From contig JAFSYY010000119.1 in assembly GCA_017455845.1 (NCBI GenBank), forward strand, positions 14,678-78,677: a DNA stretch of 64,000 nt, in the 5' to 3' direction. The number at the start of each line of letters is the position of its first letter. Position 1 is the stretch's first letter. The DNA is from Prevotella sp. (GTDB lineage Bacteria > Bacteroidota > Bacteroidia > Bacteroidales > Bacteroidaceae). Below, piece by piece: positions 1 through 64,000 of the stretch. A model generated the notes under the pieces. The model was not told the DNA's origin. It worked only from the letters and a program-made list of their open reading frames with translations, and did not search any database. The translations under genes and the position numbers were made by a program.

Positions 1-1984
1 CGTGCGACTGTGGTATCTCCTGCAGGTTGGTGCCGATGGTGGTGCGGTCGAAATAGTTGGTGTAGCCCAGTTTGGCTGAGAGTCGCAGGTGGCTATTGAT
101 GTCGGCGCGGGCAAAGAGTGCCAGCCGGAGGCCGTTGCCATAGAAACAAGGGAAGAAGAACTCATGTTGCATTTGCCGTTCGTAGATGTATAGGCGGCTG
201 TCATAGTCGTCGGTCTTGAAATAGCCGGCCAGCATGCTCGCCTGCCATCGGCTGTGCTGGTACTGCACCTGCTCACTCACCATCCATCCCTTGCTGTCTT
301 TCTTATATGCCGTCTGCACATAGTCGCCCTGCATCTTCAGCGTCCATCCTGCGGGGTGGTCGTATGCCAGCGACAGGCGGCTGCGGTGTTCGTCGTCGGG
401 TATGAGTGCCGTCTTGTCTGCGTTGTCCTTCTGTCTCAGTCTTATGCGGTGGCGTGCCCGCAAAGTCCAGTGGCTGATGCTATAGTCTCCCTGTACGAGG
501 AAGTCCCAGGCCCTTGACGACTGCGATGTCTGATAGCGTGCCCAGGCAAAATAGGCATAGTCGGCATAGCCTTGCAGATGCAGGTGACTGATAGGCTGCC
601 ACGTCACTCCGACGTATGCTCCGCTCTCGTTCTGTGGCCGTGAGTTGTCGCCGAAACTATGGGCATGCAGGCTTGTATAGCGGAAACTGTAGAAGCGTTG
701 CAGCGCCATGATGCTGAATTGTGCTGACGGCTGGTAACTCGCAGTATTGACCGTGGCCAGTGCCCCGTGGCCGTTGATGGCTGTCTCGCCGCCTATGGCA
801 AAGCGGTAATGTGTATATCCATAGTCCATGCTTACATTCACGAACTTGTTGCCCTGTGCATAGTGTCGGCGGTAGAGTATGCTGGTGTTTGGCTTCAACT
901 GCCTGTCCAGATGTGTGTACACCGCATTGGCCCCCAGGTGCAGGCCGCCCAGCCTGTAGCCTATAGTGGTGCCGACGGCCGTCTGCCGGGTGTTGTATTT
1001 CTTCTCTATCTCCTTGGGTGTGCGGTGGTAGCCGTCGGTGGTGATGGTGGCTGCCGTGCCGTCGTCGTTGAGTGTGGCGTCGACAGCCCGCATAGAGGCG
1101 AAGGCGGTGAGTGTCAGCGGCTTCAGCAGTCTGATGGTGGCTGCCGCACCCTGGAAGTAGTCGGCCTCAGAGCGCGAACTATGCACGCGCAGCGTGTTGG
1201 TGTGGCGTCCCAGGTTTTGCAGTGTGGCCATCTTACCCAGCGAGAAACTGGTGTTAAGCACCAGACCCATGCCTGCCGACAGTTTATATTTGCCTATGAT
1301 GGCGTTCTCCAGAGGTCCGAGGTTCCTAATCTGTATATAATAAGAATAGGTGTCGTAGCCCCAGCCGTTCTTGTTGGCAAAGAAAGGCTCTCCGGCATCT
1401 TGCGCCCCCATGATGCCAGCCTTTACAAAGTGGCCGTAGGTAAACTCATAGCGCAGGGAGTGGCGGTATTTATAGCCCAGGTAGCCGGTGGGCAAACCAC
1501 CGTTCACGGACCCTTCGCTGTCATCGCCTTTCCTGTTGTAGAAGGGCACGCGGCCAGTGGCGGTGAGTTGGTGCTTGCCATAGCGGGTGATGGTGTTCCA
1601 GCGGGGGAAGAGGCTGTCGTCCCTGACCTCGCCCACGAAGGTGAAGAAAGGCATCAGTGCCAGTTGGCGGTAGTCCATCGATGCCACCATCCTGAGTTCC
1701 TGCATCGACCGCATAGGGCCGTAGCGGTCCAGGTATTCCGTCAGATCTTCTACCTGTTGCTCCGACAGAAAGGGCAGTTGCTCCAGGTCTTCGCGGCGGC
1801 ATCTGTTCAGGTCAATGGGGCAGTCGGCCAGTTGCTGCATGCGTTCCAGGCAGTCGTCCCAGTCGGTCTCCTCTAGGTCTTCCGGGCTCATCACCTCCTG
1901 CCAGACCTGCTCCCACGTCTGCTGCTCCTGTGCAGCGGCGCACAGGCAACAGAGCAACAGCAGCATGACAGCGTAGCGTTTCAT
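1..1984 (-). CDS. Helix-hairpin-helix (ComEA-like) domain outer-membrane protein; 3' end runs off the window
   Basis: Not in the ORF track. Manual translation from ATG at 1984: MKRYAVMLLLLCLCAAAQ...PIDLNRCRREDLEQLPFLSEQQVEDLTEYLDRYGPMRSMQEL (HhH motif), then a beta-rich region that stays open to position 1. Confidence 0.8.
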   Translation of the reverse strand, partial: MKRYAVMLLLLCCLCAAAQEQQTWEQVWQEVMSPEDLEETDWDDCLERMQQLADCPIDLNRCRREDLEQLPFLSEQQVEDLTEYLDRYGPMRSMQELRMVASMDYRQLALMPFFTFVGEVRDDSLFPRWNTITRYGKHQLTATGRVPFYNRKGDDSEGSVNGGLPTGYLGYKYRHSLRYEFTYGHFVKAGIMGAQDAGEPFFANKNGWGYDTYSYYIQIRNLGPLENAIIGKYKLSAGMGLVLNTSFSLGKMATLQNLGRHTNTLRVHSSRSEADYFQGAAATIRLLKPLTLTAFASMRAVDATLNDDGTAATITTDGYHRTPKEIEKKYNTRQTAVGTTIGYRLGGLHLGANAVYTHLDRQLKPNTSILYRRHYAQGNKFVNVSMDYGYTHYRFAIGGETAINGHGALATVNTASYQPSAQFSIMALQRFYSFRYTSLHAHSFGDNSRPQNESGAYVGVTWQPISHLHLQGYADYAYFAWARYQTSQSSRAWDFLVQGDYSISHWTLRARHRIRLRQKDNADKTALIPDDEHRSRLSLAYDHPAGWTLKMQGDYVQTAYKKDSKGWMVSEQVQYQHSRWQASMLAGYFKTDDYDSRLYIYERQMQHEFFFPCFYGNGLRLALFARADINSHLRLSAKLGYTNYFDRTTIGTNLQEIPQSH

Positions 1985-2056
1985 CGCTACAAAGTTACAT
2001 AATTATTCTTAATTTCTTATCTGTTATTGGAAATAATTTGTATTTTTGCCCCAAAA

Positions 2057-2088
2057 AACTATGAATTATGAACTATGAACTATAAACT
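2057..2088 (+). repeat. 7-bp tandem array (AACTATG/AATTATG) over the start codon
   Basis: aactatg aattatg aactatg aactata aact. ATGs at 2061, 2068 and 2075 fall in three different frames. Confidence 0.85.
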
Positions 2089-2677
2089 GTTCTCTCTCAT
2101 CGTAGGACTCCTGGCGTGCCTGTCGGTCTCGGCCCAGGACGATTTGGGCGACCCCACGTTTGTGCCTACGGTGAAGGTGGGTAAGACGCTGGTCGACGGC
2201 GACTCCATTCAGTATATGGAGATGTCGAATGTCTATGTCTATCCCGAACTGACGTTCAAGAACAAGCGTCAGCAGCAGTCCTATATGCGATTGGTGAAGA
2301 ATGTGAAGAAAGTGCTGCCCATCGCCAAGCAGGTGCGCCAGATCATCATCGAGACGGCTGAGTTCACCGAGACGCTGCCGCCCGAAGAGCGCAAGGAGCA
2401 CCTGAAGCGCGTGGAGCAGTCTATCGTCAGGGAGTACAAGCCACAGATGAAGAAACTGACTTATTCGCAGGGCAAACTGCTCATCAAACTGGTGGATCGC
2501 GAATGTCACTCTACGGCCTATGAGGCCATGCAGGCTTTCATCGGTCCTGTGCGTTCGGGCATGTGGCAGGCCTTTGCCTGGATGTTCGGTGCCTCGCTGA
2601 AGAAGGGCTATGATGCCGAGGGCACCGACCGTCTCACCGAGCGCGTGGTGCTGATGGTGGAGGCTGGGCAGATTTAG
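2075..2677 (+). CDS. DUF4294-like secreted protein
   Basis: Signal peptide; YMRLVKNVKKVLPIAK and LTYSQGKLLIKLVDRE motifs typical of this Bacteroidetes family. Confidence 0.75.
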   Translation: MNYKLFSLIVGLLACLSVSAQDDLGDPTFVPTVKVGKTLVDGDSIQYMEMSNVYVYPELTFKNKRQQQSYMRLVKNVKKVLPIAKQVRQIIIETAEFTETLPPEERKEHLKRVEQSIVREYKPQMKKLTYSQGKLLIKLVDRECHSTAYEAMQAFIGPVRSGMWQAFAWMFGASLKKGYDAEGTDRLTERVVLMVEAGQI

Positions 2678-2780
2678 ATACTAAAGAAAATCGCGCAAAT
2701 CTTTGGTAATTACAGATATTTGTTTTACCTTTGCAACCGTAATTACAAACCTTTTATATTATTTACTAACTTTTTTATTT

Positions 2781-5195
2781 ATGAACAAAAAATTACTAAA
2801 ATCATTGCTCGTGGCCGGCATGCTGGCTGTGGGTATTGGAGTGCAGGCTAAGGTTGACGTGACAGACACTTATGTAATGAATGCAGACCTGTCGGTAGAC
2901 CCTGCTACTGCCGACAACGGATGGACGCTGTTGAACAACTGGCGTCAGGACTGGAAGGCCGCTGAAGACGAGACCCACGTGAATGTCGTGGAATTCTATG
3001 CTGGTTGGGGTAGTCTGGAAAAGACAGCGTATGCCATGACCCAGACCATCAGCCTTCCCGCAGGTTACTATCGTCTGGCTGTGAATGCCTTCTACCGTGA
3101 AGGCAACGATGGCAATGGCACCAATCAGGATAAGGCATATATTTTTGCCGGAGAGAAAAAGCAGAATGTGTATGCCTTGGCCAACTTCTATAGCATCTGT
3201 TCTGAGAAAGGCTACCAAGGCAGTAGCGATTTGTGGAAGGCCTCCAATGCATTCTACAAAGGCGACTTCTCCAATGAGTTCGATTTCAAGATGGAAACTG
3301 ATGGCGACATCGAAATCGGATTCCAAGGTAAATTCGACCAGATGCGCAGTTGGGTCATCCTCGGTCCGGTGAAACTCTATGAGTACACTGCTGCCGACTA
3401 TCAGAGCGACTTTGATGAGAAGAAAGGAGAGGCTGAGGCTCTTTACGGCGAGAAGATGAATGCCACGGTGCTCAGTGAATTGAAGGAGGCTGCTAACGCT
3501 ACAGGTTTTGTGACTGTTGATGATGTAACCAGCGCTATCCAGACCCTTAACGAGAAGATTGCCGCTGCCAAGAACAGCATTGAAATATATAAGGAAATCA
3601 AGCAGACCATTGAAAATACGATTGCAGTTATTGATCCTTCTTTGGATCTGACAGAGATGTGGAATGCCTACAACAATGGAACACTGGAATCTGCTGATGA
3701 ACTCTATCCTATGTTCCAGGAATTGGAGATTGCCGCTCTGGGTACTGCCGATAACACCGATTATACCAAGGTTATCATCAACCCCAGTTTCGAGTGGGGT
3801 AACACCTTCGGTTGGACTGTTGAGGCCAGCAATGATACTGGTGCAAAGCCTAACAGCAACGATACCTATACCGTCTACAATGCTGACGGTGACTATCTGT
3901 TCAACATCTGGAGCATCGGCAATGCCATCAGCCAGACCATTGAGGGTCTGCCCAACGGCACCTATAAACTGCAAGCACTTATCGCTACTGATACAGGCCA
4001 GAAGGTACAGATCAATGGCAACAACGAAAGCATACAGATTGATGCCTCTGAAGAGGGCAAGAGCACTGGCGTTGATGGCGAACTGGAGTTCAAGGTGCTC
4101 AACAACAAAGCAACTATCGGTGTCGAGGGTGTGAACAAATACTGGTATAAGGTCGACAACTTCCGCCTTACATTAGTAAAGGCTCTAAATGTCGAAGAGT
4201 TACTGGCAGAGTTGGTGTCTGATTATGAAAAGGCTCTTGCTGCTGCAAAGGCCGTGGATGGCAAGATGGAAGCAGAAGCAAAAAGTGGTCTTGACGCAGC
4301 CATCGCAACTTATGGTGACGTGGATAAGACCGATGCCGATGCTCTCTCTGATGCAATAGATGCACTGCAAAAAGCCACCAAGACTGCCACGGAAAGCGTT
4401 GAAGTGTATGCTAATGCTGAAGAGAAGTTGACAAAGATGAAGGAACTCATTGAGAGCACCAACGTTTACACTGAGGAGGCTTACAATGAGTATTACGGAC
4501 AGTGGTATCAGAAGTACGATGAAGGCACTCTGACAAAGACCGAAGCAGCAGCCTTACAGGATCCCTTCGTGGTCACTGGCTGGCATGCTTCCATCACCTG
4601 CGATAACTTCCTGCTCTCTGCATGGAACACCAACCCCGACTTCAAAGAAGCAGCCTATTACATCAATACATGGTCTAGAGAGGGTGAGAGCGACGGCACT
4701 GATTTCCTGGTTCCTTTCTTTGAGTATTTTGGTAGCCCTCTGAATGAAAAGACCCTCACCGCAACGATGACAGGCCTGGTTGCAGGAAAATACACTGTTT
4801 CTGCTTGGGTTCGTGTTGCTCCGTCAGACAATACTGCTGAATCTGCTAAAGGTGTTACCCTTCAGGTGAACGATGGCGAAGCCATAGATGTCTGCACAGG
4901 TAATATGATTGACAGTGGTACTGAGCGCTTCTTCTTGAATGAGTTCGCTGCTTTAGGTAACGTTAGCGAGGATGGTGAGTTGAAGATTAAGTTTAACGTT
5001 GCTGCCGACAATAACATCCACTGGCTGTCGTTCAAGAACGTGAAATATGTTCCTGGCGATGCAACGGGCATTAATGATGTCAATACTGTTAGCAATACAA
5101 CCAACAACATTATCTTCAATCTGGCAGGTCAGCGCGTTAAGAACGCCCAGAAGGGTCTGTACATCCAGAGTGGCAAGAAGGTGGTTAAGAAGTAA
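2781..5195 (+). CDS. Large secreted multidomain protein with a Prevotella-type C-terminal (T9SS-like) sorting domain
   Basis: ATG at 2781 gives MNKKLLKSLLVAGMLAVGIGVQA. Repeated beta-sandwich-like and helical blocks; ends TGINDV...FNLAGQRVKNAQKGLYIQSGKKVVKK. Promoter-like TACCTTTG near 2727. Confidence 0.8.
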   Translation: MNKKLLKSLLVAGMLAVGIGVQAKVDVTDTYVMNADLSVDPATADNGWTLLNNWRQDWKAAEDETHVNVVEFYAGWGSLEKTAYAMTQTISLPAGYYRLAVNAFYREGNDGNGTNQDKAYIFAGEKKQNVYALANFYSICSEKGYQGSSDLWKASNAFYKGDFSNEFDFKMETDGDIEIGFQGKFDQMRSWVILGPVKLYEYTAADYQSDFDEKKGEAEALYGEKMNATVLSELKEAANATGFVTVDDVTSAIQTLNEKIAAAKNSIEIYKEIKQTIENTIAVIDPSLDLTEMWNAYNNGTLESADELYPMFQELEIAALGTADNTDYTKVIINPSFEWGNTFGWTVEASNDTGAKPNSNDTYTVYNADGDYLFNIWSIGNAISQTIEGLPNGTYKLQALIATDTGQKVQINGNNESIQIDASEEGKSTGVDGELEFKVLNNKATIGVEGVNKYWYKVDNFRLTLVKALNVEELLAELVSDYEKALAAAKAVDGKMEAEAKSGLDAAIATYGDVDKTDADALSDAIDALQKATKTATESVEVYANAEEKLTKMKELIESTNVYTEEAYNEYYGQWYQKYDEGTLTKTEAAALQDPFVVTGWHASITCDNFLLSAWNTNPDFKEAAYYINTWSREGESDGTDFLVPFFEYFGSPLNEKTLTATMTGLVAGKYTVSAWVRVAPSDNTAESAKGVTLQVNDGEAIDVCTGNMIDSGTERFFLNEFAALGNVSEDGELKIKFNVAADNNIHWLSFKNVKYVPGDATGINDVNTVSNTTNNIIFNLAGQRVKNAQKGLYIQSGKKVVKK

Positions 5196-5221
5196 GCGCA
5201 TCGCTTTTCTTTCCATATTCT

Positions 5222-5261
5222 AAAAAAGAATCCCGGGGCAGTTGCTCCGGGATTCTTTTTT
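5222..5261. terminator. Bidirectional intrinsic terminator
   Basis: aaaaaagaatcccggggca-g-ttgctccgggattctttttt between convergent genes. Confidence 0.85.
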
Positions 5262-5286
5262 ATAGGAAGATCATCAAGTGATGTCA

Positions 5287-5397
5287 TCACATTGCCATAC
5301 AACTGGCTACACCGAGGGAGGTGGCTATGGCCGAGAGGATGGCCATCAGAGTCTGTAGGACGAATCTCCAAACTTCTTTCTTGTTTTTCATGGTCAT
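5287..5397 (-). CDS. Smalltalk-family small protein (36 aa)
   Basis: Manual translation MTMKNKKEVWRFVLQTLMAILSAIATSLGVASCMAM*. Ends in LGVASC and lies downstream of an HU-like gene, the typical context. Below the ORF-track length cutoff. Confidence 0.8.
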   Translation of the reverse strand: MTMKNKKEVWRFVLQTLMAILSAIATSLGVASCMAM

Positions 5398-5423
5398 TAG
5401 ATTATTAAGGTTTTTACCTATAT

Positions 5424-5540
5424 CGGTCGTTAGACCGAAAATGTTGTTTTTGTTGTCATTGTTGTCTTATAAAAAAACATCATTTGTTCTTTTTAAGACA
5501 ACATGTACAACATAGACAACTTATAACGGTCTAACGACCG
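5424..5540. repeat. 117-bp foldback element with 14-bp perfect terminal inverted repeats
   Basis: cggtcgttagaccg (5424-5437) and cggtctaacgaccg (5527-5540), enclosing tgttgt-type 9-mers and their inverse acaaca-type 9-mers. Confidence 0.85.
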
Positions 5541-5556
5541 TTTTGGGTTTAATGGG

Positions 5557-6006
5557 TTAGTCACCGGTGTTCTCGTTGTCTTCATCCTCGGGCGAGAGGT
5601 AGTTCTGGTCTTCAGCCAGGCGGCAGTCCTTCACCAGGTCCTTCACGCGCTTGCCGTCGACGGTAACGTGGGTCTCGGGCTGGAAGATCACGTGTACGTT
5701 CTTCACGTTCTCCTTGACGGTGAACTTCTTGGCGGTCTCGGCACCGGTGGTGGTGATACCCAGTTTGAAGGCGCCGAGGTAAGGGATGCTCACGCGCTTG
5801 GAGTCCTGGAGCAGGTCGCGGATGGTGGGTCCGAGTTCGCTGAGCACTGCGAGGATGTCGGCTCGCTTCACGGTACAGTTGTCCTGCATGCGGCTGGCCA
5901 GTTGCTCAATCTCCACGGTCTCGTTGATGACTACGCGGCCATACCACTTGTTGTAAGCCGACGACTGATCGTTTTTGTTCTGATACTTCTGATAAATCAA
6001 TTTCAT
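5557..6006 (-). CDS. HU-related DNA-binding protein (long Bacteroidetes type)
   Basis: KWYGRVV...TVKRADILAVLSEL...LQDSKRVSIPYLGAFKLGI...VHVIFQP; acidic tail. Confidence 0.85.
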   Translation of the reverse strand: MKLIYQKYQNKNDQSSAYNKWYGRVVINETVEIEQLASRMQDNCTVKRADILAVLSELGPTIRDLLQDSKRVSIPYLGAFKLGITTTGAETAKKFTVKENVKNVHVIFQPETHVTVDGKRVKDLVKDCRLAEDQNYLSPEDEDNENTGD

Positions 6007-6206
6007 AATGTTTGTGTGTTTTAGATGGTTAATAAAAAGAATTAATTAAGGTGTCTTTCGCGATCGACATTGTTGTGTTCTGTTTTCATTTGCAAAGGTA
6101 CGACTTACGACACACGATTCCAAATCTTTGCAGGCGAGAGCATAGGGGAGGAAATGATTCCCCGTTGGTTTTCAGATGGTTACGGAGTGTGTGGGATGCT
6201 CTGTTG

Positions 6207-6662
6207 TCAAACGGTTACGAAGCGAAGCATCTTCCTGTTTTTCCGCTCTGCCGTTTCCGTGACATACGAGACGTGGATCCAGCAGCAGCCGTCGAGCATC
6301 ACGCGCTCCACGAGCAACTGGTCGAACGTCAGCCTGTCTCTCACGTAATAGGCCATGCGCAAGGCCTGTTCTACGCTGGAGCAGTGCACATCGGCGGCCT
6401 CGCCCTTGGTGTGCTGTGAGTTCTTCACACCTCCCACGGCCTTGTTCAGGGCCTGGCAGCGGTAGCCGCTGGTCACGCGCATCGCCCCGAACTTGCAGCG
6501 CAGGGGCTCCAGCACCATCACGCAGAGTGCCTTGAGGCGTTCCACGTCGGCCTCCGTGGGCATGTTCTCGATTCCCAACTTTACAGCCGTGCCCGACTGT
6601 ACCATCTCCTTGAGCGTAAAGTGCTCCGTCAGTTGCATGTTCAAATCCATTTGTGTCTTCAT
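6207..6662 (-). CDS. Peptidase M15 (D-Ala-D-Ala carboxypeptidase-like metallohydrolase)
   Basis: LTEHFTLKEM...VTSGYRCQALNKAVGGVKNSQHTKGEAAD...WIHVS. Confidence 0.9.
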   Translation of the reverse strand: MKTQMDLNMQLTEHFTLKEMVQSGTAVKLGIENMPTEADVERLKALCVMVLEPLRCKFGAMRVTSGYRCQALNKAVGGVKNSQHTKGEAADVHCSSVEQALRMAYYVRDRLTFDQLLVERVMLDGCCWIHVSYVTETAERKNRKMLRFVTV

Positions 6663-6956
6663 GGTTTTTTACTTTAATAATTAATAAATAGGTATAGATT
6701 GTGTCTTTTCGACGGTGCAAAGGTACAACATGTTTCTGTCTTGTGCAAATAGTGTGGGGCGAGAAAGCGTGCGATGAAAAAAAACTACTTTAACTACTAT
6801 AAAGTTGAGCACTAGCGAAACTTGGAATGATATATAAACTTTTTCCGATTATCCGATATGAGTTTCGCGAATTTTTTGTAACTTTGTAGCCGAATAGCGA
6901 GAATAGTATTTAGTAAGATGTAACCAAAGGGTGTTTTTTTATTAAGGAGGATTTTT

Positions 6957-9272
6957 ATGGATGACGAACAGAAACGCTTGGAACAGGAAGCGGCCGACGA
7001 CAAGATGATCAGTGAAGCCTTCAACCGGCTTATAACAGATTACCTTAATTCGCGCCACCGCAAGAAGGTGGACCTTATCACCAAAGCCTACAACTTTGCC
7101 CGCCAGGCACACAAAGGCGTGCGCCGTCTGTCGGGCGAACCATATATCATGCACCCCATCGCCGTGGCACAGATCGTGTGCTCGGATATTGGTCTGGGCT
7201 CTACGAGCATCTGCTCTGCCTTGCTGCATGATGTGGTGGAAGATACCGACTATACCGTCGAGGACATAGAGAATATGTTCGGCCCGAAGATAGCACAGAT
7301 TGTCGACGGGCTGACGAAGATCAGCGGGGGCATCTTCGGCGAACAGGCCTCTGCGCAGGCCGAGAACTTCAAGAAACTGCTGCTCACCATGAGCGAGGAC
7401 ATCCGCGTGATCCTCATCAAGATAGCCGACCGCCTGCACAACATGCGCACGCTGGAGTCGCAACCGGCCAACAAACAGTATAAGATTGCCGGCGAGACGC
7501 TCTATCTCTACGCACCCCTGGCCCATCGCCTGGGCCTCTATAAGGTGAAGTCGGAACTGGAAAACCTGAGTTTCAAGTTCGAGCATCCTGAAGAGTATGC
7601 CGTCATCGAGCGCAAACTGGCCGAGACGAGCGTCTCGCGCCATCAGTCGTTCGACCAGTTCAAGGCACCCATCGAGGATGCCCTGCAGAAGATGGGCATA
7701 GCGTATGAGATCCGTGAGCGCGTGAAGACCCCTTACTCCATCTGGAACAAGATGCAAAACAAGCACGTGGCCTTCGACGAGATCTACGACATCCTGGCCG
7801 TGCGTATCATCTTCACCCCCAGGGTGCGCGAAGAAGAGGTGAACGAGTGCTTTAACATCTACGTGGCCCTGACCAAGATATACAAGAGCCACCCCGACCG
7901 CATACGCGACTGGCTGAACCACCCGAAAGCCAATGGCTATCAGGCGCTCCACGTCACCCTCATGTCGAAGCAAGGCCACTGGATAGAGGTGCAGATACGC
8001 TCCGACCGCATGAACGAGATAGCGGAGCAGGGCCTCGCCGCCCACTGGAAATACAAGGAGGGGGGCGACTATACCGAGGACGAGGGCGAACTGAACGAGT
8101 GGCTGCGCACCATCAAGGAGATTCTCGACGACCCGCAACCCGATGCCATGGATTTCCTCGACGCCATCAAACTCAATCTCTTTGCCAGCGAGATCTTCGT
8201 CTTCACGCCCAAGGGCGAGATCAAGACCATGCCCGCCGACTGTACCGTGCTCGACTTTGCTTTCTCCATCCATACCTTCCTCGGCTCACACTGTATCGGG
8301 GCCAAGGTCAACCATAAACTGGTGCCACTGAGCCACCGCCTGAAGAGCGGCGACCAGATAGAGGTGCTCACCTCGAAGTCGCACCATGTGCAGCCGTCGT
8401 GGATCAACTTCGTCTCGACAGCCAAGGCCAAAGCCAAGATCCAGGCCATCCTGCGCAAGGCCAGCCGCGAAACGCAGAAGAAAGGCGAGGACAAACTCAA
8501 CGAGTGGCTGCAGAACAACGGCTTCGAGCCGTCGCCTGCCATCTTAGACCGGCTGGTGAACTTCCACGACGTGAGCCGCCGCGAGGAACTGCTGCAGGGC
8601 ATCGGCGAGAACACCATCATCCTGGGAGAGAAGGATATTGACGAACTGAAGGGCAAGAACAAGAAGAAAGGCGACAACACCGGTGGCGGCTGGCGTAAGT
8701 ACGTTCCCTTTGTCAAGGCCAAGAAAGACGACGAGGAGAAAGAGGGACCTAAAGACAGCCAAGGAGAGAAGAAAACGGAGCACGGAGAGGACCGGCTGTT
8801 TGTGGTGCCAGAGAAATTCAACCGCAAGAAGCCCATCTATGTCAGCGAGGACAACATCCACCAGTATCTCTTCCCTAACTGCTGCCACCCCATCCCTGGC
8901 GACGATACCCTGGGGTATATTGACAACAAAAACAATATCGAGATTCACAAACGCGCCTGCCCGGTGGCCAACAAACTGAAAGCCAGTTACGGCAACCGCA
9001 TCCTCGACGTGAAATGGGAAATGCACCGCAAACTGTTTTTCGACGCCACCATCCGTCTGGGCGGCATCGACCGCCGCGGAATGGTCAACGAGGTGACACG
9101 CGTCATCTCCAACCAGTTGAGCGTCGACATTCGCAGGCTGACCTTCACCACCGAGGACGGCATCTTCGACGGGCGTATAGAACTGCGCGTCCACGACCGT
9201 GACGAGGTGCGCGACATCATCGACAACCTCAAGGAGGTGGACGACCTGAAGGAGATCTCGCAGATTATGTGA
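6957..9272 (+). CDS. relA: RelA/SpoT (p)ppGpp synthetase/hydrolase
   Basis: HD domain (LLHDVVED, DRLHNMRTL), synthetase (KANGYQALH, EVQIRS, AAHWKYK), TGS and ACT domains. Confidence 0.95.
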   Translation: MDDEQKRLEQEAADDKMISEAFNRLITDYLNSRHRKKVDLITKAYNFARQAHKGVRRLSGEPYIMHPIAVAQIVCSDIGLGSTSICSALLHDVVEDTDYTVEDIENMFGPKIAQIVDGLTKISGGIFGEQASAQAENFKKLLLTMSEDIRVILIKIADRLHNMRTLESQPANKQYKIAGETLYLYAPLAHRLGLYKVKSELENLSFKFEHPEEYAVIERKLAETSVSRHQSFDQFKAPIEDALQKMGIAYEIRERVKTPYSIWNKMQNKHVAFDEIYDILAVRIIFTPRVREEEVNECFNIYVALTKIYKSHPDRIRDWLNHPKANGYQALHVTLMSKQGHWIEVQIRSDRMNEIAEQGLAAHWKYKEGGDYTEDEGELNEWLRTIKEILDDPQPDAMDFLDAIKLNLFASEIFVFTPKGEIKTMPADCTVLDFAFSIHTFLGSHCIGAKVNHKLVPLSHRLKSGDQIEVLTSKSHHVQPSWINFVSTAKAKAKIQAILRKASRETQKKGEDKLNEWLQNNGFEPSPAILDRLVNFHDVSRREELLQGIGENTIILGEKDIDELKGKNKKKGDNTGGGWRKYVPFVKAKKDDEEKEGPKDSQGEKKTEHGEDRLFVVPEKFNRKKPIYVSEDNIHQYLFPNCCHPIPGDDTLGYIDNKNNIEIHKRACPVANKLKASYGNRILDVKWEMHRKLFFDATIRLGGIDRRGMVNEVTRVISNQLSVDIRRLTFTTEDGIFDGRIELRVHDRDEVRDIIDNLKEVDDLKEISQIM

Positions 9273-9333
9273 GAATTGAGAATTGAGAATTGAGAATTGG
9301 GAATTGAGAATTAAGAATTGAGAATTAAGAATT
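9271..9333 (+). repeat. 7-bp tandem array (GAGAATT) x9 filling the whole intergenic space
   Basis: gagaatt x4, gggaatt, gagaatt, aagaatt, gagaatt, aagaatt. Runs from the relA TGA to the next ATG. Confidence 0.95.
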
Positions 9334-10314
9334 ATGAACAAACTGCTTTCTACACTTTTGCTTTTGTTACTATGCGCAGTCTCTGTCAGTGCTGCGAAGA
9401 GTTATGACTCGCCCGACACCATCGTCGTTGCACGCGACGGCACCGGCGAGTTTCGCAACGTGGGCGAGGCCATAGAGGTATGCCGCGCCTTTATGGACTA
9501 CCACAAGGTGATATATATAAAGAAAGGTACGTATAAGGAGAAACTCATCATTCCCCAGTGGCTGCAGAACATAGAACTCTGCGGCGAGGACCGCGACCAG
9601 ACCATCATCACCTACGATGACCATGCCAACATCTTCTATGCGCCCACGGGCAAGGGCATGGGCACCTTCCGCACCTACACCCTGCGGGTGGATGCCAACG
9701 ACATCACCATCAAGAACCTCACCATCGAGAATAATTCTGCACGTCTGGGGCAGGCCGTGGCACTCCATACCCAGGGCGACCGCATCACGCTGACCAACTG
9801 TCGGCTCCTGGGGCATCAGGACACCGTATATACAGGCATGGAGGGCACCCGCCTCTATTTCGACCACTGCTACATTGAGGGCACCACCGACTTTATCTTC
9901 GGCCCCTCTACGGCATGGTTCGAGCAGTGTACCATCCATTGCAAGGCCGACAGTTACATCACGGCGGCCTCAACGCCCAAGGAACGGGCCTTCGGCTATG
10001 TGTTCAACCAGTGTACCGTCACCGCCGCCCCTCAGGTGACAAAGGTGTACCTCGGCCGCCCTTGGCGCGACTATGGCTATACGCTCTTCATGCACTGCAC
10101 GCTGCCCAAGGAGATACGTCCCGAGGGCTGGCACCACTGGCAGAAAGAGCGCGAGCAGACGGCCCGCTATCTGGAGTTCGAGAACAACGGCCCGGGCGCA
10201 GCCACCAGCAGCCGCGCCGCCTGGAGCCGGCAACTCACCGAGGAGGAAGCCAAGGCGGTAACCCTGGAAAACGTGTTCCGTCGCAACGATGTTTTCCAGC
10301 CACGCGGCCTATAA
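9334..10314 (+). CDS. Pectin methylesterase (CE8)
   Basis: GTYKEK, QAVAL, GHQDT, DFIFG and LGRPW motifs; signal peptide. Confidence 0.95.
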   Translation: MNKLLSTLLLLLLCAVSVSAAKSYDSPDTIVVARDGTGEFRNVGEAIEVCRAFMDYHKVIYIKKGTYKEKLIIPQWLQNIELCGEDRDQTIITYDDHANIFYAPTGKGMGTFRTYTLRVDANDITIKNLTIENNSARLGQAVALHTQGDRITLTNCRLLGHQDTVYTGMEGTRLYFDHCYIEGTTDFIFGPSTAWFEQCTIHCKADSYITAASTPKERAFGYVFNQCTVTAAPQVTKVYLGRPWRDYGYTLFMHCTLPKEIRPEGWHHWQKEREQTARYLEFENNGPGAATSSRAAWSRQLTEEEAKAVTLENVFRRNDVFQPRGL

Positions 10315-10399
10315 TGATTCATTGAGTCTACTTTAAAAAGTCCCTGTTACTGCCTGCAAACAAGCCTGTTTTGAACTGGCAAACAGCCTCCGTTGACTT

Positions 10400-11995
10400 T
10401 CAATTCTCTTGCAGCAGTTGCAGTGCTTTCTTCACGGCCTCGCTGTCGGTGTTGATAATCGAGAAATACTCGCTCATATCCCAGAGGTCGCGGGCCACAA
10501 GAGCCTTGAGTTGCAACTTCAGATAGGGTAGGGTGCGCTGCATCTCCTCGTCGTCCTTCGGCTTGATGTTCTGCTTCTCGCCCTCCTTGACGATGGCATC
10601 TACGAGCGTCTGCGGTATCTCATACTGCGCCTTGAAGGTGTCGAAGTCCTGATACGTCTTCTTCAGGGCCTTGCGGTTGTTGTCCACATAGCGCAGGTTC
10701 TGCTGTATGATGACGCTCTTGGCTGCCAGTTCACGGTGGTATTTCGTGTAGCGTGTGGTGTCGAGAGGAATGAAATAGTCGGGCATGATGCCGCCGCCGC
10801 CATATACGGTGCGATGCTTCTTCAGCGTCTCATACTTCAGCGAGTCGGCAAAGTGTATGCTGTCGACATTCGTCAGTTCGCCGCTGTTCAGGCGGTTCAG
10901 CAGGTCTTTGTCGTAACCCTTCTTGTCGCCTTTCTCGTAGGGCTTCTGGATGCAGCGGCCCGAAGGTGTGTAGTAATGGGCAATGGTGAGGCGGACCATC
11001 GAGCCGTCGGGCAGGTCGATAGGACGCTGGACGAGACCCTTGCCGAAGGTACGTCGGCCCACCACCATACCACGGTCGTGGTCCTGCACGGCACCGGTGA
11101 CAATCTCGGCAGCCGAGGCGGTGAACTGGTCCACGAGAACCACGATGCGGCCGTCGCGGAAGGTGCCGTTGCCATCGGCCCTGTAGTCGCGCCGCGAGGT
11201 GGTGCGGCCGTCGGTATAGACAATCAGGTCGCCCTGCTCCAGGAACTCATTGGCCAGTTCGGCAGCCGCCTGCAGATAGCCGCCGCCGTTTTCCTGCAGG
11301 TCGAGCACCAGGTCGGTCATGCCCTGTGCCTTGAGTTTCTGCATGCTCTCCAGGAACTCGGCGTGGGTGGTGGCGCTGAAACTGCCTATGCGTATATACC
11401 CTATGCCGGGCTGAAGCATATAGGTGGCATCGATAGAGTGTACGGGAATCTTGTCGCGCTTCACCTTGAAGGTCAGCAGGTCCTTGATACCCGGACGGAT
11501 GATGCGCAGGTCGGCAATGGTGCCCTTAGGCCCGCGCAGCCGGCGCATGATCTCCTCTTTCGACATCTTCACGCCGGCAATGGCCGTGTCGTTGACCATC
11601 ACGATGCGGTCGCCGGCCACGATGCCCACCTTCTCCGACGGGCCGTTGACCACGGGCTGTATGACCACGAGGGTGTCCTCCACCATGTTAAACTGCACGC
11701 CGATGCCCTCGAACGAGCCATTCAGCGGCTCGGTCATCGCCTTCGTCTCCTTGGGCGTGGTATAGGCGGAGTGAGGATCGAGTTTCTCCAGCATGCCGCG
11801 AATGGCATCCTCCACGAGTTTATGCTCGTCGACCTCGTCGACATAGAGTCCTTTGACGGCCATCGTGGCCATGTTCAGTTTTCTCAGTTCCTTTTCCAGG
11901 TTCTCTCGTTCCGGCCTGTCGGTCTGCGCCGTTGCCGTCTGTAGCATCACCATAGCCAGGGCCATGAGCATGCATATTCTCTTCTTCATATTCAT
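10400..11995 (-). CDS. S41 family C-terminal processing protease (PDZ)
   Basis: LDPHS, FEGIGV, DLQENGGG, TASAAEI, TFGKGLVQ. Confidence 0.95.
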   Translation of the reverse strand: MNMKKRICMLMALAMVMLQTATAQTDRPERENLEKELRKLNMATMAVKGLYVDEVDEHKLVEDAIRGMLEKLDPHSAYTTPKETKAMTEPLNGSFEGIGVQFNMVEDTLVVIQPVVNGPSEKVGIVAGDRIVMVNDTAIAGVKMSKEEIMRRLRGPKGTIADLRIIRPGIKDLLTFKVKRDKIPVHSIDATYMLQPGIGYIRIGSFSATTHAEFLESMQKLKAQGMTDLVLDLQENGGGYLQAAAELANEFLEQGDLIVYTDGRTTSRRDYRADGNGTFRDGRIVVLVDQFTASAAEIVTGAVQDHDRGMVVGRRTFGKGLVQRPIDLPDGSMVRLTIAHYYTPSGRCIQKPYEKGDKKGYDKDLLNRLNSGELTNVDSIHFADSLKYETLKKHRTVYGGGGIMPDYFIPLDTTRYTKYHRELAAKSVIIQQNLRYVDNNRKALKKTYQDFDTFKAQYEIPQTLVDAIVKEGEKQNIKPKDDEEMQRTLPYLKLQLKALVARDLWDMSEYFSIINTDSEAVKKALQLLQEN

Positions 11996-12104
11996 TCAAT
12001 TATCACAATTATGGCGCAAAGGTAGTAAAAAAAAACAAATTATTTGGATGATATATATTTTTTTTATATTTTTGCAACTTAAATCTGAAACTATATTTTA
12101 GACA

Positions 12105-13685
12105 ATGTTTATAACGACCATACATTTGACAAACAATAAAAATAGCCTGCGCACGGCAAGATGCACAGGCCTGATATTTGTTGCCATCTTGTTATTCAGC
12201 CCCGCAGGGCTGCTTCGGGCGCAGTCGCTCTATTACCAGAAGGCCGACGGCAAGAGCGGCAAGGAACTGAAGACCGCCCTTCATCAGATTATCAGGATGC
12301 CCGACGTGATAGACTACGACTCGCTGTGGCATGCCTACCAGATGACCGATGCCCGTCCCATGGGCGACAGCCTGATTATCTGGGACATGTATTCGGCCGT
12401 CTCGCGCTACAGTATCTACAGTAAACTGCACGGCAACGGCAAGGTGGAAGGCGAGAAAGGCTTCCAGCGCGAGCACTCCATGCCCAAGAGTTGGTTCAAC
12501 CCTACCGACCGCACCGCCAGCGGCACGCTGACCTACAAGGACATCAAGCCCATGTATTCGGACATTGTCCATGTGATACCCACCGACGGCACGGTGAACA
12601 ACAAGCGTTCGAACAATGCCTACGGTGAGGTGAGCGACTCGGCCAAGATGGAATGGATCTCGGCCGAAGGCTTCAGCAAGCAGAGCAAGAAAGGCGGCTG
12701 CACCACCCCGGGCTGGCAGGAATATCTGGGCGACGAGGCCAAGAAATCGCGTGTCTTCGAGCCCAACGATGAGTACAAGGGCGACCTGGCACGCATCTAT
12801 TTCTATATGGCCACGTGCTACGAGGACACCATAGACACCTGGACCAGTCCGATGCTCGACTCGCTGCGTACCGGCGGTTATCAGCCCTTCGCCCCGTGGG
12901 CTTTCGACATGCTGATGCGGTGGTCCAAGCAGGATCCTGTCAGTGAGAAGGAGATCAACCGCAACGAGGTGTGCTACAGGCTGCAGGGCAACCGCAACCC
13001 CTTCGTCGACTACCCCGGCCTGGAGGACTATATCTGGGGCGACAAGCAGGAGGAGCCCTTTGACTATGGCGGTGAGCCGATGGGCGAAGAGCCGATGGCC
13101 GCCGACTGTGAGATAGCCCTGAACAGCAGTGCCTTCGGCGTGGACTGGACGGCTACCGACAACCTGCGCGACTACTTCGAGCGCATACCCCTGACATATA
13201 GCCAGGACGGCGTCGACGTGACCTTCGCCTACGGCATCGAGGGCAGCCAGATGTATTGCGACGAGGGGCAGATACGCCTCTACAACAGGAACACACTGAC
13301 ATTCCTGGCCCACAAGAACGAGATGACCTGCATAGAGTTTGACGTGCCGGAGAAATCGGCCGACAAGGAACTCATACCCTCTGTCGGCGAGGTGGAGGGC
13401 AACACATGGACCGGCCAAGCCCGCGAGGTGCAGTTCACCTCGACCTATACCAGCGGCTACCCCGCAGCCCTCTACAGGAGCAAGCATATCCAGATTGCCG
13501 GCGTAAGAATCACGATGGCCGAGTCGTCGGGCATCGTCGCTACGCTAACGAATGGTGAAACAGTGAATAGTGCAATCTACGACCTCCAGGGCCGCCGTAT
13601 GAATAATTCTTCACTATTCACTCTTCACTCTTCACTTACCCCGGGCATCTACATCAGGAATGGCAAGAAAATCATCATCAGATAA
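12105..13685 (+). CDS. Endonuclease I family secreted nuclease 1 with C-terminal sorting domain
   Basis: REHSMPKSW, HVIPTDGTVNNKRSN, KGDLARIYFYM, GNRNPFVDYP; ends YDLQGRR...GIYIRNGKKIIIR. Start codon uncertain. Confidence 0.9.
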   Translation: MFITTIHLTNNKNSLRTARCTGLIFVAILLFSPAGLLRAQSLYYQKADGKSGKELKTALHQIIRMPDVIDYDSLWHAYQMTDARPMGDSLIIWDMYSAVSRYSIYSKLHGNGKVEGEKGFQREHSMPKSWFNPTDRTASGTLTYKDIKPMYSDIVHVIPTDGTVNNKRSNNAYGEVSDSAKMEWISAEGFSKQSKKGGCTTPGWQEYLGDEAKKSRVFEPNDEYKGDLARIYFYMATCYEDTIDTWTSPMLDSLRTGGYQPFAPWAFDMLMRWSKQDPVSEKEINRNEVCYRLQGNRNPFVDYPGLEDYIWGDKQEEPFDYGGEPMGEEPMAADCEIALNSSAFGVDWTATDNLRDYFERIPLTYSQDGVDVTFAYGIEGSQMYCDEGQIRLYNRNTLTFLAHKNEMTCIEFDVPEKSADKELIPSVGEVEGNTWTGQAREVQFTSTYTSGYPAALYRSKHIQIAGVRITMAESSGIVATLTNGETVNSAIYDLQGRRMNNSSLFTLHSSLTPGIYIRNGKKIIIR

Positions 13686-13729
13686 TTACATCTTTTATAT
13701 AAGAACCACGAATAAAACGAATTACTCGA

Positions 13730-15412
13730 ATGAAGACAAGACTATTACTGACATTCCTCGTGACCCTGTGTGCCGTCGGCATGCAGGCTCAGGGACCGAA
13801 TAACTCAGGTACTTATTATCGCAACGCCAACGGCAAGAGCGGCGAGGCACTGAAGACGGCTCTCTATGGCATCATCTCGAAGAAGACCCACTCGCCCAGT
13901 TACGACGAACTGATAACACTCTACGAGATCACCGACACCCGTGCCGACGGCTGTGTGCGCGACTGGTACTCTAACATCACTCACTTTACGCATGGCAAGG
14001 ACAAGGCCGGCAGTTACAAGAAGGAGGGCGATGTGTACAACCGCGAGCACAGTGTGCCGCAGAGTTGGGGTGCACCGAAGGCCGACATTGTGCATGTCGT
14101 ACCCACCGACGGCTACGTGAACAACCGCCGAGGCAACTACCCCTTCGGCGAGGTGGGCAACATCACCTACCAGTCGGCCAACGGCTACAGCAAACTGGGC
14201 TCTTGCAAGACGGCCGGCTACAGCGGCACCGTGTTCGAGCCCAACGACGAGGTGAAGGGCGACATCGCACGCATCTATTTCTATATGGCCACCTGCTACG
14301 AGGGCTCATGCCAGAACTGGGGCAACGATGTGTTCACTGGCACCAAGTATCAGCCCATGGCGCAGTGGGCCTTCGATATGATGGTACGCTGGTCGAAACT
14401 CGACCCCGTGGACGAGGTGGAGATAGCCCGCAACAATGCTGTGGCACGCACCGACGTGCAGGGCAACCGCAACCCCTTTGTTGACTATCCCGGCCTGGAG
14501 GACTATGTCTGGGGCGACAAGAAGAGCGAGGCCTTCAGTTACGACAACTACCAGGGAGGCGGTGGCGGCACGGTCGTCACCGAGCGTGTGGAGCAGCCGG
14601 TATTTTCGCCCGATGGCGGTACCTTTACCGACCGCGTCGAGGTGACCATCACCACTGCCACCGAGGGTGCCACCATCTACTATACCACCAACGGTGCCGA
14701 GGCATCCGTCAATAGCAAGGTATATGAGGACCCCATCACGCTGACCTCCAACACCACGCTGAAGGCCATCGCCGTGAAAGAGGGCATGAGCACCAGTTAC
14801 CAGACCACGGCCAACTTTGTCATCACCAGCAGCGGCGGCACATCGGAACCCACCGATGTCGTTGACATCGCCCTGAACAACAGTCTCTTCGGCACCGCTT
14901 GCGACGGCTCGCTCTCTGGTGGCGACCTCAAGGCCTATACAGGCACGAAGAATGGCATCACCGTGACCTACGACAAAGGAACGGGCAGCAATATGTATCT
15001 CAACGATGCCCAGTTGCGCGTCTATCCGGGCAACACCCTGACCATCAGCACCGCCAATGGCACACTCTCGGAAGTGGAGTTCACCATCGTGCTCAACAAG
15101 AACGGCAAGACCATCGAGGCTACCACGGGCACCGTGGCCGACGGCATCTGGACGGGCAATGCCCAGAGCGTCACCTTCAATGTGAACAGCGGCAGCGGAC
15201 ACATCCAACTCTCGCAGGCCAAGGTGAAATGCACCTCATCCTCGGGCGTAAGCGCTTTGCTAATGAATAATGAAGAAAGAATAGTGAATATCTACGACCT
15301 GCAGGGCCGCAGGATTTCCAGTGCGGAAGCAAATTTTTCACTCTTCACTCTTCACTCTTCACTTATTAAAAGGGGTCTCTACATTGTTAACGGCAAAAAA
15401 GTAATCAAGTAA
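13730..15412 (+). CDS. Endonuclease I family secreted nuclease 2 with chitobiase/Fn3-associated domain and sorting domain
   Basis: NREHSVPQSW, KGDIARIYFYM, GNRNPFVDYP; PVFSPDGG...ATIYYTTNG; YDLQGRR...GLYIVNGKKVIK. Confidence 0.9.
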   Translation: MKTRLLLTFLVTLCAVGMQAQGPNNSGTYYRNANGKSGEALKTALYGIISKKTHSPSYDELITLYEITDTRADGCVRDWYSNITHFTHGKDKAGSYKKEGDVYNREHSVPQSWGAPKADIVHVVPTDGYVNNRRGNYPFGEVGNITYQSANGYSKLGSCKTAGYSGTVFEPNDEVKGDIARIYFYMATCYEGSCQNWGNDVFTGTKYQPMAQWAFDMMVRWSKLDPVDEVEIARNNAVARTDVQGNRNPFVDYPGLEDYVWGDKKSEAFSYDNYQGGGGGTVVTERVEQPVFSPDGGTFTDRVEVTITTATEGATIYYTTNGAEASVNSKVYEDPITLTSNTTLKAIAVKEGMSTSYQTTANFVITSSGGTSEPTDVVDIALNNSLFGTACDGSLSGGDLKAYTGTKNGITVTYDKGTGSNMYLNDAQLRVYPGNTLTISTANGTLSEVEFTIVLNKNGKTIEATTGTVADGIWTGNAQSVTFNVNSGSGHIQLSQAKVKCTSSSGVSALLMNNEERIVNIYDLQGRRISSAEANFSLFTLHSSLIKRGLYIVNGKKVIK

Positions 15413-16489
15413 ATGAAACGGCATCCAGGTTTATTCTTTATTATTTGTTATCTTTTATTTAGCCCCGCAGCGTCGCTCTGGGCACAGGGTCCTAACGGCA
15501 GTGCCAAATACTACAGTGCGGCCGACGGCAAGTGTGGCGCAGAACTGAAGACGGCACTCTGCAGCATCATCAGCACAGGCACTGTCAAGCGTACCTATGC
15601 TCAGTTGTGGAACGACTTCAAGAAGACCGACAAGCGGGCCGACGGCAAGGTGTGGGATATGTACAGCAATGCCACCAACTTCACCTTCGGCACCGACCAG
15701 GACAAAGGCAGCCACCCGGAGGAGGGCTATTCGTACAACCGCGAGCATTCCTTCCCCAACAGTTGGTGGGGCGGCACGGATGATGAGGCGCAATATACCG
15801 ACCTGTTCCATCTCTATCCCACCGATGCCTTTGTCAACGAGAAACGCTCGAACTATCCCTTCGGCGAGACCAAGGGCAACAAATACAAATCCAACGACGG
15901 GTTCTCAAAACTGGGCACCTGCACCACTGCCGGTTATACAGGGGTCGTCTTTGAACCTAACGACGAGTATAAGGGCGACTTCGCACGCACCTATTTCTAT
16001 ATGGTCACGCGCTATGAGGAGCAAATCACCTTGTGGAAGGGTGCCAGCCATACCCTCGACGGCAATAAATACCCCGGACTGAAGAAATGGCAACTGGACA
16101 TGCTGTTGCGCTGGGCGGAACAAGACCCCGTGAGCGAAAAGGAGATAAACCGCAACAAGGCCGTCTATGGCATCCAGAAAAACCGCAACCCCTTTATCGA
16201 CTATCCCGGGCTGGAGCGCTTTATATGGGGCGACAAGACTGACGTGCCCTTCGACTATACCGGACTGCGCTTCTTCATGGCCGGCGACATCAACGACGAC
16301 GGCCTGGTGGATGTGAGCGACTATATCGGCGTGGCCAACTATATCCTCGGACAAACGCAGGAAGGCTTCAACGAGCAGGCTGCCGACGTGAACAACGACG
16401 GCAACATCGACGTGAGCGACTATATCGGCATCGCTAACATCATCCTCACCGGTTCTATCTACGGCAACAGCACCTCGAACCCTGAATAG
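15413..16489 (+). CDS. Endonuclease I family secreted nuclease 3 with C-terminal dockerin-like duplicated EF-hand
   Basis: NREHSFPNSW, KGDFARTYFYM, NRNPFIDYP; GDINDDGLVDVSDY ... ADVNNDGNIDVSDY. Confidence 0.9.
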   Translation: MKRHPGLFFIICYLLFSPAASLWAQGPNGSAKYYSAADGKCGAELKTALCSIISTGTVKRTYAQLWNDFKKTDKRADGKVWDMYSNATNFTFGTDQDKGSHPEEGYSYNREHSFPNSWWGGTDDEAQYTDLFHLYPTDAFVNEKRSNYPFGETKGNKYKSNDGFSKLGTCTTAGYTGVVFEPNDEYKGDFARTYFYMVTRYEEQITLWKGASHTLDGNKYPGLKKWQLDMLLRWAEQDPVSEKEINRNKAVYGIQKNRNPFIDYPGLERFIWGDKTDVPFDYTGLRFFMAGDINDDGLVDVSDYIGVANYILGQTQEGFNEQAADVNNDGNIDVSDYIGIANIILTGSIYGNSTSNPE

Positions 16490-16963
16490 CATACCACTCA
16501 CCCCTTACCTATGCTGAATGAGGCCACAAGACTCTTTGCGCTGGCGCACGCCGATGACGACGTGCGCCAACTTGCGTTACGAGGATGCAACGACAGCGAT
16601 GTAGACCTCCCCCTGGCCCTGCAGCAGATACAAGGGCGGCAGACAGCACGCCGCAAACTGCCGTCGTGGGCCGCCCTCGACGGCATCCTCTATCCGCCCC
16701 ATCTCAACATGGAGCAATGCTCCAGCGAACAGACCGCCCGCTACAAGGCCGCCGTCTGCCGCCGCCTGCTGTCTGCATCCTCCCTTCTCTTCGACCTCAC
16801 CGGCGGCTTTGGCGTGGATTTTGCCTTCATGAGCGAGGCTTTCGACCAGGCCGTCTACGTTGAGCGCGACCCTGCCCTCTTCGCCATCGCCTCTGCCAAC
16901 ATGCGCCTGCTGGCACCCCATGCCCGCTGCATCAACGACGACGCCCTCGCCGTCCTCTCGTCT

Positions 16964-17026
16964 ATCCTCGCACCTCCTACCTCGCACCTCGCACCTCATT
17001 TCTCATTCCTCATTCCTCATTTCTCA
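16964..17026 (+). repeat. 7-bp array (CACCTCG grading into TTCCTCA) at the frameshift
   Basis: atcctcg cacctcc tacctcg cacctcg cacctca tttctca ttcctca ttcctca tttctca. Confidence 0.9.
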
Positions 17027-17343
17027 TTTATCTCGACCCCGCCCGCCGCGATGCCCATGGCGACCGCACCTACGGCATTGCCGACTGCACACCCAACGTC
17101 TTGGCCATCAAAGATGAACTCCTTGCAAAAGCCGACTACGTCATGCTGAAACTCTCGCCGATGCTCGACTGGCGCAAGGCCGTGAACGACCTCGGCAAGC
17201 AGCATGTCACCGAGGTGCACATCATCTCCGTACATAATGAATGTAAGGAACTGCTCATCGTCATGCGCCAGCAGATGGATGACACCCAAACACAGGCGGC
17301 ATCCGAACTCCCCCACCTATACTGCGTCAACGACGACGAGATC

Positions 17344-17449
17344 TTTACAGTTCACAATTCACAATTCACAGTTCATAATTCACAATTCTCAATTCATAAT
17401 TTTCCCCCCTCCCCTCTGCCACCACTCCCGACGGTTTTCCGTCGGGTCC
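17344..17449 (+). repeat. In-frame 7-bp array (TTCACAA) followed by a CCCGACGG-TTTT-CCGTCGGG palindrome
   Basis: Encodes FTVHNSQFTVHNSQFSIHNF...PPLPTVFRRVLPP. Confidence 0.9.
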
Positions 17450-17822
17450 TCCCTCCTCCCTCCTCCTATCTCTACGAGCCCAACGCCTCCATCATGAAGG
17501 CCGGTTGCTTCGCGGCTGTAGAGCAAGCCTTCGGCGTGCGGCAGTTGGCACCCAACAGCCACCTCTTCGTCTCTGAAGAAAGGGTAGAACAGTTCCCCGG
17601 CCGCGCCTTCCAAGTCACTGCCGTCACATCGATGAACAAAAAAGAACTGAAGACCGCGCTGCAAGGCATCACCCAGGCCAACCTGACCGTGCGCAGCTTC
17701 CCCCTGTCGGTAGCGGAACTACGAAAGAAACTCAGACTCACCGATGGTGGCGACACCTACATCTTTGCCACCACGCTGTCCGATGGTAAAAAAGTCCTGA
17801 TAATATGTAATCCCGCGCCCCG

Positions 17823-18704
17823 CTAAAACGCTGTCACATCATCGTCATCCTCTTCCACCTTATAATATTTATGCAGGAGGTTGACGCTTGACACTATCGC
17901 ATAGTAACCGTTGACGAAGAGGCCTTTCTCCTTGAGGTTCACCACATCGTCGGCCGTGAGCACTATTCTGTAGATAGACGTTTTCTCACTGACGCTGGCA
18001 CAGCCCCATTCATTCAGTTCGTTGCTGTTGCCCTGCAGCGTTGTGTCCGTACCATTGTATATGGTCTTAAACAGCCAGTAGGTTATGCCGGGACTTTTGT
18101 CTGTGGTATAGACAAACTCTATCTTGTCGCCCTCGTAGGCCGACTCAAAGACTTTGGCAGGCACCACAAAGCCATTGACCCAGTTGCCGAAGGCACAGGT
18201 GCCCTTCCACACGTTTTCCGGCTCCCAGACGGTGGCATCGCCGGGCGTGAGGCGTACGCTCTCCACGGCGATGTCGCACGTATCGCATGCCTGGAGCACA
18301 ATCATGTCGACAGATGTCACGTTCTGCCCGTCAAAATGACAGGTCAGCGAGGTGGCACCTGCCTTGCCTACCGTTTTAAACCTGTTGGCCACCCACACCT
18401 GTATGGCTTTTGGTACGGGCTTGGCAAACTGGAAGGTGATGGACTCGTAAGCCGACAAGTCCACAGGCATATTGTTTTTCAGGAACGAGCCCACGAGACC
18501 GCCATACGACTGTGCCTTGTAGTGGATGATGCCGTCATCGTCCTGTTTACACTGTTCGTTAATGTTCCACGTGCTGTTAAACTTGTCGGTGACATCGTTG
18601 GGGTCTTTCGGCGTATTGTCGAAGCCGCACGAGCACAGCAAGACGGATGCCACGAGAAACGGAACATAAACAAACCTCATCATATCTTTCATTCTCTTCA
18701 TCAT
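17823..18704 (-). CDS. Putative lipoprotein with carbohydrate-binding-like domains
   Basis: Lipobox-like LLCSC after a hydrophobic stretch. The domain call is only a guess from composition. Confidence 0.65.
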   Translation of the reverse strand: MMKRMKDMMRFVYVPFLVASVLLCSCGFDNTPKDPNDVTDKFNSTWNINEQCKQDDDGIIHYKAQSYGGLVGSFLKNNMPVDLSAYESITFQFAKPVPKAIQVWVANRFKTVGKAGATSLTCHFDGQNVTSVDMIVLQACDTCDIAVESVRLTPGDATVWEPENVWKGTCAFGNWVNGFVVPAKVFESAYEGDKIEFVYTTDKSPGITYWLFKTIYNGTDTTLQGNSNELNEWGCASVSEKTSIYRIVLTADDVVNLKEKGLFVNGYYAIVSSVNLLHKYYKVEEDDDDVTAF

Positions 18705-18734
18705 TTTTTTATTTTTCCCTTCTTACTTCTGCCA

Positions 18735-20078
18735 CTACCCCCGACGGTTCTCCGTCGGGTCCACCGGGTTGTTTTCAGCAAATATTGCCATGCGTTCGTC
18801 GAGTTGCTGGTACTGATGGTCCTCGATAAACGAGGTGCACACGCGCAACCCCTCCTGATGGGAGCCGGTGGTGATGAGGCAGATGGCCGACACGCCGTAG
18901 TACATCAGTTCGCGGGCCAACTCCCCACTGGTCATGCCCGGATAGCCGATGGTGAAGTAGAAGCCGTCGGCGATAGGCTTGTCCAGGTCTTTATCGTAGA
19001 CAATATAGAAATGATGACGACAGAAAATCTCTTTCAGCCTATGGGCACGCTCACCATAGACCTTCACCTCAGAACGGAAGTCATACTCGCCGTCGCAGGC
19101 GGCACGGAGCATCGCTGCCATGGCATACTGGGCGGAGTGGCTGGTGCCCGACGACAGGGCGTAGAGCATACGCGTAGAGAAGACCAGACCGAAGGGCAGG
19201 CCCTCGTAGCGGGCGGCCAGGTCGGGGAAATGACGGTGGAACAGGTTGTCGCTGATACACACCACGCCGATGCGCTCGCCGGCATAACTGAAGGCTTTCG
19301 AGCCGCTGATGAGCAGCATGTAGTTGTCGGTATAGCGGGCCACCGTGGGCTGATAGGGCGGCTGGAAAGGCACGCTCAGGTCCTGGCGGAAGTCCATGGC
19401 GAAATAGGCCAGGTCCTCCATCACGATGGCATCGTATTTGGTGGCCAGCGTGCCGATGGTCTGCAACTCCTCTTCCGTCAGGCATACCCACGACGGGTTG
19501 TTGGGGTTGGAATAGACGATGGCACAGATATGACCCTTTGAGAGATACGACTCCACCTTCGGACCCAGTTTGTCACCACGGTAGTCATACACGTCGAAGG
19601 TCTCGTATCTCACACCCTGCACCTGCAACTGCATCTTCTGCACGGGAAAGCCCGGGTCTATGAAGAGCACGGTGTCCTTCTCCCTGCTGGCCTGCGAGCA
19701 AGTGAGAAACGAGGCGAAGGTGCCCTGCATGGAGCCGCACACGGGCACGCAGCCCTCTGGCTGGATGTCGACACCGATGAACGCCTTGACGAAGCGCGAG
19801 GCCTGACGCTTGAGTTCCGGATAGCCCTGGATGTCGGGATAGGAATGGGCGATGCCGTCGTGCAGGGCCTTCACCTGCGCCTCCACGCCCACCTGAGCGG
19901 CCGGCAGACCGGGTATGCCCATCTCCATCTTGATATACTCTACGCCGCTCTCTTTCTCGGCCATGGCAGCCACCTGCTTCACTTCGCGTATGGTGGCCTT
20001 GGCAAAGTCCTGTATGCCCAGGCCGCTGACGAGCCTGTCAACAATTTCCTTCTTAATTGGTGTCGGTTTCATTTGCAT
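18735..20078 (-). CDS. PLP-dependent aminotransferase class I/II
   Basis: YSNPNNP, EDLAY, SGSKAFSYAGERIG. Confidence 0.9.
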   Translation of the reverse strand: MQMKPTPIKKEIVDRLVSGLGIQDFAKATIREVKQVAAMAEKESGVEYIKMEMGIPGLPAAQVGVEAQVKALHDGIAHSYPDIQGYPELKRQASRFVKAFIGVDIQPEGCVPVCGSMQGTFASFLTCSQASREKDTVLFIDPGFPVQKMQLQVQGVRYETFDVYDYRGDKLGPKVESYLSKGHICAIVYSNPNNPSWVCLTEEELQTIGTLATKYDAIVMEDLAYFAMDFRQDLSVPFQPPYQPTVARYTDNYMLLISGSKAFSYAGERIGVVCISDNLFHRHFPDLAARYEGLPFGLVFSTRMLYALSSGTSHSAQYAMAAMLRAACDGEYDFRSEVKVYGERAHRLKEIFCRHHFYIVYDKDLDKPIADGFYFTIGYPGMTSGELARELMYYGVSAICLITTGSHQEGLRVCTSFIEDHQYQQLDERMAIFAENNPVDPTENRRG

Positions 20079-20194
20079 TTTATAATTTTATTTGCAAAGG
20101 TACTAAAAAAGACTGAAAGACAGCAGAAAAGAATGGAAAAATTTGGATTTTCACGCTCTTCTTTGTAATTTTGCAGGCGTAAAGAATAGAAAAA

Positions 20195-20764
20195 ATGAAA
20201 AAACCAACGAGAATGAAACGACTGTTTTTACTGATAATTGCTTGCCTGGCCTTGACCACACAGGCACAGACAGAACCGTCAGCAACCCCACAGGCAGAGA
20301 CGCAGCAAGCCCTGCTGCGCTTTGGCTACCTGAGTTACGACTCGGCACTCGCCGCCATGCCCGACTATGTGCTGGTGAAGCAGCAACTGGCCGACCTGCG
20401 ACAGGCTTACGACGCAGAGATGAAACGCGTGGAGGAGGAGTTCAACCGTAAGTATGAGGACTTCCTCGAAGGGCAGAAGGACTTCCCGCGCACCATCCTC
20501 CTGAAGCGTCAGACCGAACTACAGGAGATGCTGCAGCGCAACCTCCAGTTTAAGCATGAGGGACTGAGGGAGTTGGAGCAGTGCGAGCGTGAGATGATAG
20601 CACCCCTGCGCTCCCAACTCAACGAGGCCATCGCCAAGGTGGCACGCGAGAAAAAACTGGCACTGGTCATCAACACCGATGCCAACGCCTGTCCGTTTAT
20701 CGAGCCCTCGATGGGTGAGGATGTGACAGCAGCCGTGATGCAAGAGGTGAGAAGTGAGAAGTGA
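20195..20764 (+). CDS. OmpH/Skp periplasmic chaperone
   Basis: [11 protein letters not shown]...MPDY, coiled coil, AIAKVAREK...DVTAAV; upstream of murI as usual in Bacteroidales. Confidence 0.85.
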
Positions 20765-20861
20765 GAAGTGAGAGGTGAGAGGTGAGAAGTGAGAGGTGAG
20801 AAGTGAGAGGTGAGAAGTGTTAATAGAAAAACTATGAACTATGAATTATGAACTATGAACT
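20747..20861 (+). repeat. (GTGAGAR)x10 over the ompH stop, then (AACTATG)n over the murI start
   Basis: The first array supplies VRSEK*; the second supplies MNYEL. Confidence 0.95.
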
Positions 20862-21699
20862 AAAAGGCCCTATCGGTGTGTTCGACAGCGGCTACGGCGG
20901 ACTGACCATCCTCCATGGCATACGGCAGATGTTGCCTGAGTACGACTATGTGTACTTAGGCGACAACGCACGTGCACCCTACGGGCCGCGATCCTTCGAG
21001 GTGGTCTATGAGTTCACACGACAGGCCGTGCAACGCCTTTTCGAGATGGGATGCCACCTGGTGATTCTCGGATGCAACACCGCCTCGGCAAAAGCACTGC
21101 GCACCATACAGCAGACAGACCTGCCGCAATGGGACCCACAGCGCCGCGTGCTCGGGGTCATACGCCCTACGGCAGAGGTCGTAGGCTCCCTCACCAAGAG
21201 CCGACATGTGGGGGTGCTGGCTACCGAGGGCACCATCAAGAGCGGGAGTTACAACATGGAGATCCATAAACTGCACCCCGACATCACGGTGTCGGGCGTG
21301 GCCTGTCCGTTCTGGGTGCCACTGGTGGAATATAACGAGGCCGACTCGCCCGGTGCCGACTATTTCGTGAAGAAACGCATAGACCAGATTATGCGTGTAG
21401 ACCCGCTCATAGATACGATTATCTTAGGATGCACGCACTATCCGCTGCTCATGCCAAAGATATTAAAGTACCTGCCCGACGGGGTGCGCGTGGTGCCTCA
21501 GGGGGAATACGTGGCCGACAGCCTGCGGCAATATCTTCTGCGCCATCCAGAGATGGAAAAGAAATGCTCGAAAGGGGCCACGGTGCATTACTTTACCACC
21601 GAGAACCCCGAGAAGTTCAAGGAGTCGGCACAGATATTCCTACACGAACCCGTAACCGTGGAAAACGTTGAGTTAGTTCATTCGGTGACAGTAAGATGA
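20848..21699 (+). CDS. murI: Glutamate racemase
   Basis: IGVFDSGYGGLT, GCNTAS, LGCTHYP. Confidence 0.97.
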   Translation: MNYELKGPIGVFDSGYGGLTILHGIRQMLPEYDYVYLGDNARAPYGPRSFEVVYEFTRQAVQRLFEMGCHLVILGCNTASAKALRTIQQTDLPQWDPQRRVLGVIRPTAEVVGSLTKSRHVGVLATEGTIKSGSYNMEIHKLHPDITVSGVACPFWVPLVEYNEADSPGADYFVKKRIDQIMRVDPLIDTIILGCTHYPLLMPKILKYLPDGVRVVPQGEYVADSLRQYLLRHPEMEKKCSKGATVHYFTTENPEKFKESAQIFLHEPVTVENVELVHSVTVR

Positions 21700-21740
21700 C
21701 CCTCGCGCAACAGTTCGGCTGCATAGGAAATGGCGGCCAT

Positions 21741-21879
21741 TTTTGTATTTGGGCTGAATACAACTTGTATTCCGGCTGTATACAAAAAGTATTCCGGCTG
21801 TATACAAACTGTATTCGGCCTGAATACAAGTTGTATACAGCCGGAAGACTTTTTGTATACAGTTTCGATACTCCGGCGA
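21741..21879. repeat. Dispersed ~140-bp element with 22-bp periodicity, copy 1
   Basis: Alternating gtattccggctgtatac / gtattcggcctgaatac units. An inverted homolog lies at 50970-51135. Confidence 0.9.
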
Positions 21880-21939
21880 AATGACTTTTTATCTGTTTTT
21901 AGGTAGGGGCTGTATGGGTTGCTGCTGTATGGGTCGCTG

Positions 21940-23670
21940 CTATCTGAACACAATGTAGAGTGCCGCCATGACCACAGCAAGGGCAACCCAGAGGGCCACG
22001 GGCAGGCGTGAGGGGCGCTCATGGATGGGAGCCGGTATGTCGTAACGGGTCTTGTCGCGGTCAGTGAGCGAGATGACAACCATGGCGACAATGAGGATGG
22101 CAAAGAGGTAGAACGACAGCAGCATGAAGTGGGGCCAGTGGAATGAGAGTTGAGGGATGAGAGTTGAGAGTTGAGGGATGAGAGTTGAGAGTTGAGGGAT
22201 GAGAGTTGAGAGTTGAGGGATGAGAGTTGAGAGATGAATCTCCTGCGGCCCCCAGAGGTAGAGGATGCCTATGATGAGGCAGAAGGCGGTGCCTGCGGTG
22301 AGTGCGATGTTGGCAGCGCGTCGTGTGGTGCGCCGCCAGAAGACGCCCATCACGAAGACGGCGGCCATGGGTGGTGCGATGAAGCCTAACACCGACTGGA
22401 AGATATTAAAGAGGTTGAGACCCTTGATGCTGTCGATAGCCACGGTGAGGACGATGGCCAGGAGTGCGCCAACGACGGTAACAATACGGCCTATGTAGTT
22501 TAGATGGCGGGAGGGGGGTGCCGACAGGGAACTGCCGGGAGTGGTGGCGGGGTGGGAGAGGGGACCCGACGCTGACGCGCCGGGAGTGGTGGCTGGGCGG
22601 GGGCGGAGGTGCTTCATGTAGATGTCCATGGTGAAGACGGTGCTCAGGGCGTTGAGGGCCGAGCCGATGGTTGACACCAGGCAGGCTGTGAGCACAGCAA
22701 AGACCAGTCCTACCATGCCTTTGGGGAAGAGATTCTCTACCATCGTGAGATAGGCTTCGTCGGGATTGTCCAGGGTGTCGCCGAAGAGTGCGAAACAGAT
22801 GATTCCCGGGAGTATATAGAGCACCACGTCGAGTATCTTCAGCCAGCCGGTGAAGTTGGTGCCGAGTTGTCCTTCGCGAAGATTCCTGGCGGCCAGCACG
22901 GGCTGCACCATCGACTGGTCGGTACACCAGAACCATATCCCCATGACGGGATAGCCCAGTACGATGGGCAGCCAGGGGAAGGCCTCGTCGCTGTTGGGTT
23001 TGAACATCACCCAGTAGTCGGCCGGCACCTTGTCGGCCAGTGCTGCCAGGCCTCCCACACGGTCTAGTCCTACGACGACGAGTGCTGCCGACACGACAAT
23101 CAAGAGTATCATCTGGTAGACATTGGTGTAGGCCACCGCCTTCAGTCCTCCGAGCATGGTGAAGAAGGCAGAGATGAGCAACAGGACGAGTGCCGATGCC
23201 CACATCGGTATGTCGAAGACCTGCCTGATGAGTATGCCGCCTGCAAAGAGTGTGAGTGCGAGCCATGAGATGATGATGGTGACGATGGTGTACCATGCCA
23301 GGATGTTGCGTGTGGACTGTCCGTAGCGCAGTCCCATGAACTCGGGCAGGGTATGCACCTTTGCGCCCAGATAGCGCGGTGCAAAGACGAAGGCCAGGAG
23401 TGCAATGAAGATGAAGGCATACCAGGCGTAGTTGCCACTGACGATGCCTGTAGTGAAGCCTGCCGAGGCCGAGGCGATGAGCATCGACGGCCCCACATTG
23501 GTGCCCCACATTGAGAATCCGATATGATGCCAGCGCAGCGAGTGCTCTGCCAGGAAGAGGGTGCTGCCCTTCTTCCGTTTCGTACTGGCCCACAGGCCGA
23601 TGGCCATGAGTACTGCGAAATAAATTCCCAAGATCAGCCAGTCAAGGCTTTGCATGTAATGGCTTTCCAT
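21940..23670 (-). CDS. Sodium:solute symporter (SGLT-like sugar transporter)
   Basis: GGLKAVAYT, WFWCTDQSMVQ, many TM segments; carries LSTLIPQ x4 and PATTPG insertions. Confidence 0.92.
   Translation of the reverse strand: MESHYMQSLDWLILGIYFAVLMAIGLWASTKRKKGSTLFLAEHSLRWHHIGFSMWGTNVGPSMLIASASAGFTTGIVSGNYAWYAFIFIALLAFVFAPRYLGAKVHTLPEFMGLRYGQSTRNILAWYTIVTIIISWLALTLFAGGILIRQVFDIPMWASALVLLLISAFFTMLGGLKAVAYTNVYQMILLIVVSAALVVVGLDRVGGLAALADKVPADYWVMFKPNSDEAFPWLPIVLGYPVMGIWFWCTDQSMVQPVLAARNLREGQLGTNFTGWLKILDVVLYILPGIICFALFGDTLDNPDEAYLTMVENLFPKGMVGLVFAVLTACLVSTIGSALNALSTVFTMDIYMKHLRPRPATTPGASASGPLSHPATTPGSSLSAPPSRHLNYIGRIVTVVGALLAIVLTVAIDSIKGLNLFNIFQSVLGFIAPPMAAVFVMGVFWRRTTRRAANIALTAGTAFCLIIGILYLWGPQEIHLSTLIPQLSTLIPQLSTLIPQLSTLIPQLSFHWPHFMLLSFYLFAILIVAMVVISLTDRDKTRYDIPAPIHERPSRLPVALWVALAVVMAALYIVFR
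22144..22233 (-). repeat. In-frame 3x7-bp array encoding (LSTLIPQ)4
   Basis: tgagagt tgaggga tgagagt repeated with a 21-bp period. Confidence 0.95.
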
Positions 23671-23704
23671 ATTTTTTTCTTTCTATTTATTTAGTTCCTC
23701 TATC

Positions 23705-26116
23705 TTAAACGATTGCACTACCCTTGAAATCTTTGGTGATGTCGATGGTGACGGCGCGGCTGAGGTCCATGTCGTCGGTAGAGTCGACATCGTAGGGATA
23801 GAGGGGGATGGTGGCACCTTCGCGTACGAAGACGGGCATCTCTTCCAGCGGCACCTCCACGTCGTAGTACCACCGGCCTCCCTCCAGGCGTTCGCCGGTG
23901 AAGAAGTTGACCCAGGTTTGAGGGGCGAGGTGCGAGGGAGGGGGCTCGGCGGAAAGCCGTCGGGAGTGGTGGCAGGGGTGAGGGGTGAGAGATGGCAGGT
24001 AGATGTCTCTTTTCCCTTCGCTGTTCATCACCGGACATACCAGGAAGTCGGAGCCGAAGTAATACTCGTCGTCGATATGCCAGCACTGGCGGTCTGCGGG
24101 ATGGTGGATGAGCAGGGCTCTTATCATAGGATAGCCGCTGCTGCACGACTGCTTTGACTGTTCGATGATATAGGGTAGAAGCGCATAGCGCAGTTTCCAC
24201 CAGCGCTTCACGATGGGTGCTACCTCCGGGTAGTGCCACGGCTCGCGCTTGAAACTGCCGTGGTAGCGTATGTGTGATGAGAAGACCCCAAACTGCGTCC
24301 ACCTGACGTAGACCTCCGGGTCGAGGGGCGAGTTCATGAAGTCGGGCGTGCTGTGGAACCCCGGCACGTCGTGGCTCCAGAAGGCGAAGCCTGAGAGTCC
24401 GAGGTGCAGCCCTCCCTTCAGTGAGCCTGCCATGCCAGCCCATGACGACTCGCTGTCGCCGCCCCAGTGCAGCGGGTATCGCTGGCATCCGGCCCAGGCT
24501 GCGCGTGCCCAGATGATGCCGTCGCCGGTCACCTCGCGTGTCACCTCGTAGGCGGCCCGTTGGTAGAGCAGGGCGTAGAGATTATTGAGATGTTCGGGCG
24601 TGGAGGCATGGTAGTGGTGGTCGATGTGGATATTCTCGCCGAAGTCGGTCTTGATGCATTTCACGCCCATCTGCAAGAGTGGCTTCAGCAGTTTGTTCTT
24701 ATACCAATCGGTGGCTTTGTCGTAGGTAAAGTCGATGGTGCCGGCATAGTCGAGGGAAGAGAAATTGGAGGAGGACTCGGCGGACGAGGACCCTGCGGGA
24801 AAACCGCAGGGCACGGGCTGGCTGATGTAGTGATTCTGTTTGGCTTCGGTGATCTGTTCTGCTCCTGCTGCGATGTATGGCAGTTGCCAGAGCGACACCT
24901 TGAAGCCCTGGTCGGCCAGGCGCTGTATAAAGCCCTTGGGGTCGGGGAAGCGCTCGGGGTTGAACTTCCACTCGCAGAGCCAGTCGGTGCGAAACCAGCC
25001 GGTGTCGAGATGGATGACGTCGCAGGGATAGTGCTCGGCGCGTAAACGGTTGCAGATGGCGCTCACCTCCTCGTCGGAGAAATAGGTCATGCGGCTCATC
25101 CATATACCGAAACTCCATAGCGGCGGCATGGCGGGGAAGCCCGTGAGCATGCGGTAGCGTCGGAGGATGGCCTCTGGCGTGTCGCCTCCAATGAGGAACA
25201 CGTCGATTGTAGCCCTGTCGTTGAGGAACTGCACGCTGCGTGTGCTATGGTCGGCGAGCGACAGTTTGCAGTAGTCGCTGGTATGGAAGAAGGCTCCGTA
25301 CATACGGCTCGACAGGTAGAACGGTATGCTCTTGTAGCATCGGCGGTTGTTGACACCCTGTCCGTCTTGGTTCTTCAGAAAGAACGACTGTCCGCTGAGG
25401 TCCATCTTGCGGAAACGCTCGCCGGTGCCCACGAAACACTCGTCTGGCTGGCAGCGGAAGGAGATGGTGGCACGCTCCGTGGCGCATGGCGTGGCACCGC
25501 CTCGGCTTACGAAACCGAGGGGCAGGGCATCGTAGCGTGGTGGCGAGAAATGGTCGTCGCTCAGGGCTATGGGCTTCTGTTCGTTGCCATCGGGAAAGAA
25601 GGTGATGAAGGGTGCCGGCTGCGGTGCTGGCTGTAGGTCGCTCCAATGGTCGGTGACAGGCTCTCTGAGGTCTATGTAGCCCACCTTCTTCCCGTTTGCT
25701 ATAAGGTGATACTGCGCAGCGGGTGCTGTCTCCAAACCTTGCGTGGCCTCCTGCCTGCAGGACAGGGAAGGCTCGCCTCCTACGGAACGGAGGGAGAGGG
25801 GTATGCGCTTCACCTCGGTCGAGAAGAGGAGCATGTCGTCGCTCTCTGTCATCACGTCGCCGACCATCGTGGTGAAGAGACGGATGATGTCTGGCTCGTA
25901 GGCACGGACGATGAGGTCGAACGACTGCCGGGGGACGCTCTCGTCGGGGGCCATGTCCTCCTGGTGCTTCTGCTGCTGGTAGGGTATGGTGATGATGATG
26001 TCGCCGTTGCACTCCCAGACCTGCGAGGGGGCGTGGGCTTTCCATAGATACTCGGGCTTGGCCAGCGTGGGGTCGAAGTCCATGAAGTCAAAAAGATGAT
26101 AGTTGGTATAGTTCAT
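23705..26116 (-). CDS. GH31 alpha-xylosidase-like glycosidase, no signal peptide
   Basis: IHLDTGW, IKTDFGE (YicI-type nucleophile), HWGGD, WSHDVPGF. Confidence 0.9.
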   Translation of the reverse strand: MNYTNYHLFDFMDFDPTLAKPEYLWKAHAPSQVWECNGDIIITIPYQQQKHQEDMAPDESVPRQSFDLIVRAYEPDIIRLFTTMVGDVMTESDDMLLFSTEVKRIPLSLRSVGGEPSLSCRQEATQGLETAPAAQYHLIANGKKVGYIDLREPVTDHWSDLQPAPQPAPFITFFPDGNEQKPIALSDDHFSPPRYDALPLGFVSRGGATPCATERATISFRCQPDECFVGTGERFRKMDLSGQSFFLKNQDGQGVNNRRCYKSIPFYLSSRMYGAFFHTSDYCKLSLADHSTRSVQFLNDRATIDVFLIGGDTPEAILRRYRMLTGFPAMPPLWSFGIWMSRMTYFSDEEVSAICNRLRAEHYPCDVIHLDTGWFRTDWLCEWKFNPERFPDPKGFIQRLADQGFKVSLWQLPYIAAGAEQITEAKQNHYISQPVPCGFPAGSSSAESSSNFSSLDYAGTIDFTYDKATDWYKNKLLKPLLQMGVKCIKTDFGENIHIDHHYHASTPEHLNNLYALLYQRAAYEVTREVTGDGIIWARAAWAGCQRYPLHWGGDSESSWAGMAGSLKGGLHLGLSGFAFWSHDVPGFHSTPDFMNSPLDPEVYVRWTQFGVFSSHIRYHGSFKREPWHYPEVAPIVKRWWKLRYALLPYIIEQSKQSCSSGYPMIRALLIHHPADRQCWHIDDEYYFGSDFLVCPVMNSEGKRDIYLPSLTPHPCHHSRRLSAEPPPSHLAPQTWVNFFTGERLEGGRWYYDVEVPLEEMPVFVREGATIPLYPYDVDSTDDMDLSRAVTIDITKDFKGSAIV

Positions 26117-26119
26117 AAT

Positions 26120-27649
26120 TCACAATTCATAATTCATAATTAACAACTTCGGACCGGGGTGGTTGACACCTATATCGTCGCGGTGCAGGGGGCGGATGGT
26201 GGCGGGAAAACCGCCAACCACACTGTTCCCGCTGATGGTGAAGCCGTCGGTGCGGGCATCGAGGTAGATGGGGAAGGCACGGTAGTTGGTGGCGTAAGGG
26301 GCGGGGAAGGGCTCGGATATGATGTTGTCGGTGATGTGTGAGCCAGGCTGGTTGGAGAGGGTGTAGATGCCACCGGCATCATAGAGTTGGCGGGCATAGT
26401 CGCTCACGCTGTTGCCTTCGATAATGTTTCCCGTCATACCCGTGTTGTGGGGTGTCCACCCCCATCCTATGCAGATGCCGCTGTAGTTCACGTGGCTGAC
26501 GCTGTTGCCCCTGATGGTGCACTCCCGGGCATAGCCTACGCCGATGCCCACGGTCCCCCAGTCTTCGTTGGCTGCATCATGGATCATATTATTCAGAATG
26601 TTCAGGCCAACACATTTGCCGGCCAGGTCGGTGTAGGGCCGGTGCACCTCCCGGGGGCTCTCGGCAAACGAGCCGGCCATGATGGCCGTGCCGCCGATGT
26701 CCTCGAATGTGCAGTCGGCAATTGTGCCGCCGTCGATGCTCTCGTAGTCGAGTGCCGTGGCGCCGAGATGACGGAAGCGGCAGTTCTTGAAGTCTACCAG
26801 GCGGGCGTTGCGCACGGTGACGGCACTGACGGGCCGTTCTATCCATGCCTGGTTCTCCAGCCCCTGGTCCCAGGGCAGCCCCTCATGCTCTTTCAACTTA
26901 TAAGCATCGACAAGGGGGAAGCCGCCCTGCAGGGTGACATGCCCCTTGTGCAGTGGGCGGTTCCAGCAGGTGTGTTCAAAGGTTATGCCTTCGAAGGTGA
27001 CATGGTTGGCACCGTCGATGACGACCAACTGTTCTATGCCGTCGCGCTGCTCGGTGGTTCTCAGCAGGAATGACGAGTTGCCCCGTTCGCCTCCAATGAC
27101 GGGCTGCGGCCAGGGATGGTCGAACTCCAGGCGGCTTTCAGGCTCTTTGAACGACACCACGGCAACGGAATCGCCCTGCATGCTAATCGCCTTGACGCGC
27201 AGGATGGCAATGGCCCACCGCTGGTGGACTATCATTTCGAGGTACGAGGTACGGGGGTACGAGGTACGGGGGTGTGATGGAATGGTGATGGTGCGTGCCT
27301 CCTTGTTGAAACTAATCATACGCTCCATGCCTTCCTTGGGGAAGACCTGAGTGTGCTGCTGCCTGGGGTCGCCGCAGATGACGGTGCCCTCCTCACCCTT
27401 GATAATAGTGGGCGACTCCGGCGTTCCGCTGTCCTCCGGCCGCAGGAACAGCGGCTCGCTCATATAGTATCGGCCAGCCTTTACCGTGATGATGATGCCG
27501 CCGTTGCAGCGCGGGTCTTGTGTGCGCCGCCACTCACGAGCCTGACGCAGGGCCTCGTGCAGGTCTTGGTTCGGGCCTACGATAATCTCGCCGGCTTCAG
27601 ACAGACAGGTTGTCAGCAATAACAACAGGCAGAAAAGTGTTCGTTTCAT
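26120..27649 (-). CDS. Right-handed beta-helix glycosidase (GH141-like)
   Basis: Start moved to ATG 27649 (MKRTLFCLLLLLTTCLSEA). LFLRPEDSGT, QRWAIAILRVK, YSGICIGWGW, DAGGIYTL. Confidence 0.7.
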   Translation of the reverse strand: MKRTLFCLLLLLTTCLSEAGEIIVGPNQDLHEALRQAREWRRTQDPRCNGGIIITVKAGRYYMSEPLFLRPEDSGTPESPTIIKGEEGTVICGDPRQQHTQVFPKEGMERMISFNKEARTITIPSHPRTSYPRTSYLEMIVHQRWAIAILRVKAISMQGDSVAVVSFKEPESRLEFDHPWPQPVIGGERGNSSFLLRTTEQRDGIEQLVVIDGANHVTFEGITFEHTCWNRPLHKGHVTLQGGFPLVDAYKLKEHEGLPWDQGLENQAWIERPVSAVTVRNARLVDFKNCRFRHLGATALDYESIDGGTIADCTFEDIGGTAIMAGSFAESPREVHRPYTDLAGKCVGLNILNNMIHDAANEDWGTVGIGVGYARECTIRGNSVSHVNYSGICIGWGWTPHNTGMTGNIIEGNSVSDYARQLYDAGGIYTLSNQPGSHITDNIISEPFPAPYATNYRAFPIYLDARTDGFTISGNSVVGGFPATIRPLHRDDIGVNHPGPKLLIMNYEL

Positions 27650-27742
27650 ACCATAAAGACGCGAAAAAAAGCAAAATGTCATCATTACAGATAGTGACAA
27701 AACAGGTTTTTCAACGTCTTTTATCAAAAAAGGAAGAAAAAG

Positions 27743-28750
27743 ATGGCGCAGAACATGAGACAATGGGTGGCCGATGTCATTCGGCGCAAGGACGTGACAG
27801 CACTGCCGGTGATGACACATCCGGGCATAGAACTCAACGGAGACACGGTCAGAGAGGCCGTCAGTAATGGCGTTGTTCACTATCGGGCGGTGCAAGCCCT
27901 GGCCAACCGCTATCGGTCGGCAGCGGCGGTAACCATCATGGACCTGACTACCGAGGCAGAGGCTTTCGGTGCAGAGGTGCTCTTCAGCGACGATGCCGTG
28001 CCTACTGTGGCGGGGCATCTGCTGTCGGGGCCCGACGCTATTCGCCGTCTTGAAGTGCCCTCTCTGTCCTCGGGGCGTATTCCTGCCTATCTGAAAGCCA
28101 ATCTGCTGGCTGCACGGCATATCACCGACAGACCGGTCTTCGCAGGGTGTATAGGTCCGTATTCCCTGGCGGGCCGACTATACGACATGTCAGAACTGAT
28201 GATGCTCATCTACGAGAATCCCGATGCCGCCCATCTGCTGCTCAGTAAATGCACTGCGTTTATAAGGAAATACTGTATGGCACTGAAAGAGACGGGAGCG
28301 GGAGGCGTGATGATGGCAGAGCCTGCGGCAGGACTCTTGTCTGAGCACGATTGCCAGACCTTCTCTTCTGACTATGTGCGCTATATCGTAGAGCAGGTAC
28401 AGTCGGACGATTTCATGGTGATACTCCATAATTGTGGCAACACCGGCCATTGTACGCGTGCCATGGTGAGCACCGGTGCGGCGGCATACCATTTCGGCAA
28501 TAAGTGTAAGATGAAAGACGTGGCCCGTGAGGTGCCGCCCACGGCCCTCGTTATGGGTAATATCGATCCCGTCAGCATCTTCAAGGATGGCTCCCCCGAG
28601 GAGATGCGTCATGCGGTCGCGGTCCTGCTGGAGGAGATGAACAACTATCCCAACTTTGTTCTCTCCAGCGGTTGCGACACACCGCCTCATACACCACTGG
28701 CCAATATCGACGCTTTCTTCAGCGCTTTGGAAATGTTTAATAGCCAATGA
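27743..28750 (+). CDS. MtaA/CmuA-like methylcobamide methyltransferase (UroD fold)
   Basis: EAEAFGA, GPYSLA, Zn motif ILHNCG, GNIDP, LSSGCD. Confidence 0.88.
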   Translation: MAQNMRQWVADVIRRKDVTALPVMTHPGIELNGDTVREAVSNGVVHYRAVQALANRYRSAAAVTIMDLTTEAEAFGAEVLFSDDAVPTVAGHLLSGPDAIRRLEVPSLSSGRIPAYLKANLLAARHITDRPVFAGCIGPYSLAGRLYDMSELMMLIYENPDAAHLLLSKCTAFIRKYCMALKETGAGGVMMAEPAAGLLSEHDCQTFSSDYVRYIVEQVQSDDFMVILHNCGNTGHCTRAMVSTGAAAYHFGNKCKMKDVAREVPPTALVMGNIDPVSIFKDGSPEEMRHAVAVLLEEMNNYPNFVLSSGCDTPPHTPLANIDAFFSALEMFNSQ

Positions 28751-29385
28751 CACAGAAGACGCTTGACTATGATGCTTTAGGGATAACGCCTGCCGATGTC
28801 TATGAGCAGATGGGGTATCACGGCGCTGAGCCTGACGAGGCGACACGATGCGAGACGTATGCAGTCATCCGCGAGGTGACACCCTGGCTGCGGCCCCGGT
28901 TCTGCTATCAGGTGGTGCGTGAACGGCCAGCCTTTGATATGGGCAAGATTATCCTGGGTCAACTGCGCGGCTCGGAGGCCTATGCTCTCTTTATCTGTAC
29001 CGCTGGCACGGAGTATGAGGCTTATCAGCAGCAGTTGAAGGAAGAGGGCGACATGGTGCGCCTCTTTATTGCCGATGCGCTGGGCAGTGTCGTTGCCGAG
29101 AAGTGTGCCGACCGGATGGAAGAGCACCTGCAACAGACCATCGACAAACTGGGATGGCACCACACCAACCGCTTCTCGCCCGGCTACTGCGGCTGGCATG
29201 TCTCCCAGCAACAGTTGCTCTTCCCGCTTTTCGGAGGACAGACCTGTGGCGTCCGTCTCACCGACTCGTCGCTCATGCTTCCCATCAAGAGCGTCAGCGG
29301 CATCGTCGGCATAGGCGAAAAAGTCCGCAGGCTTGACTATACCTGCGGACTCTGCGACCTCAAGCAGTGCTATAAGCGCCGTTGA
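28747..29385 (+). CDS. Stand-alone MetH-type B12 activation (AdoMet-binding) domain protein
   Basis: FICTAG, DALGS, RFSPGYCGW, MLPIKSVSG; C-terminal CGLCDLKQC. Confidence 0.82.
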   Translation: MTQKTLDYDALGITPADVYEQMGYHGAEPDEATRCETYAVIREVTPWLRPRFCYQVVRERPAFDMGKIILGQLRGSEAYALFICTAGTEYEAYQQQLKEEGDMVRLFIADALGSVVAEKCADRMEEHLQQTIDKLGWHHTNRFSPGYCGWHVSQQQLLFPLFGGQTCGVRLTDSSLMLPIKSVSGIVGIGEKVRRLDYTCGLCDLKQCYKRR

Positions 29386-29412
29386 GAATTTAGATTCAAG
29401 TTTCGTAAGTGC

Positions 29413-31458
29413 TCAACTTGATGTAGTTGAGTTCCTTTCTCTAAGCAGTTGCTTGGCTACGGTGACGGCCGAGTTGGCATTGTCGCTGTAGCCGTCGGCA
29501 CCAATCTCGTCGGCAAAGCCCTGAGTGACAGGGGCACCGCCCACCATCACCTTCACCTGCTGGCGGATGCCCGCCTGCTCCAGGGCATCGATGACCTCTT
29601 TCATATAGGGCATCGTGGTGGTGAGCAAGGCCGACATGCAGAGGATGTCGGGCTGGTTTTCCTTGACAGCCTGGATAAAGGTATCGGCAGAGACATCGAT
29701 GCCTACATTGACGACCTCGAAGCCACAGCCCTCCAGCATCGAGGCCACGAGGTTCTTGCCAATGTCGTGGAGGTCGCCCTTCACCGTGCCGATAACCACC
29801 TTTCCTATCGATGTAGAGACGGTTCCTGCCAACATCGGCTTGAGGATGTCGAGGGCGGCCTTCATGGCACGGCCGGCCATCAGCAACTGGGGCACGAAAG
29901 CCTTGCCGTCCTGAAACCGTTGGCCCACCTCGCCCATGGCGGTAATCATCTGCTGATTGATGAGTGACTGCGGGTCGGCTCCGGCGACGACGGCCTCGCG
30001 GGTGGCGGCAACGGCGGCATCGCTCTTGCCAGCGACGATGGCCTCATAAAGGGAATTTGAGGATTGAGAATTCAGAATTGAGGATTGAGAATTCAGAATT
30101 GAGGATTGGGAATGAGGAATTGAGGATTGAGAATTCGGAATTGAGGATTGAGAATTCGGAATTGAGGATTGGGAATTATCAATCTTTAAAACGATTTCTT
30201 CTACCTTTGATATTATTTTTTCAACCTCTTTTTCCACCTCCTCATCTGTAAGTTCATCACCAGCAGAACTATCTACTCCCCTCTCCCTGGGAGAGAGGCC
30301 GGGGATGAGGCTGTTGGGGGGGAGACTGGGCCTGGAAGCGAGGCTGGGTCTGGAAGTGATACTCTCTACGATGCGCAGCGCCTCCTCCACCTCCTGCTCG
30401 TTGTGGAAGTCCATCTCAATGTGTACGCCATTGGTGCCGATGGCATCGAGGAGCGGGCGCAGTTCGGGCAGCGTCACCCAGCATGCCATCACGCTCTTGC
30501 CGGCAGCAAGGATGCGGCGGTAGAGGTCGTACCACTTCGTACTGCCTCCCTGTGGCTGTCCTACGCCTGGTGTCCACTGGATGGCATTGAGTTCATCGAT
30601 TTCCAGAAGGGCGGGCAGGTGGCGCATGGCTCCTACGCCGTCAAGGTGATAGAGGGTGTAGGGTATGCGCTGGCACTGCTCACGGATGAACGGCTGTACG
30701 AAACGGCGGTAGTCGTCCTCGCTGATCATCGTAGAGATGTCGCTCTGCAACTTCGACATCTTGCCGGGGGCCCAGGAGGAGAAGTAGCAGAAGGCCATCT
30801 CGTCGCCCTCGCGGATGATGTCGTAGAGTTCGTCGAAGACACGGAAGTAGATGTCGTTAATCTGCTGCACCTGCCGCTCCACCACCTCGGGTTGCATCAC
30901 CGTGTCCATGAGCACGCGATCGGTGCCCTCCAGGGCGGCCAGCACGTCGAGGCCCTCCATGAGGTCGGGCATGCCCACGTAGTAGTGACCCTGGGCTTTC
31001 TGCTTACATGCCTTCAGCAAGTCCTTGTGCAGCAGCCAGTTGGGGTGATGGGGGTCGAAGGTGATATCACCTACGGCAAAACCGTCTGTCGTCCCGTGTT
31101 CAGCGGTTTTCCCGCTGAAGTCAGGGTTGGGATGTATCCAGATGGTGTCCTCGCCGCCCTCGAAGACACCGCCGAGGATGGCCGCCAGCGACCCCGGGCC
31201 CAGTTGTGTATTGGCTACGGGCAGCATGTCGGCCTTCAGGCATGAATGTGCCACGTACCAGTCCAGATAGTCAGCACGCCACTTCGCATCAAACCATTTC
31301 TGGTTTAAGTCCTTCGGGGGCGGCGGTGCAGGGATGTCGGCATGGGGTGTGACACCCTCCTGGAAGTGCTCCCACATATTTATTATTATACCCCGTTGAT
31401 TCCACCAGTCAACATAGCGGCGTTTCGTTTCTTCGAGATTAGTTTTCCAAGTGTTCAT
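29413..31458 (-). CDS. Fusion of a UroD-like methyltransferase domain and a cobalamin-binding corrinoid protein
   Basis: N-terminal LGPGSLA...YHLDG...IQWTPG. C-terminal cap plus GDLHDIGKNLV (DxHxxG), SALLTTT and VGGAP. Repeat-rich linker. Confidence 0.9.
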   Translation of the reverse strand: MNTWKTNLEETKRRYVDWWNQRGIIINMWEHFQEGVTPHADIPAPPPPKDLNQKWFDAKWRADYLDWYVAHSCLKADMLPVANTQLGPGSLAAILGGVFEGGEDTIWIHPNPDFSGKTAEHGTTDGFAVGDITFDPHHPNWLLHKDLLKACKQKAQGHYYVGMPDLMEGLDVLAALEGTDRVLMDTVMQPEVVERQVQQINDIYFRVFDELYDIIREGDEMAFCYFSSWAPGKMSKLQSDISTMISEDDYRRFVQPFIREQCQRIPYTLYHLDGVGAMRHLPALLEIDELNAIQWTPGVGQPQGGSTKWYDLYRRILAAGKSVMACWVTLPELRPLLDAIGTNGVHIEMDFHNEQEVEEALRIVESITSRPSLASRPSLPPNSLIPGLSPRERGVDSSAGDELTDEEVEKEVEKIISKVEEIVLKIDNSQSSIPNSQSSIPNSQSSIPHSQSSILNSQSSILNSQSSNSLYEAIVAGKSDAAVAATREAVVAGADPQSLINQQMITAMGEVGQRFQDGKAFVPQLLMAGRAMKAALDILKPMLAGTVSTSIGKVVIGTVKGDLHDIGKNLVASMLEGCGFEVVNVGIDVSADTFIQAVKENQPDILCMSALLTTTMPYMKEVIDALEQAGIRQQVKVMVGGAPVTQGFADEIGADGYSDNANSAVTVAKQLLRERNSTTSS
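30058..30177 (-). repeat. In-frame 3x7-bp array encoding (NSQSSIP/L)n in the interdomain linker
   Basis: gaggatt gagaatt cagaatt repeats. Confidence 0.95.
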
Positions 31459-31501
31459 CGTTCTTATATGAAATAATGTGCTTCTAAATAACTAAAGTAA
31501 G

Positions 31502-31573
31502 AGACCCCACCCCTGCCCCTCCCCTTCTTGCTACCAGCGGGACGCAAGAAGGGGAGGGGCAGGGGTGGGGTCT
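31502..31573. repeat. GC-rich palindrome with a perfect 30-bp stem and 12-nt loop
   Basis: agaccccacccctgcccctccccttcttgc-taccagcgggac-gcaagaaggggaggggcaggggtggggtct. Confidence 0.95.
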
Positions 31574-31757
31574 GTATCTTGTAATTATTCATCTCTGCTT
31601 TCGGTTTAGCGAAAAGTTGCTGCAAAATTACACAAAAAGGATGAATCGCCCAAGTATTCATGAATAATTCGCAATAATTCTTTGGTTGTTCGAAAGAAAA
31701 TGCTTACTTTTGCACCCAATAGTAAACAACAAACTACTAACAAAGAATCGAAAGAAA

Positions 31758-34520
31758 ATGTACCATCCAACAACTAACATCCAACATTCAACATTCAGGA
31801 GGGCTGCCATGGCCCTTTCAATGATGACCCTGTTCGTGCCAGTGACGGCACAGAACATTGACTTTAACATGACCAACCGACAGGATGCCGAGGTCAACGA
31901 GCCCGACTATATCAGTTGGCCCGTGAATCAGGTGCAGAGCGAGTCGAAGACCCTTGACAACGGCCTCACAGTGACCGTGGCCGCCACGGGCAACGCGAAC
32001 ACCCTGCGTGCCCAGTGGCACAAGAACACCTGCATGGCCGGCAAAAACGGACAGACGGGTCTGCGACTGATGGGCGACGGCGTGGTGGCCTTCATCGCCG
32101 ATGAAGGAAACAACACCCCGACGCTCACCGACACCCCGACGAGCATCACCATCACCATCGAAGGCCTGGAGGCCGGCGAACACAGCGTCGCCGCCTACCA
32201 CGTATGGAAAGACCCGAAGACAGGCGACATGCCCACCATCCGTGTAGACCTGAACGGTGAGCAGGCACAGACCGGCGTGCAATTTGCCAATGTGCTGCAG
32301 ACCGTTGCCGACCTGAAGATGGCCGATGCACCGTTCTCATACGTGGAGTTCATCGTTGCCGAGGGCGAAACGGTGGCCATCACCTACACCACCGAAGTGG
32401 AAGAGGGCAAGACCTACCAGACCACGAACATGATGCTCAACGGCCTGCTGATAGACCGCTCACCGCTGGTGGCCATGGACCCCACACCCAACAACCACGA
32501 CTATCACGTGGATGCCGACGGCGGCACGCTCACCCTGCAGTGGGCACCGGCCACAGTAGCCGTGAAGCACGCTCTGGTTATCGGCACCGATGCCGACGAG
32601 GTGGCTGCCTCCACCTCTTATATTTATGAGGGCACGGAGACGCAGTATGCCGCCACAGGCCTCACCACGGCTCAGAACTACTACTGGCGCGTGGACGAGA
32701 TAGATGCTGCGGGCAAGGTGTTCAAAGGTCAGGTGTGGTCGTTCCGCCCGCGTCAACTCGCCTTCCCCGGTGCCGAGGGCTATGGCCGCTTCGCACAGGG
32801 CGGCCGTGGCGGCATCGTCTACCACGTCACCAGCCTCGCCGGCACGAAGGAGCCGGGCACGCTGCTCTACGGCCTGACAGAGTTGAACGAGCCCCGCTAC
32901 ATCGTCTTCGACGTGAGCGGCATCATTGAACTCGACTTCGAGTCGCAGTTTGTCAAGCCCTACGCCTACATCGCCGGACAGACGGCTCCCGGCAAGGGCA
33001 TCTGCATCAAGGCGTCGAACATCAACATCGGCTCCGACATCATCTGCCGCCACATCCGCTTCAAGCGCGGACTGGGCGTCTACGGCGAGAACACCGGCAA
33101 CGCCATGGGCATGAGCGGCGCCAACCACGCCATCGTAGACCACTGCACCGCCGCCTGGGGCACCGACGAGACCGTCAGCGGACGCGGCGCACTGAACGTC
33201 TCGTTCCAGTATAGCGGCATCTTCGAGGCTCTGGGCATCGCCGGACATAAGAATTATGCCGACGGCACGAATCACGGCTATGCCGCCACCATCGACGGAC
33301 AGATAGGCTCGTGGCACCATAACCTGTTGCTCAACTGCGAAGGCCGCAACTGGAGCATGGGCGGCGGCATGGACGGCCAGAACCGGCCCATTGGCGGACT
33401 GGACCTCTTCAACAACGTGTGCTACAACTGGCACAACCGCACCACCGACGGCAACTGCCACGCCGTGAACTTCGTGAACAACTACTACAAGATGGGGCCC
33501 GATACCAGGCGCACCACGCTGTTCACCATGGATTTCGAACTCGCTACCGACGTGGCCGACAACCGCACCAATACCGGCTATGTCAGCGGCAACATACGCG
33601 AGAACAAGGACCGCACGCTGACACAGGACAAGAAAAACGACACCTATAACGCCACAGGCTACGTGCCCACAGACTACCAGTATCTGGTCAGCGAGCCGCT
33701 CTTCCCCAGTTACGCCGACATCCACTCGGCGAAGGATGCCATGAAGATTGTCACCTCGACGGCCGGTGCCACCATGCCTGTGCGCGACGAGCAGCATCTG
33801 CGTGTCATCCGCGAGACCCTCGACGGCACCTGGACCTACAAAGGAAGCAAGTCGGGCATCAAGGGTGAGATAGACAACGAGGCCGACATCACCGATCAGG
33901 AGAACGGCGGCTGGGAGGTATGGCCCGAGGAGAGCCGCGCCGCCGACTGGGACAGCGACCAGGACGGCATGCCCGACTGGTGGGAGAAGGCCACGGGCAG
34001 CGATGCCACGACGGCTAATGCCAACGACGACCCCAACGGCGACGGCTGGACACTGCTCGAAGATTACCTTGAGTTTATGGCACATCCCTACCTCGTCATC
34101 GCGCCTAACAGCACCGGCACCATCGACCTGAAGCCCTACTTCATCGGCTTCTACGGCCAGAACGGCAAGAGCGTCACGCCCACCTACCGCGTGGACTATC
34201 TGGAGAACGCCTTCAGCCCCGCCATCGATGGCTCGGTGCTGACCGTGAAGTCGTTCGACACACCCTGCACGGGCTACTGCGAGGTGGAGGTGAACGACGG
34301 CGAGACTACCTTCACTCAGCGCTTCGGCGTGGCCGTCATCGGCGATGCTTCCATGGCTATCAAGCCTGCATGGAGCGAGGACGGCATCGAGGTGGTGAAG
34401 CGTGAGTTCTTCACCCTCGACGGCAAGCGCACCGAGCAGATGCTGTCAGGCCAGACCTACCTGATGAAGGTCACCGACAGCGAGGGCAACGTACATGCCG
34501 TGAAGATTCTTAAAAACTAA
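31758..34520 (+). CDS. PL1-type pectate lyase, multidomain, secreted
   Basis: AFPGAEGYG...GGRGG, AGQTAPG, IVDHCTAAWGTDE, DSDQDGMPDWWE. Start chosen at ATG 31758, after TACTTTTG. Confidence 0.9.
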   Translation: MYHPTTNIQHSTFRRAAMALSMMTLFVPVTAQNIDFNMTNRQDAEVNEPDYISWPVNQVQSESKTLDNGLTVTVAATGNANTLRAQWHKNTCMAGKNGQTGLRLMGDGVVAFIADEGNNTPTLTDTPTSITITIEGLEAGEHSVAAYHVWKDPKTGDMPTIRVDLNGEQAQTGVQFANVLQTVADLKMADAPFSYVEFIVAEGETVAITYTTEVEEGKTYQTTNMMLNGLLIDRSPLVAMDPTPNNHDYHVDADGGTLTLQWAPATVAVKHALVIGTDADEVAASTSYIYEGTETQYAATGLTTAQNYYWRVDEIDAAGKVFKGQVWSFRPRQLAFPGAEGYGRFAQGGRGGIVYHVTSLAGTKEPGTLLYGLTELNEPRYIVFDVSGIIELDFESQFVKPYAYIAGQTAPGKGICIKASNINIGSDIICRHIRFKRGLGVYGENTGNAMGMSGANHAIVDHCTAAWGTDETVSGRGALNVSFQYSGIFEALGIAGHKNYADGTNHGYAATIDGQIGSWHHNLLLNCEGRNWSMGGGMDGQNRPIGGLDLFNNVCYNWHNRTTDGNCHAVNFVNNYYKMGPDTRRTTLFTMDFELATDVADNRTNTGYVSGNIRENKDRTLTQDKKNDTYNATGYVPTDYQYLVSEPLFPSYADIHSAKDAMKIVTSTAGATMPVRDEQHLRVIRETLDGTWTYKGSKSGIKGEIDNEADITDQENGGWEVWPEESRAADWDSDQDGMPDWWEKATGSDATTANANDDPNGDGWTLLEDYLEFMAHPYLVIAPNSTGTIDLKPYFIGFYGQNGKSVTPTYRVDYLENAFSPAIDGSVLTVKSFDTPCTGYCEVEVNDGETTFTQRFGVAVIGDASMAIKPAWSEDGIEVVKREFFTLDGKRTEQMLSGQTYLMKVTDSEGNVHAVKILKN

Positions 34521-34529
34521 ATTGTCTAT

Positions 34530-37474
<2,945 letters not shown>

Positions 37475-37480
37475 TGACAG

Positions 37481-39763
37481 TTAGTAGTTTGTCTTGATGA
37501 TTTCTCCGTTGACGACAGATGCCTCTACCTGCTTGCCACTAAGGGTATAGAGCCGGAAATGGCAGTTCCACTCGCGTGGCCAGGCGGGGAAGAGGATGGG
37601 CTGGCCGTCGGGTGTATCCTGTAGAAGCATCTCCTGCAGCCCGATCATGCCTGCGCCGCCACGGTTATGGTCGGGTGCCCAGTCGAAGCCCGGTTGCCAG
37701 AAGGCCGTGAAACGGTAGGGACCGTCACTGAGTTTCTCAAGGTTCAGCCGCCGCGCCTCGTCGGTCAGTCCGAGGCAGGCCGCCCAGATATTGTCCTGCT
37801 TCCAGCCCTTCGTGCTGCGCATGGCAATGGCGTGCGGGTCTTTCCAGTAGGTGTTACGGGCGATGTCGAGGCCCGGCCGTCCCACGCCGTAGAGGCGCCA
37901 TGGGAAGACGGGGTATAGTTGCGGCGTCTCAGTGTTCTGTATGCGTGCCCAGGCCACGGCAGGGGCTATGCAGGTGTCGCCGTTGATGACCCTCAATGGG
38001 ATGTCTGGAAGGAAAGCCTCACCCCCGCCCCCTCTCCCAAGGAGAGGGGAGTTTATAGTTTTATCAGCGGAAGAACTAACTATTCCCCTCTCCTTGGGAG
38101 AGGGGGCGGGGGTGAGGCTTTCACTTACCGCTCGCAGGCCGGCGATGGTGCTGCTGGGGTTATACGCCATCTTGTAGGTCTCGCAGCCCGAGCCGGGGTA
38201 GATGATGAGGTGGCCGTTCTCGTCGAGGGCCTTCGACCCTAACCGTTTCGCCTGCCACTGGTAGTGTTCGTCGAAGAAACGAAGAATCTCATTAGCAAGA
38301 CTATATACTCCCCTCTCCTTGGGAGAGGGGCCGGGGGTGAGGCTCATCATCGCAAACTCCAGCGCGGTGTCCCACTCGTATTCCAGCCAGGCGTTGCGCT
38401 CCACGCCAAGGTCGTCACCCTCCTTGTGCTTGCCATATTCGGCGGGGTTGGGCAGTCCGAAGTTCTCTATCTGTTCGGTGAACGAGGCCCCGCCATGGCC
38501 CCAGTAGTGGCGGGTACGGGCCATGGCGTTGGGCAGCATCCGCAGGTAGGTGTTTAGTTGTGGCTGAAGTACGTCGTAGTCGCCGCTCTTCAGCAGGGGC
38601 CAATAGACCAGCCGCTGGTTCTGTGCCGTCATCGTGCCACCGCCCCATTTGCGGTAGTCGGGGGTGAACGCCATCGTCGTGTCCACGTAAACGGGGTCAA
38701 AAGTAAAGAGGCCGCCATTGAATTTCGTAGGCCATTCGCCTTTGGCGTTACAGCCCAGCATGTAGCGCATCAGTTCGTAGTTGCGAAGCATCGCCTGAAG
38801 GCTGTCGTTAGGCGTGTCGCTCACTATCCAACTGCGCTGCCAGTACTGGTGCCACCAGCGGGCAGAGCGCTTGTACGAGTCGCTGACTTTCAGATTAGGA
38901 AAAGCATACGGGCCTACGGTGCCGCATCCGTCAACCACTGTGTCCTCGTAGAGCTGATGGCGCAGATAGCGCAAGTCGATGATGATGCAGGAGGAGCGCA
39001 GGTCGTCGCACGAATAGTTCCATGCCTGATAGTCGGTGCCCGCATATTCCCCTTTGGTCGTGCCTGCATAGTGGAAGCCCGGTGCCCACATCTCGCCTTT
39101 CATCTCCAGCCCGCCGATGGGGTTGTAGAGGCTGTCTTTGATGGCATCGAGGTGTTCGTAGGCGACGGTGAAGTCGAAAACGGTCTCTTCGCGGTTCTTA
39201 TGGCTGAAGACCAGGTGGTTGTCTTCAGCCGTGATGCTGTCGGCAAAGGTCACGCAGTCCTTCGGCACCAGCCACTTATACGAGCACTGCTGGCACTCAG
39301 CCTTCGTCACGGGCCTGTCGCGGTAGCGCCAACTCTCGTAACTCAGCACCGCCTGTTGCGTATGTTGCTGTATTACAGTAATAAACACGACAGGCTGCTC
39401 CACGTCCACCCACAGGCGCACCTTCGCGCCGCCACCTCTTATATATATGCAGCCCTCGTCCAGGCACAGCCGCTGCTCGAAGTCCTGGCCGTCGAAGGGC
39501 TGGCCGTCGAGGTGCAGGCGCCAGCGGCCTGCCTTCAGCAGCGTGTTGTTCTCGTCGAACCAGCCGCTCTGCTGGGCGTAGAACAGCACATCGCCCCCTT
39601 CCACCCACACGTTCAGCCCTATGTCGTGACCGCCGCAGGGCATCGACTCACTGCTATTACGGCTCTGTGAGGTCCACACCACATCCTTCGGCATGTAGTC
39701 GGCTGCATGGGCTACTAATAAAAACAGACAGAAGAAAAAGAAACAGGACGAACGAATAGTCAT
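37481..39763 (-). CDS. DUF5703 glycosidase, GH139-like (candidate 2-O-methyl-fucosidase)
   Basis: SRNSSESMPCGGHDIGLNVWVE, PTKFNGG, DWAPDHN, QEMLLQ. The GH139 call rests on recalled similarity and on its order next to the acetylesterase and GH106. Confidence 0.65.
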   Translation of the reverse strand: MTIRSSCFFFFCLFLLVAHAADYMPKDVVWTSQSRNSSESMPCGGHDIGLNVWVEGGDVLFYAQQSGWFDENNTLLKAGRWRLHLDGQPFDGQDFEQRLCLDEGCIYIRGGGAKVRLWVDVEQPVVFITVIQQHTQQAVLSYESWRYRDRPVTKAECQQCSYKWLVPKDCVTFADSITAEDNHLVFSHKNREETVFDFTVAYEHLDAIKDSLYNPIGGLEMKGEMWAPGFHYAGTTKGEYAGTDYQAWNYSCDDLRSSCIIIDLRYLRHQLYEDTVVDGCGTVGPYAFPNLKVSDSYKRSARWWHQYWQRSWIVSDTPNDSLQAMLRNYELMRYMLGCNAKGEWPTKFNGGLFTFDPVYVDTTMAFTPDYRKWGGGTMTAQNQRLVYWPLLKSGDYDVLQPQLNTYLRMLPNAMARTRHYWGHGGASFTEQIENFGLPNPAEYGKHKEGDDLGVERNAWLEYEWDTALEFAMMSLTPGPSPKERGVYSLANEILRFFDEHYQWQAKRLGSKALDENGHLIIYPGSGCETYKMAYNPSSTIAGLRAVSESLTPAPSPKERGIVSSSADKTINSPLLGRGGGGEAFLPDIPLRVINGDTCIAPAVAWARIQNTETPQLYPVFPWRLYGVGRPGLDIARNTYWKDPHAIAMRSTKGWKQDNIWAACLGLTDEARRLNLEKLSDGPYRFTAFWQPGFDWAPDHNRGGAGMIGLQEMLLQDTPDGQPILFPAWPREWNCHFRLYTLSGKQVEASVVNGEIIKTNY
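38013..38121. repeat. In-frame palindrome with 38-bp perfect arms
   Basis: aaagcctcacccccgccccctctcccaaggagagggga ... tcccctctccttgggagagggggcgggggtgaggcttt. Confidence 0.95.
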
Positions 39764-39826
39764 TATTTTTTAAGTAACCATTAATTATTAACTTACCTCG
39801 TACCTCGCACCCCGCACCTCGCCAAC

Positions 39827-41323
39827 TTACCAGTTGTCGGTGCGGAAGGAAGAGACGGGCAGGCCGTCGTGCATCAGGTCGCCTACCACCCAGTCGTGGA
39901 AGGCGTAGCGCACGGCCACGGGGTGCTTCACCTCGTCGCTCTTTACGTAGACGCGGTTGCGGCTCACCCATGCCTCGGCGGGGTGGAACACCCGGTCCTG
40001 GCCGGCCACCTCGAAGTTATGGCTCCTGCCGTTGTGCTCGAAGTAGACCCATTCTTTCGAGCGGTCGAAGGCGATGACGGCAGTGTCGCCTTTGAACTCC
40101 ACGCTACTGTACGTGGCATAGTCGGGCAGGCCCTTCATGCCGTAGGTATTGGCCAAGGCCAGCAGTGCGAGGCGCTGGCCTGCCTGCCGCTTCTTGCGGG
40201 GGTGGATAACGTTCTTCAGTCCGGTGTCCATGAGCACAGCCATGCGGGCATTGGGGATTATCGTCTCGGCCTTCGACTGCTGTTCGCGCAGCAGGGCACT
40301 ATTGTATTTCGCCCAGTCGATGCCGGCATAGTCGAAGGGTGCTATCTGACAGTAGTAGAAAGGAAAATCGCCTTGCCGCCACTCCCTGCGCCAGCCCTCG
40401 ACCATCGCCTTGAGCAGCGGGGCGTAGTATTCGTGGCGCGGCACGTTGTCCTCGCCCTGGTACCAGATGGCACCTCGGATGCCGTAGCCGATGATGGGCG
40501 ACAGTTGACCGTTGTAGAGGGCCGTGGGGCAGCGCTGCTGCAGTTTCTTCACGTCGGCCTCGGTGACGGGAGATTGAGCATTGAAGGTTGAAGATTGAAA
40601 ATGGTCTGTCGAGAAGGGTTTCAGCCATTCGGCCTTCATCCATGCCTCGCAGGCAGAGCCGCCGAAGGCCGTACAGATAAGGCCTACGGGCACGCCAAGG
40701 GCTTTCCTGAGTGCCTTGCCAAAATAATAGGCGGTGGCAGAGAACTCACGCACACTGGCCGTATTTGCCTCTTGCCATGAGCCAGCAAGATCTTGCGCAG
40801 GATCTAACGATGCCAACCGCTTGCCATAGAACAGTCGCAGGCCGTCGTCTTTGCAGTCGAGCAATTCCTCGGCAGCCCCTTCCACCGGCTGTCCTTTGTA
40901 GCCCTTCATCGTCATCTCCATGTTCGACTGGCCGCTGCACAGCCACACCTCGCCGATGTAACATTGAACATTTACTATTGAGGATTGAGCGTTATGGGCA
41001 AGCGCAGTGGTGTGGTCGATGTTCAGCGACGAGCGGTCAGAGAAGGTTACGGCATACGGCCCTCCGGCCTGTGGTGTGTGGACGGTCACCTCAAAACGCC
41101 CGTCCTTGTCGGTCTTGGTCTCATAACGCCTGTCGTCCCACGACGTGGTGACAACGACAGACATGCCTGGCGTGCCACCGCCAATCTTGTCGCACCAGCC
41201 CCACAGACGCACCTCCGACTGCTGCTGTAGCACCATGCCGTCGGCAAAGAACTGCGGCAACCTCACCTCCGCTCTTGCGCAGAGGCAACACAAAAAAACA
41301 AGAATCAATACAAACTGTTTCAT
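39827..41323 (-). CDS. Sialate O-acetylesterase-family (SASA) carbohydrate esterase
   Basis: GEVWLCSGQSNM, WYQGE, IHPRKK. Confidence 0.9.
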   Translation of the reverse strand: MKQFVLILVFLCCLCARAEVRLPQFFADGMVLQQQSEVRLWGWCDKIGGGTPGMSVVVTTSWDDRRYETKTDKDGRFEVTVHTPQAGGPYAVTFSDRSSLNIDHTTALAHNAQSSIVNVQCYIGEVWLCSGQSNMEMTMKGYKGQPVEGAAEELLDCKDDGLRLFYGKRLASLDPAQDLAGSWQEANTASVREFSATAYYFGKALRKALGVPVGLICTAFGGSACEAWMKAEWLKPFSTDHFQSSTFNAQSPVTEADVKKLQQRCPTALYNGQLSPIIGYGIRGAIWYQGEDNVPRHEYYAPLLKAMVEGWRREWRQGDFPFYYCQIAPFDYAGIDWAKYNSALLREQQSKAETIIPNARMAVLMDTGLKNVIHPRKKRQAGQRLALLALANTYGMKGLPDYATYSSVEFKGDTAVIAFDRSKEWVYFEHNGRSHNFEVAGQDRVFHPAEAWVSRNRVYVKSDEVKHPVAVRYAFHDWVVGDLMHDGLPVSSFRTDNW

Positions 41324-41494
41324 ATTAATGCAAACGCGAAACTACGTGATATTATTGTGCAATCCACAGACTTGTGACTTGAAATGTGATGCCCAGTTGC
41401 CTAGACTTTTATCGTTTTTTTTCCATTTTTCTTCTCAAAACATTTGGAGATTGTTCACAAATTGATTAACTTTGCACCGTCAATTGAGTATTCA

Positions 41495-41839
41495 ATGGAA
41501 AAAGTCCGACAAATAAAGTTGTTCAAGAACTACTACAAAGAGTTCTATGTAGCGCAGACACAGACCGTGCGCGATAAGATAAACTTCGTGCTGCGGATGG
41601 TCGAGTCTCAGCGAATCATCCCTAAGAAATTCTTCCGAATCTTAGAAGGGTCTGACGGCATCTATGAGATTCGTGTTGAGATTGAGAGCAACATCTATCG
41701 TGTGTTCTGCTGTATGGACGAAGGGGCTATGGTTGTACTCTTTCATGGAATTCAGAAAAAGAGTCAAAAGACACCACCAAGGGAAATCAAACGGGCAGAA
41801 GCCATCAAGAAAGAATATATTAAAAGTAAGGAGACATAA
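41495..41839 (+). CDS. RelE/HigB (Gp49-like) toxin
   Basis: GIYEIRVE...NIYRVFC...LFHGIQKKSQKTP...EIKRAE. Confidence 0.88.
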   Translation: MEKVRQIKLFKNYYKEFYVAQTQTVRDKINFVLRMVESQRIIPKKFFRILEGSDGIYEIRVEIESNIYRVFCCMDEGAMVVLFHGIQKKSQKTPPREIKRAEAIKKEYIKSKET

Positions 41840-41841
41840 CA

Positions 41842-42153
41842 ATGGAAGTAAAGAAGAAAGAGGCAATCATGGCGTGTGAGACATTTGATGACCTGCTCAA
41901 TGCAGAGTATGGCAAGCGAGGTACAGAAGAACGTGAGAAGTTCGAGGCTGAAGCCGAAACGTTCTGTCTGGCCGAGTGTCTGAAAGAGCAACGCCGACAG
42001 GCAGGACTTACGCAAGAGCAGTTGGCTGCCAAGATTGGCACCAAGAAAAGTTACATCTCAAAGATAGAAAACGGCCACGCCGACATACAGTTATCCACCC
42101 TCTTCCGCATTTTTGGCGGTCTGGGCAAGCGGGTGTCGCTGAGTGTGCTGTGA
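41842..42153 (+). CDS. Xre/HigA-type HTH antitoxin
   Basis: LTQEQLAAKIGTKKSYISKIENG; toxin-first gene order. Confidence 0.88.
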   Translation: MEVKKKEAIMACETFDDLLNAEYGKRGTEEREKFEAEAETFCLAECLKEQRRQAGLTQEQLAAKIGTKKSYISKIENGHADIQLSTLFRIFGGLGKRVSLSVL

Positions 42154-42163
42154 ATAGTAAAGC

Positions 42164-42201
42164 AGTGCCAAGCCTCTGAACGGGGCTTGGCACGGTTTTT
42201 T
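42164..42201 (+). terminator. Intrinsic terminator after the TA pair
   Basis: gtgccaagcctc-tgaac-ggggcttggcac followed by a T-run. Confidence 0.75.
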
Positions 42202-42310
42202 GTCAATAGTAAGTTATTGTCCTACTCTCTATTACTTTTTTTTAAATGGTCTCAAAGAAAAAGAAAGAAAAGGAAGATGATATGTGGACCTAGGCCTACT
42301 CTTCTGGCAG

Positions 42311-45300
42311 TCAGGGGGCAGTGGTCTTCAATTCTATTGGGCCGAGAAGTCCGGCAGGCAGGAGATTGTCACCCTGGGTGCGGTATTTGGCGTTGGTCCA
42401 GATGCCGTCGTAGGGCGGCTTACCCTGGTCCATGCCTCGCAGGGCGTTGTGCCAGGTGTTCACCACCTCTATCTCTATCTTGTTCTTGCCTTTTTTCAAG
42501 GCTCCTGAAATCTCCACTTCGTATGGTGCTGTCCAGGCGATGCCACAGTCCTGGCCATTCACCCACACATGGGCGATATCCTTCACGTTGGGCATTGAGA
42601 GCCAAGCACGACCTTGCGGAACTTCGTCCTTTTTCAGTTTCAGTGCCGTCGTGTAGCGTGCATGTCCGCTGAAATACCGTATGCGGTCGTTGTCGCTCTG
42701 GCTCCAGTCAAAGAGTTGGCGTGTCTTTACTGTCTCGCCGTTCTCACGGAACGTCACCTCCCACTTCAACTTTTCACCAAGAGGTTTTGAGTATTGCCTG
42801 TTCTGACTCTCTCGCCTGGCATCCAGGATATGGAATCCTGCCATCACGAAGACAGAGCCATGTTTTTGGAGCGTGATATCTACACAACTATATTCACCCT
42901 CACGCTGCTCCCGAAACGTCATCGGAGCACCCGTGAGAGGATTTACTAATTCTGTCACATTGCTGTCAATACGGAACTTGGCCTGGAATGTGCATACCGA
43001 GTCTGTTTGGTTACTTAGGAAATAGTAATTAGTCTTCCCTGCCTTGCGGTGAGTGAAGGCGATGCCCTCGGGCAGGACTACATCGCGTGGCAGTCCTGGC
43101 AGCGTATCTGACAGCCAGGGCTCGGTAATAACGGTGATGCCACAACGTTCCAGCGAGTCAATCTTCTGCTGCGATGCTTCGCTCACCTTTGTTCCTTTCG
43201 GCACCACCAACACCCTATAGTTTGGCATATCATCATCAACAGGGTCATAGTACTTGGAAGTCCATCGCGAGAGTCCGTCGGGATTCATCGAGTCGTAATG
43301 GTAGCCGTGGAGAGGATTCACCCAGTCCTTCAGGTCAAGGATATTGGCGTTATGGCGTACGCCGACGGGCGATTCTTCCATGGGTAAACCATGGTTCGCA
43401 AGACGCTCGCGCTCGGCGGCCACGCGCTCCGCCCCGAAAAGGCCGGGCAGCATGGGCACCAGTTTGTCGGGCGTGAGGGCGCGGCGGGGCATCTCCTCGC
43501 CAGTGAAGACGGCGATGTCGACCACGGGTTTGCCCCTTTGCAGGAGTTTCTGACAGCGGGTGACATAGTCGACGAGGGCTTTTGCCTCAGGGAACCACGT
43601 CTGGTCGCGCTGGAAGAAGAGGCCGATGCCGTCGAGCGTCATGCCGGGGCGTCGGTCGGTCCATGGGTTGTGGGTAAAGACGTGGAAGAACAGGCGGTTC
43701 ATGCCCAAACAAAAATTACGGTCGAGGAGAGGCTTGATGCTCGCCGGCGTCTCGTCCCATACGCCGCGCACCTCCGTAAAGCCCTCGGCCTGAATGATGT
43801 TCTTGCCGTAGACATGGGCACCGCTGATGGCGTCGAGCATGTCGTTGGGCTTGTCGTGGGTGGGGCTGTTGAGCCAGAACTCACCCATGGGCAGGTCGGC
43901 ATAACGATAGTGCTCCATGCCGTCGCTGACCATCGTCGGGGCGACGCTCTCGCAGGAGAGCAGCACGCCGTAGTCCTTGGCCTTTTGTGCCACAGTAGCG
44001 AAGAATACCTCGCCGATAAGTTCGTTGATGGTCTTGCGGATGTCGCGCAGCACATCGTCGCTGCTCAGACCGAGGGCTTTCGCCTCGGCCATGTCATCGA
44101 CGGGGATGCCGGCATAGACGGGCATGAAAGGCAGCAGGTCGTAGCCGCGCCTTTTATGGAACTCCTCTGCGAAGTTGCGGCTCCAGTTTTGCGAGCCGCA
44201 CTCCCAGGAGTCTACGTGCATATACTTCACCACGTCGGCGTGCGGACGCTTCTTGAACTCGCCGAACCAGTGGTCTATCTGCTTGTTGACCGCCGCCGCC
44301 GAGAACTTGTCGCACTCCAGACCCTTGCCGCCGCCGGCAGTGGCGTTTGTGTGGCCCGTTGTGGTGTGGCCGAAGCGGATGGGGCGGTAAGAGACGGGAG
44401 TGGCGGGAGTGATGACGGGAGTGACGGGAGTGATAGCATTGGCGGGTATGCGCCACACGCTGCCGTTCTTGCTCTCGTACTGGTCTATGCGAGGCTCTGC
44501 CGACAGAGTCAGTTCCTTGATTTTCAGCACCGGCGACCACTTGGCGGCATCAAGGTCTTCGCTGCCCGGCTCGGTGCCCTCCGGTGTCCAGCAGAAACGG
44601 AAATGGCGTGCCGTGGTCTCTGGAAGAGCGTAGGTATAGGCCTCGTCGGTGTTCTGCCAGCCCTGACGGGGCGGCATCAGTTGGCTGATGTGGCGAAAGG
44701 CTGTGCCGTCGTCGCTGGCCTGCACAAGCAGCCGCTGGGCCTGCAGGTTGTTGCCGCTGGGCACGATGCGCAGGCTGCGCACCGTCTGCGGCTCGTCGAA
44801 ATTGTATTGGATATAGCCGGGCTCCTTGCTGCGGAAGGTTTCTTTTTCATCGCGCACGATGGTGCCGGTGATGGTGGCAGGGGCGATATTATCGCCCCAT
44901 ACAGGACAGTTGAAGGCTGCGATGTCTTCGTAGTATTCGCCGGGAGCAACGGGAGGCGACGGAAGGAGGGAGGCGATGGTGTCGCTCCACACCACCTTCT
45001 GCATAGACTCCTCGGGCGTTATCCACGGTCCGCCGGCCAGGGCGAAGCCGTCGCAGACGTGGATGCCCATCTCCAAGCCGAGGCTGTCGGCCTGCGCGAA
45101 GGCATAGTCTACCATCTGCCAGAACGCCGGTGAGAGTTGTTGCGCCTTGCCCTCGTATTCCGGTCTTTCCGACACCCCGCGGATGGGCATGAGGTAGCAG
45201 CCCCCCAGTCCCACGTCTTTCATCGCCTGCAGGTCGGCCTTGATGCCTGGCTTCGAGACGGCGCCGTACATCCAGTACCAGAAGGTCCAGGGGCGGGCGG

Positions 45301-45364
45301 TTTCCGAGCATCGCGATGACATAGCGATAAACAGGACAAAAGCGGTGATGACAAGTCTTTTCAT
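42311..45364 (-). CDS. GH106 alpha-L-rhamnosidase
   Basis: RPWTFWYWM...GIKADL, HVDSWE, PMGEFW, AHVYGK...AEGFT, SGHARY. Confidence 0.88.
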   Translation of the reverse strand: MKRLVITAFVLFIAMSSRCSETARPWTFWYWMYGAVSKPGIKADLQAMKDVGLGGCYLMPIRGVSERPEYEGKAQQLSPAFWQMVDYAFAQADSLGLEMGIHVCDGFALAGGPWITPEESMQKVVWSDTIASLLPSPPVAPGEYYEDIAAFNCPVWGDNIAPATITGTIVRDEKETFRSKEPGYIQYNFDEPQTVRSLRIVPSGNNLQAQRLLVQASDDGTAFRHISQLMPPRQGWQNTDEAYTYALPETTARHFRFCWTPEGTEPGSEDLDAAKWSPVLKIKELTLSAEPRIDQYESKNGSVWRIPANAITPVTPVITPATPVSYRPIRFGHTTTGHTNATAGGGKGLECDKFSAAAVNKQIDHWFGEFKKRPHADVVKYMHVDSWECGSQNWSRNFAEEFHKRRGYDLLPFMPVYAGIPVDDMAEAKALGLSSDDVLRDIRKTINELIGEVFFATVAQKAKDYGVLLSCESVAPTMVSDGMEHYRYADLPMGEFWLNSPTHDKPNDMLDAISGAHVYGKNIIQAEGFTEVRGVWDETPASIKPLLDRNFCLGMNRLFFHVFTHNPWTDRRPGMTLDGIGLFFQRDQTWFPEAKALVDYVTRCQKLLQRGKPVVDIAVFTGEEMPRRALTPDKLVPMLPGLFGAERVAAERERLANHGLPMEESPVGVRHNANILDLKDWVNPLHGYHYDSMNPDGLSRWTSKYYDPVDDDMPNYRVLVVPKGTKVSEASQQKIDSLERCGITVITEPWLSDTLPGLPRDVVLPEGIAFTHRKAGKTNYYFLSNQTDSVCTFQAKFRIDSNVTELVNPLTGAPMTFREQREGEYSCVDITLQKHGSVFVMAGFHILDARRESQNRQYSKPLGEKLKWEVTFRENGETVKTRQLFDWSQSDNDRIRYFSGHARYTTALKLKKDEVPQGRAWLSMPNVKDIAHVWVNGQDCGIAWTAPYEVEISGALKKGKNKIEIEVVNTWHNALRGMDQGKPPYDGIWTNAKYRTQGDNLLPAGLLGPIELKTTAP

Positions 45365-45406
45365 ATTGAGTTGACGAGATAACGTGTTGAGGAGGCAGGG
45401 GTAGTT

Positions 45407-48400
45407 CTATTCGAAATGGAGTATTGCTGAGTAGACGTGTGTACCGGTGACGAAATGGGGCTGTGCCGACGGGCCGTTGAGGTCGGTGGTGTTCACCTTG
45501 TTGCGCACGGCGGGGATGTGTTCCAGCAGTGCGAGGCCGGTCTGGGGCAGGTCGTAAAGGATATGGTCGCGCCCGTCGCGGGGGGTAAAGACACCGACGT
45601 ATGCGGGATATTGGAGGACGTGGGACGGCTCAATGCCGATGGTGCCTTCGCTGGTCTGTAGTTGCATCCACTGCACGCCGGCGAAATAGCCCTTGAACTC
45701 AGGGTACTGCCACGACTCGCCAGGGATGGGGTCGTTGTAGTCGGTCTCGTAATAGCCATACTGCGGCCCTTCCATACGGTTCTGCCATACGCGGTAGGGG
45801 CCGCAGCCCACCCATCGCTTGCTCTTCACCTTTTCTTCGGGATAGTCGAAGCAGATGCCCATCAGGTCGACGACGCCGTTGAAGGTGGCACTGGCCGAAA
45901 GCATCACGCTGCCGTCATCGAAGAAGCACCAGTCTACGGTCTGCAGGCTGCCGTGGCGGTAGCGGGCCGTCAGCACGCCGTCGTTGAACTCGAAGCCGGC
46001 AAACGCACCTTGGTCTGTGTATTCGGTGTACTGCGTCTTCTTCTTGAAGGCTTCCTTGTCGTCGTGGTTATAAAAACCGTCGTCGCTGCGGTCGCTGCGC
46101 TTGGCGGCCACAAAACGCGGGCCGTTGAGTGACAGGTGAGAGGTGTTGGCGGGAGAGCCGCCAGCCACAGCGACGCTCAGCAGGCGGCCGTCGTGCTTGG
46201 AGAAGGTGTAAGAAGCCGGGCCTACCGTCACCGTCAGCGCATCATCTGTTTCGGTCGTGGTTGGAGTCACCGGGCCAAAGACGAAGTCTGAAGGAAACTG
46301 GTGTCTTTTCAGGAAACGCCATGTCATCACCTCCTGACCATGCGGGTTGGTGGCGGTGAGTTCGAGCAGGTCACCATTGCCTTTCGGCAAAGGAAGGGTG
46401 ACGCTTTCGCCAGGCTCTGTTGAAGGCAATGGTATTGCACCCTCGCTGACGGCCTTTTCTGCCGTGGCGCCGTAGCGTGGCAGGTTCATCCAGCGGTAGC
46501 GCAGGGAACAGTCCTTCAGGTTGGTGAAGTTATAGGTGTTTGTGACGGTGATTTCTTTGCCGAGCAGCAAGTGCTGAGAGTTAAAAGTAGGGAGTTCAGG
46601 GCTGGTAGCCGTGATCTGGATAGGACTCCACACCTCTTTGATAGTATAGTAACTGCCCTCGCGCTCGCCGTGCGGCCCTACGATGCCGTCGGAGCCGAAG
46701 TTGCCGACGGGGTCTAAGAGTTGAGAGGGAGTTACAGACCCCACCCCGGCCTTCGGCCACCCCTCCCCTTTTTGCGTCCCTTCGGTAGCAAGCGCCCGCA
46801 AGCGGTCGAGCGGAAGGGAGGGGAGCGGCTGCGCGTTGTTTATCCAGTCGGTGCGCAGTACGGCCTGGTCTTGCAGGTCCCAGAGGAAGCCGCCGGCACA
46901 GCGGGGATTCTGCATCATCAGTTGCCAGTAGTCCTTCAGGCCTGCACCGTGGCCGCCATCGTAGAGACCGTGCAGAAACTCGGTGGGCATGAAGATTTCC
47001 TTCTGTCGCATATACTCCGCCGTCTCGCCCCACGAGCGGTAGTGCTTCGTCTCGAAGCCGTTGCGGTTGGCCCAGGGGTAGAGCACCACGCGCTGCTGCG
47101 GGTCGAATTGATGGAACACCGGCTCTATGTCGTAGTTGAAGCCGCCCTCGTTGCCGTTGCTCCAGAAAATGATGCTGGGGTGGTTGACATCGCGGGTGAC
47201 CATCTCCTCGGCAATCTGCGAGCCGATGATGGTCTCGTGTGCCCAGTGCCAGCCCGGCAGTTCGCACTCCACGTAGAGACCCAGGGAGTCGCAGGCGTCG
47301 AGAAACTCGGGGTCGGCGGGGTAGTGGGAGAGGCGCACGGCGTTCATGTTCATGCTCTTAATCAGCAGCACATCCTCAATGTTCTTCGCCTTCGACAGCG
47401 TGCGGCCGCTCTCCGGGCGGAACGAATGGCGGTTCACGCCCTTGATGATAACCTTCCGGCCATTAACAAACACGCCGTCTTCATCGCAGCCGTAGATATG
47501 CGCAGCCGCTCCCCTCCCTTGCAGGGACTCGTGCGCAGCCGCTCCCCTCCCTTGCAGGGACTCATGCGCAGCCGCTCCCCTCCCTTGCAGGGGAGGGGTC
47601 GGGGGTGGGGTCGCTAACTTATAACTGTGCCGATATTCTATGGTTCGGAAGCCGAAGCGCTGGCGCTCCGTATGCAGCGGTTTCCCCGCGGCATCCTTGA
47701 GGGTGAAGACGGCGGTGTAGAGGTTGGGGGTCTCTACAGTCCATCGTTTCGGATTCTCAACGGTGATGTCGAGGCAGGCGTGGTCGCTGGCGATGGAAAG
47801 GGGGGAACTTTTTCCCACGGACTTGCCCTTTGCATCGATAATATCTACGCTTACCGAACAGCCGGGCAGGGCACGGCTCAGGAACACATCGGCCTGGAAG
47901 CGGCCGTCCATGCCGGCATTGATGGCCACGCGCTGAATATTCTGCATGGGCTTGGCCACTACAAAGACGGGGCGCCAGATGCCGCCGAAGTTCCAGTAGT
48001 CGGCACGCCGCTCGGCGAGGTTCACCTGCGGGTTGGTGCTCTCCTTCAGCACCTCCACTTCCAAGCGGTTCTTCTTGTTTCCGAAAAACACACGGTCGCT
48101 CACATCAATAGTATGGCGGGTAAAGCCGCCCTGATAGGTGCCGTTGCCGGCTTTCCGGCCGTTGATGGTGACGCGGGCCTCTGTGAAGACGGCTTCGAAG
48201 ACAAGCAGGATCTGTCGGCCCTGCCACTCCTGCGGCAGCAAGAACTCCGTCTTATACAGGCCATGCTCGTCGGCGATGCCCTCGGGCGTGGCCTTGCCAT
48301 AGAAGCGCATGCCATACTGATAGGTGCCGAAGCCCTGCAGTTCCCAGCAGGAGGGCACGCCGATCTTCGTCCACTGGCCGGCACGCCGTCCGTCGGTGCA

Positions 48401-48559
48401 TTGAAAGTCCCACTGCACCATGTCATCACACCCCGTGCCGCTGAGATACTGCCGGTGCGTCTCATAGTCGCCGTTCCTCTGTGCCTCTGTACCCTGTCCC
48501 CATGTCACCACTGCCAAGAGTGCAGACAGGCCTGTCGTTAGGATTGTCTTCCTCATCAT
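45407..48559 (-). CDS. GH2 glycosidase
   Basis: KGVNRH, NAVRLSHYP, WSNGNE, TEFLH, GGFLW. Confidence 0.92.
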   Translation of the reverse strand: MMRKTILTTGLSALLAVVTWGQGTEAQRNGDYETHRQYLSGTGCDDMVQWDFQCTDGRRAGQWTKIGVPSCWELQGFGTYQYGMRFYGKATPEGIADEHGLYKTEFLLPQEWQGRQILLVFEAVFTEARVTINGRKAGNGTYQGGFTRHTIDVSDRVFFGNKKNRLEVEVLKESTNPQVNLAERRADYWNFGGIWRPVFVVAKPMQNIQRVAINAGMDGRFQADVFLSRALPGCSVSVDIIDAKGKSVGKSSPLSIASDHACLDITVENPKRWTVETPNLYTAVFTLKDAAGKPLHTERQRFGFRTIEYRHSYKLATPPPTPPLQGRGAAAHESLQGRGAAAHESLQGRGAAAHIYGCDEDGVFVNGRKVIIKGVNRHSFRPESGRTLSKAKNIEDVLLIKSMNMNAVRLSHYPADPEFLDACDSLGLYVECELPGWHWAHETIIGSQIAEEMVTRDVNHPSIIFWSNGNEGGFNYDIEPVFHQFDPQQRVVLYPWANRNGFETKHYRSWGETAEYMRQKEIFMPTEFLHGLYDGGHGAGLKDYWQLMMQNPRCAGGFLWDLQDQAVLRTDWINNAQPLPSLPLDRLRALATEGTQKGEGWPKAGVGSVTPSQLLDPVGNFGSDGIVGPHGEREGSYYTIKEVWSPIQITATSPELPTFNSQHLLLGKEITVTNTYNFTNLKDCSLRYRWMNLPRYGATAEKAVSEGAIPLPSTEPGESVTLPLPKGNGDLLELTATNPHGQEVMTWRFLKRHQFPSDFVFGPVTPTTTETDDALTVTVGPASYTFSKHDGRLLSVAVAGGSPANTSHLSLNGPRFVAAKRSDRSDDGFYNHDDKEAFKKKTQYTEYTDQGAFAGFEFNDGVLTARYRHGSLQTVDWCFFDDGSVMLSASATFNGVVDLMGICFDYPEEKVKSKRWVGCGPYRVWQNRMEGPQYGYYETDYNDPIPGESWQYPEFKGYFAGVQWMQLQTSEGTIGIEPSHVLQYPAYVGVFTPRDGRDHILYDLPQTGLALLEHIPAVRNKVNTTDLNGPSAQPHFVTGTHVYSAILHFE

Positions 48560-48660
48560 TCTTTTTTTATAGGAAATACTTTTTTATAGGACGCACAACT
48601 TGCGCTTTTGTACCTGTTACAAATCGAATGTTTATGCGTCATAAATATAAAACAGACGAT

Positions 48661-50127
48661 ATGCATTCGATCGACTTCATCGTTTTTCTGGCCTTTACCA
48701 TCGGCATAGTGGCCTTCGGCTGTAGTTTCTTCCGAAAGGACGGTTCGGCAGACGAATTCACGTCGGCAGGCCATTCCGTGCCGGGGTGGGTGGTCGGCAT
48801 GAGTATCTTTGCCACATACGTGTCGAGCATCAGTTATATAGGCTACCCGGGCAAGGCTTTCGCCGCCGACTGGAACGCCTTTGTCTTTTCACTGAGCATA
48901 CCCATTGCCAGTTTCTTCGCCGCGAAATACTTCGTGCCCTTCTACCGGAAGAGGGGCTCTGTGTCGGCATACACCTTCCTCGAGGAGAAGTTCGGCCCGT
49001 GGGCGCGGTTCTATGCCTCGGCTTGCTACCTGCTCACACAGATAGCACGCATGGGGTCCATACTCTATCTCCTGGCCGTGCCGATGTACATCCTCATGGG
49101 GTGGAACATCTACGTGGTTATCATACTCACATCCGCCGCCATCATCCTCTATTCCATGATGGGCGGACTGAAAGCGGTGATCTGGGCCGATGCCATGCAG
49201 GGAATCATACTTATTGGCGGTGCGGTGCTCTGCCTGGCCATCTTGCTCTTCAAAATGCCAGAGGGCCCCATGCAGGCTTTCAGCCTTGCCGTAGACAGTC
49301 CCTCGGGCAACAAGTTCTCCTTGGGTGCGTTCTCGGCCGACCTCACCAAGTCCACCTTCTGGGTGTGCCTCATCTATGGCATCTTCATCAACCTGCAGAA
49401 CTACGGCATCGACCAGAACTACGTGCAGCGATACCATGCCGCCAAGACCAATCGCCAGGCACGTTTCTCAGCACTCTTTGGCGGCTATCTCTTCATCCCC
49501 GTGTCGGCCTTGTTCTTTCTCATCGGCACTGTGCTCTACAGTTATTATACCGCCAACCCCCTGTTGCTGCCAGCCGCGATGACGGCCAGACCCGACTATG
49601 TGTTCCCGTACTTCATCGTCAGCGAGTTGCCCGTAGGACTGCGCGGCCTGCTCATTGCCTCTATCTTTGCAGCAGGCATGAGCACCGTTTCTACCAGCGT
49701 CAACTCTGCGGCAACCATCGTGCTCACCGACTATTTCAAGCCTTTCTTCCCCCAGGCAACAGACCGCCACCACCTCGCCGTACTGCGTATATCGAGCGTC
49801 GTCGTGGGCCTGCTGGGCATCATCGTGGCCATTGCCATGCTGAGCGTAGAGAGTATTATCGATGCGTGGTGGAACCTGTCGAGCATCTTCTCCGGCGGCA
49901 TGCTGGGACTCTTTCTACTGGGCTGCATACCGAAGAAGATCAACCGCCAGGCTGCTATCATAGGATGCGTCTGTGGCGTCGCCGTCATAGGATGGATATC
50001 GCTGGCCGACATCTGTGACCTGCCAGGCATCCATCTGCATAAATACCTTGCCATTGTCCTCGGCACTTCCGCCATTTTCCTCATTGGATTCTTTGCCACC
50101 GCTATCATGAAATCAAGAACTAACTAA
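48661..50127 (+). CDS. Sodium:solute symporter (second)
   Basis: SIFATYVSSIS, GGLKAVIWAD, DQNYVQRY, AAGMST. Start set at ATG 48661. Confidence 0.9.
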   Translation: MHSIDFIVFLAFTIGIVAFGCSFFRKDGSADEFTSAGHSVPGWVVGMSIFATYVSSISYIGYPGKAFAADWNAFVFSLSIPIASFFAAKYFVPFYRKRGSVSAYTFLEEKFGPWARFYASACYLLTQIARMGSILYLLAVPMYILMGWNIYVVIILTSAAIILYSMMGGLKAVIWADAMQGIILIGGAVLCLAILLFKMPEGPMQAFSLAVDSPSGNKFSLGAFSADLTKSTFWVCLIYGIFINLQNYGIDQNYVQRYHAAKTNRQARFSALFGGYLFIPVSALFFLIGTVLYSYYTANPLLLPAAMTARPDYVFPYFIVSELPVGLRGLLIASIFAAGMSTVSTSVNSAATIVLTDYFKPFFPQATDRHHLAVLRISSVVVGLLGIIVAIAMLSVESIIDAWWNLSSIFSGGMLGLFLLGCIPKKINRQAAIIGCVCGVAVIGWISLADICDLPGIHLHKYLAIVLGTSAIFLIGFFATAIMKSRTN

Positions 50128-50308
50128 GAGTTATGCCTACTTCCATGCAACCCCGTCATACGGCAAACTGACATATTTTCGCGGCTAACGAGGTCTGTTT
50201 CATCCCTTTTGGAACGCTACGCGTCTTATCAAAAACAAATAAAGGGTCTGAGTTAATCAAATCATTCTGAGAAATCTCAACAACCCGGTAGGGTACATGA
50301 AGTGAAAG

Positions 50309-50950
50309 ATGTCAATACAGGTAACATACAGGCGAACCAGCAGGCTGTCGATGCGCATCGTGAAGAATGGCGATGTACATGTGTCGGCACCTGTCGGTAT
50401 GCCAAAGGCAGAGGTGGAACGATTCATCGAGGAGCACCGTGACTGGATAGCCAAGGCACGTAAGAGTAACTACGAGCGACAGGTGAAGCGGGCACAGTTC
50501 TACAATCAGTTGCCACTTCGGACTAAGGAGCAGGCCGACGATGCGCTGCGACGTTTGAAGGCACTGATAGAGCCGATGGTGGAACGGCACTCAAAGGAGA
50601 TGGGCGTGAAACCATCCGTTGTTTATTACAAGTCGATGATTTCCCGATGGGGCGTATGCAATGTCAAGGATAAGTCCATCTGCTTCTCTGCCTACGTGCT
50701 GCTGTTGCCCGAATGGTGTGTCGAGCATGTGGTGGTGCATGAACTGTGCCATCTGCTGGAACCCAGTCACAATGCCCGTTTCCATGCGCTCATGGATAAA
50801 TACTTCCCACGTTGGAAGGAGGCAAGGAAGGCTGCGATTGAGCGAGTGAAGATTGGAACTTGCTCCAAATCTTCCGAGCGTGAACAGGCTCGACCGAAGG
50901 TCAAAGAGACACGACAAATATGTAGGATGGAGGACGAAGAGGATGAATAA
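50309..50950 (+). CDS. YgjP/M48-like zinc metalloprotease (DUF45)
   Basis: SRWGVC, VVVHELCH, HNARF. Confidence 0.88.
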   Translation: MSIQVTYRRTSRLSMRIVKNGDVHVSAPVGMPKAEVERFIEEHRDWIAKARKSNYERQVKRAQFYNQLPLRTKEQADDALRRLKALIEPMVERHSKEMGVKPSVVYYKSMISRWGVCNVKDKSICFSAYVLLLPEWCVEHVVVHELCHLLEPSHNARFHALMDKYFPRWKEARKAAIERVKIGTCSKSSEREQARPKVKETRQICRMEDEEDE

Positions 50951-50969
50951 AGTATGGAGAATCAGGAGA

Positions 50970-51135
50970 TAGCCAGAAGTATCGAAACTGTATAGCCAGA
51001 AGTATCGAAACTGTATACAACTCGTCTTCCGGCTGTATACAACTTGTATTCGGCCGGAATACAATTTGTATTCAGCCGGAATACATTTTGTATACAGCCT
51101 AAATACATTTTGTATTCAGCCTGAATACAGTTTGT
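50970..51135. repeat. Dispersed 22-bp-periodic element, copy 2 (inverted relative to copy 1)
   Basis: Shares agtatcgaaactgtatacaa..gtcttccggctgtatacaacttgtattc with the reverse complement of 21741-21879. Confidence 0.9.
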
Positions 51136-51346
51136 CTACACAACCATCCGCCGTAAGGAATGTATCTTATTTTCTTTGTTTACGGAGTACCGTGTATTTT
51201 GTTCCTGTTGTTCTGCCTGACACCAAACGGCAAACAGTGGGTGCGCCATAAAGGTACACTCAAAAAAAATTTTTAATTTTTCGGCATTACTTGCATAGAA
51301 CTGCCTAAAAATAATTACCTTTGCACACAAAAACAAATATGACGCT

Positions 51347-51976
51347 ATGGACATCAAGAAACAATTCGCACAGAAACTGATGGACATCAAAGCCATCAAA
51401 CTGCAGCCCGACGCCCCGTTTACATGGGCCAGCGGCTGGAAATCGCCCATCTATACCGACAACCGCAAGACGCTGGGGCACAGCGGCGTGCGCTCGTTTG
51501 TGAAACTCGAACTATGCCACCTCATCCAGGAACACTTCCCTGAGGCCGAGGCCGTGGCAGGCGTGGCAACAGGAGCCATCGCACAGGGTGCGCTGGTGGC
51601 CGATGAACTGTGTCTGCCCTACTGCTACGTGCGTCCGAAGCCGAAAGACCACGGCATGGGCAACCAGGTGGAAGGCGAGATCAAGAAGGGTGCAAAGGTG
51701 ATTGTCGTAGAGGACCTGATATCCACCGGCGGCAGCAGTCTGAAGGCTGTGGCTGCCCTGCGCGACTATGGCGTGGAGGTCATCGGCATGGTGGCATCGT
51801 TCACCTACGGCTTCCCCGTGGCCGAGGAGGCATTCCGTGAGGCCGGCGTCAGGCTGATAACGCTCTCCGACTATGATGCCGTTATCGAGCAGGCTGCCGC
51901 GACGGGCTATATCAAGGAAAGCGAAAAGGCTGTGTTGGCTGAATGGAGAAAAGACCCCAGTGTATGGGGCATATAA
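51347..51976 (+). CDS. pyrE: Orotate phosphoribosyltransferase
   Basis: WASGWKSPIYTD, VVEDLISTGGS. Confidence 0.97.
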   Translation: MDIKKQFAQKLMDIKAIKLQPDAPFTWASGWKSPIYTDNRKTLGHSGVRSFVKLELCHLIQEHFPEAEAVAGVATGAIAQGALVADELCLPYCYVRPKPKDHGMGNQVEGEIKKGAKVIVVEDLISTGGSSLKAVAALRDYGVEVIGMVASFTYGFPVAEEAFREAGVRLITLSDYDAVIEQAAATGYIKESEKAVLAEWRKDPSVWGI

Positions 51977-51986
51977 AGAATAATGA

Positions 51987-52406
51987 ATGGCTATGAAGAA
52001 ATTTGAAAGCAGTATTAAGCAGGTGCCTTATCCTCAGGAGGCTGTCTATCGTAATATCAGTGACCTGAGCAACCTGGAGCGGGTGCGCGACCGTGTGCCC
52101 CAGGATAAGTTGAAGGAGTTTTCTTTCGACCAGGACTCCGTAACTGTCAGTGTGGACCCCGTGGGAAAGGTCACGTTGCGTATCGTGGACCGTGAGGAGC
52201 CTAAGTGCGTGAAGTTTGAGACCACACAGTCGCCCATGCCCTTTAACCTCTGGATCCAGGTACTCCATGTCAGCGAGAGCACCTCGAAGATGAAGGTGAC
52301 GGTGCAGGCCGACATCCCCTTCATGCTGGCCGGCATGGTGAGCGGCCCTATCCAGGACGGCGTAGAGAAGATTGCCGACGCACTGGCACAGATACCGTAT
52401 GAATAA
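51987..52406 (+). CDS. SRPBCC family protein
   Basis: Typical Bacteroidales gene after pyrE; VYRNISDLSNL. Confidence 0.75.
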   Translation: MAMKKFESSIKQVPYPQEAVYRNISDLSNLERVRDRVPQDKLKEFSFDQDSVTVSVDPVGKVTLRIVDREEPKCVKFETTQSPMPFNLWIQVLHVSESTSKMKVTVQADIPFMLAGMVSGPIQDGVEKIADALAQIPYE

Positions 52407-52938
52407 GTGAAGAATGAAGAGTGAAGAGTGAAGAATTTGCTACCGCTGTCATGACTAACTATAAAAGAGAAGGTGGACCACTGCATATAAAAAGTTATGC
52501 TTTTGCAGTTAGAATAGTAAAAATGTTCCTACATTTTACTGATAGCGATTGGAAGTTGCAAGCCATATACAAACAGATTTTACGATCAGGAACTTCTATT
52601 TCTGCTAATGTTCATGAATCAGAATTTGCTCAAAGTCCTTCAGACTTCGCTTTCAAACTTCACATCGCATTAAAAGAAGCCAATGAAACCATGAATTGGC
52701 TGAATCTGTTGCATGATACCGACATCTTGTCAGAAAAAGAATTCGATAGTATGTCAAAGGATTGCAATGAGGTAATAGCATTATTAATTGCATCAATAAA
52801 AACGATAAAAAAAAATAATCAAATAAAATAGAAGCGAGGTGATAAGAAAAGAATTGCGGTAGCCGCTCGGCTTTGCCGCTTTTACAAAGCGTAGCGACTA
52901 AAAGAAATTCTTCACTCTTCACTCTTCACTATTCACTC
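52400..52938. mobile_element. Putative element: four-helix-bundle gene bracketed by inverted 7-bp arrays
   Basis: Perfect 24-bp inverted repeat at 52415-52438 and 52905-52928; AT-rich interior. Mobility is inferred, not shown. Confidence 0.6.
52451..52831 (+). CDS. Four helix bundle protein (23S rRNA IVS-protein / TIGR02436-like)
   Basis: KSYAFAVRIVK...QILRSGTSISANVHE...DFAFKLHIALKEANETMNWLNLL. Confidence 0.92.
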   Translation: MTNYKREGGPLHIKSYAFAVRIVKMFLHFTDSDWKLQAIYKQILRSGTSISANVHESEFAQSPSDFAFKLHIALKEANETMNWLNLLHDTDILSEKEFDSMSKDCNEVIALLIASIKTIKKNNQIK

Positions 52939-52942
52939 TATT

Positions 52943-54277
52943 ATGAAACTCTGGGAAAAAGACTTTGAAATCAACAGCGAGATAGAGCGGTTCACCGTGG
53001 GCAGAGACCGCGAGATGGACCTTTATCTGGCACCCTACGACGTGCTGGGGTCAATGGCACACATCACCATGCTCGAGAGCATCGGACTGCTGGGCAAGGA
53101 CGAACTGCCCGTGCTGCTGAAAGAACTGAGAAACATCTATGAGATGACGCAGCGCGGCGAGTTTGTGATTGAAGACGGCATCGAGGACGTGCACTCGCAG
53201 GTGGAACTGATGCTCACCCGCAAACTGGGCGACATGGGCAAGAAGATCCATTCGGGCCGCTCGCGCAACGACCAGGTGCTGGTGGACCTGAAACTTTTTA
53301 CACGACATCAGTTGCAACTGGTGGCCGAGAGCGTCAAGGATCTCTTCGACCAACTCATTGCCAAGAGCAACCAGTATAAGGACGTGCTGATGCCGGGCTA
53401 CACACACCTGCAGGTGGCCATGCCCAGTTCGTTCGGACTGTGGTTCGGTGCCTACGCCGAGAGCCTCTGCGACGACATGCTGTTTCTGCAGGCCGCCTAT
53501 AAGATGACCAACCGCAACCCCCTGGGGTCGGCCGCCGGCTATGGCTCGTCGTTCCCCCTGAACCGCCAGATGACCACCGACCTGCTGGGCTTCGACACGA
53601 TGGACTATAACGTGGTGTATGCGCAGATGGGGCGCGGGAAGATGGAGCGTAACGTGGGCTTCGCCATTGCCACCATTGCCGGCACGATGGCCAAACTGGC
53701 TTTCGATGCCTGTATGTTCAACTGCCAGAACTTCGGCTTCGTGAAACTGCCCAAGGAGTGTACCACGGGCTCGAGCATCATGCCTCACAAGAAAAACCCC
53801 GACGTCTTTGAGTTGATTCGTTCGAAGAGCAACAAACTGCAGAGCCTGCCCTATCAGGTGACGCTGATGATGAACAACCTGCCCGTGGGCTACTTCCGCG
53901 ACCTGCAGATTATCAAGGAGGTCTTCCTGCCTGCCTTCGACGAACTGCTCGACTGCCTGCGCATGACGGCATACATTATTAATAAGATAGAGGTGAACGA
54001 CCATATCCTCGACGATGAGCGCTACGACCCGATGTTCTCGGTAGAGGAGGTCAACCGCCTCGCGGCCAACGGCATGCCCTTCCGCGATGCCTACAAGAAG
54101 GTGGGGCTCGACATCGAGGCCGGCCGCTTCACACCCAACAAGGCCATCCATCACACCCATGAGGGTAGTATCGGCAACCTCTGCAACGACCGCATAGAAG
54201 CCTTGATGAACAGCGTGCTCGAAGGTTTTGCCTTCGACCGCGTAAAGCAGGCGGAAAAACGGTTAATTAATTCATAA
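52943..54277 (+). CDS. argH: Argininosuccinate lyase
   Basis: HSGRSRNDQ, PGYTHLQ, GSSIMPHKKNPD. Confidence 0.97.
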   Translation: MKLWEKDFEINSEIERFTVGRDREMDLYLAPYDVLGSMAHITMLESIGLLGKDELPVLLKELRNIYEMTQRGEFVIEDGIEDVHSQVELMLTRKLGDMGKKIHSGRSRNDQVLVDLKLFTRHQLQLVAESVKDLFDQLIAKSNQYKDVLMPGYTHLQVAMPSSFGLWFGAYAESLCDDMLFLQAAYKMTNRNPLGSAAGYGSSFPLNRQMTTDLLGFDTMDYNVVYAQMGRGKMERNVGFAIATIAGTMAKLAFDACMFNCQNFGFVKLPKECTTGSSIMPHKKNPDVFELIRSKSNKLQSLPYQVTLMMNNLPVGYFRDLQIIKEVFLPAFDELLDCLRMTAYIINKIEVNDHILDDERYDPMFSVEEVNRLAANGMPFRDAYKKVGLDIEAGRFTPNKAIHHTHEGSIGNLCNDRIEALMNSVLEGFAFDRVKQAEKRLINS

Positions 54278-54383
54278 TGCATAATTCCTAATTCATAATT
54301 CATAATTCATAATATCGAAGATGATATCACCTCAAAAAGCACGGCGCAGCCAATTATGCATTATGCATTATGCATTATGCATT
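54269..54383. repeat. Inverted 7-bp arrays (AATTCAT)6 ... (ATTATGC)4 around a ~39-bp core
   Basis: Overlaps the argH stop and the start of the next gene. Confidence 0.9.
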
Positions 54384-54917
54384 GCCATGCTCTTTTGCGC
54401 TTGCGAGGCCGACAACCTCTATAGTTCGGCCTACTGTAACTTTATGTTCCAGGCCTCCCTCTTTCCCACCAGCGCACTGACACGCGCCGTGTCGGGTGCG
54501 GGAGGCGACTTCTGCATCGTAAAAGCCGTGCTGGAGAAAGGCACCTACCACCTCAAACTCACACCCAACCAAGGCTCTTACGACAAGGCCGACCTCGACT
54601 TGGCCATGACCACGGCTATCGGCAACGAACGCATCAACTACAACACGATGGGCAAGAAGATGGGGCTTATTATCGGCCGCACCTACAGCGGCATGCTCTG
54701 CGCCTACGACCTGCAGTGCCCCAACTGCGATTTCAACTACGAACTGAGATGGGGCGAGAAGGCTCACGAACTCATTTGCGACAAATGCAAGCGTACCTAC
54801 GACATCTACGGTGAATACAGTTACGTGAAGAGCGGCGACGAGGGCAGACCATTGGAACAGTATAAACGCGTCTATTACTATCAGGACAGGGGAATACTCT
54901 CTGTGCAAAACCCGTAG
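54321..54917 (+). CDS. Putative lipoprotein with paired CxxC (Rieske-like/metal-binding) motifs
   Basis: LFCAC lipobox-like; AYDLQCPNC...LICDKCKRTY. Confidence 0.7.
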   Translation: MISPQKARRSQLCIMHYALCIAMLFCACEADNLYSSAYCNFMFQASLFPTSALTRAVSGAGGDFCIVKAVLEKGTYHLKLTPNQGSYDKADLDLAMTTAIGNERINYNTMGKKMGLIIGRTYSGMLCAYDLQCPNCDFNYELRWGEKAHELICDKCKRTYDIYGEYSYVKSGDEGRPLEQYKRVYYYQDRGILSVQNP

Positions 54918-55075
54918 ACGACGATAAAAAAGGCACATAACCGCCGCAAATGACCGCAAAACAAGACAGAAAGCATAAAAAAGACAAAAAAACTTGCATA
55001 TTCCGAGAAATAACACTAACTTTGCATCCGCTTTTATAAAAAAGCATGTGCATCCGCCTTTATAAAAAGGCTGCT

Positions 55076-55160
55076 GCCGCGATGGTGGAATGGTAGACAC
55101 GAGGGACTTAAAATCCCTTGACCAGGAATGGTTGTGCGGGTTCGAGTCCCGCTCGCGGCA
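55076..55160 (+). tRNA. tRNA-Leu (TAA)
   Basis: Acceptor stem gccgcga/tcgcggc, D-loop GG, anticodon arm aggga-cTTAAAa-tccct, long variable arm, GGTTCGAGT T-arm. Confidence 0.95.
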
Positions 55161-55192
55161 CTTTTTTCTCCACCAAGGTTGGTTTCAACCAC

Positions 55193-55239
55193 AAAAAAAT
55201 ACGCGAGCATGATGGTTCATGCTCGCGTAAATTTTATTT
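55193..55239. terminator. Bidirectional terminator
   Basis: A-run, tacgcgagcatga-tggt-tcatgctcgcgta, T-rich tail. Confidence 0.85.
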
Positions 55240-55248
55240 ACAAAAATA

Positions 55249-55521
55249 TTAATTCAGAGCGTCAGCAAGTTCTGCACCGGCCTTGAATTTGGCAGCCTTC
55301 TTTGCGGGAATCTGAATCTTTGCCTTTGTAGCGGGGTTGATACCTTCGCGGGCGGGGCGCTCGCTGATAGAGAATGTGCCGAAACCAACGAGGGCAACCT
55401 TGTCACCAGCAACCAGTGCATCCTTGATAGCAGCCATGGTAGCATCCAGAGCCTTCTTTGCGTCAACTTTCGAGAGACCAGCACCTGCTGCAATCTTCTC
55501 AACTAATTCTGTCTTGTTCAT
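55249..55521 (-). CDS. hup: DNA-binding protein HU
   Basis: MNKTELV...GFGTFS...REGINP...KFKAG. Confidence 0.97.
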   Translation of the reverse strand: MNKTELVEKIAAGAGLSKVDAKKALDATMAAIKDALVAGDKVALVGFGTFSISERPAREGINPATKAKIQIPAKKAAKFKAGAELADALN

Positions 55522-55788
55522 AAATTTGTTGTTTTTAAAATGAATAAATATGGTTAGTTGTACAAATTCTGACGCAAATTTAAATGTATTTCTTTAGAAA
55601 ACAAACAAAAAATCAGAAAAAATTTGATTTTTGATAAAAAAAAGTTGCTAAAGGGCTGATTTTGTGTAAAAAAACAGATATTTTTAGTAATTTTGCAGCC
55701 GAAAAAGTTGAAGACAACAAAAATAACGCAAATTTAAAATCGCAATTCGTCAATAGCAAAAAGTAAATTGTAAATAGAAAGAATCAAG

Positions 55789-56745
55789 ATGTTTCGTAAT
55801 ATTCCGATAGTTACAAAAAACCTCCTTATCATCAACGTGGTGGCCTATCTGGCATCGCTGTTTATACAGATTGGAGGGGAGAGTCTGGTGGACTGGGGAG
55901 CACTTCATTTCTTCATGGCAAGCGATTTCCACCTCTATCAGTTTATCACCTATCAGTTTCTGCACGGCGGGTTTACGCACCTGTTTTTTAACATGTTTGC
56001 CCTCTGGATGTTCGGTTGCGTGATAGAGAATGTGTGGGGTCCGAAGAAATTCATTTTTTATTACATTTTCTGCGGAATAGGGGCAGGCATCTGCCAGGAA
56101 CTGGTGCAGTATGTGCAGTTTGCTGCCGACGGCCTTACCAGCATGAACGCCACCGACATGCTGAACGTCAACGGCACGCATCTGATGACCGTCGACCAGG
56201 TGATGAACCTGTCGAGCACCATAGGCGCCTCGGGAGCCGTCTATGCCATCCTGCTGGCTTTCGGCATGACATTCCCCAACGAGCGCATCTTCATCTTCCC
56301 GCTGCCAGTGCCCATCAAGGCGAAATGGTTTGTGGTCATCTACGCCGGCATAGAGATGTTCTCGGCCATGGCCTCGGCAGGCGACGGCATCGCACACATG
56401 GCCCACCTGGGCGGCATGCTCTTTGGCTTCCTGCTCATCATGTACTGGCGCAAGCATGGCAGCCGCTTTGACCTGAACCGCAGCCGACAGTTCTTCGACC
56501 GCTGGTCGAAAACGGGCGCTTCCAAATATTCTGGCAACAGCAGTTATGCTGGCAATACCACCTTTTCGGGCAATGCCGGCAACACCAGTTATTCCCGGCC
56601 CGAGACCGACATGGAGTACAACGCCCGCAAGAAAGCGCTGCAGGATGAGATTGACGCCATTCTCGACAAGATCCGCAAGAGCGGCTACGACAGTCTGACG
56701 AAGGCAGAGAAACAGCGGCTCTTTGAGGCCAGTCACGCGAAATAA
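55789..56745 (+). CDS. Rhomboid intramembrane serine protease
   Basis: HLFFNM, GASG, AHLGG; C-terminal IDAILDKIRKSGYDSLT. Confidence 0.93.
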   Translation: MFRNIPIVTKNLLIINVVAYLASLFIQIGGESLVDWGALHFFMASDFHLYQFITYQFLHGGFTHLFFNMFALWMFGCVIENVWGPKKFIFYYIFCGIGAGICQELVQYVQFAADGLTSMNATDMLNVNGTHLMTVDQVMNLSSTIGASGAVYAILLAFGMTFPNERIFIFPLPVPIKAKWFVVIYAGIEMFSAMASAGDGIAHMAHLGGMLFGFLLIMYWRKHGSRFDLNRSRQFFDRWSKTGASKYSGNSSYAGNTTFSGNAGNTSYSRPETDMEYNARKKALQDEIDAILDKIRKSGYDSLTKAEKQRLFEASHAK

Positions 56746-57841
56746 TAAGGTGAAAGTCGTCAAGAAGATTATCATCGGCATGCTGACAGGTGCCAACGTA
56801 GTGACGGTGGCGCTGATGCTGTTTGTGGGCTATAGCGACCGCCTCAATCCCGCGACGTTTCCGCTGCTGGCCTTAGCGGGCATGCTGTTCCCGTTTTTCG
56901 CCGTGGCCAACCTGCTGTTTGTGCCCCTCTGGGTGGTGGTCAAATGGAAGCGCCTGTGGATTCCCGTGGCAGGCCTCGTCCTCGCGTATGTGCCCATACG
57001 TACCTATATTCCAATAAATTTCAATGACGACCCGCCAGACGACTGCCTCACCGTGGTGTCGTACAACACCTGCGGCTTCGGCGGCAACTGGAAATACGAC
57101 CATGCCGTAGACACCGTGGCCGACTATCTGCGGCGCGTCGATGCCGACATCGTGTGCCTGCAGGAAGATCATGGCGGCAAGGGCGGCAGCGGCTTCGACA
57201 AGTTGAAGGAACTCTATCCCTACAACGACACGACGCATATCTTCAAGAATGATAAGGCACTCAATGCCATTGGCATACACACCCGCTACCCCATCATCCG
57301 CAAGGAACGCATCGAATATGATTCGAAGTCAAACGCTTCTATTGCCTATTACCTGCTGAGGGGCGACGACACGCTGCTGGTCATCAACAACCACCTGGAG
57401 AGCACACACCTGACGGAGAACGAGCGCAGCGGATATAAGGACGTGCTGCGCGGCGAGGTGCCACGCGAAGAGGCCGAGGGGCGCATGCTGGGCATCTTCG
57501 AGAAACTGAGCCAGCAGATGGTCAAGCGGGCACCCGAGGCCGAGGCCGTGAGCCGTTATGTGGCCTCCCACCGCCAGTATCCTGCCATCGTCTGCGGCGA
57601 CTTCAACGACACCCCTATTTCCTACGCCCGCCATACCGTTGCCAAGAACCTGACCGACTGTTTTGTGACGGCCGGCTGCGGACTCGGTTTGTCATATAAT
57701 CGGAAAGGATTTAACCTTCGGATAGACCACATGATGTGCTCTTCAGAGTGGGTTCCCGTGAGTTGCGTTGTTGACGATAAAATAGACGCCAGCGACCATT
57801 ATCCACTGGTTTGCAGGCTGAAAAAGGCTGATAATCCTTAA
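56723..57841 (+). CDS. Endonuclease/exonuclease/phosphatase family protein
   Basis: SYN, CLQE, NHLES, GDFND, RIDH, SDHYP. Start uncertain. Confidence 0.9.
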   Translation: MRPVTRNNKVKVVKKIIIGMLTGANVVTVALMLFVGYSDRLNPATFPLLALAGMLFPFFAVANLLFVPLWVVVKWKRLWIPVAGLVLAYVPIRTYIPINFNDDPPDDCLTVVSYNTCGFGGNWKYDHAVDTVADYLRRVDADIVCLQEDHGGKGGSGFDKLKELYPYNDTTHIFKNDKALNAIGIHTRYPIIRKERIEYDSKSNASIAYYLLRGDDTLLVINNHLESTHLTENERSGYKDVLRGEVPREEAEGRMLGIFEKLSQQMVKRAPEAEAVSRYVASHRQYPAIVCGDFNDTPISYARHTVAKNLTDCFVTAGCGLGLSYNRKGFNLRIDHMMCSSEWVPVSCVVDDKIDASDHYPLVCRLKKADNP

Positions 57842-57945
57842 AAAATGTATGAAAAATGGCAAAAAATTTTCCATTGTGTAAAAAAATCACTATATTTGCA
57901 GGCTCAATTGCGCGTATATAAAATAATTAACATAAAAAAAACAAA

Positions 57946-60900
57946 ATGCAAAACAAAGGAATTGTAAAATTTATTGCAGTTGCACTCATCCTTGTGTGCT
58001 GCTTCTATCTTTCCTTCTCGTTTGTGACACGGCACTATGAAAACAAGGCCGAGGCACTGCGTGCAGAGGTTGGTGACAAGGCAGCCGAGGAGTACCTGGA
58101 TTCTGTTTCGTCCGAGGATCATGTATGGCTCGGCGCATGGAGCCTGGACGAGTGCCGTGAGATGGAGATTGGCCTGGGTCTTGACCTGAAAGGCGGTATG
58201 AACGTTATCCTGGAAGTGTCGGTGCCCGACATCGTGGATTTCCTGGCCGGCCACAAGACCGACGAAGGCTATCGCAAGGCTTTCGAGGCTGCCGTGAAGG
58301 ATGAGGAGCGTAGTCAGTCGGACTTCATCAGCCTCTTCGTGGAGCGCTGGAAGGAGTTTGGCGGCGGTCGCGCCCTGAACACCATCTTTGCCACGCAGCA
58401 GATGCGCGACAAGGTGAACACCAAGAGCACCGACGAGCAGGTCATCGCCGCCCTCAACGAGGAGGTGGAGGCTGCCATCGACAATGCAGAGACCGTGGTA
58501 CGTACCCGTGTCGACAAGTTTGGTGTGGCACAGCCCAACATCCAGAAACTGAGCGGCCAGAGCCGTATCATGGTGGAGATGCCCGGTGCCAAGAAGGATA
58601 AGGACCGTATCCTGAAACTGCTGTCGGGTAGTGCCAACCTGGAGTTCCAGGAGACCTACATGGCTCAGGAGGCCCTGCCTTATATTGCCCAGTTGAACCA
58701 GGCCTATATGATTGAGGCCAGCAACGAGCAGGCCGAGCAGAAAGATACCACCGCTGTTGTCGCCGAGGTTGCCGAAGCCGCTGCCGAGGTGGCAGAGGCT
58801 GCTGCCGAGACCGACTCTGTCAATGCCCTCGACCTGGCTGCCAAGCAGGCCGCCAAGGTAGAAGAGGCCACTGCCAGCCAGCAGACCGCCAGCCTGCTGA
58901 GCGTGCTCGACACCCGCTATGCCGGTATGGAGAGCCTCTGTATGGTTGGTTATGCCCATGTGACCGACACTGCCGACGTGAACAAAATCATCAACTCCGA
59001 CGTGGCCAAGCGTGTGCTGCCCAAGGAGATGCGCCTGCTCTGGGATGCCAAGGTGACCAAACTGGAGGATCCCGACACCCATAAGAAGAGCAAGGTGCTG
59101 GCCCTCTATGCCATCAAGGTCAACGACCCCAACGGCAAGGCTCCCCTTACGGGTGACGTGGTGACCACCGCCAAGGACGACTATAGCAACGAGATTGGCA
59201 ACGTAGGCCCCGTGGTGTCCATGCAGATGAACACTGAGGGTACACGTATCTGGGCCAACCTGACCAAGATGAACGTAGGCCGCGCCGTGGCCATCGTGCT
59301 CGACGATGTGGTATACAGCGCTCCTCGCGTCAACGGTGAGATCCCCGGCGGTAGTTCACAGATCTCCGGTAAGTTCACACAGGCCGACACCAAGGACCTG
59401 GCCAACACACTGAACTCTGGTAAGATGCCCGCCCCGCTGCGCGTCGCCTCTTATCAGATGGTAGGTCCCTCGCTCGGTGCTCAGTCCATCCAGCAGGGTA
59501 TCATCTCGTTCATCGTGGCCTTCGTGCTGCTGATGTGCGTCATGGTGCTGCTCTACAACTGGATTCCCGGTATGCTGGCCAACATGGCCCTGCTGTTCAA
59601 CCTGTTCTTCACGCTGGGTATCCTGGCATCGTTCCAGGCCGCACTGACCATGCCTGGTATCGCAGGTATCGTGCTGACGCTGGGTACGGCTGTGGATGCT
59701 AACGTGCTGATCTACGAACGTACGAAGGAGGAACTACGCAAGGGACTGAATATCAAGGAAGCCCTGAACCTCGGTTACTCGAACGCCTTCTCGGCTATCT
59801 TCGACTCTAACCTGACGTCATTGATTACAGGTGTCATTCTGTTCACCGTGGGTACCGGTCCTATCAAGGGCTTCGCCACCACCTGGATCATCGGTATCTG
59901 TATTGCCTTCTTCACCGCCGTGTTCATGACCCGTCTGGTCTACGACCGTCAGATGAAGCGCGACAAGTGGCAGAACCTCACGTTCTCTACCGCTTTCTCC
60001 AAGAACCTCATGCAGAACACGAAGTTCAACTTCATGGGCATGTTCAAGACGTCCTACACCATCTGGGCCGTTGCCGCCGTCATCTTCTGCATCAGTTTCT
60101 TTGTTCGCGGCCTCAGCAAGAGTATCGACTTCACCGGTGGACGTAACTATATCGTGGTGCTCGACAAGCAGGTGCCCGTGGAGGATGTACGTACTGCCTT
60201 CGACGGTGCCTTCGTACAGAACGACGACCAGAGCGGCAACCCCGGCTCGGCCGCCAGCACAACAATCATTGCACTGGGCGATGCTGCCAACCGCACCGTA
60301 CGTATCTCTACCAACTGGGACTACGATGTCAACAGCCCCGTGGTCGATGATGTCATCGAGGACAGCATCTACAGCGTGCTCTCCAAGGCCGGACTCATCA
60401 AGGCAGAGACCAGCAAGGAAGACTTCCGCACGCCTCCCGCCAACGAGGAGGACACCTCGAAGGGTACCATCGTCAGCAGCACAAAGGTAGGTCCGTCGGT
60501 GGCTAAGACCATCACTCAGGGTGCCATCATCAGCGTCATCCTGGCACTTATCGCCATCTTCCTCTACATCCTGCTGCGCTTCCGCAACGTGGCCTTCTCT
60601 ATCGGCTCTATCGTTGCATTGGGTCTCGACGCCCTCGTGGTTATCGGCTTCTACTCGCTGCTCCACACCTGGGTGCCCATGTCGCTCGAAATAGACCAGA
60701 CCTTCATCGGTGCTATCCTGACGGTGATCGGTTACTCTATCAACGATAAGGTGGTGGTCTTCGACCGTATCCGTGAGAACATGCAACTCTATGCCAAGCG
60801 CGACCGCAAGCGTCTGTTCAACGACTCGCTGAACCAGACCCTCGCACGTACCATCAACACCTCGGTGACCACGTTGATAGTGTTGCTCACCATCTTCTTC

Positions 60901-61056
60901 CTGGGTGGCGACAGCATCCGCTCGTTCGCTTTCGCCATGATCCTGGGTGTCATCTTCGGTACGCTGTCGTCAATCTTCATCGCTGCTCCTACGGCTTATC
61001 TCACCATGAGCAAAAAGGACCGCAAGGAAGAGTTGGCAGAGCCTGAGAAGAATTGA
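57946..61056 (+). CDS. secDF: Protein translocase subunit SecDF
   Basis: LGLDLKGG, AVDANVLIYER, IDFTGG, GYSINDKVVVFDRIRE. Confidence 0.97.
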   Translation: MQNKGIVKFIAVALILVCCFYLSFSFVTRHYENKAEALRAEVGDKAAEEYLDSVSSEDHVWLGAWSLDECREMEIGLGLDLKGGMNVILEVSVPDIVDFLAGHKTDEGYRKAFEAAVKDEERSQSDFISLFVERWKEFGGGRALNTIFATQQMRDKVNTKSTDEQVIAALNEEVEAAIDNAETVVRTRVDKFGVAQPNIQKLSGQSRIMVEMPGAKKDKDRILKLLSGSANLEFQETYMAQEALPYIAQLNQAYMIEASNEQAEQKDTTAVVAEVAEAAAEVAEAAAETDSVNALDLAAKQAAKVEEATASQQTASLLSVLDTRYAGMESLCMVGYAHVTDTADVNKIINSDVAKRVLPKEMRLLWDAKVTKLEDPDTHKKSKVLALYAIKVNDPNGKAPLTGDVVTTAKDDYSNEIGNVGPVVSMQMNTEGTRIWANLTKMNVGRAVAIVLDDVVYSAPRVNGEIPGGSSQISGKFTQADTKDLANTLNSGKMPAPLRVASYQMVGPSLGAQSIQQGIISFIVAFVLLMCVMVLLYNWIPGMLANMALLFNLFFTLGILASFQAALTMPGIAGIVLTLGTAVDANVLIYERTKEELRKGLNIKEALNLGYSNAFSAIFDSNLTSLITGVILFTVGTGPIKGFATTWIIGICIAFFTAVFMTRLVYDRQMKRDKWQNLTFSTAFSKNLMQNTKFNFMGMFKTSYTIWAVAAVIFCISFFVRGLSKSIDFTGGRNYIVVLDKQVPVEDVRTAFDGAFVQNDDQSGNPGSAASTTIIALGDAANRTVRISTNWDYDVNSPVVDDVIEDSIYSVLSKAGLIKAETSKEDFRTPPANEEDTSKGTIVSSTKVGPSVAKTITQGAIISVILALIAIFLYILLRFRNVAFSIGSIVALGLDALVVIGFYSLLHTWVPMSLEIDQTFIGAILTVIGYSINDKVVVFDRIRENMQLYAKRDRKRLFNDSLNQTLARTINTSVTTLIVLLTIFFLGGDSIRSFAFAMILGVIFGTLSSIFIAAPTAYLTMSKKDRKEELAEPEKN

Positions 61057-61136
61057 AGATTGATAATTGACAATTGACAACTGAATAATTCAGTCTTATT
61101 GAAGATTGATAATTGACAACTGAATAATTCAGTCTT
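61052..61136 (+). repeat. Tandem duplication of a 7-bp-array block over the secDF stop
   Basis: attgaagattgataattgacaattgacaactgaataattcagtctt, then the same block missing one 7-mer. Confidence 0.9.
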
Positions 61137-61143
61137 ATATATA

Positions 61144-61182
61144 AAAAAATATGTACGCACACCCGTGCGTACATATTTTTTA
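61144..61182. terminator. Bidirectional terminator
   Basis: aaaaaatatgtacgcac-accc-gtgcgtacatatttttt. Confidence 0.9.
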
Positions 61183-61220
61183 TTGACTCTGCAAGATTTT
61201 GTGTGTTTAAAGATGGGGCA

Positions 61221-62843
61221 TTATGCGTGAAAGGTGAGGCGCTCGCCAGTATCGGGGTCGTCGAAGGCGAGGACTTCGGCATGCAGGTGAAGGCGGTCGG
61301 CGGCCATGCTGCCATAGAGGTTGTCGCCCAGGATGGGATTGTTGAGTCCCTGGCTGTGGGCACAGTGCACGCGCAACTGATGGGTGCGGCCCGTATGGGG
61401 GATGAGGCGCACACGGCGGCCACCCAGGGCTATATATTCCGTCAGGGCAGGCTTGCCGTGGTCTGGATCCACGACCTGCCGCGGCCTGTCCAGCGGGTCT
61501 GGACGCAGAGGCAGGCTGATGGTGCCGCTGCCCGTGATGTCGCGTTCGAGCGTTGCCACATATTCCTTATGAACGGTGCGTCTCAGAAACTGTTGCTGCA
61601 GATGATGATAGGCCGCCTTGGTCAGGGCAACGACCATCAGTCCCGAAGTGTCCATATCGAGACGGTGAACCATATACACCTCCGCATATTGCGCCTTGAG
61701 GATGCTCTCTACCGAAGGCTGTCTCGAGCGTCCGGGCACGGAGAGCAGGCCGGCGGGCTTGTTGATGACGAGGAAGGAGCGGGTTTTGGAGGTTGGAGAA
61801 TTGGAGGAAGGAGGAAGGAGGATGGAGGTAGGAGAATAGATATTGGAAGAAGGAGGAAGGAGGATGGAGGAAGGAGAATAGATATTGGAGGAAGGAGAAA
61901 TATCCTCCAACATCCATTCCAGTATTGGTTTGCATTTGCCTCGACAGGCGGTATAGAAGTGATTGTGATGGCGTATCTCCATACGTGGCGAGCGACCCTG
62001 CCAGAACTCGGCGATGCTCAAGGGGCGCAGATGGTGGGCGTAGGCATACTGCAGGAGTTTGGGTGCGCAGCACTCGCCCGAGCCTGAGGGTGGCACGCCC
62101 TGCGGGGTATTGGCGAAGATGGTTGTCAGCGAGCGTTGCTCGCCACGGTCGTTGAGCATCAGGAAATGGTCGAAGAGCCAGTGTTGAAGGCTGTCGGACC
62201 GCTCGCGGCGCTCACGTCTGAGGGCAGCCACCTGACTGCTAATGGGCTGCATCTGCGCATCGATTTGTGCCAGTTGAGCGGCCCAGTAGTGTTTCTTCCT
62301 TCGCAGTTCGGCCTTCTGGAACTGACTCTCGCGCACCAGCGATGCTTCGTCAAAGGGCTGTCCGCCATGGCGCAGGTCGTTGCGCCGCCGCTTGTCTTCG
62401 CTGAGAATGGTCTTATAGGCCGTGATGTCGGCTGTAGCCGCTGCTTCGATGGCCTGTCGTCTCTGTTTCAGTTGTTCATGGTCATCGTTGCTTTCCAGCG
62501 TGCCGATATGTCGGTTGATGTCGGAAATACGTGCCTCCTCCTGTCGGAAATAGCCGTCGGGCTGCAGGTAGTCGAACACGGCGGGCACAAACCACGGCCA
62601 GTCGGCACGTCCTTGTATCTGTCCGCTATAGGCTGCAAGGAAGCCCAGGGTGCCTGTCGCGTCCTCGCACACCAGCACGCCGAACATCTTTCCGGCGGCC
62701 ACCTCGTCGGCCCACTCTGGCTTATGTGCCAGATAGCGGCGCACCTCGCCGGCCGCTTCCAGACAGAGCGGATGCGGCTCATAGTCGAACGGATTGTTCA
62801 TCCGCTCCGGGCGGGGAGTTGAGGTGATTAAGGGATGAAACAT
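61221..62843 (-). CDS. RluA family pseudouridine synthase (long Bacteroidetes type)
   Basis: GKMFGVL, GECCAPKLLQYA, HRLDMDTSG, TGRTHQLRVH. In-frame (GGAGGAA)n insert at ~61788-61900. Confidence 0.92.
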   Translation of the reverse strand: MFHPLITSTPRPERMNNPFDYEPHPLCLEAAGEVRRYLAHKPEWADEVAAGKMFGVLVCEDATGTLGFLAAYSGQIQGRADWPWFVPAVFDYLQPDGYFRQEEARISDINRHIGTLESNDDHEQLKQRRQAIEAAATADITAYKTILSEDKRRRNDLRHGGQPFDEASLVRESQFQKAELRRKKHYWAAQLAQIDAQMQPISSQVAALRRERRERSDSLQHWLFDHFLMLNDRGEQRSLTTIFANTPQGVPPSGSGECCAPKLLQYAYAHHLRPLSIAEFWQGRSPRMEIRHHNHFYTACRGKCKPILEWMLEDISPSSNIYSPSSILLPPSSNIYSPTSILLPPSSNSPTSKTRSFLVINKPAGLLSVPGRSRQPSVESILKAQYAEVYMVHRLDMDTSGLMVVALTKAAYHHLQQQFLRRTVHKEYVATLERDITGSGTISLPLRPDPLDRPRQVVDPDHGKPALTEYIALGGRRVRLIPHTGRTHQLRVHCAHSQGLNNPILGDNLYGSMAADRLHLHAEVLAFDDPDTGERLTFHA

Positions 62844-62847
62844 TCAA

Positions 62848-63423
62848 TTAGAGTTCATCCACCACCTTGCAGATGTCGGCAAAGATACGGTCGAGGGCGC
62901 CCAGGCCGTCGATGTGGTGGTGCAGCCCCTCCTGCTTGTACCATTCGATGAGGGGTTGCGTCTGCTGGTGGTAAACCACAAGGCGTTTCTTGATGGTCTC
63001 CTCGTTGTCGTCGGCCCGTCCGCTCTGCTGCCCGCGCAGCAGCAGGCGCTGCATCAGTTCATCCTCGGGCACGGCCAGTTCGAGCATGGCAGCCACCTTG
63101 TCGCCGCGCTCGGCCAGCATCTGCTTCAGGGCCTCAGCCTGTGGGATGGTACGTGGGAATCCATCGAAGATAACCCCCTTGTGCCCACGGCCAAAGGCAT
63201 CGTAGACCGATGCCAGGATGCTGATCATCAGTTCGTCGGGAATCAGTTGCCCCTGGTCTATATAGCCCTGTGCCGTCTTGCCCAGTTCAGAGCCTTTCTT
63301 TATTTCTGCACGCAGCACGTCGCCGGTGGAGATATGCTCCAGCCCGTAGTGCTCTATCAGTTTCTCACTTTGTGTGCCCTTGCCTGAGCCAGGTGCGCCG
63401 AAAATCACAATGTTCTTCATCAT
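62848..63423 (-). CDS. adk: Adenylate kinase
   Basis: GAPGSGKGTQ, DGFPRT, GRADDN. Confidence 0.97.
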   Translation of the reverse strand: MMKNIVIFGAPGSGKGTQSEKLIEHYGLEHISTGDVLRAEIKKGSELGKTAQGYIDQGQLIPDELMISILASVYDAFGRGHKGVIFDGFPRTIPQAEALKQMLAERGDKVAAMLELAVPEDELMQRLLLRGQQSGRADDNEETIKKRLVVYHQQTQPLIEWYKQEGLHHHIDGLGALDRIFADICKVVDEL

Positions 63424-63516
63424 GTACTGCCTATTTAATTATTTTTGATGCAAAAATACAAAAAAATCTGGAAAAAGGTCATATATTTAGTAATTATTTC
63501 GTATTTTTGCATCGTT

Positions 63517-64000
63517 ATGAAGATTTTCACCCATTCACAGATACAAGAACTCGACAAATATACCATTGAGCATGAGCCTGTCAAGTCGATAGACCTGATG
63601 GAAAGAGCGGCGCGTGCCATCACTGCTGCCATCATGGAGCGATGGCAGGGCGACGTGCCCGTGGTGGTGCTGGCCGGTCCCGGCAATAACGGCGGCGACG
63701 CTCTTGCCGTGGCTCGCATGCTTAACGAGCATGGCTATCAGGTGCAGGCTTTCCTGTTTAATATTTCCGGCCACCTCTCGGCCGACTGTGCCGCAAACAA
63801 AGACCGGCTGATCAGTAAGAAAGGACATGCGCTGCTGACGGAGGTGACGCAGGAGTTCGACCCGCCGCGCCTGGAGCAAGGCATGCTGGTGGTCGACGGT
63901 CTCTTTGGCTCCGGTCTCAACAAGCCGCTGGCCGGCGGTTTTGCCTCGCTGGTAAAATATGTCAACGCCTCGGCAGCCACCGTGGTGAGCATCGATGTGC
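63517..64000 (+). CDS. nnr: NAD(P)H-hydrate epimerase/dehydratase (YjeF), 5' part
   Basis: Manual translation MKIFTHSQIQELDKYT...LMERAA...GPGNNGGD...DGLFGSG...VSIDV; runs off the window. Confidence 0.92.
   Translation, partial: MKIFTHSQIQELDKYTIEHEPVKSIDLMERAARAITAAIMERWQGDVPVVVLAGPGNNGGDALAVARMLNEHGYQVQAFLFNISGHLSADCAANKDRLISKKGHALLTEVTQEFDPPRLEQGMLVVDGLFGSGLNKPLAGGFASLVKYVNASAATVVSIDV

Follow-up and report, generated by a model that had tools for sequence, protein, structure and literature searches.

A candidate B12-dependent O-demethylation module for methylated RG-II sugars in a pectin locus of Prevotella sp.

Six genes in a 64,000-nucleotide stretch of Prevotella sp. DNA (contig JAFSYY010000119.1; hereafter, the window) probably encode a B12-dependent O-demethylation of 2-O-methyl-xylose or 2-O-methyl-xylosyl-fucose, in which the methyl group would be passed to a thiol. 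The complete set was confirmed within positions 21940-31458, where the earlier note had placed it as one cluster; all six genes are present, arranged in three blocks and not as one operon. What was computed here covers the identity of the genes, their folds and motifs, the fusions, the co-occurrence and the domain loss, and the pectin induction of the corresponding B. thetaiotaomicron genes was taken from print.

Block 1 runs leftward and comprises a secreted GH141-like protein of the BT0338 type (26120..27649, minus strand), a cytoplasmic GH31 (23705..26116, minus strand) and a sodium:solute symporter (SSF) of the BT0341 type (21940..23670, minus strand; PF00474, E 6e-49). Across a divergent gap of 93 bases, block 2 runs rightward, with an MtaA-like zinc methyltransferase (27743..28750, plus strand; PF01208; best PDB match, MtaA 4AY7) and a short stand-alone MetH activation-domain protein (Act; 28747..29385, plus strand; PF02965), the start of which overlaps the stop codon of the MtaA-like gene. 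Block 3 is a UroD-like/corrinoid fusion gene (29413..31458, minus strand), convergent on Act. A scan for sigma-70 promoters and terminators gave a signal near chance level, and the Rfam search found no riboswitch in the window, its sole match being a tRNA.

The proposed pectin/RG-II setting is borne out by orthologues of two enzymes located 6-14 kb from the module: a BT0984-type GH139 2-O-methyl-fucosidase (37481..39763, minus strand; 789 bits to 9HYQ) and a GH106 rhamnosidase (42311..45364, minus strand; 1191 bits to PDB 5MQM, which we take to be BT0986). The RG-II-type enzymes close by also include GH141, GH78, GH2 and an acetylesterase, the GH78 gene being broken by a frameshift. No SusC/SusD pair was found among the 25 window proteins scanned, in a genome assembly that is 68% complete.

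The N-terminal barrel of the fusion protein (30400..31458, minus strand) is likely the donor-side enzyme, a sugar O-methyl:corrinoid methyltransferase as predicted from fold, motif and fusions. It has zero Pfam matches, and a PDB sequence search gave no match (best E 0.27); its predicted model (pLDDT 94.6) matches MtaA/UroD, with a Z score of 19.9 and an rmsd of 3.3 A across 285 residues of MtaA, at a sequence identity of just 9%. The barrel carries His271-x-Asp273, Asp240 and Asp171; His271 is kept in 94 and Asp273 in all of the 95 aligned homologues, and a search for a third metal ligand alongside these two identified none. According to the accessible part of PMC10418091, a carboxylate in place of Cys is found in O-methyltransferases, and His-Cys-Cys in S/Se methyltransferases. 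The C-terminal cap and cobalamin-binding domain (29413..30060, minus strand; PF02607 and PF02310 at aa 469-665) carries a DxHxxG-type motif, GDLHDIG, and scores highest against methylamine/betaine corrinoid families. The donor role is considered likely because relatives fuse a homocysteine- or folate-methyltransferase domain to the barrel and B12 domain.

In 66 of 80 close-relative genome loci, a homocysteine-methyltransferase domain lies between the barrel and the B12 domain, with its zinc ligands (GxNC, GGCCG) intact in all 66, and 111 of the best 120 proteins carry it as a fusion. The window's fusion protein has in its place a low-complexity linker rich in NSQSSI repeats (30060..30400, minus strand). 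Its barrel nests inside the homocysteine-fused group, and the domain is secondarily lost in this species. An assembly artefact at this position was rejected, since contigs of two other runs bridge the deletion. The nested position and the bridged deletion, together with the frameshift in the nearby GH78, could also be expected of a module that is decaying here after the domain loss and no longer works; with six open frames and intact catalytic motifs, we hold such decay to be highly improbable, and the Bacteroides and Phocaeicola versions likewise lack the domain (13/80 loci), the B. thetaiotaomicron genes being strongly induced all the same.

More distant proteins show other domain orders. 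In P0271, a pterin-binding methyltransferase, a corrinoid domain and the barrel are fused; of 35 long, partly redundant loci of this type, 30 contain a GH31 and 24 RACo, and one locus has a xylulokinase; a degenerate pterin barrel persists in a 1249-aa protein of locus L232. In a quick tree of homocysteine domains, which does not establish how many origins there were, the MetH domains are nested among the fused ones. In one cluster (G659), the homocysteine methyltransferase is a separate, unrelated protein (27% identity). Judging from these relatives, the acceptor is probably homocysteine or another thiol. The natural series (barrel alone, barrel-B12, barrel-homocysteine-B12, folate-B12-barrel), with the domain loss described here, offers ready constructs for an acceptor search.

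The MtaA-like protein is predicted to be the acceptor-side, corrinoid-to-thiol enzyme. Its zinc motif (His229, Cys231, Cys311; His-x-Cys...Cys) is conserved, with H229 and C231 in 98% and C311 in 100% of 50 orthologues. This role is tentative, because genomes with the fused homocysteine domain retain the protein as well (G450, G327, G353) and its scores lie far under the MtaA/MtbA family cut-offs (129 vs 244, 116 vs 235 and 106 vs 400 bits). Orthologues with 53-58% identity adjoin different barrels in xylan and fucoside settings: they pair with other UroD-like proteins beside GH67 in three loci (L123, L124 and L126, of which L124 also holds CE15 and GH10) and beside GH29/GH95/RhaT in a fourth (L125). 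Such pairings would be expected of an acceptor enzyme common to several barrels, rather than of one tied to a particular sugar.

The barrel was found in 14 of 200 family genomes and the GH31 orthologue in exactly the same 14, all of which also hold GH139 (27/200), the MtaA-like gene (21/200) and Act (26/200), although co-occurrence of neighbouring genes in kin genomes is not independent evidence. Thirteen of the 27 GH139-positive genomes are without the barrel, so RG-II can be used without the module. Among the 80 relative loci, 43 span at least 20 kb, and 21 of these have all five partner genes within 10 kb of the barrel; the six-gene grouping is not due to chance. A phylum-wide single-sequence search in 300 genomes returned three weak matches only. 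It is conceivable, if unlikely, that there are two donors, with the MtaA-like protein demethylating one of the RG-II sugars 2-O-Me-Xyl and 2-O-Me-Fuc and the barrel the other, or that 2-O-Me-Fuc is the main substrate, with a homocysteine/folate domain, fused or from MetH, as the acceptor. Retention of the MtaA-like gene in the three homocysteine-fused genomes, the closeness of GH139, a fucose isomerase adjoining the module in two families (G630 and G524) and the homocysteine and pterin domains of the genome's separate MetH would all fit this alternative. Yet the His-Cys-Cys site suits thiol activation, the MtaA-like orthologues accompany different barrels, and the barrel tracks the xylosidase-like GH31 (14/14), not GH139 (14/27).

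Act is predicted from its sequence to be a dedicated cobalamin reactivase. It has a TM0269-like fold (TM 0.79 to 1J6R) and carries RFSPGY, with R142, G146 and Y147 invariant in 27 rows, canonical copy included; its profile, which contained one canonical row, matched 1MSK with E 3e-17. Act is shortened on its N-terminal side, and four conserved cysteines (148, 200, 203 and 208), missing from canonical activation domains, suggest an added metal site. The earlier note's idea that such a protein, putatively SAM-dependent, replaces the ATP-dependent activator fits the distribution, RACo being present in 3 and the activation-domain protein in all 33 of 33 module genomes; neither RACE nor RACo was found in the window's own genome (68% complete). 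Besides its MetH, the genome encodes a canonical activation protein. The possibility that Act serves the split MetH of the genome was dropped, as the canonical copy is present here and in four of five other genomes. In one genome (G308), the short activation protein was the only form seen.

The N-terminus of the GH31 protein is not hydrophobic (highest hydropathy over 10 residues 0.13, compared with 2.67 in the GH141), and the protein is an orthologue of PDB 5F7C (1135 bits), which is presumably BT0339 and was named an alpha-glucosidase by its depositors. Its nearest characterised relative is the alpha-xylosidase YicI; it scores 452 bits against NF007940 (cut-off 606) and 217 against the alpha-glucosidase model, and forms a distinct subgroup, with 65-73% identity among orthologues and 42-45% to the next paralogues. 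It retains the KTDFGE and WGGD catalytic motifs together with the arginine of WAR; in the alignment with YicI, this arginine and the two catalytic aspartates match. The conserved GH31 arginine binds the free 2-OH, and a methyl group there would block it. For this reason, we consider it quite unlikely that the steps occur in reverse order, with GH31 cleaving the methylated xyloside before free 2-O-methyl-xylose is demethylated, even though the exact co-occurrence of GH31 and the barrel and the distinctness of the subgroup would suit that order as well.

The GH141-like protein, with its true start at MKRTLF and a signal peptide, is a paralogue of the RG-II fucosidase BT1002 (339 bits; PDB 5MQP), and a second GH141 of the genome lies on contig C91. 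BT_0338 is classed as GH141 in the accessible part of PMC8264420. Redundant GH141 copies were reported to respond to RG-II (preprint, bioRxiv 2026.03.13.711244); the P. vulgatus genome has two GH141 genes, one of them inside this cluster, which makes the reported response only suggestive for the cluster. The SSF symporter, which adjoins the barrel in distant Bacteroidales families too, is predicted to import the methylated sugar fragment.

In the pathway that we favour, demethylation would precede cleavage. GH141 would free a disaccharide, probably 2-O-methyl-xylosyl-fucose from RG-II, outside the cytoplasm, and the symporter would bring it in. The His/Asp metal site of the barrel would bind the ether oxygen and the methyl group would go to cob(I)alamin of the fused domain, as fold, motif and fusions suggest. 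The MtaA-like enzyme would then methylate a thiol, probably homocysteine; in most Prevotella-type relatives, the fused MetH homocysteine domain would additionally yield methionine directly. Finally, GH31 would hydrolyse the Xyl-Fuc freed of its methyl group, yielding xylose and fucose, and the repair of oxidised cobalamin would fall to Act instead of the ATP-dependent RACo.

The B. thetaiotaomicron cluster BT0338-BT0343, which the earlier note had named, indeed carries matching labels, and the same order is found in B. xylanisolvens locus L047. According to Martens 2011 (Table S1), all six genes are induced 34-361-fold by pectin (76.5/33.8, 107.5/142.6, 42.4/68.9, 211.6/360.8, 47.6/143.2 and 82.1/154.5 in two pectin columns, as assigned from the PDF layout), in a pattern across both columns that the RG-II locus BT0977-1031 shares, and with no value in the arabinan and galactan columns; the first induced pectin column may instead be RG-I or homogalacturonan. 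The database label would be right if methyl groups came from methylamines or from pectin-esterase methanol, the sugar genes being mere neighbours. Consistent with this, the corrinoid domain scores best with methylamine/betaine families and methanol is released from pectin, and BT_0340, BT_0342 and BT_0343 are listed as Mta methylamine proteins in the accessible text of PMC8941943. We nevertheless regard such a source as very unlikely: the label is based on the carrier domain alone, in 9 of 11 order-level close matches the barrel has a GH31 orthologue no more than two genes away, a different GH31 accompanies the folate-linked version, and a symporter would be superfluous for methanol. The barrel, moreover, is UroD-like, unlike MtaB and MttB, which belong to families other than UroD.

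That 2-O-Me-Xyl-a1,3-Fuc is the RG-II bond left uncleaved, as the earlier note had it, is stated in the accessible part of PMC7939467, in which it is the one RG-II linkage without an assigned enzyme and wild-type B. thetaiotaomicron leaves the disaccharide accumulating in spent medium. The disaccharide has likewise been isolated from cultures of B. cellulosilyticus (bioRxiv 2026.03.13.711244). Because it accumulates, the demethylation flux was at best partial under those conditions. No prior assignment of the function was found in the literature searched, with most subscription papers outside coverage; the supplements of Liu 2021 hold a single, unrelated BT0338 row (cefoxitin).

A broader reading, for which we see about even chances, is that gut Bacteroidales possess a family of oxygen-free B12 sugar O-demethylases, in which swappable donor barrels (for 2-O-methyl-xylose here, and for 4-O-methyl-glucuronate or methyl-fucosides elsewhere) share the MtaA-like thiol methyltransferase and the Cys-rich MetH-type reactivase. 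Most Prevotella barrels would have replaced the MetH folate domain, giving methionine directly from fibre methyls, and the last uncleaved RG-II bond would be opened. If true, anaerobic sugar O-demethylation would be a missing step in gut fibre breakdown, fibre use would be tied to vitamin B12 supply and methionine/thiol metabolism, and the methylamine-labelled B12 cluster of the model organism B. thetaiotaomicron would be reassigned. A direct test is feasible, because the B. thetaiotaomicron strain is experimentally accessible and purification of the disaccharide is possible.

Among known systems, BT0338-BT0343 (annotated Mta/TCP2/mtbA) has the same six gene types, which in the window are rearranged into three blocks beside GH139, GH106, GH78 and GH2; in the accessible text of PMC8941943, the cluster is treated as methylamine-related without a function being shown. 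Like the module as predicted here, the Odm/Vdm/Mtv systems of acetogens and Desulfitobacterium combine a UroD-superfamily donor, a corrinoid carrier, a second methyltransferase and an activator. Their substrates, however, are aryl ethers, whereas a sugar alkyl ether is predicted here; the barrel is a separate family within the UroD fold, a His-Cys-Cys thiol-type enzyme is found instead of a pterin-binding/folate MT II among the six genes, and RACE is missing. MetH shares the cap and cobalamin domains and the activation-domain protein, and most relatives add the MetH-derived homocysteine domain, but the UroD-fold barrel takes the place of the folate domain and the window copy is without the homocysteine-binding zinc domain. 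With MtaA/MtbA/MtsA and the type 1 Mlp proteins, as described in the accessible part of PMC10418091, in which passages on Bacteroidota or sugars were not found, the module shares the His-x-Cys...Cys zinc motif and the lack of a folate methyltransferase. The MtaA-like protein is nevertheless far from the former families by score, and, in contrast to the selenium/sulfur clusters with several His-Cys-Cys Mlps, there is one His-Cys-Cys protein here, no Ram/RACE, and a glycosidase/sugar setting. The sugar O-demethylases that we found in print were oxygen-dependent P450s only. Methylated sugars withstand gut degradation, as stated in the accessible part of PMC6292453, and the CYP236A carbohydrate demethylases described there also remove a sugar O-methyl ether, but they require O2 and yield formaldehyde, unlike the oxygen-free route proposed here.

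We consider it probable, with moderate confidence, that the module strips the O-methyl group from RG-II 2-O-methyl-xylose(-fucose) by a B12-dependent route and hands it to a thiol; other variants that retain sugar demethylation together add a smaller but appreciable likelihood that a sugar is demethylated. All six genes of the corrinoid/glycosidase cluster named in the earlier note were present as described and were arranged in three blocks: a leftward, minus-strand block of the SSF symporter (21940-23670), GH31 (23705-26116) and GH141-like (26120-27649) genes; a plus-strand block of the MtaA-like gene (27743-28750) and a 212-aa MetH activation-domain protein, Act (28747-29385); and the minus-strand gene (29413-31458) for a 681-aa fusion protein in which a 350-aa barrel domain is joined through a repeat linker to cap and cobalamin-binding domains. 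The genes upstream encode a PL1-like lyase, a GH78 in two pieces, a GH139 orthologue that scores 789 bits against 9HYQ, an acetylesterase, GH106 and GH2. PMC12282258 describes GH139 as characteristic of RG-II degraders and states that no other family acts on 2-O-methyl-fucose. The window is part of contig C75 in a genome of 2.43 Mb (68% complete); its closest named relatives are Prevotella-type (80-86% identity), and the stretch occurs in animal gut metagenomes.

The PL1-like pectate lyase gene (31686-34520, plus strand), for which a weak PelZ match was the sole hit, is an insertion that separates the fusion gene from GH78; in close relatives, GH78 is immediately upstream of the fusion gene. 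The GH78 rhamnosidase gene (34530-37474, minus strand) reads as two overlapping frames (403 aa and 678 aa) beside a short repeat, through a frameshift or possibly an assembly error; in-frame short repeats (NSQSSI, TPGPSPKERG-type, PATTPG) occur in many genes, at 29413-31700, 22000-26100 and in other coding regions. Three tandem secreted proteins are encoded at 12105-16489 (plus strand), with related N-terminal parts that, read by eye, resemble endonuclease I-type nucleases; one ends in a dockerin-like tail.

The window GH31 matched PDB 5F7C, which we take to be the BT0339 product, over its full length (1135 bits); the deposition of 5F7C as an alpha-glucosidase counts against the reading given above. 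In B. xylanisolvens (locus L047), the order is GH141-GH31-fusion-SSF-Act-MtaA, continuing past the module with proteins read as RpiB, transketolase and GH51. This order agrees with the BT0338-43 labels in Table S1 of Martens 2011 (PMC3243724), which bears out the similar B. thetaiotaomicron cluster named in the earlier note. In this table, whose columns are collapsed in the PDF and were identified by pattern, induction of all six genes was 34-361-fold in a pair of neighbouring pectin columns and, for five of them, 10-16-fold in a later column. The second induced column was read as RG-II on two grounds: it is shared by arabinose genes, and the two-column pattern recurs at the RG-II locus BT0977-1031; by this assignment, the first column stands for RG-I or homogalacturonan. 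The cluster is not mentioned in the portion of the Martens 2011 main text consulted, and BT_0340/0342/0343 were classed as methylamine corrinoid proteins in PMC8941943. The window also carries a second SSF symporter gene (48481-50127, plus strand), possibly a candidate for Kdo/Dha uptake; its 53% relative in locus L233 adjoins a DHDPS-family aldolase, an arrangement that recalls, by likeness only, the BT2813/BT2814 pair, for which the pectin columns that show BT0338-43 induction give 184-275-fold (PMC3243724, Table S1).

Neither a Pfam scan nor a PDB sequence search gave a match for the barrel. Its predicted model (pLDDT 94.6) matched MtaA and UroD (Foldseek E 4e-7), superposing on MtaA with Z 19.9 and an rmsd of 3.3 A over 285 residues at 9% identity. 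His271-x-Asp273 occupies the site of the MtaA His-x-Cys, His271 being kept in 94 and Asp273 in 95 of 95 homologues; by the rule given in PMC10418091, a carboxylate indicates an O-methyltransferase and His-Cys-Cys an S/Se-methyltransferase. A homocysteine S-methyltransferase domain was found on 111 of the 120 best database matches to the barrel. Among the best 80 of 354 genome loci, this domain lies between the barrel and the B12 domain in 66, all with both zinc motifs, and is missing in 13 of Bacteroides/Phocaeicola type, one more locus being cut. The barrel and the corrinoid protein are separate genes in five of nine further loci, and the cluster of genome G659 holds an unrelated stand-alone homocysteine methyltransferase. 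The distant protein P0271 joins a pterin-binding methyltransferase, the corrinoid domain and the barrel; its 79 loci include 35 of at least 18 kb, many of them near-copies, with a different GH31 in 30 and RACo in 24 of the 35, and one P0271 locus has a xylulokinase. Since the barrel pairs with either acceptor module, homocysteine or pterin, the best reading is that it forms the donor half, and it is likely the methyl-donor enzyme. The 1249-aa protein of locus L232 retains a degenerate pterin barrel (E 9e-4) behind its homocysteine domain, which suggests that the front half of MetH was captured. In five genomes (L102-L106) with separate barrel and corrinoid genes, the cluster adjoins genes read from their sequences as cobU/cobT/cobS-like cobamide-salvage genes, and MtaA-Act adjoins glyA in three genomes of the same genus (L128, L130, L131).

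The window species has lost the homocysteine domain of the fusion protein. In a FastTree tree of 95 rows, which excluded one truncated row and two rows that look like duplicates, its barrel falls within the homocysteine-fused sequences (local supports 86-93, none starred), and the protein keeps the helix that precedes this domain in relatives, followed by NSQSSI repeats, one short in-frame repeat sitting at the deletion point. Contigs from two other studies span the junction and differ solely by 42 bases of repeat. The only homocysteine domain found in the window's genome belongs to MetH on contig C121. This MetH is split into a 926-aa homocysteine-pterin-cap-B12 protein (C121:84561-87338) and a distant stand-alone activation domain (C42:5317-6141).

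RACo was not found in the window's own, 68% complete genome. The proposal that Act replaces the ATP-dependent activator fits its distribution, RACo occurring in 3 of 33 module genomes versus 33 of 33 for Act. A separate canonical activation protein serves the split MetH; therefore, the short copy is probably dedicated to the module. It folds like TM0269 (TM 0.79) and keeps the R..GY motif, and SAM dependence is plausible. Cys148 and a C-terminal CxxCxxxxC are present in 26 of 26 short proteins and absent from the canonical copy; they may instead point to redox work with a metal or Fe-S centre.

Among 200 same-family genomes, the barrel was found in 14, which fall in four genera and are not independent. 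The GH31 orthologue was confined to these 14, while GH139 was found in 27, MtaA-like in 21 and Act in 26; all 14 hold GH31, GH139, MtaA-like and Act, even where MtaA-Act is relocated. About half of the GH139-positive genomes are without the module, which counts against the main reading. The barrel was matched in 16 of 250 same-order genomes. Eleven close matches span eight families. In nine of the eleven, the GH31 orthologue is no more than two genes away; of the other two, one is truncated where its contig ends and one has no GH31 orthologue over 20 kb. Several are surrounded by RG-II-type genes or adjoin fucose isomerase.

Seven same-family genomes have MtaA-like without the barrel. In three of the four read, its gene comes straight after GH67, and a different UroD-like protein is encoded nearby (L123:5319-8395, L124:6668-10812, L126:7560-11733); this UroD-like gene adjoins the pair in L124 and L126 and is 5 kb off in L123, and CE15 and GH10 are present as well in L124. 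4-O-methyl-glucuronate is the sugar acid on which GH67 and CE15 act, and these loci are candidate B12 demethylases for this xylan sugar. The fourth, L125:2488-10719, is a single run of GH29, corrinoid, MtaA-like, Act, RhaT, GH95-like and a third UroD-like gene, a candidate demethylase for a methyl-deoxyhexose. These changing partners in GH67 and GH29/GH95-like settings point to a shared acceptor/activator core on which donor barrels for different methyl sugars are exchanged. Extra UroD-like genes also adjoin the module itself (L110:4131-5189, L234:1747-3087), and the L234 protein ends in a thioredoxin-like tail and has CobW as its neighbour where the MtaA-like gene is usual.

Counting against demethylation, wild-type B. 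thetaiotaomicron cultures accumulate 2-O-Me-Xyl-Fuc (PMC7939467), and the disaccharide was purified from B. cellulosilyticus cultures (bioRxiv 2026.03.13.711244); at a guess, this build-up could reflect a shortage of B12 or a thiol sink of small capacity. Literature searches found no paper giving this function to the module, and the part of PMC6292453 consulted describes only an oxygen-dependent P450 route for sugar O-demethylation. The module belongs neither to MetH nor to the type 1 Mlp cluster, and its MtaA-like protein is not a true MtaA. The module differs from the acetogen O-demethylase in having no folate MT II and no RACE, but its predicted working scheme is like that of the acetogen system.

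Follow-up and report, generated by a model that had tools for sequence, protein, structure and literature searches.

The 23S rRNA gene of Coxiella burnetii carries an intervening sequence (IVS) with three to four heptamer repeats ahead of an open reading frame (ORF) and a 28-bp stem, in which RNase III cuts at the first repeat (available text of PMC4990558). ORF-bearing rRNA insertions are also described in CPR bacteria (10.1101/2024.02.27.582315, available portion). RAYT genes, which lie between inverted copies of the dispersed REP/REPIN repeats, are described in the accessible part of PMC3116915 as immobile single copies. Rickettsia palindromic elements are short repeats found in frame in unrelated genes and translated (available text of PMC10969869 and PMC3184786), and heptameric simple repeats were published as being in excess in Xanthomonas and Nostoc, most often as runs of four units at stop codons, for which the accessible text gives no cause (PMC4692102). 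In Avd, the accessory protein of diversity-generating retroelements (DGRs), five protomers grip an RNA stem-loop (10.1101/2023.10.23.563531, available part).

We analyzed a window of 64,000 nucleotides from Prevotella sp., on contig C75 of assembly G000 (2.43 Mb, 68% complete), in which a 530-bp cassette consists of a four-helix-bundle (4HB) protein gene between two mirror-image 40-nt heptamer arms. As far as the available accounts go, the cassette shares with the 23S rRNA IVS its protein family, an AT-rich ORF in a stem of about 28 bp made by terminal inverted repeats, three to four heptamers before the start and a patchy distribution; unlike the IVS, it lies between protein genes in mRNA rather than in a 16S or 23S rRNA gene, occupies many junctions, and its arms are also dispersed alone. 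As with REPIN and RAYT, a gene lies between inverted copies of a repeat that is dispersed in the genome, doublets without a gene occur, and repeat families track gene families (accessible part of PMC3116915). However, the 4HB protein is not a Y1 HUH tyrosine transposase, and its gene changes sites, unlike the RAYTs with their reported immobility. A single arm forms no palindrome (z -0.1), and the arms are not mostly extragenic inverted doublets, a third being intragenic. Like the Rickettsia elements, 31 arms are inserted in unrelated ORFs without closing the reading frame, but those elements are described as palindromes of about 150 bp, whereas the arms are tandem heptamers of about 40 nt tied to one gene family. 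The Xanthomonas and Nostoc repeats resemble the arms in period 7, preference for four units, sense-strand location at stops and some inverted pairs; their available description includes no protein-family link, and the units studied here vary widely around a weak K-T-R-A-N-R-D consensus. The 4HB protein has the four-helix fold of Avd, and solved family members are pentamers, yet identity to Avd is 14%, and the cassette is not linked to a reverse transcriptase, a template repeat or a variable repeat, its neighbors being housekeeping genes. Insertion sequences and MITEs differ as well, since no duplication is seen at the window site or in the alignments listed and doublet spacers are unrelated to cassette interiors.

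The 4HB family and the heptamer excess with its four-unit mode at stops were already known, and the cassette works like IVSs, REPIN-RAYT and Rickettsia elements while lacking a defining property of IVSs, REPINs, IS/MITEs and DGRs. New here are an allelic series and host tree at one junction, evidence against excision scars, an examination of the master role over 240 genomes, and a parallel with GxxExxY genes. No description of arm-flanked 4HB genes outside rRNA was found in the literature searched, which lay mostly outside subscription journals and supplements. The reading that we favor, at a probability of roughly 0.45, is that the cassette is a relative of the IVS that resides in mRNA junctions; its Avd-like protein probably binds the arms and probably aids their copying by transposase-free, replacement-type recombination.

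The cassette and its protein

The original prediction described an AT-rich 126-aa gene in a GC-rich run, bracketed by a perfect 24-bp inverted repeat that reaches from the upstream stop to just before argH, without target-site duplication, and these features are borne out (Table 1). GC content is 0.32 in the 4HB gene and 0.54-0.58 in its neighbors (GC3 0.27 vs 0.73-0.80), and positions 52415-52438 are the exact reverse complement of 52905-52928, without perfect extension. The left arm begins directly behind the upstream stop TAA (52404-06) and ends 4 nt ahead of the 4HB start codon, the right array ends at 52936-38, ahead of the argH start at 52943, and no target-site duplication is seen at the window site. 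The full arm exceeds the 24 bp noted earlier, with four heptamers and a fixed tail making up 40 nt. The tail of the left arm is non-periodic, its last letters being GCTACCGC at 52446, and loose ends of other copies accumulate at the edges of this arm, 52404-06 and 52446-47 (four of four runs). Also missed before were an extra 8-bp stem, in which 52439-46 pairs with 52856-63, and a hairpin module that separates this mirror tail from the right array. The predicted RNA fold has a stem that encloses the 4HB gene, as had been proposed (z = -6.6; none of 100 shuffles as good). The module itself folds at -12.9 kcal/mol (z just -1.6). An Rfam search of the cassette returned nothing better than a chance match at E 0.32. 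Because a near-identical strain (L105, one of nine metagenome loci) has the module in both arms, arms are edited or converted within a species. The assignment of the upstream gene to SRPBCC is weakly supported, its PF10604 score of 26.7 bits being slightly below the cut-off of 27.4.

Table 1. Features of the cassette and related elements (window positions unless a contig of G000 is given)
Feature	Position	Strand	Description
Upstream host gene, START/SRPBCC-like	51987..52406	+	Behind pyrE (51347-51976)
Left arm	52407..52446	+	Four heptamers (G/A)TGAAGA (52407-52434) and fixed tail ATTTGCTACCGC
4HB gene	52451..52831	+	126 aa, TIGR02436 / PF05635, GC3 0.27
Right-arm inner tail GCGGTAGC	52856..52863	+	Complementary to 52439-52446
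41-nt hairpin module	52864..52904	+	Inserted in right-arm tail; 10 near-identical genome copies
Right-arm array	52905..52936	+	AAAT and four heptamers T(C/A)TTCAC; mirrors left arm
Downstream host gene argH	52943..54277	+	TIGR00838, 313 bits
Solo arm, same family	15323..15362	-	In frame, near C-terminus of ORF 13730-15412 (Endonuclease_1 and CHB_HEX_C)
Array of same unit family without full tail	13610..13636	-	In frame near end of ORF 12189-13685
GxxExxY gene (L312)	C52:32735-33076
GxxExxY gene	C64:12590-12907
GxxExxY gene	C76:12301-12510

Several further repeats were observed along the way. The hairpin module enters the arm tail at a single precise position, with other copies on contigs C30, C64, C66, C78, C81 and C82 of G000 and in L105. 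A second module of about 35 nt lies ahead of the tail at about a dozen other sites, and loci L068, L096 and L147 hold further arm modules. Cyanobacterial STRR and SDR elements resemble the arms, SDR being small hairpin modules embedded in arrays, and a 2007 heptamer survey reportedly studied such repeats earlier. Right behind argH lies a second inverted heptamer pair of another family (54268-54313 and 54353-54383). Its right array apparently codes for some of the hydrophobic N-terminus of ORF 54321-54917, a protein with no Pfam or NCBIfam match. The window also has two arrays of similar sequence of a 22-23-nt repeat, unrelated to the heptamer arms (21743-21836 and 50969-51135), and 27-33-nt repeats with CCCCTCCCTTG-type cores (36963-37016 and 47498-47613), probably another dispersed palindrome family.

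The 4HB protein scores 93.6 bits against TIGR02436 (cut-off 24) and 80.7 bits against PF05635 (cut-off 33.8), and its predicted structure (pLDDT 92.8) has four long helices in the fold of 2RLD and 2GSC, so that family membership holds by score as well as by fold. The model matches 2RLD (BT_0352) at TM 0.80, 2GSC (Xcc0516) at 0.72 and Avd (4DWL) at 0.67 with E 0.13, and the protein belongs to the same family as the ORF of the Coxiella IVS; the kinship with IVSs and the Avd-like fold named in the original prediction are both supported. Its 47% identity to 2RLD, which has five chains, suggests that it is a homopentamer. The gene is under purifying selection, with a median dN/dS of 0.046 in 23 of 55 pairs, the remaining 32 being saturated at synonymous sites, and residues S49, N53 and E56 are invariant. 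Close relatives of the gene come from Prevotella and Prevotellaceae, largely of the ruminant gut. These relatives (L110-L165) are still AT-rich (median GC3 0.39) despite largely saturated synonymous sites, and low GC in 4HB genes may be maintained rather than mark a recent arrival.

Occupancy of junctions and linkage of gene to arms

The gene is far from fixed at this site. It was not found at the pyrE-side/argH junction in any of 24 drawn relatives with argH downstream, and among the best 28 DNA matches with both flanks it is present in 3 and absent from 25, one of the 3 being an internally deleted pseudogene (L068). Two alleles without insert (L073, L088) have an overlapping stop and start. 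Partial alleles consist of a left arm alone ahead of the ATG (L072), a short array with nothing else (L100) or one heptamer (L007), and others hold unrelated repeat doublets or other passenger genes. The window junction is an insertion hotspot, and its lone-arm alleles may be cassette scars. In L081:629-1353 (genome G066) the junction holds an NTase_sub_bind and Polbeta nucleotidyltransferase gene pair without heptamer arms, and in L070 a 177-aa ORF without assigned identity.

Elsewhere, a scan of one genome per species gave 56 close copies, with both arrays in 54 and both tails in 33 (patterns matched locus-wide). Together with that of the window, these 57 copies sit at 10 junction classes, the largest of which, with 31 copies, we take to be pta-ackA, class gene names being presumed from peptide motifs. 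A flanking-gene tree of 41 hosts places 8 filled alleles at 8 separate places and needs 8 changes, and a single clade of filled alleles is rejected (p-AU 1e-14); filled alleles were sought out, so that 8/41 is no frequency, and L066-L068, which repeat other loci, were excluded. At the window junction, sister hosts of filled alleles have arrays or other repeat doublets. Repeated gain and repeated loss fit this tree alike. Synonymous differences between same-site copies are 0.62-0.86 in the 4HB gene and 0.47-0.72 in the flanks; recent transfer between species at the window site is not supported because the former is no lower, and for the same reason repeated loss from an old insertion may also account for the pattern. 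Within species, the cassette differs at 4 of 1464 positions and the flanks at 34 of 2405 (three strain comparisons, maybe not independent), a hint that the cassette may have arrived recently at the window site.

The 4HB gene shares its direction with both neighbors in 26 of 34 loci, so that the cassette is mostly co-oriented inside operons. When contigs of 7 runs were aligned on two stretches, none of the joints listed connected one flank to the other across the cassette or an arm, but contigs broke at the arms, so that this does not speak against excision. A phage vehicle was set aside, with only five viral loci found, two of them with arms. The cassette is mobile, as the original prediction had suggested: it comes and goes at the window junction and, in relatives, is found at many more junctions.

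All four TIGR02436 genes of G000 have inverted heptamer arrays, each of a different unit. An inverted match score of at least 12 is reached by 27 of 34 4HB family loci and by 7 of 623 ordinary control genes, an enrichment that the original prediction had proposed to look for, and when period 7 is demanded on both sides the counts are 12/34 and 3/623. In a larger set (the top 90 of 202 matches in relatives plus the four own genes), inverted arms flank 81 of 94 4HB loci, with a period of 7 in 53, 8 in 19, 10 in 6 and 9 in 2 (uncalled in 14). The period tracks the protein tree, a quick one, with 23 changes against a shuffled mean of 37.7 and none of 200 shuffles as low, although linkage alone would give such tracking. 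The gene-arm link is general in Bacteroidales. A universal heptamer consensus, K-T-R-A-N-R-D, was considered and discarded as evidence because it is weak (information 4.84 vs a null maximum of 4.32) and Coxiella, Xanthomonas and Nostoc units are not above random on it.

Whether the gene is the master of the dispersed arrays, as originally proposed, is a separate matter, on which the evidence is divided. On one side, 243 of 514 genome arrays share their exact unit with a 4HB arm of another genome (random 4%, shuffled 11%), and array polarity agrees with that of the cassette, left-type arrays after stop codons numbering 156 to 32. Across 60 relatives, array load rises with the number of 4HB genes (rho 0.58, and 0.80 for those outside the genus, kin not being independent). 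At most one array match is found in 12 of 20 genomes without a strong 4HB match and in 2 of 40 with one; outside the genus this holds for 7 of 8 genomes without a strong match. All 12 other genomes with at least 10 tailed arms hold some TIGR02436 gene (hand count). On the other side, tailed arms occur in 55 of 240 genus genomes, and among the 25 genomes with at least 5 of them a close gene copy (E<1e-30) is present in 9 and lacking in 16, while the arm pattern has no match in 17 of the 29 genomes that hold a close copy (both hand counts). Genomes G018 (99% complete, 3 contigs, 88 array matches), G032 and G034 have arrays but no TIGR02436/PF05635 match. All these cross-genome counts include related genomes that are not independent of one another, and genes flanked by repeats may be missing from assemblies. 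Arms can be abundant without a close gene copy, and a close copy does not by itself bring many arms.

The inverted-arm layout is also not specific to the 4HB protein, because unrelated GxxExxY genes (TIGR04256) have inverted arms too. Sixteen of 24 GxxExxY loci (L295-L318) reach an inverted score of at least 12, with units mostly of 8-11 nt and period 9 commonest; these cassettes are a parallel class with an unrelated protein. Given this parallel and the counter-counts across genomes, the 4HB gene is unlikely to be a strict cognate master, and the layout is better described as a cassette class whose period tracks the protein family.

An alternative that we regard as possible, though less likely than the favored reading, is that the arms are a selfish unit copied by host recombination or another enzyme, with small AT-rich genes riding between arm pairs. 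4HB and GxxExxY genes would then swap sites by homologous exchange through the arms, and the protein would serve, for example, defense, addiction or autoregulation, details that are equally tentative. Arms outnumber 4HB genes by about 25 to 1 in the genome and are mostly solo, arm-rich genomes often lack a close gene and three lack the family, GxxExxY genes share the layout, and sister hosts of filled alleles keep arrays or other doublets at the same junction. Arm sites hold another repeat family in relatives in 8 of 39 comparisons, against 2 of 30 control junctions. Yet with just 3 of 623 ordinary genes between inverted period-7 arms, the passenger is clearly not just any gene; the two protein families differ in period, which is 7 in 53 of 80 called 4HB loci and in 1 of 15 GxxExxY loci; and, outside the genus, genomes without a strong 4HB match mostly have at most one array match.

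The arm as an element of its own

The dispersed 7-bp repeat system of the original prediction is real and far above chance: the genome has 514 arrays at period 7, against 3 at period 6, 29 at 8 and 24 at 9, with 0-29 across the other periods from 4 to 12. The 13-nt non-periodic tail is found at 97 genome sites (one mismatch allowed), and the hairpin module at 10, nearly unchanged. Four units are the mode (38 of 97 tail matches, against 11 with five), and 93 arms have at least two units, 70 solo and 23 paired. By our own gene calling (1749 genes, the 4HB gene itself being missed), the start of the arm falls between -18 and +14 nt of a stop codon in 42 of 46 sense-strand intergenic cases, where the arm often provides that stop itself, and 1 of 43 arms lies at a convergent junction. 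Inside genes, 31 of 93 arms are in frame, 11 in sense and 20 in antisense. None of the 11 sense in-frame copies has the stop of the third unit, which is missing from only 3 of 48 intergenic ones. Compared with five close relatives, arms replace host bases without duplication among the alignments listed, array length varies among orthologous sites, and 39 site-by-relative comparisons gave the same arm family in 7, another family in 8 and none in 24. Arms are independent elements with fixed ends, usually of four units, and they land at stops and in frame in protein loops.

In one such loop (G000:C41:30110-30230), G000 has an arm doublet, G212 has the same family with a different spacer, and G219 and G366 have an unrelated palindromic family (L241, L242, L243). 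Fixed tails were not found in other heptamer families. Three ideas on the arm were dropped. Doublet spacers bear no relation to cassette interiors, which speaks against an origin as MITEs by internal deletion, and a match of five units to five subunits is at odds with the peak at four. That period 7 gives stops in all frames fits stop positions -4/-11/-18, but 9-base arms and stop-free units exist.

The original prediction went further and suggested that the cassette is a master element whose arms are left behind as the solo arrays; doublets, too, would then be scars of excision or decay. The lone left arm, the short array, the single heptamer and the deleted pseudogene at the window junction may be such decay products. 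As a general account, however, this is improbable, because in-frame copies occur in both orientations, the spacers of gene-less doublets are unique (11 of 11) and without match to 28 cassette interiors save one of 11 nt (E 0.043), and no 4HB fragments were found in the genome outside the four 4HB genes, so that most solo arms are not cassette scars. That nothing moves at all, arrays arising locally by slippage and being kept as RNA-processing or translation signals, with the 4HB protein an RNA-binding regulator that has sites around its own gene, would suit the strong polarity, the near absence from convergent junctions and the variable array length, but is very doubtful because slippage cannot make a shared 13-nt tail or 41-nt module, and because one cassette sits at 10 junction classes with patchy occupancy among close relatives.

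Proposed mechanism and meaning

Reverse transcriptase (RVT_1) was found neither in G000 (68% complete) nor in G366 (46 arms, 92% complete); it is present in four of five other genomes tested, with no link to arms shown. The sole Y1_Tnp match of G000 (C35:4046-5129, L170) is weak (23.3 bits) and REP-associated-transposase-like, and a Y1 transposase was rejected as mover since the contig of this match has no period-7 arrays. The RNase III gene (rnc) is present in the genome.

Our favored reading, a relative of the IVS at mRNA junctions, draws on the Avd-like model, the grip of Avd on RNA, the heptamers and RNase III cut of the Coxiella IVS, and the presence of rnc. The cassette is usually co-oriented in operons; it starts right at a stop codon, and its other end lies a few bases ahead of a start. 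Read-through would transcribe it, and RNase III would cut the 24-32-bp stem, as in the Coxiella 23S IVS. The stand-alone arm, for its part, takes the place of host bases at stop codons or in protein loops. A pentamer like 2RLD and Avd would grip single-stranded arm RNA or DNA and hand it over to a polymerase or recombinase, either of the host or acting in trans. The protein would serve several arm families as a helper instead of being a strict cognate master. The gene would move when both arms are copied together, or by recombining into sites that already hold an arm. Arm binding, RNA cleavage and the helper role are suggested here by analogy with the systems named.

More speculatively, and rather unlikely on present evidence, 4HB genes could supply the protein of a hitherto undescribed class of mobile DNA that needs no transposase, in which an Avd-like ring measures and binds about four units and drives replacement copy-in at stops and protein loops, GxxExxY genes with 9-base arms being a sister class.

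Because 140 of the 514 arrays lie inside called genes, the system is actively adding loops to housekeeping proteins. The locus ties together three unexplained things, namely a widespread 4HB protein family, the bacterial excess of 7-base repeats and the ORF-bearing rRNA IVSs, and it names a concrete candidate ligand for a protein with solved structure. If the protein is needed for spread, this would be a new kind of DNA movement that needs no transposase, and a transposase-free class of this kind, if true, would account for the heptamer excess and for the origin of rRNA IVSs and of the DGR accessory protein.
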